A DNA stretch of 37,845 nucleotides from an uncultured Bacteroidales bacterium (GTDB taxonomy: Bacteria; Bacteroidota; Bacteroidia; Bacteroidales; UBA3663), in contig CACYQQ010000005.1 in assembly GCA_902776605.1 (NCBI GenBank), forward strand, positions 1-37,845. The letters are read 5' to 3'. Under the pieces are notes generated by a model, which was not told the origin of the DNA, ran no database searches, and saw only the letters and a list, made by a program, of their open reading frames with translations. Positions within the stretch are counted from its first letter, which is position 1, and each line of letters begins with the position of its first letter. A program made the translations under genes and the position numbers. Shown in pieces: positions 1 to 37,845 of this stretch.

Positions 1-2
1 GC

Positions 3-914
3 GGACAAATGTCGCGCGACATGACGCTCTATGTGGATGACGACGGCAAGGCCTATCACATCTTTTCGTCGGAAGACAACCTCACGTTGCACATTGCAGA
101 ACTGACTGACGACTACCTGCACCATTCGGGAAGATATACTCGTGTGGCACCAGCTGGGCACAATGAAGCGCCCGCCATCTTCAAACGCAATGGCACCTAC
201 TGGATGATTACGTCGGGGTGCACAGGTTGGGCACCCAATGCGGCAAGAATGTTCTCTGCCTCAAGCATTTGGGGACCTTGGACGCAACACCCCAACCCCT
301 GCATCGGCCCGAATGCCGACAAGACGTTCGGTGGTCAGAGCACCTTCATCCTTCCCCTTGGCAATGACCAATATCTCTTCATGGCCGACATTTGGCGTCC
401 GAAACATCCCAGCGATGCCCGATATATCTGGTTGCCCATTGAATTTGAGGAGGAGAAACCCAAGCTCATCTGGCGTGACGCATGGAATTTAGAAATGAGC
501 AGTTGGCTGTTTCTTGACGAAGAACCTCTATTCCGTTCTGAGAAACCAACAGAGAAAACTGTAAAGGTACCTTATAGTGCTAAAATAATCCAAGACCAGT
601 TCTATATCAAGAAAGTTAAAAAGCAAAAATACAAGTACGTCCACAAGGACGTAAAAATGCCCAAATACCATATAGCAGTATATGCTGAACTTGACGGCGA
701 AATGTATAAAATCGTTGGCAAGCCTGACTCTCTTATTGAAACATTAAAGAAACATCATTCCTACAAGATGAGCATTAAACGGTTTTATCCAATGCCGGGA
801 GAGATGTACAACTGCCTAATAGGCAATGTTAATGGTATTCCTGTTGAAATCAATAAAGGAATATGGGAACTTTATACATTGGTCAACATATTTGATACTA
901 TTGCGGTCAGGTAA
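3..914 (+). CDS. GH43 glycoside hydrolase (GH43_24-like, exo-beta-1,3-galactanase type), 5'-truncated by the window, with an unrelated ~140-aa C-terminal extension
   Basis: Motifs GQMSRDMTLYVD, HNEAPA, SGCTGWAPN, TFGGQST and ARYIWLP typical of GH43 beta-propellers; the frame is open from the window start. Confidence 0.85.
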   Translation, partial: GQMSRDMTLYVDDDGKAYHIFSSEDNLTLHIAELTDDYLHHSGRYTRVAPAGHNEAPAIFKRNGTYWMITSGCTGWAPNAARMFSASSIWGPWTQHPNPCIGPNADKTFGGQSTFILPLGNDQYLFMADIWRPKHPSDARYIWLPIEFEEEKPKLIWRDAWNLEMSSWLFLDEEPLFRSEKPTEKTVKVPYSAKIIQDQFYIKKVKKQKYKYVHKDVKMPKYHIAVYAELDGEMYKIVGKPDSLIETLKKHHSYKMSIKRFYPMPGEMYNCLIGNVNGIPVEINKGIWELYTLVNIFDTIAVR

Positions 915-1070
915 AAGATAGATATATTTGAAAATCTCATACAAAAAAAAAAGTAATAGGGTTTCAATCTGTCAAAGAACGTTTTCGCTAAGCCATAGAC
1001 AGAAAACTTGTTTTATGTTATGGCGAGAAAATGTCTGTCGAAAGACGAACGTTTTCTTTTTTTCGCGGTG

Positions 1071-1078
1071 CAAAGATA
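1071..1078 (-). promoter_or_regulatory. Bacteroidetes sigma-A -7 box (TATCTTTG), apparently orphan
   Basis: caaagata on + strand; a + strand TAACTTTG lies adjacent at 1085-1092. Confidence 0.45.
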
Positions 1079-1321
1079 CGACATTAACTTTGCGGATTTC
1101 ACAATTTGTCCCAACTTTTTTCAAAAAAATTTCATAGCACCTCCAGAAACGGTGAACGATTCGTTCTCCCCCTTGTGATAGAATCCTATTTACAACGGGA
1201 AAAAATGGGTGTCATGAGTGTCATTATTATTGTTTGTTTTGACGCCCAATGGTTGAAAGAAAAAGTATCTATGGAAATAAGGCAAGTGTAAAATATTTTT
1301 TCTATTGGCCAGCCCTTCGGT

Positions 1322-1365
1322 GAGCCTATTATGAGGTTATTATGTGCCTATTATGTGCTCTTTAT
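1322..1365. repeat. 4 x 11-bp imperfect tandem repeat
   Basis: gagcctattat / gaggttattat / gtgcctattat / gtgctctttat. Confidence 0.7.
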
Positions 1366-1479
1366 GATAGAAAGAATAGGAAATGACTATGAAACTGGGC
1401 TTTTGACAGAAAAAACATCTGGAGACAAATAAGACTCGATATTTTGTCTTAAAGAGTTTTAGCGGGAAGCAACAATTGG

Positions 1480-1911
1480 CTATTGTCTTATTGAAGGGAT
1501 TATTATCCTCTCACATGACTTGCTTATTAAGTGTTCATTGAATTTAATCGAAACAGACGTTGTCTCATTTGATGGTTTCAACCTACTCTTTTCGCCCTCA
1601 TCTATATGATAAAACACACAAAACGCAATCACAATCATGGCAGGCAGGAGAATGTAAGGAATCGGATTCTTCAACCATTGAGAAAGACGAAAACCAAAGG
1701 CCAAAGACAAAAACACTAACCCTGGATAGCAAACAATGATGAAATGCATCCACTCACGACAAGTCTCATCCAGGGGTGATTGAATAGGATAATCAAGCAT
1801 AAACCCTGACATGAAAAGTGCGAGAGGCCAAAAAAGCAAGGACACCATCCACAAAAAGAAATAAGCTTTCTGCCACTCGGAAGGTGTTCCTCCTAAAATG
1901 AATTTCATCAT
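1480..1911 (-). CDS. Hypothetical membrane protein (about 3 TM helices)
   Basis: 143-aa ORF with three hydrophobic segments, 12 bp downstream of the DHHW gene on the same strand. Confidence 0.65.
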   Translation of the reverse strand: MMKFILGGTPSEWQKAYFFLWMVSLLFWPLALFMSGFMLDYPIQSPLDETCREWMHFIIVCYPGLVFLSLAFGFRLSQWLKNPIPYILLPAMIVIAFCVFYHIDEGEKSRLKPSNETTSVSIKFNEHLISKSCERIIIPSIRQ

Positions 1912-1923
1912 AATTGAACCTAA

Positions 1924-3222
1924 CTACAACTTTATGGATGGAAAGAATTCGGTTCCTCCGTATACACCAATATTACCAAAGAACAGTACTATATCAATCT
2001 TATTTTTTCGAATATAATCATCAATTACGAAAGGCGCATTTGTATGTCGTTCAAAATGTCGAAGGTCGACAGAATACATCTTGTGAAAATGTCCTGCCAA
2101 TAGTTTTAATACAGCATTGTCATAACTATCACCTATAATCAAGAGATTTGGGCGATCAGTTCTTTCGGTTTCAAAAACCAATTCTCCTATATCGATACCA
2201 TAAACGAATCCGTATGAGAGCCAATCATTTATCGTAGAATCCTGATTATGAAGCACCTTATCCTCATTGCCATACTCAAAGGGTTCTCCGTCACGATAGA
2301 TTTTCATAGGACTATAATTGAATCGATAGACATACATTTTGCCAGAGAACAAGCCTGTTGTTCCTGTCATCCTGGATTTTGACTCATGGTATTTAGTTGC
2401 CACCAATACAGCACGAGCGCCATCTGTTTCAACAGGAGGATTGTCATCCACCCAGAATGACATCGAGTCATCGGGAGCAACTGGTCTCATGAGTGACTCC
2501 CCTTGTTCATCAAGTTTCAACAAGTGGAAAACATCCTTATATCCTTGATAGGAACCAAAGCATTGCCAATGATGATCGGCTTGATAGAAGAAACGGCAAT
2601 ATTGATCAAAATCATTAATTTCCAATCGAGAAATATGATCCATTTGCAAAGAGGCCAAAGACCGCAAAGATTCGTAATAAGAGGATTTCCTATTGTCATC
2701 GAACTTGCAATCATCATCTTTTTGTACATAATAAAGATAGAATTGGGTCTGAGGATTTCTTTCAATAATGGAATTGATTATTTGAGATGTCCGCTTAATA
2801 TTGTCAATTCGGAACTGTCGTTTGTCATCCAATTTGTACAGCAGATATAGATTTGAACTATCCCCATACAGATAAAGATTGTTCCTGAAGTGGACATAAT
2901 AATCTGAGAAATTGTACGAATTTTCCTGAAAGTCAAGCAATCTGGAATAACGACGTTGGTAGTAGAGAATTTTCGCAGTAATAACATAAGGAAGATAGTC
3001 TGAAAGAGCTGAATTAAATTGCTTCTGATAGTTTCCGTCCAGCCATTCCTCATTATCCCATTCAGGGAAAGCTGCCTCACTCCTATTTTCAAATTTTCTG
3101 AAGTAAGGTTTCTCTCCCCGAAAGAGAGCGGCCACACCAAATGTTGCCAAGACAGCCAACAGAGACACTGGAAGCAATATCTGCAATACTTTTATATAAG
3201 TATCTTTATTGAAACCTAACAT
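1924..3222 (-). CDS. DHHW-family protein (AlgJ/AlgX-like O-acetyltransferase partner)
   Basis: N-terminal TM anchor, ENR motif, YQADHHW motif, LLIIGDSY SGNH-like motif; follows the MBOAT gene. Confidence 0.85.
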   Translation of the reverse strand: MLGFNKDTYIKVLQILLPVSLLAVLATFGVAALFRGEKPYFRKFENRSEAAFPEWDNEEWLDGNYQKQFNSALSDYLPYVITAKILYYQRRYSRLLDFQENSYNFSDYYVHFRNNLYLYGDSSNLYLLYKLDDKRQFRIDNIKRTSQIINSIIERNPQTQFYLYYVQKDDDCKFDDNRKSSYYESLRSLASLQMDHISRLEINDFDQYCRFFYQADHHWQCFGSYQGYKDVFHLLKLDEQGESLMRPVAPDDSMSFWVDDNPPVETDGARAVLVATKYHESKSRMTGTTGLFSGKMYVYRFNYSPMKIYRDGEPFEYGNEDKVLHNQDSTINDWLSYGFVYGIDIGELVFETERTDRPNLLIIGDSYDNAVLKLLAGHFHKMYSVDLRHFERHTNAPFVIDDYIRKNKIDIVLFFGNIGVYGGTEFFPSIKL

Positions 3223-3273
3223 ATTCGCTAATTTTGTAAAGACTGAACTTTGACTACATCTTAATTCGTCATA

Positions 3274-4815
3274 TTAAAACCTAAAATAGATAAAAGGATG
3301 AAATGACGAACTGTAAATAAACACGATGCACAGTATCAATAACAGAATGGCAAAAACTGGTCGCAAAGTCTGAAGTATGATATTCTGACTATTGCTCATA
3401 AAGGAGAACACAGGGAAGGAGAACAAAACGCCCAATAGGATATAAGGCAGCGACAGATATATATCAGAATCAACCGCGAAAAGACGCAACCAATCAGTAG
3501 GATGCCAACTGATCATAGTATATAATACTCGAAGGATGTCGCCCATGCTGGTAACATGGAATAGCACCCAACCTATATTGACGATAGCAAAAGTAATTGT
3601 CCATCGAACTCCCGAAAATGCCATTTGGAGAACTGTATTGCCTGTCGAAGAGTCCTCTTCCGAATAAGGCAAATGCAAAACTCTATGGAATGTGGTGCGG
3701 ATTTGACTGGATTTCCACATCTTCTCGATAGTCAGCAAGACTCCATAGTAAAGACCCCAAAGAACAAAATTCCACGCAGCACCATGCCACAAACCAGTAA
3801 GCATCCAAACGACCATGATATTAAACAATTGGCGTAGCAGCCCTCGGCGATTACCTCCTAAAGGGATATAGACATAGTCGCGAAACCACCCAGACAAAGA
3901 GATATGCCAACGACGCCAGAATTCTGTAATGGAGCTCGAAATATAAGGGTAGTTGAAGTTCTCCAGGAAGTGGAAGCCAAATATTTGTCCCAGACCTATA
4001 GCCATATCACTGTAACCTGAGAAGTCAAAATAGAGTTGCAAAGTATATGCCAATGCGGCAACCCACATAGCTGTTGTACCTGTTATTTCATCTGTGCCAG
4101 AATTGATGTGTATGCCATATACGACATCAGAAAAGCGGGCAACATTGTCAGCTATAAGTATCTTTTTTGACAATCCAAAAATGAACCGCAATGTGCCTTC
4201 ATAGATATCGAGGGAGGTACTTTTTCTGGTAGTAAGCTCTTGTTCAACTGTACTGTATCGCACAATTGGTCCAGCAATGAGTTGTGGAAATAAGCTGACA
4301 TATAATAGCAACCGCAAGGGATTGCGTTGAACCTTAATACTACCACGATACAAGTCAATAATATAAGAAAGTATCTGGAATGTGAAGAAGCTGATGCCGA
4401 TAGGCAATCGCAAATCAATGACTGGTACGTCAATATGTGGAATTCTATTGACATTGGTTATCAGGAACCCCAAATACTTGAAAACACCGAGGGAAAGGAC
4501 GAGCAATGAAATGGTTACAACGGTCACAACAAACCCAGCCCGTTGTCCTCTCCAATGATCAAAAAGGAGGCCTCCTATCCATGCCACAAACGAGGAGCCC
4601 AACAGCAAAAGTACATAGACAGGTTCACCCCAAGCATAAAAGAAGAGTGAGGCAACCAACAAAACGGCATTGCGGCCTGTAGTGGACACGACTCTGGCAT
4701 CTTGGGAAACATCGTCTCTACCTGCCAACAGATTTTCTATTCCCCAAACGAGGAAATAGATTATCAATACGGCAGGTAAAAACAAGAAGAGAAATGTGGT
4801 TGTATCAAAAGACAT
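3274..4815 (-). CDS. MBOAT family O-acyltransferase (AlgI/DltB-like)
   Basis: LPIGISFFTFQ, FPQLIAGPIVRY, YFDFSGYSDMAIG, EFWRRWHISL, GLWHGA, C-terminal FIYFRF. Confidence 0.95.
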   Translation of the reverse strand: MSFDTTTFLFLFLPAVLIIYFLVWGIENLLAGRDDVSQDARVVSTTGRNAVLLVASLFFYAWGEPVYVLLLLGSSFVAWIGGLLFDHWRGQRAGFVVTVVTISLLVLSLGVFKYLGFLITNVNRIPHIDVPVIDLRLPIGISFFTFQILSYIIDLYRGSIKVQRNPLRLLLYVSLFPQLIAGPIVRYSTVEQELTTRKSTSLDIYEGTLRFIFGLSKKILIADNVARFSDVVYGIHINSGTDEITGTTAMWVAALAYTLQLYFDFSGYSDMAIGLGQIFGFHFLENFNYPYISSSITEFWRRWHISLSGWFRDYVYIPLGGNRRGLLRQLFNIMVVWMLTGLWHGAAWNFVLWGLYYGVLLTIEKMWKSSQIRTTFHRVLHLPYSEEDSSTGNTVLQMAFSGVRWTITFAIVNIGWVLFHVTSMGDILRVLYTMISWHPTDWLRLFAVDSDIYLSLPYILLGVLFSFPVFSFMSNSQNIILQTLRPVFAILLLILCIVFIYSSSFHPFIYFRF

Positions 4816-4866
4816 ACTTTACTAATAGATACTTCGCCCAAAAACTTAGGATTGAGTCAATTTCAA

Positions 4867-5346
4867 TTACCGTTCCCTCTCCCACACTTCAAAGGTGACG
4901 GGGTAGTCATTCTTCTCGTCGGCTGGTTGGTCCTGACTGGAAACAAGCTTAAAGCCCTGAGGCAGAGGGGGGATGACGGTATCATACTCCTCGATAACGG
5001 TGTGCACGCGAGTGATATAGAAACGGTCGGCCTTGTCCCATGCCTGAGCATAGATTTGCCCGCCGCCAATGACGAAAGCATCGTCGGGCACAGCGGCAAG
5101 AGCAGCATCGAGAGAGGGATAGAGTTCGACACCCTCGGGCAACTGCAAATCTGCCTGACGCGAGATGACGATGTTTCGACGACCCGGCAGGGCGCGCCCG
5201 ATGGACTCAAAATTCTTTCTGCCCATGATGATGGCGTGACCCATAGTGGTCTGTTTGAAATACTTGAGGTCGGCGGAAAGATGCCACGGCATTCCACCTT
5301 TATTCCCGATGACATTATTCTCGGAAGCGGCAACGATGATGGTCAT
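4867..5346 (-). CDS. folA: Dihydrofolate reductase
   Basis: IG..GGMPWHLSADL.YFK, IMGRKNFESI, LPGRRNIVISR, IGGGQIY. Confidence 0.97.
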   Translation of the reverse strand: MTIIVAASENNVIGNKGGMPWHLSADLKYFKQTTMGHAIIMGRKNFESIGRALPGRRNIVISRQADLQLPEGVELYPSLDAALAAVPDDAFVIGGGQIYAQAWDKADRFYITRVHTVIEEYDTVIPPLPQGFKLVSSQDQPADEKNDYPVTFEVWERER

Positions 5347-5352
5347 AATAGT

Positions 5353-5487
5353 GAAGGTTATGAGGTTGTGAGGTCGCTATGCTGGTGAGGTTATTAGGTT
5401 GCGAGGTTTTCCCTTAGAGGCATCGTTTTTGACATCTGAAGGTAACCTACCTTAAAACCTCAAGACCTCACAACCTAATAACCTAAT
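5353..5487. repeat. Inverted pair of 8-bp tandem-repeat arrays (TGAGGTTN ... NAACCTCA)
   Basis: tgaggttg/tgaggtcg/attaggtt/gcgaggtt on the left; aacctcaa/gacctcac/aacctaat/aacctaat on the right. Confidence 0.8.
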
Positions 5488-5490
5488 GAA

Positions 5491-6792
5491 TCATTCTACA
5501 TACAGCACCAATCCCTTCAGGTACTCGCCCTCGGGGTGATAGATGTTGATAGGGTGGTCGGCGGGTTGGTGGAGTTGGTGCAGGATACGCACACGACGAC
5601 CAGTCTGAGCAGCAGCCGAGAAGACGGCACAGCGGAAATCGTCCTTGGTGACCACCTGGCTGCATGAGAAAGTGAAGAGGATGCCGCCTGGACGAATCTT
5701 CTCCAAGGCCTTGGCATTGAGGCGCTGATAACCGCGTAGGGCGTTGCGGAGCACGTTTTTGTGCTTGGCAAAAGCGGGCGGATCGAGGATAATCAAGTCG
5801 TAAGGCAAGTAACCCTCGGCATCAGGTTCAAGTCCAGCGCCGAAACGTTGTGGATTGTCCAAAAAGTCAAACGCATCGGCAGCAAAGGCCTGGTGACGTG
5901 CATCGCCCGGGAAGTTCAGTTCGACATTGGCCTGAGTGAACGAGATGGCTTGCTTCGACACATCAACCGAGTGCACCAACTGAGCATTGCTGCGCATGGC
6001 ATAGAACGAGAAACCACCGGTGTAGCAGAACATATTGAGCACCTTGCGGCCTGCCGAATACTTCTCGACCAAGGCGCGGTTCTCGCGTTGATCGACGAAG
6101 AAGCCCGTCTTCTGGCCCTTCAACCAATCGACGTGGAACTTCAAACCGTTCTCCAAAGCAACATCGCTGATGCTGTTCTCCAACTGCTTGCCTTGGGCGG
6201 CCGACTCGACTTTCTTGCCGTCGATGATGAGGTAGCCATTGACAGACTCACCCTCAGCCTCTGCCGCCTGACGTGCCTCGGTCTTGTAGCCGAGGGTGGT
6301 CTCCGACTTGTAATAGACGTTGCGGATGTCGGCTCCGGCCACACGGATCAGGTCTTCGGCCAACGCCTCACGGATGTCATGGATGCCAGGCGTATGTGCC
6401 TGCATCACGGCGGTGCCGTCATAGACGTCGATGATGAGGCCTGGCAAACCGTCGCCCTCGCCGTGCACCAAACGGAACGCGTTATTGTCGGGGCGAATCA
6501 ATCCCAACGTGCGGCGCAGGTCGTAGGCCGACTGCAATCGGCGCAAGAAGAACTCATCGTCCATCTCGTCTTCCTCAAAACTGAACACGCGCACAGCTAT
6601 CGACCCTATCTGATATTGGCCCAATGCCAGGAACTCGCCGGCGTCGCTCACCACGCGAACCCATTCGCCCTCAGCCGGTTGCACCTCGTTGCCGAACTCG
6701 TCCTCCATACGGAAGATGGCTCCCGAGAATACCCAAGGATGAAACCTCTTGAGGCTCTCCTCCTTATGATGTTTTAAGATGATTGTTGTCAT
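5491..6792 (-). CDS. rlmI: RlmI-family 23S rRNA m5C SAM-dependent methyltransferase
   Basis: PUA-like HPWVFSGAI, GEGDGLPGL, GQKTGFFVDQRENR, LNMFCYTGGF, ILDPPAF, FSCS, EGEYLKG. Confidence 0.92.
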   Translation of the reverse strand: MTTIILKHHKEESLKRFHPWVFSGAIFRMEDEFGNEVQPAEGEWVRVVSDAGEFLALGQYQIGSIAVRVFSFEEDEMDDEFFLRRLQSAYDLRRTLGLIRPDNNAFRLVHGEGDGLPGLIIDVYDGTAVMQAHTPGIHDIREALAEDLIRVAGADIRNVYYKSETTLGYKTEARQAAEAEGESVNGYLIIDGKKVESAAQGKQLENSISDVALENGLKFHVDWLKGQKTGFFVDQRENRALVEKYSAGRKVLNMFCYTGGFSFYAMRSNAQLVHSVDVSKQAISFTQANVELNFPGDARHQAFAADAFDFLDNPQRFGAGLEPDAEGYLPYDLIILDPPAFAKHKNVLRNALRGYQRLNAKALEKIRPGGILFTFSCSQVVTKDDFRCAVFSAAAQTGRRVRILHQLHQPADHPINIYHPEGEYLKGLVLYVE

Positions 6793-6834
6793 ATATACTT
6801 TATTATTTGATTTCTATTTTTTGGTCAATATCCC

Positions 6835-8478
6835 TCAGTTGAACCACACATACAGCGCCACCATCACCACGGCAAGGGCAATCCACGATGCCCAGACACT
6901 GGGCTGCATCGGTTCTTGGATGCAACGCATGTCCTGTCGGTGGCGAGGCGACTTGTCGCACAGGCTGATGATGACCATCGAAACAATCAGCAGCACAAAG
7001 AGATAGAACGACAGGAGCATGAAGTGCGGCCAACGGATGACACCTGTCACCAGACCGAACTCGGCCGACATCACGGAGGCTGGAATCACTCCATCGGGCA
7101 TGGCGTAATAAAGTATGCCCACCAGGAGACACACCGCCGTGCCGAAGGTCAACGTCAGGTTGGCAGCCAACGGAGTGCAACGTTTCCAGAAGACGCCCAT
7201 CACGAAGACGGCAGCCATGGGCGGAGCGATGAACGAGAGCACCGACTGGAAGATATTGAACAACGGAATATCCTGAATGAGGTCGATTGCCACGCAGATG
7301 ACGATGCTCACCAGGGCACCCAGGATGGTGACAATGTGCGACGTGCGACGAATCTGTACCTCGTCGGCCTCCTGCTGGAAGTTCTTGACGTAGATGTCCA
7401 TAGTAAAGACCGTCGAGAGGGCATTGAGCGCCGAACCGATGGTCGAAACCAAGGCCGCAGTGAGTACCGCCAACACCAACCCCACCATGCCGACGGGGAA
7501 GAGATGGGTCACCATGAACATATACGAATCGTCGGCCTGCGGGGTCTGCTCGAAGACTCCCGTCTTGCAAAGGGCAAAGCAGACGATGCCGGGAATGATA
7601 TAGATAGCAACGTCCAATATCTTGAGCCAACCGCAGAAGTTGGCGCCTTTCTGTCCCTCACGCAACGAACGGGCAGCCAAAACGGGTTGCACCATGCTCT
7701 GGTCGGTGCACCAGAACCAGATGCCCATCACGGGGTAGCCCAACAGGATGGGCAACCACGGGAAATCGGGGTCCGAGAGCGGTTGGAAGAGGTTCCAATA
7801 GTGCACCGGCACAATGTCGGGGTTGGCCAATTGGTCAATGCCTCCCACGAACGAGCCGTCGCCCAACTTGACGATGCCCGCCAGGGTAAGCACGGTCGAG
7901 ACCACAATGAGCAACGTCATCTGATAAACATTGGTATAGGCCACCGCCCTCAACCCGCCCAACATCGTGAAGAAGGCTGAGATGGCCAACAGCAACAGCG
8001 CCGACCAGAACATCGGGATGCCGAACAACTGTCGGATGAGCACGCCTCCGGCGAACAGCGTCAGCGCCAACCACGAGATCAGGATAGTCACAATGGTGTA
8101 CCACGCCAACATCGTCCGCGTCGATGACCCGAACCGCCGTCCCATGAACTCCGGCAGTGTCGAGATTCCCTCCCCTAAGTACCTGGGAGCGAAGACGAAA
8201 GCCAACAGGGCGATGAAGACAAACGCATACCACGCATAGTTGCCCGACACCACTCCGGCTGCAAAACCGCTGGAGCACGACGCTATCAACATCGACGGCC
8301 CCACATTGGTACCCCACATGCTGAGTCCGATGTGGTGCCAACTGAGCGACCGACTGGCCAGGAAGGCACCCTTACCCCCCTGCTTCTGCTGGCGCGATGC
8401 CCACAATCCGATGGCGAGCAGCACCACGAAATAGATGGCCAAGATGGCCCAATCGACAAAATGCAGTTGCGATGTCAT
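6835..8478 (-). CDS. Sodium:solute symporter (SSS/SLC5 sugar type)
   Basis: Many TM helices; TLPEFMGRRFG, GGLRAVAYT, WFWCTDQSMVQ motifs. Confidence 0.95.
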   Translation of the reverse strand: MTSQLHFVDWAILAIYFVVLLAIGLWASRQQKQGGKGAFLASRSLSWHHIGLSMWGTNVGPSMLIASCSSGFAAGVVSGNYAWYAFVFIALLAFVFAPRYLGEGISTLPEFMGRRFGSSTRTMLAWYTIVTILISWLALTLFAGGVLIRQLFGIPMFWSALLLLAISAFFTMLGGLRAVAYTNVYQMTLLIVVSTVLTLAGIVKLGDGSFVGGIDQLANPDIVPVHYWNLFQPLSDPDFPWLPILLGYPVMGIWFWCTDQSMVQPVLAARSLREGQKGANFCGWLKILDVAIYIIPGIVCFALCKTGVFEQTPQADDSYMFMVTHLFPVGMVGLVLAVLTAALVSTIGSALNALSTVFTMDIYVKNFQQEADEVQIRRTSHIVTILGALVSIVICVAIDLIQDIPLFNIFQSVLSFIAPPMAAVFVMGVFWKRCTPLAANLTLTFGTAVCLLVGILYYAMPDGVIPASVMSAEFGLVTGVIRWPHFMLLSFYLFVLLIVSMVIISLCDKSPRHRQDMRCIQEPMQPSVWASWIALAVVMVALYVWFN

Positions 8479-8579
8479 AATTTACTTTTGTCTTTCAGCT
8501 AGTTGAACTGCGGTCATCTGGAGACACGTCTGGTGACCAATTGTCCCCACTACGGACATTGACCTTGATAATCAACTTG

Positions 8580-8587
8580 CAAATATA
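8580..8587 (-). promoter_or_regulatory. -7 promoter box (TATATTTG) for the symporter
   Basis: caaatata on + strand, about 100 bp upstream of the ATG. Confidence 0.6.
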
Positions 8588-9031
8588 ATAAAAAAGAGCT
8601 ACATCTTCGAGTTTTGTTGGCAATTTATGCAATAATCGCTGAATAATTCGATTAAATCGCTGAAAATGCTCCTATGACAAGCCTTATTTCGAAGCTATTA
8701 TTCCCTTTGTGCGCCCCGTTTTCATCCCCGTTGGGCGACTACCGACGGGAGATTCCGTCTCCAAGTGGAATTTTCTGCTCCAACGCCTCACGCCAGGAAT
8801 ATTTTTCCAATAAGCACACCGAAGGAGCATAATTCCCTCACCGTAGGCGCATAAAAGGAAGAGCGAAAGACAAAATTTCTACACTTACCGAATCTTCTTA
8901 GTCAAATATTCTGCTCCCGCAGTTGTATTCAATTCGGTGTCACAGGTGTCATTATGGGCCTTAGTCATTAAGGTCATTAACGCTACAATCATCTACTTCT
9001 CCTCCCCCTTCCCTCCCTTTGACTTTCTACC

Positions 9032-9082
9032 GACCTTCTCCCTTCTTGCTCCCTTTAAAAGGCAGCAAGAAGGCAGAAGGTC
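9032..9082. repeat. Imperfect palindrome; copy 1 of a dispersed 39-bp repeat
   Basis: gaccttctcccttcttgctccctttaaaaggcagcaagaaggcagaaggtc; 37/39 identical to 28700-28738. Confidence 0.8.
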
Positions 9083-9191
9083 AACCTCAAACCAACCATA
9101 GATCAACGGGAGCAGAATAGGATGAAAGGAGTATCGAGCCATTCAAAATGGAGTCTCTTCAGTCCTTATTGATTATCAGCCTATTAAATAC

Positions 9192-9257
9192 TTATCAAAT
9201 AGTTATCCATAGAGTTATCAACATAGTTATGAACAAAATTGTTAATAACTATTCACA
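9192..9257. promoter_or_regulatory. Cluster of DnaA-box-like 9-mers
   Basis: ttatcaaat, ttatccata, ttatcaaca, ttatgaaca at 11-12 bp spacing, then inverted tgttaataa and ctattcaca; consensus is TTATCCACA. Confidence 0.5.
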
Positions 9258-9274
9258 AAAATACACCCAAACCC

Positions 9275-9305
9275 TTGGATATTTCCCTGAAATACAGTAT
9301 ATTTG
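9275..9305 (+). promoter_or_regulatory. Bacteroidetes promoter (TTG-N20-TATATTTG)
   Basis: Canonical -33/-7 boxes and spacing upstream of the structured leader. Confidence 0.75.
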
Positions 9306-9309
9306 CCGC

Positions 9310-9591
9310 ATCAATGAGCCACAGCGGTGGAACCACTCATTGATTTTATTAATCAAAGACGCTTACACGTCAATATCTTCGAATCGAAATCTCGCAAATT
9401 TCCGTCTACTTGAAGGTTTGGCAACGTAATCGTCCATTGTTAGTTAGTAGTATGAATGCATTCTAGTATTTTGCTAGAACGGCATCTATACTTTTTCTGA
9501 CGTGGACTTTCGAACGTTGCTTATCCAAGTAGATGGCAATGCGAGAGCCACGATTCAGATAAGCAACTAGTAAGGAGTCCCCGTCTTTTTA
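9310..9591 (+). ncRNA. Structured 5' leader / candidate two-state RNA switch
   Basis: 5' hairpin 9310-9344; 9381-9436 complementary to 9503-9556; alternative hairpin 9499-9585 followed by a T-run. Confidence 0.6.
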
Positions 9592-9633
9592 TTATTCATA
9601 AGCTAAGGGATGACGCTATTAACTCATTTTATT

Positions 9634-9972
9634 ATGAAAACAAAGTATTTGATGATTTCCGTTCTCTCCTTGTTTTTCTTCTCTTGTGAATCAAAAAAGA
9701 CCAACGCAGAACAAGCCGTGGACAATGCCGTGAAAATCCATGAACAATACATCAAGGATATGAACAATGCAAAAACTAAGGATGAGGCCCAAGCAATTCA
9801 TAAAGAATATCGTGAGCATCTCAAATTTGAATCTACAAAAGTATCCAAAGAGGAACAAGACGAATTTCTCAAAAATGCAGATTGGGAGACCATAAAAAAA
9901 GCAAATGAGGCGTCTGAAAAAGCAAGGGAAGCCAGAGAAAATGCCAAAAAGAGATTTAGAAAGAATAATTAA
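9634..9972 (+). CDS. Small helical lipoprotein, function unknown
   Basis: MKTKYLMISVLSLFFFSC signal peptide II/lipobox; Lys/Glu/Ala-rich body. Confidence 0.8.
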   Translation: MKTKYLMISVLSLFFFSCESKKTNAEQAVDNAVKIHEQYIKDMNNAKTKDEAQAIHKEYREHLKFESTKVSKEEQDEFLKNADWETIKKANEASEKAREARENAKKRFRKNN

Positions 9973-10093
9973 ACGTTATTATATCCTTTCGATAGTGATT
10001 CCCCAAACGCAAATTTTGTTTTAGCTATAATATTACTTTGATTTGACTGATAGCTCATACTTATTTTGCGTCTGAGTGTTGATTAACGACATA

Positions 10094-10150
10094 AAAAATA
10101 ACGGATATGAAGGAAGAGGCTTAAGCCCTTTCTTCATATCCGTTATTTTT
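10094..10150. terminator. Bidirectional intrinsic terminator
   Basis: aaaaataacggatatgaag ... cttcatatccgttattttt between convergent genes. Confidence 0.85.
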
Positions 10151-10209
10151 GGCATTCTACCAAAGTAGTGACCGATTGCTATTATTGGCTATCTCCCCAA
10201 AAGCCCTAT

Positions 10210-13095
10210 TTATCGACCACTTTCTTGTAGTGAATCCTCTTTTGCTTTCATCAACTCCTTAGCGCAGGCGACAGCTTGGTTGGCATTGTCGGTGTAGGCG
10301 TCGGCGCCGATGCGGTCGCAGAACTCCTGGGTGACAGGAGCGCCGCCAATCATGACTTTGACCTGGTCGCGGATGCCGGCCTCCTCGAGGGCGCGGATCA
10401 CTTCGGGCATGTAGGTCATGGTGGTGGTGAGGAGGGCCGACATACTGAGGATGTCGGCGTGTTCACGTTTCACCGCCTCGACGAACTTCTCAGCAGGAAC
10501 ATCGATGCCGAGGTCAACGACCTCAAAACCAGAGCCTTCGAGCATCGAGATGACGAGGTTCTTGCCGATGTCGTGGAGGTCGCCTTTGACCGTACCTACC
10601 ACCACTTTGCCGAGGCTCTCCATCTGCCCGTTGCCGCCATGCGCGGTTTGGTACTCCTTGATGAGCGCCATGGCCGCCTTCATGGTTTTGCCTGCCATAA
10701 GCAGTTGAGGCACAAAGGCTTTACCCTCCTCGAAGCGTTTGCCCAGAATGCCCATTGCGCCTATCATCTCGTTGATGATATCGGTGCCCGGCAGACCGTC
10801 GGCCAACATCTTCTGCACCAAGGGAGTGGCATCGTTCGCCTTGCCCGACAGGATGGCTTGCTGCAAAGGAGTGACCGAAGGAGCCGAATCGGCCGAAGCC
10901 GGCGAAGCGGTGGTCGAAGCAGAAGCCGACGCAACAGCAGGCCATTTGCCTGGTATTCGGGGACTTACGAAGCAACCCGGAGCGGTTTCGACCAACTGAG
11001 CAAGAGCACGCATGTGACCATCGTGCGTACCGCAACAACCGCCCACGATGTTAACGAGATGTTCGTCGAACATCGGCCACATCTGCCGCTGGAAGAGGTC
11101 GGGTTGGGTAGGGAACACGCCATCGGCATCGGGAATGCCCGCATTGGGGAAGACCGAGATATAATAAGGCGTCTCGGAGGCGAGGCGACGGGTGAGGTCG
11201 GTCACCATCGGGATGTCGGGATTGCAGTTGATGCCCACCGAGAGGACATGATAGTCGGGGTGCAACTGCTTGCAGAAGTCAATCACATTCTGTCCCACCA
11301 TGTTGAAGCCTTCGGGCGTGCGCACCGTGAAACTCAGGAAGATAGGCACACGGATGCCCGTCTTCTGCATCGCAGCCATGGCGGCATGGAGATAGGCTTC
11401 ACAGTTCTGCGTGTCGAAGATGGTCTCGTTCAACACGCCATCGACGCCAGCTTCGAGTTGCGCCTCGATCTGCTCTTGGTAGATGGACATGAGTTGCTCG
11501 AAGTTGAGCGATGCGCCCTCCATCGAGATGGTCTCGCGCGTAGGACCGGCACCACCCAACACGTAGCGCGGTTTGTCGGGGTTGGCCAATGTGAAAGCGT
11601 CGGCCAACTGACGTGCCAGCCGACAAGCTGCCAGATTGATTTCACGTGTCCGGTCGGCAAACTGTGCCGGCAACGAACAACGTTGCGCATTGAACGTATT
11701 GGAGGTAATGATGTCCGACCCAGCGGCCAGGAAACGACGGTAGATGTCGCCGATGACGTCCGGGCGCTCGATACTCAGGAACTCGTTGCTGCCACTGGTG
11801 CCCGTGAGGTGGAGGGCATGGATGGTAGTGCCCATGGCGCCGTCGAAAATCAGAATACGTTGGCGCATCAACTCCTCCAATGGGGGACGATTCACCGCCA
11901 AGGGGGCGACGTCGGTAGGCGCAAACTGATTGAGTGCCAACGCCGTACCACGTGGACGCATCTTGCTGGCGCGCACCTCGGCAATGATGCGTTGCGCCTC
12001 TTCGACCTCCTGCTCGTTGTGGAAGTCCATCTCCAGATGCACGCCCTCGGTACCGATGGCCTCCAGAAGAGGTTTCAGTTCGGGCAACGTGACCCACGAG
12101 ATAAGCACACTCTTGCCCCCAGCCAGAATGCGGCGGTAGAGGTCGTACCACTTGGGCGATCCACCTTGCGGTTCGCCGACACCAGGAGTCCACTGGATAG
12201 CCTTCAACTCCTTGATTTCCAACAACGCAGGCAAGTGATGCATGGCTCCCACACCGTCCAGATGATAAATGGTATAGGGGATGCGCTGACATTGCTCGCG
12301 GATGAAAGGTTGGACGAAACGGCGATAATCCTCGTCGCTCAACATGGTCGAGAGATCACATTGCAACTTGGTCATCTTGCCAGGTGCCCATGCCGAGAAG
12401 TAGCAGAAAGCCATCTCGCCATCCTCCTCCCGGATGATGTCGTAGAGTTCGTCGAACACCTGGAAATAGATGTCGTTGATGCGTTGCATCTGGTCGAGCA
12501 AGACCTCGGGTTGCTCCATGATGTCCATCATCACTCGGTCGGTGCCCTTCATGCCTGCCAGCACGTCGATGCCCTCCATCAGGTCGGGCATACCCACATA
12601 GTAGTGGCCTTGCGCCTTCTCCTTGCAGGCTTGGAGCAATGCTTTGTGCAACAAGTAGTTGGGATGATTGGGGTTGAACTGGAAGTCGTCCGTATAATGG
12701 GGGTCGGGGTGAATCCAGATGGTATCGTCGCCCCCCTCAAACTGAGCCCCCAGAATAGCCGACATCGACCCCGGTCCCAACTGCGTGTTGGCGACAGGCA
12801 ACATATCGGCCTTGAGACAGGAGTGGCCGACATACCAATCCAGATAGTTGGCGCGCCACTCGGGGTCGAACCATTTCTGGTCATTGTCCCGAGGCACAGG
12901 GGCACCAGGGATGACATTGCCCGTGCCGAAACCCGTCGAAGTGGCCTCTTGCACCGGAGCCTCGCCAGCATAAGGTCCATGAGGCTGGACGCCCACCTGA
13001 AAGTGCTCCCACATATTGAGCACAATGCCCTTGTGGTTCCACCAATCTATATAGTGCTGTTTAGTTTCAGCCAAGTTTTCTTTCCACGTCTTCAT
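10210..13095 (-). CDS. Corrinoid methyltransferase fusion: URO-D-like domain + homocysteine S-methyltransferase + B12 cap/binding domains
   Basis: aa ~1-375 URO-D-like (LQCD.STMLS, YHLDG, IQWTPG); aa ~405-715 DGAMGT, ETIFD, GINC, PNAG.P, GGCCGT; C-terminal GDLHDIGKNLV, SALLTTT, GGAP. Confidence 0.85.
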   Translation of the reverse strand: MKTWKENLAETKQHYIDWWNHKGIVLNMWEHFQVGVQPHGPYAGEAPVQEATSTGFGTGNVIPGAPVPRDNDQKWFDPEWRANYLDWYVGHSCLKADMLPVANTQLGPGSMSAILGAQFEGGDDTIWIHPDPHYTDDFQFNPNHPNYLLHKALLQACKEKAQGHYYVGMPDLMEGIDVLAGMKGTDRVMMDIMEQPEVLLDQMQRINDIYFQVFDELYDIIREEDGEMAFCYFSAWAPGKMTKLQCDLSTMLSDEDYRRFVQPFIREQCQRIPYTIYHLDGVGAMHHLPALLEIKELKAIQWTPGVGEPQGGSPKWYDLYRRILAGGKSVLISWVTLPELKPLLEAIGTEGVHLEMDFHNEQEVEEAQRIIAEVRASKMRPRGTALALNQFAPTDVAPLAVNRPPLEELMRQRILIFDGAMGTTIHALHLTGTSGSNEFLSIERPDVIGDIYRRFLAAGSDIITSNTFNAQRCSLPAQFADRTREINLAACRLARQLADAFTLANPDKPRYVLGGAGPTRETISMEGASLNFEQLMSIYQEQIEAQLEAGVDGVLNETIFDTQNCEAYLHAAMAAMQKTGIRVPIFLSFTVRTPEGFNMVGQNVIDFCKQLHPDYHVLSVGINCNPDIPMVTDLTRRLASETPYYISVFPNAGIPDADGVFPTQPDLFQRQMWPMFDEHLVNIVGGCCGTHDGHMRALAQLVETAPGCFVSPRIPGKWPAVASASASTTASPASADSAPSVTPLQQAILSGKANDATPLVQKMLADGLPGTDIINEMIGAMGILGKRFEEGKAFVPQLLMAGKTMKAAMALIKEYQTAHGGNGQMESLGKVVVGTVKGDLHDIGKNLVISMLEGSGFEVVDLGIDVPAEKFVEAVKREHADILSMSALLTTTMTYMPEVIRALEEAGIRDQVKVMIGGAPVTQEFCDRIGADAYTDNANQAVACAKELMKAKEDSLQESGR

Positions 13096-13113
13096 AGCTT
13101 TGTGTTTTATAAA

Positions 13114-13175
13114 TTATAGTTACTATAATTATAATGACTATAGTAACTATAGATATTATAGAGAATAACTAATAA
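13114..13175. repeat. Degenerate 9-bp AT-rich tandem repeat (CTATAGTAA-like)
   Basis: attatagttactataattataatgactatagtaactatagatattatag. Confidence 0.6.
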
Positions 13176-13187
13176 CTCGTTGAGCGC

Positions 13188-15461
13188 TTAGATTTCCAAC
13201 CCTTTGAAATCGGACGTAATACGCAGTGTCACAACATCATCGGTCGAATACTCATCGGTGCACTGGATGTCGTGCGACAGGAGGGGTATCTCTGCCTCGG
13301 AACGGACAAAGACGGGCATTTGCTTCAAAGGCACTTCAACCCCATAGTACCATCGACCACCTTGCCAATGCTCGCCCGTGAAGAGGTGAATCCATTCACC
13401 CTCAGGGAGATAAATATCTCGGCGGTTGTCGGAATTCATCACGGGACAGACCAAGAAGGTGTCGCCAAAGTAATATTCATCGTCGATGTGCCAGACGGTG
13501 CGGTCGGCGGGATGGTGATAGAGCAAGGCGCGCACCATCGGATAACCCGTCCGAGTGCACTTCTCGGCCTGTTGGACAATGTAGGGCAACAAGCGGTAAC
13601 GCAATCGCCACCAACGTTTTACGATAGGCGCAATGGTTGGATATTCCCATGGTTCGCGTTTGCAGGTGCCATGATAGCGCATGTGGGAAGTGAAGACACC
13701 GAACTGGGTCCATCGCACATAGATATCGTCGTGCAGCGGCGAGTTCATGAAGTTGGGCAACGAGTGGAAACCCGGCACGTCGTGACTCCAGAACGAGAAG
13801 CCCGACAGACCGAAATGCAAACCACCCTTCAAACTACCTGCCATGCCGTCCCACGAGTGGGCAGAGTCGCCGCCCCAATGCAGTGGATAACGTTGTCCAC
13901 CTGCCCAAGCCGAACGCCCCCAAACAATGCCGTCCCCACACACTTGGCGCGTCACGTCGTAGGCAGAACGTTGATAAAGAATGGAATAGATATTGTTCAA
14001 CTGCTCGGGCGTACGACCATCATGATAGTGCGCATCCATGTGAATATTCTCGCCGAAATCGGTCTTGATGCAAGTCACGCCCATCTCCAGAAGTCGGCGC
14101 AGGAGTCCTTGGTACCACTTCACAGCCTCGGGGTTGGTGAAGTCGATGGTGCCAGCATAGTCGAGGGTTGAGAAGTTGGAGCCCGAACCATTGCTCTTAC
14201 GGTTGGGACGAGGGGCAATATAATTATGTTCGACGGCTTCGGCCAACTGTTCAGCAGCCTCGGCCACATAAGGTAACTGCCAGAGCGAGACGCGAAAACC
14301 CTGTTTCAAGAGGTCCTGCACAAAGCCCTTCGGGTCGGGGAAACGCTCCTCGTTGAACTTCCACTCACACAACCAGTCGGTCTTGAACCACCCCGTGTCG
14401 AGGTGAATCACGTCACACGGATAATGCTCCTGACGGAGACGTCGGCAGATGCCATTCACCTCATCGGCCGAGAAATAGCTCATGCGGCTCATCCAGATGC
14501 CGAAACTCCAAAGTGGCAACATGGGCGAGAAACCTGTCAGCTGTCGGTAGTGATACTGGATGCGCTCGGGCGTCCCGCCTCCTATCACGAAGACATCCAT
14601 CTGCGGTTCTTCGCTCAGGAACTGGGTGGAGCGGGTCGAGTGGTCGGCCAACGACATCTTGCTATAAGCCGATGTGTGATAGAACATTGCGTACATGCGG
14701 CTGCTCATGTAGAACGGCACATTCTTGTAGCAACGGCGATTGTTCACGCCCTGTCCATCCTGATTCTTGAGTTGGAAGGTGCGACCCGAGAGGTCCATCT
14801 TGGTGAACCGCTCTCCACTGCCCACAAAGCATTCATCCGCCTGGCACTCTACCGAGAGTGTGATGCTGTCTATCTTTCCGTTCCGTTGCACATAGGCCAA
14901 CGGCAGGGCATCGTACCTTGGGGGCGAGAAATGGTCGTAGGCCGACAAGTGCACCGCCTTGTCGTTGCCCTCTGGATAGAGCGTCAGGTCGAACGTCTCC
15001 TGCGGTGGGGGCAACAGGTCACTCCAGGGGTCGAGTACAGGGGCACGGTTATCCAATCGGGCATAGATCTTACCCTCAGCATCGAGCACCACAAAGAGAT
15101 CCTTTTCGGTCTCTACCACCTGGAGAGGCAGCACCTTGACCGACGGGTCGAAACAGAGCATCTCGTCATTGTCCAAGTCGCCCGTCAAGGCAGCCAAACG
15201 TTGGTCGCTGAGCCGTACGGTGAGGCGCAAAGTCTGGTTGTTATAAAGGCGCAACAAGACCTTATGTTCCACCCTACCGACCTCCTTGTCGGCCTGCATT
15301 TCGTTCTGTTTCAACTGTTTCTGAAAAGGAACGGTGAACACAACGCCCTGTTCCGTCGCCTCCACTCGTGTGGGCCGACAAGCTATCCACAAGGCCTCAT
15401 CGGCTTGCAGATTGGGGTCAAAATCCAGGAAATCGAACAAATGATAATTGGTCTGTTTCAT
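13188..15461 (-). CDS. GH31 alpha-xylosidase-like glycosidase, cytoplasmic
   Basis: YKNVPF, IHLDTGW, nucleophile KTDFGE, acid/base HWGGD, WSHDVPGF, RWTQFG; no signal peptide. Confidence 0.92.
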   Translation of the reverse strand: MKQTNYHLFDFLDFDPNLQADEALWIACRPTRVEATEQGVVFTVPFQKQLKQNEMQADKEVGRVEHKVLLRLYNNQTLRLTVRLSDQRLAALTGDLDNDEMLCFDPSVKVLPLQVVETEKDLFVVLDAEGKIYARLDNRAPVLDPWSDLLPPPQETFDLTLYPEGNDKAVHLSAYDHFSPPRYDALPLAYVQRNGKIDSITLSVECQADECFVGSGERFTKMDLSGRTFQLKNQDGQGVNNRRCYKNVPFYMSSRMYAMFYHTSAYSKMSLADHSTRSTQFLSEEPQMDVFVIGGGTPERIQYHYRQLTGFSPMLPLWSFGIWMSRMSYFSADEVNGICRRLRQEHYPCDVIHLDTGWFKTDWLCEWKFNEERFPDPKGFVQDLLKQGFRVSLWQLPYVAEAAEQLAEAVEHNYIAPRPNRKSNGSGSNFSTLDYAGTIDFTNPEAVKWYQGLLRRLLEMGVTCIKTDFGENIHMDAHYHDGRTPEQLNNIYSILYQRSAYDVTRQVCGDGIVWGRSAWAGGQRYPLHWGGDSAHSWDGMAGSLKGGLHFGLSGFSFWSHDVPGFHSLPNFMNSPLHDDIYVRWTQFGVFTSHMRYHGTCKREPWEYPTIAPIVKRWWRLRYRLLPYIVQQAEKCTRTGYPMVRALLYHHPADRTVWHIDDEYYFGDTFLVCPVMNSDNRRDIYLPEGEWIHLFTGEHWQGGRWYYGVEVPLKQMPVFVRSEAEIPLLSHDIQCTDEYSTDDVVTLRITSDFKGLEI

Positions 15462-15569
15462 GAGGTGAGAGATGATTATAATGGGATGAATGGGACTATA
15501 TTATTATGAGCGACATGAGGCGAAGAGGACGAAGAGAATGCAAACGACTTTACTCTCTCGAGGATTTTA

Positions 15570-15602
15570 CTCCTCCCCTTTACGGGGAGGTCGGGAGGGG
15601 GT
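15570..15602. repeat. REP-like GC-rich palindrome
   Basis: cctcccctttacggggaggtcgggagggggt immediately after the stop of the beta-helix gene. Confidence 0.7.
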
Positions 15603-15604
15603 AT

Positions 15605-17416
15605 TTACTCTTTAAACACAACGTCCTTGCCCACCTGATTCTCGCCAATCTTCCTTTCGGGCATCGCGTTCCCTTGGATAGTGAAGCCGTCGGTGGCTTC
15701 GTCCAGATAGATGTAGAAAGCACGGTTGTTGGTGGCAAAGGGAGCTCGTCCCATGCTATCCAAATGGTTACCGAAGATGGAAGATTTCGGTTGATACGAG
15801 AGCGTATAGATGGCGCCACAATCGTGCAATTGGAGGCCGAAATGCGAGACGTGATTGCAGTTAATATGGTTGTTCTTCATCGGCCACCGACGACGGGAGG
15901 CTCTGTCCTTCGGAGCAGGCATCCACCCCCATCCCATACAGATTCCACTCCACTTGCAATGAGTGACTTCATTGTAGGCAATAATGGTGTTATAGACAAA
16001 ACCTGCATTGATGGCGGGAGCGCCCCAATCCTCCATGCCTACGTGTTGTATCTCGTTGGATGTAATAAAGATGTCGTGGCAAAGCCTCCGCCTATCGGCA
16101 GGCAAGAACGGAGCATGCGTCTCATGACCTCCGGTCGAGAAATCTCCCACCAAGATGGCGGTAGCGCCGATGTCGGAGAAACGGCAATTAAAGATATGGC
16201 AATTCGAAGCGGTCTCGACATAATCTACGGCACATGCGCCCAAGTGGGCAAAATCGCAATCGTCAAAGACGACAAGTTCCACGCCTTGCAGGGTGATGGC
16301 CGATTGTGGACGACCAATCCAGGCCTGGTTTTCGAGCGATGCCTTGTGAGGCAATCCCGGTTCCTGTAGTTTGTAGGCATCGATGATGGGGAATCCGGCC
16401 TGCAAGGTGACCCATCCCTCCCGATTTGGGGTAGTCCACGAGGTATATTCAAAACGGATGCCCGAGAAATAGACATCGTGCACAGGACGTTCCAGACTGC
16501 CCTCCACCTTTACCAACTGGTCGGTGACTGGGACGATGATGGGTTCCGACGGACGTGCACCACCAAGGTCGGGACTGACATAGTATATCAACCCGTCCGA
16601 AGGACGTTGCAGCCATTCGCCCGGCTGATCCAGGCACGACACATGTCCGTAGAGGTTGAACGACGACGAGACTACGCGACCATCCTCCAACGTGTCGTTG
16701 ATGACGGGTTGCGGCCAAGGATGCTCAAACTCGCGGCGACTCTCGGGGTCGTGGAACGAGATGCGGGCCTCGTCCTTGTCCATCCGTATCCCCTTGATAC
16801 GCAACAAAGCGATGGCCCATCGTTGGTGCACCAGCATCCAACCCAGGTCATCACTATGCAATAGTTCCTGATTGATATATTCTTGAGGAATACCGATCTC
16901 GCAACGCGAACGGTCGAAACTGAGCATCGGCAACAGACTGTCCTGCGGCACCAACGAGGCTTGCGGCAAACGCTGTCCTCCCTGCCACAACTGACGGGTC
17001 TCCACCCGACGACCCTGCACACGCGGGGCTTCACATACCCAAATCTGTGGACGCACCTTCGTTGGCACTCCTTGCAGTTCGGACGACGTGGGACGACGCC
17101 ACCCTTGCAACGGCACTCCTCCACACAGAGTTGCCTTGCCGGCATGCTCCGCCCGTATCGAAAAAGCATGGTTCCTCGTTCCGCTATCCTCGGGACGCAA
17201 CCAGAGGGGTTCGGTCAACAAGTAATCGCCATCGGCCAAAGTGATGGAAAAGTTGCCACGATGCAACCGACGTGCCTCTCGCACCTCCCGCAACACGGCC
17301 GACAGGTCTTGTCCTGGCTCGACGCGGATTTCGGTTTTCGATGGACCATCGGCAGCAAAGGCCAGGATGGGCCATACGAAGAGCAGGCAAGTGGCCAGTT
17401 TTGCGAAGAGTTTCAT
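15605..17416 (-). CDS. Secreted right-handed beta-helix protein, GH141-like
   Basis: Signal peptide; G.Y.L..PL.L.PEDSG, LDQPGEW, F.GIRFEYTSW, SGICMGWGW, DCGAIYTL, YIYLDE. Confidence 0.75.
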   Translation of the reverse strand: MKLFAKLATCLLFVWPILAFAADGPSKTEIRVEPGQDLSAVLREVREARRLHRGNFSITLADGDYLLTEPLWLRPEDSGTRNHAFSIRAEHAGKATLCGGVPLQGWRRPTSSELQGVPTKVRPQIWVCEAPRVQGRRVETRQLWQGGQRLPQASLVPQDSLLPMLSFDRSRCEIGIPQEYINQELLHSDDLGWMLVHQRWAIALLRIKGIRMDKDEARISFHDPESRREFEHPWPQPVINDTLEDGRVVSSSFNLYGHVSCLDQPGEWLQRPSDGLIYYVSPDLGGARPSEPIIVPVTDQLVKVEGSLERPVHDVYFSGIRFEYTSWTTPNREGWVTLQAGFPIIDAYKLQEPGLPHKASLENQAWIGRPQSAITLQGVELVVFDDCDFAHLGACAVDYVETASNCHIFNCRFSDIGATAILVGDFSTGGHETHAPFLPADRRRLCHDIFITSNEIQHVGMEDWGAPAINAGFVYNTIIAYNEVTHCKWSGICMGWGWMPAPKDRASRRRWPMKNNHINCNHVSHFGLQLHDCGAIYTLSYQPKSSIFGNHLDSMGRAPFATNNRAFYIYLDEATDGFTIQGNAMPERKIGENQVGKDVVFKE

Positions 17417-17460
17417 AACTGTAAGGTTTAAGGTGAGGGACGAAGGTTGTGGCGACTACG

Positions 17461-18837
17461 TCACAGGAGGAACTTGATGATGTCGTTGGCATTCACCACA
17501 ATAAGGAGCAAGATGATGAATCCGAAACCGACATATTGCAGACGGTCCTTCAACTTGTCGCTCAATGGACGGCGGATAATAGCCTCAATGGCAAGGATGG
17601 CAATGTGTCCACCATCCAAGGCAGGAATAGGCAGGATGTTCATGAAGGCCAATGCCACAGATATGAATGCTGTCAGACCCCAAAAGGCACGCCAGATCCA
17701 CTCTTCGGGGAAGATGGAACCCATGCTACCGAATCCGCCCAACTCCTTGGCGCCCTGTTTGGTAAACACCAGTTTGAACTGGCGCACATAGTTGTAGAGC
17801 ATATCCCAACCACGGCCAATACCAGCAGGAATGGCTTCGGCAAAAGAGTAGTCGATATGGGTGAAGTATTCCTGACCAATCATGTTCTTGAACGAGAAAC
17901 CCAACATACCGTTGGCCTCCAACTTCGTGCGGAAGGAATAGAGTGAATCGGCACGCAACACGCTGATAGTGACCGAGTCGCCAGCATGAGCCTTCAACTG
18001 TTGGCGCACATCGGCAATATAAGGCGTGCTCAAACTGTCCACCCGCATAATACGGTCGCCACGCAGGAGTCCAATCTGCTCGGCGGTCTTTCCAGGCAAA
18101 ACCGAATCGACCACCATAGGCTGACGGATGGTGCAGAAGTTCACCAAGTCTTCCTTGTACTCCAAGAAGTGCGTACCCAACGTATCGGGCAGCGCGATGC
18201 GAACCTCCTTGCCCTGACGCAACACCGTCACCTCGTTGGCCAAGAGGATACCACTCTGGAACGAATTCAGATCCTGCACCGGTTTGCCATCCAAGGCCAT
18301 GACCACGTCGTCGTCCTGAAAACCGACGTTCTTTGCCACCTCGCTATAGGCCACGCCGTAAGGCAAGTTCTTGATTTCCAATATATCCTTACCCCAATAC
18401 CAAGCCATGCCGATATAGATAACAACGGCCAGGATGAGGTTGTTGAGCACACCACCGAACATGATCATGAACTGGGCGAACTTACCTTTCTTGACAAAGG
18501 CGTCGGGACGATCCGTATCGGCCTGTTCGGCATTGTGTGTCTCGTCAATCATGCCCACAATGGCACAATAACCACCAATAGGCACCCAACCAATGCCATA
18601 TTCCGTGGCACTGGGGTTGACCAATGTCGGGAAGTGTATCACATCGAAGAGGTGCAGGCCCTGCTTGTTCCAACGCAACAGTGCAAAGTTGTAGGCATCG
18701 AAGAACAAATAGAACTTTTCGACACCCACCTTGAAGAAGCGTGCCCACATGAAGTGACCCAACTCATGAATAAAAACCAGCAAAGAGAGACTGAGCAACA
18801 GCTCCATTGCCTTGAACCAAAATATAGAATCGAACAT
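17461..18837 (-). CDS. rseP: RIP metalloprotease RseP
   Basis: HELGH, P.GGY, PDZ region, NILPIPALDGGH; directly downstream of dxr. Confidence 0.95.
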   Translation of the reverse strand: MFDSIFWFKAMELLLSLSLLVFIHELGHFMWARFFKVGVEKFYLFFDAYNFALLRWNKQGLHLFDVIHFPTLVNPSATEYGIGWVPIGGYCAIVGMIDETHNAEQADTDRPDAFVKKGKFAQFMIMFGGVLNNLILAVVIYIGMAWYWGKDILEIKNLPYGVAYSEVAKNVGFQDDDVVMALDGKPVQDLNSFQSGILLANEVTVLRQGKEVRIALPDTLGTHFLEYKEDLVNFCTIRQPMVVDSVLPGKTAEQIGLLRGDRIMRVDSLSTPYIADVRQQLKAHAGDSVTISVLRADSLYSFRTKLEANGMLGFSFKNMIGQEYFTHIDYSFAEAIPAGIGRGWDMLYNYVRQFKLVFTKQGAKELGGFGSMGSIFPEEWIWRAFWGLTAFISVALAFMNILPIPALDGGHIAILAIEAIIRRPLSDKLKDRLQYVGFGFIILLLIVVNANDIIKFLL

Positions 18838-18855
18838 TGTGATTTTGGAAAAATC

Positions 18856-18910
18856 AAATTACAAATTACGAATTACAAATGACTTGCAACCAATTACAAA
18901 TTACAATTTA
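18856..18910. repeat. Heptamer tandem repeat (AATTACA)
   Basis: aattacaaattacgaattacaaat...aattacaaattacaat; complement occurs at 23073-23100. Confidence 0.75.
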
Positions 18911-18930
18911 TTAACCGTATTGACTGAAAG

Positions 18931-19024
18931 TCCCCCCTCGGGGGTCCTCGCAGCGACAGGGAGGGTTGATAACCCTCCAGCGAGAAGACGAGGCTTTAGC
19001 CGAGGGGCACTTAGGAGGGGTCTC
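18931..19024. repeat. REP-like element carrying a GTCCTCGCA...GCGAGAAGAC module (copy 1)
   Basis: tcccccctcggggg + module 18943-19005 + ttaggaggggtctc; overlaps the dxr stop codon. Confidence 0.8.
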
Positions 19025-20252
19025 TTTCCAATATCTCCCTCGCCTTGACCCTCGCCTCCGCATCGATGGCGAAATAGTCATCCAAAGTAGGTTTAGCCAC
19101 GAAAGGCATCGCCTGCATGGTCTTCTCATTGACCTCGGCCATCTGGAGGAACTTACACTGCCCCTTGCGGAAAGCCTCGTTGGTCACCTCGTTGGCGGCA
19201 TTGAGCACACAGGTACGGTCGCCCCCTTTGTCCAATGCCTCGAAGGCCAGACGCAGATTTGGGAAACGCTCCAAGTCGGGACGTTCGAAAGTGAGGTGAG
19301 CATAGTCCTCCATCTTCAACTTTCCGTTGATGTGCGAAGGCATGCGGTCGGGATAACTGAGGGCATAGGCGATAGGCACCTTCATGTCGGGACAACCCAA
19401 CTGCGCCTTGATAGCACCGTCCGCGAACTGCACCATACTGTGCACAATGCTCTGAGGATGAACAGCTACCTCAATCTGGTCAGGCGTCATACCAAAGAGC
19501 CAACGCGCCTCGATGACCTCAAAACCTTTGTTCATCATGGAGGCCGAGTCGATCGTAATCTTGGCACCCATGTCCCAGTTCGGATGTTTCAATGCCTGGG
19601 CAGCCGTCACGTCACGCATCTGCTCCATCGTGAAGGTGCGGAAAGGACCACCCGACGCAGTGATGATGAGTTTGTCAATCGGATTGTCCAAATAAGAGAC
19701 GGGGGCATCGTCACCCTCTTTCGCGGTCTTGGGTTTCGCCAACCAAGGGAAGCAACCCTTCGCCACCGACTCACCCTGCAAACACTGGAAGATGGCCGAA
19801 TGTTCACTATCAACAGGGAGGATAGGCACTTGATACTCAGCACAAAGGTCTTCAATCAACTGACCGGCCACGACGAGCGTCTCCTTGTTGGCCAATGCGA
19901 GAGCCTTCTGCGCCTTGATGGCTGCTACCGTAGGACGCAAACCGGCGAAACCGACCATGGCTGTCACCACCACATCAATAGGACCTGCCGTCACGACTTG
20001 GCACAACGAGTCGGCACCCGTCCACACCTTGATAGGCAGGTCACTCAATGCCTCTTTGACTTTGTCGTAATAAGCCTCATCGACGATGACGACCACCTCG
20101 GGTTTGAATTTCCGTGCCTGCTCAATCAGCAAATCGGCACTGCGATGGGCCGTGATGGCATATACTTCAAACAAGTCAGGGTGTTCCTCGACCACCTCCA
20201 AAGTCTGGCGACCGATACTACCTGTACTTCCTAATATTGCGATTGTTCTCAT
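19011..20252 (-). CDS. dxr: 1-deoxy-D-xylulose-5-phosphate reductoisomerase
   Basis: ILGSTGSIG, LANKETLV, LPVDSEHSAIFQ, TASGGPF, HPNWDMGAKITIDSA, NAANE. Confidence 0.98.
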   Translation of the reverse strand: MRTIAILGSTGSIGRQTLEVVEEHPDLFEVYAITAHRSADLLIEQARKFKPEVVVIVDEAYYDKVKEALSDLPIKVWTGADSLCQVVTAGPIDVVVTAMVGFAGLRPTVAAIKAQKALALANKETLVVAGQLIEDLCAEYQVPILPVDSEHSAIFQCLQGESVAKGCFPWLAKPKTAKEGDDAPVSYLDNPIDKLIITASGGPFRTFTMEQMRDVTAAQALKHPNWDMGAKITIDSASMMNKGFEVIEARWLFGMTPDQIEVAVHPQSIVHSMVQFADGAIKAQLGCPDMKVPIAYALSYPDRMPSHINGKLKMEDYAHLTFERPDLERFPNLRLAFEALDKGGDRTCVLNAANEVTNEAFRKGQCKFLQMAEVNEKTMQAMPFVAKPTLDDYFAIDAEARVKAREILERDPS

Positions 20253-21106
20253 TCTCTGCTTTTCTTTTTCTGTTTTTCTACTTTACCCGATGCCGGCTTG
20301 GCAGTTTCCTGAGGCGTAAGCGTCAGAGGCATCACCGTCTCGGGTTCCAACATCTTGCCCTTGTGCCAAAGCATAAGGCCAACCCAACTGTCGGCTTGAT
20401 TCTGAGGGTCACCGGCATGACCCAATACCTGCCCCGACTTGACCTCTGCCCCCACTTCGACCATCACCGACGAGAGGTGATTGAAGATAGACACATAGTC
20501 CTGAGGATGTTGCACGGTCACCTGATAGCCCGAACCCATCAAATAGACCACCGATATGACATTACCCTCCGTGGGGTTGAGCACAGGCACGCGATTGTTC
20601 AGTTCGATGCGTGTCTCCGGGTCGGACTCATCTTCCTGAAAGATGATGCGGCCACGCACGGGCGCCATGAAGATGATGGTCGGGGTCTGCGGATTCAGTT
20701 CGTCCAACGCATTGAGACCGAAGCGCTCCCGTTTCTCGTACTTATCGACGAAAGCCAATTCACGTTCCGAGGCAGCGAGCAGCGTGTCCTGAATGATGGG
20801 GACCGACGAGTCGTATGGCAGCAGTGCCTCGACCGCCTCGGCCTTGACACGGTCACGCAGGATATCCATCATGTTGTTCAGATAAGCCATTCGCAACGTA
20901 GTCTCCTGTTCCAGACTGTCAATACGCATGGCACTCTGCATCACCACGGCTCGTTTCTCCACGTCCAGATAACCAGGCAGAAAGACGTTCAGTCGCGTGC
21001 CCACTATCAAGACGAAGATACCCGTGGCAAGAAGCATACCCTGCAAGAAATACAGCGTACGCCTTTTCCAGATGAAATCTATGAATTCTTTTAGTTTCGG
21101 GTGCAT
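20249..21106 (-). CDS. M23/LytM-domain membrane protein, apparently lacking Zn ligands
   Basis: TM helix, coiled coil, M23 fold (GY.VTVQH, NHLS, G..VKSGQVLG); position upstream of dxr. Confidence 0.8.
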   Translation of the reverse strand: MHPKLKEFIDFIWKRRTLYFLQGMLLATGIFVLIVGTRLNVFLPGYLDVEKRAVVMQSAMRIDSLEQETTLRMAYLNNMMDILRDRVKAEAVEALLPYDSSVPIIQDTLLAASERELAFVDKYEKRERFGLNALDELNPQTPTIIFMAPVRGRIIFQEDESDPETRIELNNRVPVLNPTEGNVISVVYLMGSGYQVTVQHPQDYVSIFNHLSSVMVEVGAEVKSGQVLGHAGDPQNQADSWVGLMLWHKGKMLEPETVMPLTLTPQETAKPASGKVEKQKKKSRE

Positions 21107-21230
21107 AGTCAATAACTGGTACAAGCATAGCTTGACCATAAAAAATCTCTGCAAAAATACATTTTTTTTTCGACATATTCGACAATTGGCAGGATTTTAT
21201 ATGCTTTCGGTAGAGTATTTTTAAGGTTCG

Positions 21231-21262
21231 TTTGCAAAATAGGGTATATTTCTCTATCTTTG
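21231..21262 (+). promoter_or_regulatory. Promoter TTTG-N20-TATCTTTG for ispD; a divergent TATTTTTG box on the - strand at 21152-21159 serves M23-dxr-rseP
   Basis: Canonical Bacteroidetes -33/-7 boxes. Confidence 0.75.
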
Positions 21263-21354
21263 CGACCAATAAGTAGTTGTTCAAAATTAATTTTATTATA
21301 GTTTACTAATTATGACCAACTACTTAAAAGACCATTTAGACCACATCTTTTATA

Positions 21355-22062
21355 ATGAACATCGCAGTTCTCTTGGCCGGCGGAACCGGCAAGCGCATGG
21401 GCGGCAACTTACCCAAACAGTTCATCGAAGTGGCAGGACGCACCATTCTGGAACACAGCATCCGCGCTTTCAGTCAACATCCTGACATTGACGAGATTGT
21501 CATCGTCAGCCATGCCGACTATGTCGAGTTGGTGGAGTCCATTGCCCGCCCCTACTCCAAAGTGAAACATGTCGTGACGGGAGGCAAGGAGCGTTACGAT
21601 TCGACCCTTTCTGCCCTTCGTCTCTACCAACAGGAACAGACCTTGCACCCCACTTCGGACATCCGCGTGCTCATTCACGACTGTGTGCGATGCCTTGTCT
21701 CCCAACGCATTATCTCGGATTGCATCGAGGCCATGAACCGCTACAAGGCGGTCGATGTCGCCATCCCATGCACCGACACCATCTGCGAAGTCAATGCCGA
21801 GGGTCACATCGTTCGCATTCCACCTCGCGCCTCGCTTCGCAATGTCCAGACTCCACAGGCATTCCACTTGGACACCATCGCCGAGGCCTATCGCATTGGC
21901 CTACAGGACCCTGCCTTCGTCACTACCGACGACTGCGGTGTGGTTCACCACTATCTGCCCGAGGTGGACATCTACGTCGTGGAGGGTGAATCGACCAACA
22001 TCAAGATCACCTATCCTGCCGACTTGGTATTGGCCGAGAAGATACTGAAAGACAAAAAGTAA
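21355..22062 (+). CDS. ispD: IspD/TarI family cytidylyltransferase
   Basis: LAGG.G.RM...PKQF, GG.ER..S, IHDCVR, QTPQ.F, TDD, NIKITYP.DL. Confidence 0.85.
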   Translation: MNIAVLLAGGTGKRMGGNLPKQFIEVAGRTILEHSIRAFSQHPDIDEIVIVSHADYVELVESIARPYSKVKHVVTGGKERYDSTLSALRLYQQEQTLHPTSDIRVLIHDCVRCLVSQRIISDCIEAMNRYKAVDVAIPCTDTICEVNAEGHIVRIPPRASLRNVQTPQAFHLDTIAEAYRIGLQDPAFVTTDDCGVVHHYLPEVDIYVVEGESTNIKITYPADLVLAEKILKDKK

Positions 22063-22089
22063 GCCCTTTTGCAAAAAAACAACGATAAA

Positions 22090-22121
22090 TTTGGTGGATA
22101 CAGCAAATTGCTCTATCTTTG
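22090..22121 (+). promoter_or_regulatory. Promoter TTTG-N20-TATCTTTG
   Basis: Canonical boxes 45 bp upstream of the ATG at 22167. Confidence 0.75.
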
Positions 22122-22166
22122 CACCCAAATTGGCAAGTCATTTCCTATAAAACCAAAAATACGACT

Positions 22167-22913
22167 ATGAAAAAGATTTTTGCGACAAGCCTCGTCACGG
22201 TCGCTTGTATGCTCTTCCAGACGACTAACGCTCAGAGCGTTCTCTCTAACCTTCTCTCGAATGTAGCCAACGCTGCGGCTCAAAGTACCACCCAGCAGAA
22301 CAACAACGGCGGCAAGGGTTCCTCTTCTTCCACCACCTCCAACGTCCTGGGCGCCGTGCTCAATACGGCTGTCTCCACCGCCACCGAAAAGACCTCCGAG
22401 GACACGGGCAACCTCATTGCCAACCTCATTGCCTCGGTCACTGGCGATGTCACAACCACTTCGGCAAGTGTAGTCGGCACATGGAGCTACGATTCGCCAA
22501 GCGTACAGTTCGAGAGTCAGAACTACCTCACGCAGGCTGGCGGCGCTGCCATTGCCGAGAAGTTAGAGGCCAAACTCGCCTCGCTTTATAAGTTGGTAGG
22601 CATCCGCGCCGGCAAGATGACTTTCACCTTCGAGTCGAACGGCAACATGACCTACGGCGTTGGCAGTGTGAAGCGCGCTGGCACTTACACCTTCGACAAT
22701 GCCACCAAGACCTTGACCCTCACCACCTCGGTAGGCACTTCGTTCCGCTGCTACGTCACCGTTTCGGGGAACACCATGTACCTCACTTTCGATGGCGATA
22801 AGTTTCTCACCTTCGTCAAGACCATGGGCAGCAAGTTCAGCACGCTGAGCACCGTCGTTGCCTTGGTCAACAACTACGAGGGCATGAAAGTGGGCTTCAA
22901 GTTTGTAAAATAA
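22167..22913 (+). CDS. DUF4923-family secreted lipocalin-like protein
   Basis: Signal peptide, low-complexity N-terminus, VGTWSY..P...FES.N.L..AGG, GTYTFD, GMKVGFKF. Confidence 0.8.
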   Translation: MKKIFATSLVTVACMLFQTTNAQSVLSNLLSNVANAAAQSTTQQNNNGGKGSSSSTTSNVLGAVLNTAVSTATEKTSEDTGNLIANLIASVTGDVTTTSASVVGTWSYDSPSVQFESQNYLTQAGGAAIAEKLEAKLASLYKLVGIRAGKMTFTFESNGNMTYGVGSVKRAGTYTFDNATKTLTLTTSVGTSFRCYVTVSGNTMYLTFDGDKFLTFVKTMGSKFSTLSTVVALVNNYEGMKVGFKFVK

Positions 22914-22955
22914 GAGAAGGAAGATAAAGAAGTATAATAAAAGAGTTAATTTCAT

Positions 22956-23018
22956 GGTCCTCGCAGCGAATAGAACGATTGATAATCGTTCAGCGAGAAG
23001 ACGAAGCTTTAGCTGAGG
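22956..23018. repeat. GTCCTCGCA...GCGAGAAGAC module (copy 2)
   Basis: ggtcctcgcagcgaatagaacgattgataatcgttcagcgagaagacgaagctttagctgagg. Confidence 0.8.
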
Positions 23019-23106
23019 GAAACAGACGATTGTTTTAGGCTATCGACACTCTTTCCTTTTCGCAAGAGAAACGTAATTTGTAATCAGTAATTTGTAATTG
23101 ATTCAA

Positions 23107-23700
23107 TCGTCCGTTAACTCCCTAAGCGAAGCGATAACTTCCATTTACTCCCGTTAACTCCCATCATTTGAGCAAGTTGCAATTCTTGCTCAAATGCAAC
23201 TACCGCAAGAAGTATTTAGCATTCCATATACAACCAGCAACCTCCGGGGCTTCGATTTTCGACCTCGGAGGTTGTTGCTTTTTGTCTGACGGAAAGAAGA
23301 AAACAGAGGGGGTGGTAACACCACGAAAAGGGGTACCGCCTCGTGAGACGATACCACCCCAAAACACGTTACTGAGCAACGGATAGCATTACTGATGACG
23401 GTAAATAGTTCTTTGGAGAAAAACTCAGTAACGAGAGAAACATTCATAAATGAGACACTCTTGTATTGCAAAGCAACAAGAGGTAATTCTTGTAGTTAAC
23501 TGGAGGCTAATCATTGCTAAAGGGCTCTTCGAGCCGCTAAAAGTGCTTCGCACGCTAATAGTCTTCGGCACTAAGGAGCTCGAAAAGTTCGGTTTTTCAA
23601 TTTTCACTTTTCAATTTTAATTTTTCATTTTCCATTTCATTCGTCCGTTAACTCCCTGAGCGAAGCGATAACTCCTATTAACTACCATTAACTCCCTAAG
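23107..23700. repeat. Direct repeats (23107-23139 and 23641-23673, 32/33 identical) with decamer tails, bracketing a structured spacer
   Basis: tcgtccgttaactccct(a/g)agcgaagcgataact followed by ccgttaactc-like units. Confidence 0.85.
23235..23284. terminator. Strong hairpin, probable terminator
   Basis: cagcaacctccg ... cggaggttgttg followed by ctttttg. Confidence 0.65.
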
Positions 23701-23731
23701 TAGCAAAACTGCTTCCTAAGTGATTGTCAAA

Positions 23732-23987
23732 AAGAGACTTAAAAGACTCTGCCGGTTCATTCCAAGTGCCAATTCCCAACTACAGGCTAATACGCTTCTA
23801 ATACAGTTTACTTGGAACTCGCCGAGAGATAACGCAAGATACAAAAAGTGAAAACACCTCTGTGAAACAATGATCGGGAACGTCGCCGCCGCAACAGTTT
23901 TCTGCTCGACGCTTTGACTACATAGACGTAATCCCGAGACGAATAGATATTCTAAAAACAATTGAAACAGAGTCGATTAAGTCTCTT
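23732..23987 (-). ncRNA. Candidate multi-stem RNA or MITE closed by 20-bp inverted repeats
   Basis: aagagacttaaaagactctg / cagagtcgattaagtctctt (18/20 complementary) with internal stems. Confidence 0.45.
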
Positions 23988-23994
23988 ACTATAA

Positions 23995-25038
23995 TCAATT
24001 AGCCATCTTAAGTTCACGGATGTGCTGGAAGTCCTTCCAATGGGGCGCCTCGCGATACGCCGTGAGAGAACCGACAGGAACGAGAACGACAGCTTTCTGA
24101 TAACAACTGAAAGATTCTTTGAGCAAACGTGGCGGACGGGCAGATCGTGCCACAATGGTCTCCAGACTGTCACAACCTTGGAAAGCCCAACGGCCCACCG
24201 TCAGACAGGAACTGGACAGTACCACCGACTTCATGTTCTTACAGCCCTTAAAGGCATAGTCAGCAATATAGACAACGCTGTCGGAGAGTCGCAACTCTCG
24301 CAGGTTCTTGCAATCCTTCATCAGCCACGGTTCTACATGACGTACGCCAAACGGAATAGGCATCGTCAACAGACTGGAGCAACCGGAGAATGCCTCGGCT
24401 CCAATCTCCTTGACCGTGATAGGCAGATGGACATCCTGCAACGAAGCGCAACCGGCAAAGGCTCGTTCGCCCACAACGACCAGACTGTCCGGGATATCGA
24501 ACTGCGCCAACTTCTGGCAACCTGCAAACGCCTCATTATCAATCACGGTGACCGTGTTAGGCAGATTGAGTTTCGCCAGACTCTTGCAGTTGTAGAACAG
24601 ACGGTACTTCACCTCACGAAGGTCGGCCGGCACATCGACCGAAGTCAACTGCTCGCAACCGGCAAAGGCCCGCTCGCCCACACTATGCACTGTAGAGGGA
24701 ATAGAAACAGAGCGCAGACCCACGCAACCGCTGAATGCGCCAGCAGCAATCTCGGTGACGTCAAAATGCTCTCCTTCGTAAGAGACAAGGTTAGGAATGG
24801 TCACGTTGCCCATGATACCATTCGGGTTAGAGACCACTTCGCAAGTAGTACGACCCGTCACTTTGAAGAACATGACAGAACCGTCCTGCAACAGAGCCAT
24901 GAAGTCTGCACGTGAGTTCAGACTCTTTACTCCATGAGGGATACTCTCCTCCAACTCATCTCGCACGCAAGATGTTTGGATTGACAGGCTACTAAACAAT
25001 AAGCCATATAGTATTAGTAATTTCCAAAAACTTCTCAT
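23995..25038 (-). CDS. BspA-type leucine-rich-repeat (LRR_5) lipoprotein
   Basis: Signal peptide with QTSC lipobox; repeated I...AF.GC..L..V.IP..V units. Confidence 0.92.
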   Translation of the reverse strand: MRSFWKLLILYGLLFSSLSIQTSCVRDELEESIPHGVKSLNSRADFMALLQDGSVMFFKVTGRTTCEVVSNPNGIMGNVTIPNLVSYEGEHFDVTEIAAGAFSGCVGLRSVSIPSTVHSVGERAFAGCEQLTSVDVPADLREVKYRLFYNCKSLAKLNLPNTVTVIDNEAFAGCQKLAQFDIPDSLVVVGERAFAGCASLQDVHLPITVKEIGAEAFSGCSSLLTMPIPFGVRHVEPWLMKDCKNLRELRLSDSVVYIADYAFKGCKNMKSVVLSSSCLTVGRWAFQGCDSLETIVARSARPPRLLKESFSCYQKAVVLVPVGSLTAYREAPHWKDFQHIRELKMAN

Positions 25039-25186
25039 GGCATCATCAGTTTAAATTAAAAATTCTCCTTCAACTATCCTGCCACAAAGGTAGGACAAAA
25101 TTCAGAATATTCGCCATTTCCCTCCAAAATAAAGGCAAAAATAGAATATTTTTCTATATTTGCCACCCTAACATAACAAAAACAAA

Positions 25187-25223
25187 AAAATTGACTGCCA
25201 ATTTGCTCATTAGCAGTCAATTC
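25187..25223 (-). terminator. Intrinsic terminator downstream of tRNA-Pro
   Basis: aattgactgc ... gcagtcaatt hairpin with an A-run on the + strand. Confidence 0.7.
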
Positions 25224-25243
25224 TTCTGACAAATATATATTTG

Positions 25244-25316
25244 TCGGGGTGACCCGACTCGAACGGGCGGCCTCTACGTCCCGAACGTAGCGCGCTACCA
25301 ACTGCGCCACACCCCG
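25244..25316 (-). tRNA. tRNA-Pro (anticodon CGG)
   Basis: CGGGGTG acceptor stem, TGGCGCAGTTGGTAGCGC D-arm, CTACG-TTCGGGA-CGTAG anticodon arm, GTTCGAGTC T-loop. Confidence 0.97.
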
Positions 25317-25333
25317 TGCTTATACTATAAGCA

Positions 25334-25449
25334 AGTTATTAGGTAATAGTTATTAGTTATTAACCTTGCGGTCAAGGAGTTTTAAATAGGGATTAACTAT
25401 TAATTCACCAGTGGGGAAAAATAACTAATAACTCCTAACTGATAACTTA
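25334..25449. repeat. Inverted heptamer arrays (TAGTTAT ... ATAACTA)
   Basis: agttattaggtaatagttattagttatt ... ataactaataactcctaactgataact. Confidence 0.75.
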
Positions 25450-25456
25450 AAAATCT

Positions 25457-25499
25457 CATTCTTGCCACCGCCACCAATGCGGTGGCAAGAATGAATTTT
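25457..25499 (-). terminator. Hairpin after tsf
   Basis: cattcttgccaccgc-caccaat-gcggtggcaagaatg. Confidence 0.8.
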
Positions 25500-25502
25500 A
25501 TA

Positions 25503-26489
25503 TTAGTCCTGATTCAAGTTGATACGCTTGAAAGCGGTAACAGTCAGACCCTTCTGTACAGAGTCCATGTACTGCTGAACGTTCAACTTAGCGTCGTTGA
25601 TGAACTCCTGCTCAACCAAGCAGTTCTCCTTGAAGAACTTGTTCAGACGACCCTTAGCGATGTTCTGAATCATTGCCTCAGGGAGGTTTGCAGCCTTCTG
25701 CTCAGCAGCTTCCTTCATGATCTTGCGACCCTGCTCTGCCTGCTCAGCGGTGATCCAACCCTTAGACATGTTGCTCTCGATGTGATCCTCGCTGTCGAAG
25801 TGGTTAGGATTGAGACCAGCCTTCTTGAGAGCTGCCTCAACAGCCTTCTGAATCTGCTCCTCCTTGGTCTTGATGATAGCGATGTTGAGCTCCTCATCCT
25901 TCTTCTCCTGTGGGATCTCGTCAGCGTTAACGGCAACAGGGTTCATAGCGACAACCTGGCAAGCAACAGCCTTGAGAGCCTCCTCGTCGGCATTCTGGTT
26001 GAATGCTACAACCGAAGAGAGCATGTGGTTGAAGTGGTTGTAGGCAACAACGCCCTCGCCCTTAACGAAGTCGTAAACGACCTCCATCTTCTCACCACAA
26101 GCACCTGAACGCTCGGTGATGACGTCGCCAACCGTGCTACCCTCCAAAGGCAGGGCGAGCAAAGCAGCCTGGTCGGCTGGCTTGTTGGCCATGATGAGAT
26201 CCATGATAGCCTTAGCCAAATCCTGGAAACGGTCGTTGTTGGCAACCGACTCGGTCTCACACTTCAAAGCCATGATGGCACCGAAGTTACCCTCGGTACG
26301 TGCAATGACAACGCCCTGTGCGGCATCACGAGCCTCACGCTTAGCGGCGATTTTGGTGAACTTCTCGCGAATCCACTTTACAGCGGCATCGAAATCGCCG
26401 TTAGACTCCTCGAGAGCCTTCTTGCAATCGCCCATACCAGCCTGGGTCATTTCGCGAAGTTTCTTGATATCTGCAATTGAAACTGCCAT
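25503..26489 (-). CDS. tsf: Translation elongation factor Ts (long Bacteroidetes form)
   Basis: IKKLREMT.AGM.DCKKAL, LKCET..VA, AMNP, IAKGRLNKFFKE..L..Q.F. Confidence 0.98.
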   Translation of the reverse strand: MAVSIADIKKLREMTQAGMGDCKKALEESNGDFDAAVKWIREKFTKIAAKREARDAAQGVVIARTEGNFGAIMALKCETESVANNDRFQDLAKAIMDLIMANKPADQAALLALPLEGSTVGDVITERSGACGEKMEVVYDFVKGEGVVAYNHFNHMLSSVVAFNQNADEEALKAVACQVVAMNPVAVNADEIPQEKKDEELNIAIIKTKEEQIQKAVEAALKKAGLNPNHFDSEDHIESNMSKGWITAEQAEQGRKIMKEAAEQKAANLPEAMIQNIAKGRLNKFFKENCLVEQEFINDAKLNVQQYMDSVQKGLTVTAFKRINLNQD

Positions 26490-26547
26490 AATAGTATTCG
26501 ATATAAGAGAGACATGACTGCAAAGCCAGTCTCATAGGTAGAACATT

Positions 26548-26583
26548 AATGGGGGACTCTGTTTCGAGTCCCCTATTGTTTGA
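26548..26583 (-). terminator. Hairpin after rpsB
   Basis: aatgggggactc-tgtttc-gagtcccctatt. Confidence 0.6.
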
Positions 26584-26584
26584 T

Positions 26585-27406
26585 TTACTCTGCCTCGGCA
26601 GCAGCTACCTCCTCTGCAGGAGCAGCGGCCTCCTCCTCAGCTGGAGCTGCAGCAGCCTTCTTAGACTTGCGTGGAGCCTTGCCAGAAGCCTCGGCAGCAT
26701 CGCTGTCGGCCTTCTCGACCTTGCGCTCCTCAAGACCCTCGGCAATAGCCTGGCATACAGCGCCCATGACTACGTCAATAGACTTGGTAGCATCGTCGTT
26801 AGCTGGGATGATGAAGTCGATGTCGCGTGGGTTAGAGTTGGTATCCACCATACCGAATACAGGAATGCCCAGACGGACAGCCTCTGCAACGGCAATGTGC
26901 TCCTTCATTACGTCAACAACGAAGAGAGCAGATGGCAGACGGTTCAAGTCGGCGATAGAACCGAGGTTCTTCTCCAACTTCTCACGCTGGCGGCTGATCT
27001 GCAGACGCTCGCGCTTAGAGAGGTTGTTGAATGTACCGTCCTTGGTGAGTTTGTCGATGTTAGCCATCTTCTTCACAGCCTTGCGGATAGTGGTGAAGTT
27101 GGTGAGCATACCACCTGGCCAACGCTCGATAACGTATGGCATGCCAATGGCCTGAGCCTTCTCGGCTACGACCTCCTTGGCTTGCTTCTTAGTAGCGACG
27201 AAGAGAACCTTCTTGCCGCTCTTGGCGATAGCCTTGAGCTGCTCAGCTGCCTCGTCGATTTTAGCAACTGTCTTATTCAGGTCAATGATATGGATGCCGT
27301 TACGCTCCATGAAGATATATGGAGCCATTGCTGGGTTCCACTTGCTCTTGAGGTGTCCGAAGTGAACGCCGGCCTCCAAAAGTTGGTCAAAATTTGTACG
27401 TGACAT
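26585..27406 (-). CDS. rpsB: 30S ribosomal protein S2
   Basis: LLEAGVHFGH, WNP.M.PYIF, RWPGGMLTN, DTNS.P, IPANDD; start at MSRTNF. Confidence 0.99.
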   Translation of the reverse strand: MSRTNFDQLLEAGVHFGHLKSKWNPAMAPYIFMERNGIHIIDLNKTVAKIDEAAEQLKAIAKSGKKVLFVATKKQAKEVVAEKAQAIGMPYVIERWPGGMLTNFTTIRKAVKKMANIDKLTKDGTFNNLSKRERLQISRQREKLEKNLGSIADLNRLPSALFVVDVMKEHIAVAEAVRLGIPVFGMVDTNSNPRDIDFIIPANDDATKSIDVVMGAVCQAIAEGLEERKVEKADSDAAEASGKAPRKSKKAAAAPAEEEAAAPAEEVAAAEAE

Positions 27407-27552
27407 AATTGTCAATTGTTTTTTTGTTTACATTCTTGTTATGCAACCCGCAGGTAGTCTGGTCGTCGGTCTGTGCCGAAGGCAAGGGTCCTGACGGATT
27501 TAGATACTAAACGCGTAAATATCTCAGCACGCTTCACGCGGCTGGTAGGATA
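27407..27552 (-). promoter_or_regulatory. Candidate rpsB leader (ribosomal-protein autoregulation)
   Basis: Structured rpsI-rpsB spacer (tttagtatctaaat, tgcc-ttc-ggca hairpin, gactacc...ggttgc); S2 leaders are known in many phyla. Confidence 0.4.
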
Positions 27553-27942
27553 TTAACGCTTGCTGAACTGGAAGCGACGACGAGCCTTTGGCTGACCTGG
27601 CTTCTTACGTTCAACGATACGTGCATCGCGGGTGAGGAAGCCAGCCTTGCGAAGAGCAGACTTGTTCTCCTCATTGATCTTAACGAGCGCACGTGCGATA
27701 GCGAGGCGGAGTGCCTCGGCCTGGCCCTTATAGCCACCACCCTGAAGGTTTACCTTGATGTCATACTGCTCAGCAACACCTACTTCGTTGAGAGGCTGCT
27801 TAACGATGAACTGAAGGATAGACGATGGGAAGTAGGCCTGGAGTTCCTTCTTGTTGATGGTGATGTTACCAGCACCTGCAGCAACATAAACGCGGGCAAC
27901 GGCGGCCTTACGACGGCCAATTGCATTGATTACTTCTGCCAT
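27553..27942 (-). CDS. rpsI: 30S ribosomal protein S9
   Basis: GRRKAAVARV, GGG..GQAEA.R..IARAL, ERKKPG..KARRRFQFSKR. Confidence 0.99.
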   Translation of the reverse strand: MAEVINAIGRRKAAVARVYVAAGAGNITINKKELQAYFPSSILQFIVKQPLNEVGVAEQYDIKVNLQGGGYKGQAEALRLAIARALVKINEENKSALRKAGFLTRDARIVERKKPGQPKARRRFQFSKR

Positions 27943-27951
27943 ACCTGTCTA

Positions 27952-28322
27952 TTACTTTAGAGTGTTAATGTCAATTACCTCAGGCTGCTGTGCTACCTCC
28001 TTGTACTCTGAACCTTCGTAAACACGAACGTTCTTGAGGAGCTGAGCGCCCAACTTGTTCTTTGGAAGCATACCCTTCAGAACGATCTGGAAGAGGGCAG
28101 CATAACGTTGCCGGTCATTGTCACTTTCTCTGCGTTGATGATGATGACGTTGTCACCACAATCAACATTAGGGGTAAAGCTTGGCTTGTACTTACCACGG
28201 AGGATCTTTGCGACCTTTGAGCAAAGACGACCCATCACCTGGTCAGTAGCATCCACAACAACCCACTTTTTCTGTGCAGTTGCTTTGTTCACAGAAATGG
28301 TCTTGTAAGATAAAGTATCCAC
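27952..28322 (-). pseudogene. rplM: 50S ribosomal protein L13 with internal deletion and frameshift (probably a sequence/assembly artefact)
   Basis: First 72 codons are L13 (…[23 protein letters not shown]); a second frame continues [19 protein letters not shown]…IDINTLK* to 27952; the Y.GYPGG segment is absent. Confidence 0.9.
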
Positions 28323-28453
28323 TGTTGATTTTGGATTAAATAATTAATAATAGGTTAACTGTGCAGAGCCTCAGTTTACGGACAAGCTCCCCGAGGATGC
28401 ACCGAAAAGCGCGGCTTTCAGGGCCATTTCTCGCAAATCGGCTTGCAAAGATA
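28323..28453 (-). promoter_or_regulatory. rplM promoter (TATCTTTG at 28446-28453) and structured leader
   Basis: -7 box followed by a ~115-nt GC-rich leader; L13 leaders are described for Bacteroidia. Confidence 0.6.
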
Positions 28454-28699
28454 CATTTTTTCCTCCACATACGCGCCGCATACGTTTTTATTTTTCTCCG
28501 AGGCTACGTTTTTCTCGCCCCCTCGTCTCGGTTTGTCATCTTGAGTAAGCAATCATCGCTACTTTTCACCTCCCTTCCCCTTCATCGGAGGGCGTCGTTG
28601 CCCCGGACCGGCCAACTGTTTCTCCGGACCGACAACTCCCCCGACGCTGTCCTACCGTAGTTGCGTTCTTTTTGCGTTCTTTTTCCTTTCTTTTTTGAA

Positions 28700-28738
28700 C
28701 CTTTTTGCTCCCTTTTAAAGGCAGCAAGAAGGCAGAAG
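28700..28738. repeat. Copy 2 of the dispersed 39-bp palindromic repeat
   Basis: cctttttgctcccttttaaaggcagcaagaaggcagaag. Confidence 0.8.
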
Positions 28739-28945
28739 CTCAAAAGCGGTCCAGAAGAAAGGAGACGCCGAGTGCGGAAGGGGAACGTTTGCACCCCCTT
28801 TTTGCCGACTATCCTGCTCAAAACCACGCGATAGCTTTTTGACCAAGACCCCAAACAAAAAATAATTGAGGCATTTCTCGCGATAATTCAAAAATTATGA
28901 GTAAATTTGCCGCGCGAAAATACAATACCCTCTACTTTTCACATT

Positions 28946-29908
28946 ATGGTTTGGCACCTATTGGCTCTACTCACCGCCTGCATCTGGGGCTCCACGTTTG
29001 CGGCAAGCAGTCTGCTCATCCGGGCAGGACTATCGCCTGCCGAGATCATGCTGTTCCGCTTTGCCATTGCCTACCTACTGATGCTGCCCTTCCAGGTCAA
29101 GGGCATGGTGCAACGGGGCCAACGGTTCAACCCGCACGACCGCAACATGCTGTTGGTCAGGCTGCGTGACGAGGGATTGTTCATCCTGTTGGGACTGACG
29201 GGCGGCTCGCTCTACTTCCTGAGCGAGAACTCTGCTATCAAGCTCACCAACTTCACCTCGACCGTCGCCCTCATCGTCAGCACCTGCCCTATCCTGACGG
29301 CACTGGTGCACCGACTGATATGGCGCGGCGAACATCTGTCGAACCGCTTCCTGTTGGGGTCGGCCACCGCCATGGCGGGTGTGACGCTGGTGGTGCTCAA
29401 CGGTGTGTTTGTCCTGGACGACAACCCCTGGGTCATTGTTCTGAGCTTCGGCGCCGCCCTGTTCTGGGCCTTCTACAGCATCATCCTCAAGGTGCTCGAC
29501 CGCCGTTATAGCAGTGACTACATCACGCGCAAGGTCTTCTTCTGGGGCGTGGTCACCATGTTGCCCGTCTGCCTGATTGAGGCTTACTCGGGACACAGCG
29601 AACTGTTCCCGTTGTCGGAAACGGACGGCGCGCCTACGTTGAACCTGAGTCTGTTGGCCGTGCCCGAGGTCTATCTGACGTTGCCCTTCTTGGCACTGAT
29701 TGCCTCCTTGGGTTGCTTCCTGACCTGGAACATCGTCTGCAAACGGCTCACGGTGGTCACGGCGAGCAACTACCTCTATTTCAACCCCGTGACTTCGCTC
29801 TGGATGGGTGCTTTGCTGCTCGGCGAACAGGCCACTTGGCCCGCCATCGTCGGCTGTCTGGTCACCATCGGGGGTGTATATATGTGCAACAAGAAGTCGC
29901 AAGGTTAA
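28946..29908 (+). CDS. DMT/EamA family transporter
   Basis: IWGSTF, RF.IAY, YF..EN.A, about 10 TM helices, S.YLY.NP; TAAATTTG promoter box at 28902-28909. Confidence 0.92.
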   Translation: MVWHLLALLTACIWGSTFAASSLLIRAGLSPAEIMLFRFAIAYLLMLPFQVKGMVQRGQRFNPHDRNMLLVRLRDEGLFILLGLTGGSLYFLSENSAIKLTNFTSTVALIVSTCPILTALVHRLIWRGEHLSNRFLLGSATAMAGVTLVVLNGVFVLDDNPWVIVLSFGAALFWAFYSIILKVLDRRYSSDYITRKVFFWGVVTMLPVCLIEAYSGHSELFPLSETDGAPTLNLSLLAVPEVYLTLPFLALIASLGCFLTWNIVCKRLTVVTASNYLYFNPVTSLWMGALLLGEQATWPAIVGCLVTIGGVYMCNKKSQG

Positions 29909-29947
29909 TATTCATTATTTAATATTTAGTATTTCTAAACAAGTATA

Positions 29948-30676
29948 GTGACAACTACCACCATCCTTCTCCTGTGCCTCCTGGCTTTTGGCGCCGCCGT
30001 CGTGCAACGCGTGTCGGGCTTCGGCTTTGGCATCTTCATCATGACGGCCTTGCCCTACCTGATGCCCACCTTCGGCGAGGCGGTCACCCTGAGCGGCGTG
30101 TTGGCATTGGTGACATCAATCACCATTGTCATCCACATGCACAAATATATCGTCTGGAAGAAGCTGTTGCCCATCCTGACGGTCTTTCTGATTGTCTCCT
30201 GGTTTGCGGGGCAATGGATATCGGCCACCAGCGACGGACTGTTGAAGCACATCCTGGGTGGTGTACTGCTGGCTGCCAGCATCTGGTTCATCTTCCTGAG
30301 CGAACGCATCCACATCAACCCTACCTTGCCGATGCAAGTGAGCATGGGTACACTGTCGGGCGTGATGGGTGGTCTGTTTGGCATGCAAGGTCCGCCCGCC
30401 GTGCTCTATTTCCTGGCTTCGGCCTCGCGCAAGGAGGAATATATGGCCATGGCGCAATGCTATTTCCTGGTGGGCAACCTGGCCATGACGGGCTTCCGCG
30501 CCTACAATGGTCACCTCACCACCAATGTCCTCTGGGCCTGGTGCTGTGGTCTGCCTGCCGTCCTGTTGGGCACTTGGTTGGGCAGTATCATCTTCCGCAA
30601 TATCCCTATCCGCATCCTCCGCAAGATCATCTATATCTACATGGGAATCAGCGGAGCGATAGCGTTGTTCTTGTGA
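29948..30676 (+). CDS. TauE/SafE family permease
   Basis: VQRVSGFGFG, G.LSG.MGGLFGMQGPP, G.WLG; GTG start. Confidence 0.9.
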   Translation: MTTTTILLLCLLAFGAAVVQRVSGFGFGIFIMTALPYLMPTFGEAVTLSGVLALVTSITIVIHMHKYIVWKKLLPILTVFLIVSWFAGQWISATSDGLLKHILGGVLLAASIWFIFLSERIHINPTLPMQVSMGTLSGVMGGLFGMQGPPAVLYFLASASRKEEYMAMAQCYFLVGNLAMTGFRAYNGHLTTNVLWAWCCGLPAVLLGTWLGSIIFRNIPIRILRKIIYIYMGISGAIALFL

Positions 30677-30690
30677 GAGGGTCCAAGACC

Positions 30691-30896
30691 TGAGACCCCC
30701 CACTAACTCCCCCGAGGGGGAGAACCAGCCCCTTGCAAACGAAAGAGTTTGCTACTTTTTGTAACTAACAATCCCCTCCCCTCGAGGTCCTCGCAACTGA
30801 GGGTTGATAACTTCTCGCGAGGGATAATCTCCTCCCCTCGGGGTCCTCGCAACTGAGGGTTGATAACCCTCAGCGAGAAGACGGGAGGGGGTCTCA
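30691..30896. repeat. REP-doublet-like element with 10-bp terminal inverted repeats, containing module copies 3 and 4 as a 56-bp tandem duplication
   Basis: tgagaccccc ... gggggtctca; units start at 30770 and 30826. Confidence 0.8.
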
Positions 30897-30908
30897 TATT
30901 TATTTATC

Positions 30909-31700
30909 ATGCAAAAAGACTTAGATTCCATCGAAGAGCTCAACTTCATCGCCACCGTCGCAGAAGATGCCAAGATTGATGCCTATATCACCCAGTTGCG
31001 TGAATGGGGCTACGGCTCCATCCGCGAGGTCAATGACCTGCACCAACTCTTCTGGGAACTGTCGCAACGTAACCTGGTGCTCGACAAACTGTTCCGCGTG
31101 GCGGTGGTCGAGTGCATCGACGAGGAACCTCTTTACCTGAAGTTCCTCGGCATGGCCAAACACTATAACGGTTGGAAGCAGCAGAGCATCGACAAGTTCG
31201 GACAGCAGATCAAGACGTTGCGCAAGGAACTTAATGAACAGCGCGAGGAGAACAACAGCATCCATGAGTTGTTCCGCAAACTCCAGTCGGAAAATGTCAA
31301 ACTCAAGATGGAAATGCTGCAAATGAAGCCGAAGTCGGAGGGCGCTCAGGTCAACGAACTGCGTCACGAACTCAAGAAGCAATACAACCTGGAACTTGCC
31401 GAGATTCGCGCCAAGCACAAACCCGACAAACTGATTCGCCAGGCATTGCTCAATGACCTTTGCAACCCCTGCTCGAAGTTGTTCAATGCCTTCGACCTGA
31501 CCCGCGAAGAGGACTGTCAGGACTACATCCAATGGTTCCGTAAGGCGGGTCGGAAGATCAACAACCCGACGTTGCGCGACATCGAACAGCGCTACGAAGG
31601 CCACGACCTCGGCACCTTCCTCTCGCTGGTCGAGGCCTACAATGCGGAGTGGGCTGCCCGTCACCAAGGACAGTCGGACGAGGAGGAGGAAAACGCGTGA
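30909..31700 (+). CDS. Hypothetical coiled-coil protein
   Basis: 263-aa ORF with host-like codon usage, AT-rich upstream region, central charged helical stretch. Confidence 0.75.
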   Translation: MQKDLDSIEELNFIATVAEDAKIDAYITQLREWGYGSIREVNDLHQLFWELSQRNLVLDKLFRVAVVECIDEEPLYLKFLGMAKHYNGWKQQSIDKFGQQIKTLRKELNEQREENNSIHELFRKLQSENVKLKMEMLQMKPKSEGAQVNELRHELKKQYNLELAEIRAKHKPDKLIRQALLNDLCNPCSKLFNAFDLTREEDCQDYIQWFRKAGRKINNPTLRDIEQRYEGHDLGTFLSLVEAYNAEWAARHQGQSDEEEENA

Positions 31701-31705
31701 AAGCG

Positions 31706-31850
31706 ATCGGAGTGAATCGGAGGGCTCTGATTACTCGGAGTATTCCGATTACTCCGACTATTCTTATTTTTTCCGAGGACTCCGATAATTCCGATTACTC
31801 TGAGTACTCCGATTATTCCGATTACTCAGACTAATCCGATTACTCCGATA
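31706..31850. repeat. Nonamer tandem repeat (CCGATTACT), with leading units inverted
   Basis: atcggagtgaatcggag followed by more than 10 units such as ccgattact/ccgataatt/ctgagtact. Confidence 0.85.
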
Positions 31851-31863
31851 CCCCTTTTTTACT

Positions 31864-31916
31864 AAAATAGCCCACGGGGCAAGCATCGTTATGATGCTTG
31901 CCCCGTGGGCTATTTT
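31864..31916. terminator. Bidirectional terminator with a perfect 24-bp stem
   Basis: aaaatagcccacggggcaagcatc-gttat-gatgcttgccccgtgggctatttt. Confidence 0.9.
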
Positions 31917-31936
31917 GTGAACCTCTTTACGAGGCT

Positions 31937-32857
31937 TTACAGGTTCCAGGAAGAGAGGGTGAAGTTCTTCTCGACCGCTGCCTCTGCCTCGTCGGGCAGG
32001 TTGTGGAAGAAGTCGATACCCGTGTATTCCTCCAACTCGTCAATCGAGATGGCATGCTTGGCAATCTCTGCCTTGTTGGCATCCACTTCGTAGTCCTTAT
32101 GCTCCATCCAGAAGGCAATAGCCTCGTAACCAGAGCTCTTGCACTTGAGGAGCGCCATGTAGTAGAACTTCGGGATAGCGACTCTCTTGCCGTTGCCACG
32201 TTCGCGATAACCCAGAATCTTGTCCTTGTCGATGGTGCCACCCTTCACGACATAGAGCGTGTCGGAGAAAGAGGCATCGCGACCCAGGTTCTGAACATAA
32301 TTCTCGTAGCCCACCCAGTAGTTCTGGTTGAAAGCCGACATCTGTGGCGACATGTTGGTCATATAGAATGTCTGGCGATTGGCTTCCTCCGAAACGAGAC
32401 GGTCGTTCGAGGCGCAGAGATGACCACGATCATAGCCTCCGCCGAAACCATTGTAACCGATATAGTGCTTGGAAGGAATCTCCGGATCGTCCGAGAAAGC
32501 ATCACTGCTGCTACGACCAGTATTCTTGGCACGGTTGCTGCCGTCGAAGCGGAACGCCACCCAACGGGAATGATACTGAACGGTATCGTAGGCCAAGCAA
32601 TAGTTCATGATGGTATCATCCTTCTCTGCCCTCTCGATGATGAGATTGTGCGTGACGAAGAGGTCGCTCGTTTGCAGAGCTGGCACCTCCATCATTTTGG
32701 CATCTGCTGCCGAGGCCTTGCCAATCTTGCTCTCGACACCCAGTACGACTCCATCGAAGTCATACGGGTCGTCGCTACAAGCGGCAAAACTCAGCAGTCC
32801 GCACACGCCCACAGACAATGCCCACAGGCTCTGTGCTTTGAATATGCTATTTTTCAT
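31937..32857 (-). CDS. DNA/RNA non-specific endonuclease lipoprotein (NucA/EndoG type)
   Basis: FAAC lipobox; YDRGHLCAS.DR, TFYMTNMSPQ...FNQ..W...E, IP..YY, LEEYTGIDFF. Confidence 0.95.
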   Translation of the reverse strand: MKNSIFKAQSLWALSVGVCGLLSFAACSDDPYDFDGVVLGVESKIGKASAADAKMMEVPALQTSDLFVTHNLIIERAEKDDTIMNYCLAYDTVQYHSRWVAFRFDGSNRAKNTGRSSSDAFSDDPEIPSKHYIGYNGFGGGYDRGHLCASNDRLVSEEANRQTFYMTNMSPQMSAFNQNYWVGYENYVQNLGRDASFSDTLYVVKGGTIDKDKILGYRERGNGKRVAIPKFYYMALLKCKSSGYEAIAFWMEHKDYEVDANKAEIAKHAISIDELEEYTGIDFFHNLPDEAEAAVEKNFTLSSWNL

Positions 32858-32868
32858 ACCTTTACAAT

Positions 32869-34518
32869 TTATTCTTTATCAGCCACCGCCTTGTAGATGA
32901 CAATCTTGGTAATCTGCGTGTTGTGGGCCGACTCTACTTTGAGGGTATATTGATTCCCAGCTGCCTGATAGTCAGCGGCAATCTCGTACTTATTAGTGGT
33001 CTGTGCACCTGTAGTCGAAGCACTGACAGCTGTTTCGCCAACATAGAAATTCTGGACTACAGCAGCAGAAGCCTTTTCTGCACCTACTACTTCAATGCTT
33101 GAGACGGCAAAGTCGAAAGCGGGCAATGTCAAGGTTGCACCCTTCTTTCCTAACATCAAGACTTTGCTGGTAGCATTGTAATAGTACTTATCAGGAGCAG
33201 TCAAAGTGATAGTATAGTCTCCGCTGGTGAATGTCTGAGTATCAGTAGCGCCATTACCAGAACCTTCTGGCAATCCCCAAGCATTTGCAGAGAAATCAAG
33301 AATAACGTCACCTACGGGAACATCACCGCCACCGCCTTGACCGGCAGACACAAGTTCGACAAACGTTGCAGGATTTATCTCATCTTTGGTTACACCATCC
33401 TTAACATAAGGATAATACTTACCACGTACTACAATTGTAGAACCCTCTGTTACGCCAAGGGCTGCCAACGATACTTTATTGCCCTTATCATCAACAGTCT
33501 TATAAACATATACAGAACTGCCATCTTGGGTCAAATCAAAACTTGCATAGCTTTCATTAATATTGGTAGCAACACCTTCCAATTCGTAAGCGACAGACTC
33601 ATCCTTTAACTCCAAGAACTTCGCAATGGTAATACGCTCAAATTCAACCTGTTTGACACCCTTCTTAACTCGCACAAAAGTCGCAGGATTAATCTCGTCC
33701 TTGACATTGCCGTTCTTGTCGGTATAAGCAAGATATACACCCGTAACGGTCACGGTATCTCCCTCTTCAATGTTGAGAGCACCCAAATCAGCTTTGTTTC
33801 CTTGAGCATCATTCATTCGGTAGATATAAATCTTGTAACCATCCTCAGTTAAGTCGAAGCTAGCATACTGTGTATTGAGCGCAGAAGCGACACCAGTCAG
33901 TTCATAAGCCACCTTGGTATCCTTCTTCTCCAGGAACTCCTTGATGCTGATATGTTCAAACTTGGTTTGGACAGAGTCTGGATCCTTACCTGCCTTATTT
34001 TCTCCATACTGAGCATAAGAAACCGACTTGAGACCTGCAGCACCGAAATATTTCTCCAATGAGCCATAGAGCATCACGGAAGCGCCCAACATAGTTGGAT
34101 TATCCTTCAAATTGAGAGCGTCTCGCACAGCACCTACTGGCAATTGGATAGCCATACAGTTGGTTGCAATCTGCTCATCGGCCGATGGAGCCAACACGAT
34201 ATTGCTCTTCATATCATCCGTTGGTGCGGCAAAGACGGTATTATTGATGGTGGTAGAAGTCTCACTACTCGTTGGAATATAGCCGACAATATAGCCTTTT
34301 ACCCAAACATTGCCTGTCTTACCACTACCCTGTGCCTTGATGGCAGCAGCAACACTATATGGTGTCTCGCGGTACTTTCCGAGAGAGTCGTTGGCAGCAG
34401 AACCACCACCTTCCTCCAAAAACAGTTGATAGGGAGCTGGCACATCCTCGCAAGACGAGATGCTGGCAGCCATTACAAGACTCATGGCCAAGCCCAGAAA
34501 ATAATGTATCTTTTTCAT
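32869..34518 (-). CDS. Surface lipoprotein with DUF6359-like N-domain, two OB-fold-like repeats and a C-terminal beta domain
   Basis: ISSC lipobox; VWVKGYIVG...IQLP...RDALNLKDNP...YFG..GLK; internal duplication aa 187-284 / 293-389. Confidence 0.8.
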   Translation of the reverse strand: MKKIHYFLGLAMSLVMAASISSCEDVPAPYQLFLEEGGGSAANDSLGKYRETPYSVAAAIKAQGSGKTGNVWVKGYIVGYIPTSSETSTTINNTVFAAPTDDMKSNIVLAPSADEQIATNCMAIQLPVGAVRDALNLKDNPTMLGASVMLYGSLEKYFGAAGLKSVSYAQYGENKAGKDPDSVQTKFEHISIKEFLEKKDTKVAYELTGVASALNTQYASFDLTEDGYKIYIYRMNDAQGNKADLGALNIEEGDTVTVTGVYLAYTDKNGNVKDEINPATFVRVKKGVKQVEFERITIAKFLELKDESVAYELEGVATNINESYASFDLTQDGSSVYVYKTVDDKGNKVSLAALGVTEGSTIVVRGKYYPYVKDGVTKDEINPATFVELVSAGQGGGGDVPVGDVILDFSANAWGLPEGSGNGATDTQTFTSGDYTITLTAPDKYYYNATSKVLMLGKKGATLTLPAFDFAVSSIEVVGAEKASAAVVQNFYVGETAVSASTTGAQTTNKYEIAADYQAAGNQYTLKVESAHNTQITKIVIYKAVADKE

Positions 34519-34532
34519 ATTGAATGATGTTT

Positions 34533-35513
34533 TTACTGATGAATAATTTTGAAGTCAGAAGGATTGCGCAAATTGAGCTGCCACTTGTCGTCGAAGCTGT
34601 CGTACGAGAACAAACCGGACAGTTCCACAGTATCTTTTGGCAAGACGATGTGCGAACATTCATTGCCTGTACTGGTACGCACCAGCATGGTCGAGTTGTT
34701 GCTAATCAACTTCAAGGTGCGGTTGACACCATAGCCCGCATCTTCCAGCGAATCAGGAGCTAAGGTTGCCGTGCCGTCGGCCTCCAGGAATACGCCACGC
34801 ACCGTAGCAATGGTAGGATAATTGGTTGCAACGCGGTTTTCGCTTGCACGAATCCACTTGTCGCCATCATCGTTAGCAAGAGGCTTGCACTGGCACTCTG
34901 CCACCGTGGTATCGGGGACTCCAATCAGCTGCACATGCTCCTGAAAAATCTGCAACGGAATAGGGCCAAGGTTGTGATTGCCTGCCGAGGTGTAGTAAGG
35001 ATAACCGATACGGGGCACACGACTGTAGGCACCGACATAAAGACCCTTGAGGTTGATGCGAATGCGCTGACCTACAGGATAAAGTGGATAGAGGCAAGGA
35101 TTCTTGACCTCAATGTCAATAGCCTGGTCTTCGCCAGTCACGGGGTCGATATTGCGCACCAGCAACATCTGGTAGAGACAACCGAAAGGTCCGTCGTTGG
35201 CACAGATGACACCCTCAATGACATAGCTGGTGTCGATGCGGGTCTCCCAGTTGGAAGTATTGCGGCTGAAGGTATATTCGGCTGGACGCTCCACCTTGCC
35301 GTTGTTGCTGCAATAGGTCAACTTGAGCTGTTTGAGCGATATATTAGGTTCGGACAATGCCACATCGGACTGCAACTCCTTGGCAAAGTCCTCAGTATTG
35401 GGTTCGTCCAAGTCGTCGTAGCATCCCGTCAGGAGCAGACTCAATGCCGGCAACAGGAAAAGGGTCTTGGAAAGAGCCCCGAACGGTTTCTTGAAATATG
35501 ATGAATTTTTCAT
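34533..35513 (-). CDS. DUF5689-family lipoprotein
   Basis: LTGC lipobox; SLKQLK, IEGVI.AND..G.LYQ, LY..YPVGQRIRINLKGLYVG.Y, VRTS, WQL.LR...D. Confidence 0.8.
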   Translation of the reverse strand: MKNSSYFKKPFGALSKTLFLLPALSLLLTGCYDDLDEPNTEDFAKELQSDVALSEPNISLKQLKLTYCSNNGKVERPAEYTFSRNTSNWETRIDTSYVIEGVICANDGPFGCLYQMLLVRNIDPVTGEDQAIDIEVKNPCLYPLYPVGQRIRINLKGLYVGAYSRVPRIGYPYYTSAGNHNLGPIPLQIFQEHVQLIGVPDTTVAECQCKPLANDDGDKWIRASENRVATNYPTIATVRGVFLEADGTATLAPDSLEDAGYGVNRTLKLISNNSTMLVRTSTGNECSHIVLPKDTVELSGLFSYDSFDDKWQLNLRNPSDFKIIHQ

Positions 35514-35520
35514 AGTGAAC

Positions 35521-37845
35521 TTACCATCTATAGTTAATATTCAGGAAAGCATTGACAGCGTTGGCATAGTAGTACTTCGAGTTCTTGGAGAACTTGTAGG
35601 CCTTGTCCAATCCCTTGGAGCCATCGCCCGTACCATAAGAATTATAATAGCTGTCGTCGCGGTTCTGCTCGTAGCCACCCGTACGCATGTTGGTATTGTT
35701 GGTGACATTCTGTACCTGGAGGTTGATGCTCATCGAACGGCTGTGGCGCATACGGATGTACTTGCCGACCGAGAGGTCGAGCATGAAGCCAGGATGGAAC
35801 TTCTCTTGCTGAGCACCATAGATGCGCTTCACCTTACCTGTAGAAGAATCCCACAGCACAGCACCATTCTCACGAATGCTCTGCTCGCTCACGCCATAGA
35901 CAGGCAGACCCTCGGCATTGATGCTGGTGTTGGTGTAGTTCTCCATGATATTGGTGAGACGACGATACTGTGAGAATCCACAATAGACACGGTCGAACCA
36001 GTTGAGGTTGGCCTCGAAGAAATAGCCGTTGACGCTGTACTCGGCACCGATGTTCAAAGCGGTGAGAGGAGTGCTTCCAACATGCATACCATCGGCGGCA
36101 ACGCGAAGTTGCTCACGCTCGCCAGTCACAGGGTTCTTCCATACATTGACCTTGGCATTGTCTTTGGCCGACATACCCTGCGTGTTCAACTGAGCATAAG
36201 GGTTGTTGGTGTAAAGGGCCTGGTTCCAAGTACCCATGGCATGGATAGAGAGGTTCGAGAGCAACTGATATTCCAATGCTGCCTCGATGCCATAATGCTC
36301 CTTGCTAACCTTGCTCATGGTGAGGTAGGTGAAAGCCGAATAGGCATCGTTGAAGAAAGCGGTCTGTTCTACCTGATTGCGCATGCCGATATAATAACCC
36401 GATACGGTGGCGGTCAAGTCGCCATAACGCATCTGCCAGTTGGCGTCGAAGCTGTAGATATCTTCCAAGGTGAGGTTATCGACATAGTTGTTCTGGATGC
36501 GGGGTGCGACAAAGGCATTGCGTGCCAATGGTGCTTTCTTTTCGTACGAAGCACCGACCACGAAGCGGTTGTTGGCATCCAGTCGATAGCCATACTCGGC
36601 CTTGACGGCACCGCCCAGGAACTTCGCCCAGCCCGACTTGCCGTACGAGAGGTCGTGGTTCACGCCATTCTCGTCGATGACCTGACCTTGTCCATTCTGC
36701 ATCAAGCCGTTACGCTGCATCTGTGTACCTGTCAGGTGACCCTGCAAGTTGAACGACTGTGCACCTGCATTGTACTGATACTGAGCCCAAAGCTGCGCCA
36801 TGTTGACCAGAATCTCGTAGTCGTAGCCGAAGCGGTCGTCCTCCTTCACCAAGCGGTTGGGGTGACGCATGTCGCTCTGAGCGATGTCCGAGCGCATTCC
36901 GTAGTCTCCGGCCGCAAACTTGTCGATATCGGTGAAACGCTTGGCACCCAAAAGGTCGGCCATGGTCTTGTAGTGCATACCCTTGGTGGCATTGAGTTGA
37001 ATGCCGGCATTGAGTCGCTGGTGAGCCGTCAAGCTGTGGTTCAACGTGGTCGATAAGGCCCAAACCTGCTGGTCGTTGTGACGACGCTCCTGGTAGTAGA
37101 GTGCCTCGCCGCCGTTGGCATCGCTCTGACGGTTAATATAATAGAGGCGGTCCCAGTTAATCTGACGGTTGGCCTTGGACGAGATCCAATAGTCCTTCAT
37201 TGTATTGTATTGCTCCAACAGGAACGGATTGTTCTCCAGATAAGTACCGTTGTTCTTCTCGGGGTCATAGACATTGAACACACTCGAAGGCAGGTTCTTG
37301 TAGTAGTCCGGACGGGGGTCGTAGGCCTCGCCGGCAAAGCTCAGAGCCGTGCTGCTGTACATGGCATACTTGTAGCCAAGCACGGTGCTCAACTTGCTGT
37401 CCTCGTTGATGTCCCAATCCCACGAGAGGATTCCCGTAGGCTCGTAGTCGTTGACGACGCGGGCATTACGTTTCTTGCCATCCTGATAACCCCAGTTCGG
37501 GTTATAGTAGTGCGAGTTGGCCAACCAATAGGCCTCCTCGGTCGAAGCACCTTGCTGGGCGCGCTCGGTCGGAGCACCAAAGGTGACGAAGTTGAAAGTA
37601 TGGTCGCCCAACACTTTCTCGGCCGTCAGGAGGTAACTCAATGAGTTATAGAAGGTTCCCTCGATGACACCCTCCGAGGCACCACGGTAACCGATAGTGC
37701 CGCCGAACGACCAACCGTTGAGCAACTGGCCGGTGCCGAAAGTATAGATGGCGCGGTACTTGTAGTTGCGGTTGCAGGCGGTGAGGGTGAACTTCTGTCC
37801 TTGCTGCATACGGCTGGCGCGGAGCAAGGTGTTGCTGCCACCGCC
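35521..37845 (-). CDS. TonB-dependent outer-membrane receptor (5' end beyond the window)
   Basis: Frame open to the window edge; beta-barrel pattern, YYNPNWGYQDGKKRN, late NVTN motif, C-terminal aromatic residue (NINYRW). Confidence 0.88.
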   Translation of the reverse strand, partial: GGGSNTLLRASRMQQGQKFTLTACNRNYKYRAIYTFGTGQLLNGWSFGGTIGYRGASEGVIEGTFYNSLSYLLTAEKVLGDHTFNFVTFGAPTERAQQGASTEEAYWLANSHYYNPNWGYQDGKKRNARVVNDYEPTGILSWDWDINEDSKLSTVLGYKYAMYSSTALSFAGEAYDPRPDYYKNLPSSVFNVYDPEKNNGTYLENNPFLLEQYNTMKDYWISSKANRQINWDRLYYINRQSDANGGEALYYQERRHNDQQVWALSTTLNHSLTAHQRLNAGIQLNATKGMHYKTMADLLGAKRFTDIDKFAAGDYGMRSDIAQSDMRHPNRLVKEDDRFGYDYEILVNMAQLWAQYQYNAGAQSFNLQGHLTGTQMQRNGLMQNGQGQVIDENGVNHDLSYGKSGWAKFLGGAVKAEYGYRLDANNRFVVGASYEKKAPLARNAFVAPRIQNNYVDNLTLEDIYSFDANWQMRYGDLTATVSGYYIGMRNQVEQTAFFNDAYSAFTYLTMSKVSKEHYGIEAALEYQLLSNLSIHAMGTWNQALYTNNPYAQLNTQGMSAKDNAKVNVWKNPVTGEREQLRVAADGMHVGSTPLTALNIGAEYSVNGYFFEANLNWFDRVYCGFSQYRRLTNIMENYTNTSINAEGLPVYGVSEQSIRENGAVLWDSSTGKVKRIYGAQQEKFHPGFMLDLSVGKYIRMRHSRSMSINLQVQNVTNNTNMRTGGYEQNRDDSYYNSYGTGDGSKGLDKAYKFSKNSKYYYANAVNAFLNINYRW

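What the first reader, a model, noticed from the sequence alone, without database searches (positions are those of the whole stretch)
10210..13095. Folate-free 'methionine synthase' architecture: URO-D-like methyltransferase + homocysteine methyltransferase + cobalamin domain in one chain
Seen: one 961-aa ORF with a URO-D-like N-domain, an intact Hcy-binding domain (DGAMGT; three Zn cysteines in GINC and GGCCGT) and a DxHxxG B12 domain, joined by Ala/Pro/Ser linkers. It has no pterin-binding or SAM-reactivation domain. Known: MetH is Hcy-pterin-B12-activation, and URO-D-fold proteins act as corrinoid methyltransferases, including in acetogen O-demethylase systems. The N-domain has HLD in place of the HxC thiol-activating motif of MtaA-type enzymes, which fits a donor-side role. 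Inference: a single-chain donor-to-B12-to-homocysteine methyl relay that makes methionine without methyl-THF.
Basis: partly seen in the sequence, partly recalled or inferred. Interest (0 to 1): 0.9.

Follow-up and report, generated by a model that had tools for sequence, protein, structure and literature searches.

The report
Sugar-linked B12 homocysteine methyltransferase fusion
A rumen bacterium fuses an unnamed methyl-handling domain to the vitamin-B12 and homocysteine parts of methionine synthase, inside an operon for a methylated pectin sugar, so it probably strips methyl groups off plant sugars and turns them into methionine.

Summary
Window 10210-13095 (-) is one 961-aa ORF. It has a URO-D-fold N-domain, a MetH-type zinc homocysteine barrel (DGAMGT, GINC, GGCCGT) and a DxHxxG B12 domain, with no pterin or AdoMet-activation domain. 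The N-domain's fold shows only by structure: Z 19.3 to MtaA and to URO-D, against a Pfam E-value of 0.2. The fusion is not a chimera. The best 120 homologs share the architecture, and contigs from other studies bridge both junctions. The donor-to-B12-to-homocysteine relay is supported by comparison. Relatives carry the same modules as separate genes in one operon. A Blautia protein joins the N-domain family to a B12 domain and a methyl-THF barrel instead of the homocysteine barrel. Canonical MetH coexists in 5 of 5 same-genus carriers. The gene also sits in a conserved operon: secreted GH141 (BT1002 homolog), cytoplasmic GH31 (alpha-xylosidase-like), the fusion, and a sodium:solute symporter. 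BT1002 releases 2-O-methyl-xylose-alpha-1,3-fucose from rhamnogalacturonan-II. My best reading is an anaerobic, corrinoid-dependent demethylase of a methyl-ether sugar that uses homocysteine as the methyl sink. No activity was measured, and eight full-text searches found no description.

The parts
10210..13095 (-). Whole 961-aa ORF, including the stop codon at 10210-12: a single-chain, three-module corrinoid methyltransferase
11956..13095 (-). N-domain, residues 1-380: a URO-D-fold (beta/alpha)8 barrel of a family that no Pfam or NCBIfam model names. It is the proposed donor-side methyltransferase (MT I). H278, D280, D247, W127, G116 and G281 are invariant across the wider family.
   Evidence: Model pLDDT 91.4. 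Z 19.3 to 4ay7 and to 4exq. Family invariants. 199 of 380 columns invariant among 16 fused homologs.
11884..11955 (-). Linker 1, residues 381-404, variable
   Evidence: 0 of 24 invariant columns; pLDDT about 50 or less from residue 381
10978..11883 (-). Homocysteine S-methyltransferase barrel, residues 405-706, MetH-type, with zinc ligands C624, C687 and C688: the acceptor module (MT II)
   Evidence: PF02574 at 1.4e-68. Best PDB matches are full-length MetH chains 9ssp, 8g3h and 8ssc. Invariant cysteines.
10870..10977 (-). Linker 2, residues 707-742, Ala/Ser/Pro-rich
   Evidence: 0 of 36 invariant columns. Bridged by contigs of other runs.
10651..10869 (-). B12 cap (four-helix bundle), residues 743-815
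   Evidence: PF02607 at 2e-15
10261..10611 (-). B12-binding Rossmann domain, residues 829-945, with DxHxxG (D839, H841, G844) and SxL
   Evidence: PF02310 at 1.7e-28. Closer to stand-alone corrinoid proteins (1y80 at 5e-51, MttC 7xcn at 1e-43) than to the MetH B12 domain (1bmt at 4.7e-28).
13188..15461 (-). Upstream GH31, 757 aa, no signal peptide by eye. Its best named family is alpha-xylosidase.
   Evidence: Pfam GH31. NCBIfam alpha-xylosidase 468 bits, below the 606 cut-off. PDB 5f7c 1139 bits, then YicI. Present within the stored flanks in 50 of 80 related loci.
15605..17416 (-). GH141, 603 aa, with an N-terminal signal peptide by eye. Homolog of B. thetaiotaomicron BT_1002.
   Evidence: Pfam GH141_M. 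PDB 5mqp at E 1.8e-97 over residues 31-596. N-terminus read. Found in 43 of 80 related loci.
6835..8478 (-). Sodium:solute symporter (SSF), 547 aa. It is the gene that directly follows the fusion in relatives.
   Evidence: Pfam SSF. Found in 59 of 80 loci, directly downstream in 46. Follows the fusion in 6 of 7 same-genus loci.
8479..10209 (.). A 1.7-kb low-GC insert that separates the fusion from the symporter in this genome only. It holds a 120-aa lipoprotein-like ORF (9610-9972, +) and an inverted repeat plus T-run just after the fusion's stop codon (about 10094-10150, -).
   Evidence: GC 0.377 in 9001-10000. Sequence read; the hairpin was seen by eye and is not listed by the scan. No such insert in the 6 of 7 same-genus loci where the symporter follows directly. 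Next to no cover over 9656-10012 in 4 other runs.

Best explanation
The ORF encodes a single-chain corrinoid methyl relay. The N-terminal URO-D-fold barrel belongs to a family that no Pfam or NCBIfam model names. I propose that it binds a methylated substrate and presents its methyl group to cob(I)amide on the C-terminal B12 domain. The resulting methyl-Co(III) then swings to the MetH-type zinc barrel, which methylates homocysteine to methionine. No folate is involved.

The physiological substrate is most likely a methyl-ether sugar from rhamnogalacturonan-II. The proposed pathway has four steps. The secreted GH141 (a BT1002 homolog) releases 2-O-methyl-D-xylose-alpha-1,3-L-fucose. The sodium:solute symporter imports it. 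The cytoplasmic GH31 splits it. The fusion removes the 2-O-methyl group, from either the free sugar or the disaccharide.

Homocysteine serves as the methyl sink in an organism that has no Wood-Ljungdahl pathway, and methionine is the by-product.

Shown: the domain anatomy, the fold, the conserved motifs, the conserved operon, and the split and swapped architectures. Inferred: the direction of transfer, the donor role of the N-domain, and the identity of the substrate.

My odds: relay with the N-domain as donor module about 0.75; a glycan-derived methyl sugar as donor about 0.55; 2-O-methyl-xylose specifically about 0.35.
For: (1) Anatomy. The Hcy barrel has an intact Zn-Cys3 site. The B12 domain has DxHxxG. 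There is no pterin or activation domain.

(2) Fold. The N-domain gives Z 19.3 to the corrinoid methyltransferase MtaA (4ay7) and to URO-D. No pterin-binding barrel appears among the 50 best of 48,161 chains. By the passages I read of PMC13222342, the UroD superfamily holds the donor-side MT I enzymes OdmB, VdmB, MtvB, MtoB, CdmB and CmuA.

(3) Swapped acceptor. P0163 (975 aa; one member is named by NCBI 'cobalamin-dependent protein [Blautia faecis]') consists of a methyl-THF:corrinoid methyltransferase (1-264, 2.5e-103), a corrinoid domain (287-484) and an N-domain homolog (582-913, 33% identity).

(4) Unfused versions. L192 carries GH31, an N-domain protein (353 aa), SSF, an Hcy methyltransferase (296 aa), a corrinoid protein (223 aa), an MtaA-like protein, an activation-like protein and GH141, all on one strand. 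Metagenome loci L113 and L135 carry a corrinoid protein, an N-domain protein, an Hcy methyltransferase, DUF1638 and RACo. G099 and G218 have a separate operon of corrinoid protein, Hcy methyltransferase and activation-like protein.

(5) Predicted N-domain/B12 interface. Score 0.61, best of 3 controls 0.00. That mark was reached by 58 of 80 solved complexes and by 2 of 110 mismatched pairs. These counts hold only roughly because my own alignment was used. The runs agree in at least 94% of contacts, and the partner's pLDDT is at least 83.

(6) Operon. Of 80 related loci, 59 have SSF, 50 have GH31, 43 have GH141 and 14 have FucI. In all, 58 of 80 have at least one of GH31, GH141, FucI, GH106, GH78 or RhaM. 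Stand-alone N-domain genes also pair with GH31 in 17 of 80 metagenome loci and in 4 of the 5 Bacteroidales loci with a stand-alone homolog of 53-58% identity.

(7) The GH141 is a BT_1002 homolog (E 1.8e-97). BT1002 releases 2-O-methyl-D-xylose-alpha-1,3-L-fucose from RG-II chain A (PMC10154630, passage). B. thetaiotaomicron breaks all but one RG-II linkage (PMC12282258, passage).

(8) The N-domain is the most constrained module: 199 of 380 columns are invariant, against 63 of 302 in the Hcy barrel.

(9) A canonical MetH coexists, so the fusion is not there to replace it.
Against: No activity was measured.

Aliphatic methyl ethers are poor substrates for attack by Co(I), and I know of no corrinoid enzyme that demethylates a sugar. 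This is recalled knowledge; searches found none.

The N-domain lacks the HxC...C zinc motif and fails the Pfam URO-D threshold. Its profile alignment to the MtaA-like neighbours is not significant.

Only 4 of 80 metagenome loci with a stand-alone N-domain homolog have a B12-binding gene within 8 kb, and only 2 have an Hcy methyltransferase. Some of those loci carry a GFO/IDH/MocA oxidoreductase instead. The family may therefore work without a corrinoid in some organisms.

Many Bacteroidales loci (42 of 80) also carry a true MtaA/CmuA-type URO-D protein with HNC...GCD. Its role is unassigned, and it could be the real donor-side enzyme.

22 of 80 loci show none of the sugar genes I counted. Several of those are short contigs.

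No reactivation partner was found in the window's own genome: no Met_synt_B12. No RACo was found in 5 genomes of its clade. The genome is only 79.8% complete.

The GH31 scores below NCBIfam's alpha-xylosidase cut-off, 468 against 606 bits.
Confidence: 0.5

Rival explanations
1. The relay is the same, but the donor is not a sugar. The N-domain would take the methyl group from methanol (released from pectin methyl esters), from methoxylated aromatics of plant cell walls, or from a methylamine or methylthiol. The glycan genes would be neighbours only because all of them serve growth on plant cell walls.
For: By the passages I read of PMC13222342, the characterised UroD-superfamily MT I enzymes act on methoxy-aromatics and halomethanes. 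The organism comes from bovine gut samples rich in plant material. 22 of 80 loci lack the sugar genes I counted.
Against: The gene order GH31-fusion-SSF is tight, with 4-bp overlaps or short gaps. It persists across loci whose fusion proteins share only 53-89% identity. It also persists in split form in other families. Stand-alone homologs in unrelated metagenome contigs pair again with GH31, GH141 and sugar-acid pathway genes. In some loci FucI lies directly upstream of the fusion.
Confidence: 0.2
2. The N-domain is not a methyltransferase. It would be a sugar-binding or sugar-converting barrel, for example a lyase, isomerase or decarboxylase acting on the GH31 product. The Hcy-B12 core would receive its methyl group from a separate enzyme such as the neighbouring MtaA/CmuA-type protein.
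For: Most stand-alone homologs have no B12 gene nearby (4 of 80 loci have one). Some sit beside a GFO/IDH/MocA oxidoreductase, a pairing that would suit an oxidise-and-eliminate route for ether removal. That link is my inference. An MtaA-like gene accompanies the system in 42 of 80 loci and in L192-L196.
Against: No URO-D-family protein was found in G014, G003 or G019 of the window's clade, nor in the window's own genome. There the Hcy-B12 core would have no donor at all. P0163 fuses the N-domain family to a corrinoid domain and a folate barrel with no other methyltransferase module. A specific N-domain/B12 interface is predicted: score 0.61 against a best control of 0.00. In the 80 loci the only B12 domain is the one in the fusion.
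Confidence: 0.13
3. The protein is an unconventional MetH. The N-domain would be a MetE-like or URO-D-like barrel that binds 5-methyl-THF in place of the pterin barrel, so the enzyme would be an ordinary folate-dependent methionine synthase in a new guise.
For: MetE barrels, which bind methyl-THF, are the next-best structural matches (Z 12-13). MTHFR is present in the genome.
Against: P0163 carries both a genuine pterin barrel and the N-domain, which would be redundant. A canonical MetH coexists in 5 of 5 and in 7 of 9 carriers. The gene is patchy and sits in a glycan operon. The G156 variant keeps the N-domain alongside a pterin-like insert.
Confidence: 0.05
4. The fusion is an assembly chimera or a pseudogene.
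For: The genome is a fragmented bin: 280 contigs, 79.8% complete.
Against: The best 120 homologs, from many assemblies, share all three Pfam domains at 896-1033 aa. 451 of 599 candidate stretches in species genomes encode a relative. Contigs from other studies bridge both junctions. The Hcy-B12 junction is bridged by X2 record 18, X3 record 28 and X16 record 10. The N-domain/Hcy junction is bridged by X16 record 11. The reading frame is intact.
Confidence: 0.01

Closest known systems
Cobalamin-dependent methionine synthase MetH
   Same: It shares a MetH-type Zn-Cys3 homocysteine barrel (best PDB matches are MetH chains, E 3e-63 to 1e-52) and a B12 cap plus Rossmann domain with DxHxxG. The logic is the same: the B12 domain shuttles between barrels.
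   Different: It has no pterin barrel and no AdoMet activation domain. It scores 372 bits against the 1010.85 cut-off of TIGR02082. It has an extra N-terminal URO-D-fold barrel. Its B12 domain is closer to stand-alone corrinoid proteins than to MetH's own. It coexists with a true MetH.
CmuA (chloromethane methyltransferase I fused to its corrinoid domain) with CmuB
   Same: A UroD-superfamily donor-side methyltransferase is fused to its corrinoid-binding domain in one chain. The description of CmuA as both MT I and corrinoid protein comes from the passages I read of PMC13222342.
   Different: In CmuA/CmuB the acceptor enzyme is a separate folate-dependent protein. Here the acceptor is a homocysteine barrel in the same chain. 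The N-domain shows only fold-level likeness. I did not compare it with a CmuA sequence.
Three-component corrinoid O-demethylases and CdmBCA of acetogens (MT I, corrinoid protein, MT II and an activating enzyme)
   Same: The scheme is the same: substrate methyl to Co(I), then on to an acceptor. The MT I is a UroD-fold barrel that need not contain zinc; CdmB has none (PMC13222342, passages). CdmB is the best PDB hit of the N-domain profile, though only at E 0.17.
   Different: In those systems the acceptor is tetrahydrofolate and the substrates are aromatic methyl ethers or halomethanes. The activator is the ATP-dependent RACo type, which was not found in 5 genomes of the window's clade. Here all modules are in one chain, the acceptor is homocysteine, and the genomic context is glycan utilisation.
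MtgBCD of Ruegeria pomeroyi (glycine betaine demethylation sharing a cobalamin core with methionine synthesis)
   Same: A substrate-specific methyltransferase plugs into a cobalamin core that also serves methionine synthesis (PMC12478193, abstract and outline).
   Different: That system uses an MttB-family donor enzyme and a folate-linked bidirectional methyltransferase, with separate subunits, in aerobic marine bacteria.
Folate-independent 'core' methionine synthases MesA-D
   Same: They make methionine from homocysteine and a methyl-corrinoid without folate (PMC7857596, abstract and one passage).
   Different: The Mes enzymes are relatives of the MetE catalytic domain. Here the homocysteine site is PF02574, and the genome has no Meth_synt_2 match. 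The paper does not contain the words uroporphyrinogen, PF02574, fused or fusion.
Cytochrome P450 demethylase of 6-O-methyl-galactose in marine Bacteroidota (recalled; not seen in any call)
   Same: If my reading is right, the task is the same: removing a methyl ether from a polysaccharide-derived sugar so that it can be catabolised.
   Different: That enzyme is oxygen-dependent and releases formaldehyde. The system here would work without oxygen and would conserve the methyl group as methionine.

Membership tests
MetH (TIGR02082 / PRK09490) | Homocysteine-binding barrel with three zinc cysteines | tested here: met
   PF02574 at 1.4e-68. C624, C687 and C688 are invariant in 16 of 16.
MetH (TIGR02082 / PRK09490) | Pterin-binding barrel for 5-methyl-THF | tested here: not met
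   No PF00809 match in the protein at E up to 1. The MetH model matches only positions 2-314 and 640-863.
MetH (TIGR02082 / PRK09490) | B12 cap plus Rossmann domain with DxHxxG | tested here: met
   PF02607 and PF02310 match; D839, H841 and G844 are present.
MetH (TIGR02082 / PRK09490) | C-terminal AdoMet-binding activation domain | tested here: not met
   No PF02965 match in the protein or in the window's genome (genome 79.8% complete).
MetH (TIGR02082 / PRK09490) | Score over the curated whole-protein cut-off | tested here: not met
   372.3 bits against 1010.85, and 336.5 bits against 1497.
URO-D superfamily corrinoid methyltransferases (MtaA/CmuA, MT I) | URO-D type (beta/alpha)8 fold | tested here: met
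   Z 19.3, rmsd 3.4 A, 297 residues aligned to 4ay7. Z 19.3 to 4exq. Foldseek E 1.7e-8.
URO-D superfamily corrinoid methyltransferases (MtaA/CmuA, MT I) | Match to PF01208 or TIGR01463 over the cut-off | tested here: not met
   The N-domain scores 11.1 bits against 23.9, E 0.2. 6 of 41 family members match at E 0.01 or better. The stand-alone homologs P0136 and P0145 gave no NCBIfam match at E up to 0.001. The whole protein gave no URO-D-type NCBIfam match at E up to 1.
URO-D superfamily corrinoid methyltransferases (MtaA/CmuA, MT I) | HxCxnC zinc site of the MtaA type | tested here: not met
   The sequence reads H278-L-D280. No conserved cysteine partner was seen. By PMC13222342, zinc is not universal among MT I enzymes.
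URO-D superfamily corrinoid methyltransferases (MtaA/CmuA, MT I) | Works with a cognate corrinoid domain | tested here: inconclusive
   It is fused to a corrinoid domain. It is encoded beside one in L192 and L193. The predicted interface scores 0.61 against a best control of 0.00. However, only 4 of 80 stand-alone loci have a B12 gene nearby.
URO-D superfamily corrinoid methyltransferases (MtaA/CmuA, MT I) | Catalyses methyl transfer to or from cob(I)/methyl-cob(III)amide | not testable with these tools
   This needs an anaerobic enzyme assay.
Methyltransferase cognate corrinoid protein (TIGR02370) | Score over the cut-off for the cap plus Rossmann unit | tested here: not met
   200.8 bits against 215.3, just below. 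The best PDB relatives are the stand-alone corrinoid proteins 1y80, 7xcn, 4jgi and 3ezx.
Acetogen-type O-demethylase / Cdm systems | Folate-dependent MT II and a RACo-type activating enzyme | tested here: not met
   The chain has no pterin barrel. RACo_C_ter was found in 0 of 5 genomes of the clade, which are 78-86% complete.
Core methionine synthases MesA-D | MetE-type catalytic domain (PF01717) | tested here: not met
   PF01717 does not match the protein or the genome.

The most novel reading that the evidence does not exclude
This would be the first corrinoid-dependent O-demethylase for methyl-ether sugars. It would supply the missing anaerobic step that lets Prevotella-type gut and rumen bacteria use 2-O-methyl-xylose-alpha-1,3-fucose, the disaccharide that BT1002 cuts from rhamnogalacturonan-II. 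That this is the one linkage B. thetaiotaomicron leaves uncut is recalled, not seen in a call. The enzyme would send the plant-derived methyl group straight into methionine. The N-domain would found a new, widespread family of sugar-specific MT I barrels, with 1,960 representatives at 50% clustering. That family plugs into different acceptor modules: homocysteine in Bacteroidales and tetrahydrofolate in Blautia.
Probability: 0.4. Interest if true: 0.9.

Novelty: new variant of a known kind. Interest (0 to 1): 0.8.

Why it matters
If the reading holds, it names a new enzyme chemistry for anaerobes: removal of sugar methyl ethers by B12. Only oxygen-dependent routes are known to me. It would explain how the last resistant fragment of the most complex plant pectin is consumed in the gut and rumen. 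It would give an otherwise unassigned B12 requirement to common Prevotella, Duncaniella and related Bacteroidales. It would reveal a direct path from dietary plant methyl groups to bacterial methionine. It would also define a large unnamed protein family and show that the acceptor barrel of corrinoid methyltransferases is swapped between lineages according to their one-carbon metabolism. Even if the substrate guess is wrong, two things are new to the families I tested and to the literature I could search: the architecture (a URO-D-fold barrel, an Hcy barrel and a B12 domain in one chain) and its split forms.

Tried and rejected
Sequence-only naming of the N-domain failed. Pfam gave E 0.2. A PDB phmmer search gave only chance hits. 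The family profile against PDB gave E 0.17 and 0.65. Profile-profile comparison with the MtaA-like neighbours had a probability of 0.2-0.4%.

Rfam found only a tRNA in the window and no riboswitch near the operon. The promoter and terminator scan gave nothing usable.

The pterin-binding matches in the window's own genome are not MetH. C85 is a 296-aa FolP-like frame. C271 is a FolP-like fragment with no similarity to the relatives' MetH. I therefore dropped the idea of a stand-alone methyl-THF barrel that serves the fusion in this genome.

In the window's genome, the MetH Hcy part on C213 is 74% identical to residues 49-350 of G010's MetH and then stops. With 280 contigs I cannot tell a truncation from a misassembly.

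I could not get the genomic context of the Blautia-type protein P0163.

Parts of the laid stretch without cover (8585-8941 and 9656-10012 in the RNA runs) are not evidence of anything beyond what is said under parts. The RNA-library contigs show presence in those libraries, not transcription.

Literature searches found no paper on this architecture or on corrinoid-dependent sugar demethylation. Search 108, for the PDB entry 5f7c and a recalled locus tag, found nothing relevant. That 5f7c is a B. thetaiotaomicron protein is my recollection only.

The RG-II transcriptome tables of bioRxiv 10.64898/2026.03.13.711244 and the supplementary table of PMC7857596 might list orthologs of these genes.

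Full report
THE OBSERVATION. Window 10210-13095 on the minus strand is one intact ORF of 961 aa. Pfam places a homocysteine S-methyltransferase barrel at residues 415-701 (1.4e-68), a B12 cap at 744-813 and a B12 Rossmann domain at 829-942. It finds no pterin-binding domain and no AdoMet-activation domain. NCBIfam's MetH model matches in two pieces only and scores 372 bits against a cut-off of 1010.85. The three cysteines and the D, H and G of DxHxxG are invariant in 16 of 16 aligned fused homologs. Both linkers are variable and rich in Ala, Ser and Pro.

THE N-DOMAIN. From sequence alone, residues 1-400 cannot be named. Pfam URO-D gives E 0.2 over 44 residues. A PDB sequence search gives nothing relevant. 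A family profile gives only E 0.17 to CdmB and E 0.65 to a MetE. An exhaustive HMMER search found 1,960 cluster representatives at E 0.001 or better. Most of the best 150 are stand-alone proteins of about 350-380 aa at 26-41% identity. Of 41 aligned members, 6 touch Pfam URO-D. An atlas search adds that such clusters are mostly Bacillota 'hypothetical proteins'.

An AlphaFold2 model built on that alignment is confident: pLDDT 91.4, pTM 0.89. Against 48,161 PDB representatives the best matches are the methylcobamide methyltransferase MtaA (4ay7; Z 19.3, 297 residues, rmsd 3.4 A) and uroporphyrinogen decarboxylases (Z 17.8-19.3). MetE-type barrels follow at Z 11.5-13.1, and unrelated TIM barrels reach Z 10 at most. 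No pterin-binding barrel is among the 50 listed. Foldseek agrees.

Six positions are invariant across the wide family: G116, W127, D247, H278, D280 and G281. A relaxed profile alignment puts H278-x-D280 on the H-x-C of the neighbouring MtaA-like proteins, but at a probability of 0.4% this is only a hint.

IS THE FUSION REAL? Yes. The best 120 of 3,577 database hits (8,000 candidates scored) all carry the same three Pfam domains. They are 896-1033 aa long and 52-90% identical. Sources name them only 'homocysteine S-methyltransferase family protein' or 'methyltransferase cognate corrinoid protein'. In one-genome-per-species contigs, 451 of 599 candidate stretches encode a relative. The best 80 are Prevotella, Prevotellaceae, Duncaniella, Muribaculaceae and other Bacteroidales. 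They include the cultured Palleniella muris, Prevotella pectinovora, Xylanibacter caecicola, Marseilla massiliensis and Prevotella sp. tf2-5.

The stretch occurs in bovine and other animal gut runs of 15 studies. Contigs from runs of other studies bridge the Hcy-B12 junction (X2 record 18, X3 record 28, and X16 record 10 from an RNA library). X16 record 11 bridges the N-domain/Hcy junction. Four runs bridge the gap between GH31 and the fusion. These are contigs, so they show presence, not transcription.

CONTEXT. In the window the gene follows a GH141 (15605-17416) and a GH31 (13188-15461) on the same strand. A sodium:solute symporter (6835-8478) follows it after a 1.7-kb low-GC insert. That insert is missing in relatives. 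In same-genus genomes the order is GH141-GH31-fusion-symporter with overlapping or nearly abutting genes: GH31, fusion and symporter together in 5 of 7 loci, and all four genes in 4 of 7.

Across the 80 loci, the symporter is present in 59, GH31 in 50, GH141 in 43 and L-fucose isomerase in 14. At least one of GH31, GH141, FucI, GH106, GH78 or rhamnose mutarotase is present in 58. The GH141 has a signal peptide by eye. GH31 and the fusion have none. The GH141 aligns over nearly its whole length with BT_1002 (5mqp, E 1.8e-97). The GH31 is closest to the unnamed 'alpha-glucosidase' structure 5f7c (1139 bits), then to the YicI alpha-xylosidases, and to NCBIfam's alpha-xylosidase model below its cut-off.

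[quoted passage not shown] That the uncut linkage is this disaccharide is my recollection of the 2017 study; I did not see it in a call.

OTHER MODULES. Two more genes travel with the system. One is a 336-aa protein that is a full-length URO-D/MtaA/CmuA-family member with HNC...GCD motifs. It scores 5.8e-58 in Pfam, falls below the cut-offs of the named NCBIfam models, and occurs in 42 of 80 loci. The other is a 228-aa protein that matches the C-terminal half of MetH's activation domain (3.1e-14) and occurs in 38 of 80 loci. In the 80 loci the only B12 domain is the one in the fusion.

In G010 and G013 this pair lies elsewhere, behind a 924-aa fucokinase/fucose-1-phosphate guanylyltransferase-like gene. 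In G014, G003 and G019 of the window's clade, and in the window's genome, neither a URO-D-family protein nor a separate short activation-like protein was found. The only activation domain found in those three relatives is MetH's own, and none was found in the window's genome. RACo was found in 0 of 5 genomes (G000, G014, G003, G019, G006). The genomes are 78-86% complete. How the cofactor is reactivated there is open.

ARCHITECTURES THAT TEST THE RELAY.

(a) Split forms. G185 (L192) has, on one strand, GH31, a hydrolase, an N-domain protein (353 aa), the symporter, an IS200-like gene, an Hcy methyltransferase (296 aa), a corrinoid protein (223 aa), an MtaA-like protein, an activation-like protein and GH141. 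G174 (L193) has the same set without the Hcy gene. G099 and G218 keep N-domain, symporter and a URO-D protein together, with GH31 as well in G218 (L196). At another site they have an operon of corrinoid protein, Hcy methyltransferase and activation-like protein, which is a donor-less cobalamin core. Metagenome loci L113 and L135 hold a corrinoid protein, an N-domain protein and an Hcy methyltransferase, along with DUF1638, RACo and URO-D paralogs (L113 by Pfam, L135 by shared clusters).

(b) Swapped acceptor. P0163 (975 aa) has a methyl-THF:corrinoid methyltransferase domain, a corrinoid domain and the N-domain family at its C-terminus. It recurs on hundreds of contigs, and NCBI names one member from Blautia faecis.

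(c) Four-module variant. G156 carries a 1249-aa variant in the same operon. A 325-aa insert between the Hcy barrel and the B12 domain weakly resembles a pterin barrel (19.3 bits against 25.5). The MetH model runs through it. That genome showed no other MetH. The insert has no relatives but itself.

(d) Predicted interface. A complex prediction of N-domain 1-385 with B12 domain 740-955 scored 0.61 against a best control of 0.00. That mark was reached by 58 of 80 solved complexes and by 2 of 110 mismatched pairs. These counts hold only roughly because my own alignment was used. The runs agree in at least 94% of contacts, and the partner's pLDDT is at least 83. The contacts run from N-domain residues 185-194 and 251-256, next to the invariant D191 and D247, to the cap helix 794-803 and the loop 842-846 beside H841. 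Complexes of corrinoid proteins with their methyltransferases have been solved, so likeness may contribute to the pass.

Taken together, a family of barrels recurs with a corrinoid domain and with either of two acceptor barrels. That is what a donor-side MT I looks like. In the window's clade, no other candidate donor module was found.

WHAT SPEAKS AGAINST. Of 80 metagenome loci found with stand-alone N-domain homologs, my ORF calls recovered the N-domain gene in 68. GH31 was present in 17, but a B12 gene in only 4 and an Hcy methyltransferase in only 2. Many of those contigs are short. In several long ones the neighbours are GH141, an MFS_2 sugar symporter, GH31, an enolase-superfamily dehydratase, an altronate-dehydratase-like protein and a GFO/IDH/MocA oxidoreductase. 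That looks like oxidative fucose or pentose catabolism, with no visible corrinoid partner. Either the partner is encoded elsewhere or the family has a corrinoid-free chemistry. The five Bacteroidales genomes I checked do have a partner elsewhere: each holds at least one 223-244-aa frame with a B12 cap domain besides MetH. The unassigned MtaA-like gene could also be the true donor enzyme where it is present. Chemically, an aliphatic methyl ether is a hard substrate. One mitigating inference of mine is that both RG-II methyl sugars are 2-O-methyl aldoses. In their free open-chain form the oxygen sits next to the carbonyl and is a better leaving group.

PHYSIOLOGICAL ROLE. The gene is accessory. 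The N-domain was found in 9 of 41 relatives including the window's genome, and in 7 of 24 other genomes of the genus. It was found in 14 of 196 high-quality genomes drawn evenly from the order. A canonical MetH over the curated cut-off is present in 5 of 5 same-genus carriers and in 7 of 9 high-quality carriers. Of the other two, G153 has a 783-aa MetH without an activation domain, and G156 has the four-module variant. The window's own genome shows no MetE and only a truncated MetH piece next to MTHFR. At 79.8% completeness this decides nothing. So 'methionine synthase' describes the reaction, not the reason the gene exists. I read it as a catabolic demethylase that uses homocysteine as the acceptor. 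Blautia, which has a use for methyl-THF, fuses the same donor family to a folate barrel.

COMPARISON AND NOVELTY. The protein fails the MetH membership tests: no pterin barrel, no activation domain, and a score below the cut-off. It meets the URO-D fold test but not the family HMM or the zinc motif. It is not a Mes-type core synthase, since it has no PF01717. It works like CmuA/CmuB, the acetogen O-demethylases and CdmBCA in scheme. It resembles MtgBCD of Ruegeria in sharing a cobalamin core with methionine synthesis. Neither the 2021 paper on folate-independent methionine synthases nor the GapMind 2026 paper mentions it in the passages I searched. Eight full-text searches found no description. 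Subscription journals are largely outside that library, and supplements were closed.

VERDICT. The relay interpretation is supported by comparison but not shown. The role and the donor are revised from 'folate-free methionine synthase with aromatic O-methyl donors' to 'B12-dependent demethylase of a pectin-derived methyl sugar that makes methionine as its product'. I rate it a new variant of a known kind, with high interest because one enzyme assay would settle it.

Noticed in passing
window 8479-10209: A 1.7-kb low-GC (0.377) insert lies between the fusion and its symporter. It carries a 120-aa lipoprotein-like ORF (9610-9972, +). It is absent at this position in the 6 of 7 same-genus loci where the symporter follows the fusion directly, and it is almost uncovered in 4 other runs. 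An inverted repeat plus T-run sits just after the fusion's stop codon.
   Followed up: partly
L199 (G156:C29) 9110-12859: A same-genus genome has a 1249-aa variant of the fusion. A 325-aa insert between the Hcy barrel and the B12 domain weakly resembles a pterin barrel (Pfam 19.3 bits against 25.5; the MetH model runs through it). No other MetH was found in that 96%-complete genome, and the insert has no relatives but itself. It may be a dual-donor methionine synthase.
   Followed up: partly
P0163 and P0273-P0391 (no locus held): A 975-aa protein, with one member named from Blautia faecis, consists of a methyl-THF:corrinoid methyltransferase, a corrinoid domain and an N-domain homolog. It is seen on hundreds of contigs. 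I could not fetch its neighbourhood.
   Followed up: partly
L190 (G013:C10) 3404-7847 and L191 (G010:C37) 3147-7590: An operon of a 924-aa fucokinase/fucose-1-phosphate guanylyltransferase-like gene, an MtaA-like URO-D gene (341 aa) and an activation-domain-like gene (233 aa), lying away from the fusion. This is a second link between these methyltransferase parts and fucose.
   Followed up: partly
L202 (G099:C21) 7183-9542 and L204 (G218:C23) 5035-7384: A three-gene operon of a corrinoid protein (222-231 aa), an Hcy methyltransferase (296 aa) and an activation-like protein (235-240 aa): a cobalamin core with no donor module. A second corrinoid protein next to a pterin-type methyltransferase lies in L205.
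   Followed up: no
L004 (G000:C213) 409-2418: In the window's own genome, MTHFR (317 aa) is followed by a 327-aa Hcy barrel that is 74% identical to residues 49-350 of a relative's MetH. The frame then ends, and nothing MetH-like follows on the contig. This is either a truncation or a misassembly.
   Followed up: partly
window 13188-15461: The GH31 aligns over nearly its full length (1-755, 1139 bits) with PDB 5f7c, which is deposited only as 'Alpha-glucosidase'. A solved structure of this operon's glycosidase family therefore already exists without an assigned substrate. Its source organism was not given by the tool.
   Followed up: partly
L192 (G185:C36) 6788-7234: An IS200-like transposase gene sits inside the split operon, between the symporter and the Hcy methyltransferase.
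   Followed up: no
window 25244-25316 (-): A tRNA gene, the only Rfam match in the window.
   Followed up: no
L112, L117, L121-L127 (metagenome contigs): Stand-alone N-domain genes lie in clusters with GH141, an MFS_2 symporter, GH31, an enolase-superfamily dehydratase, an altronate-dehydratase-like protein and a GFO/IDH/MocA oxidoreductase. No B12 gene lies within 8 kb. This may be a corrinoid-free way of handling the same sugar.
   Followed up: partly
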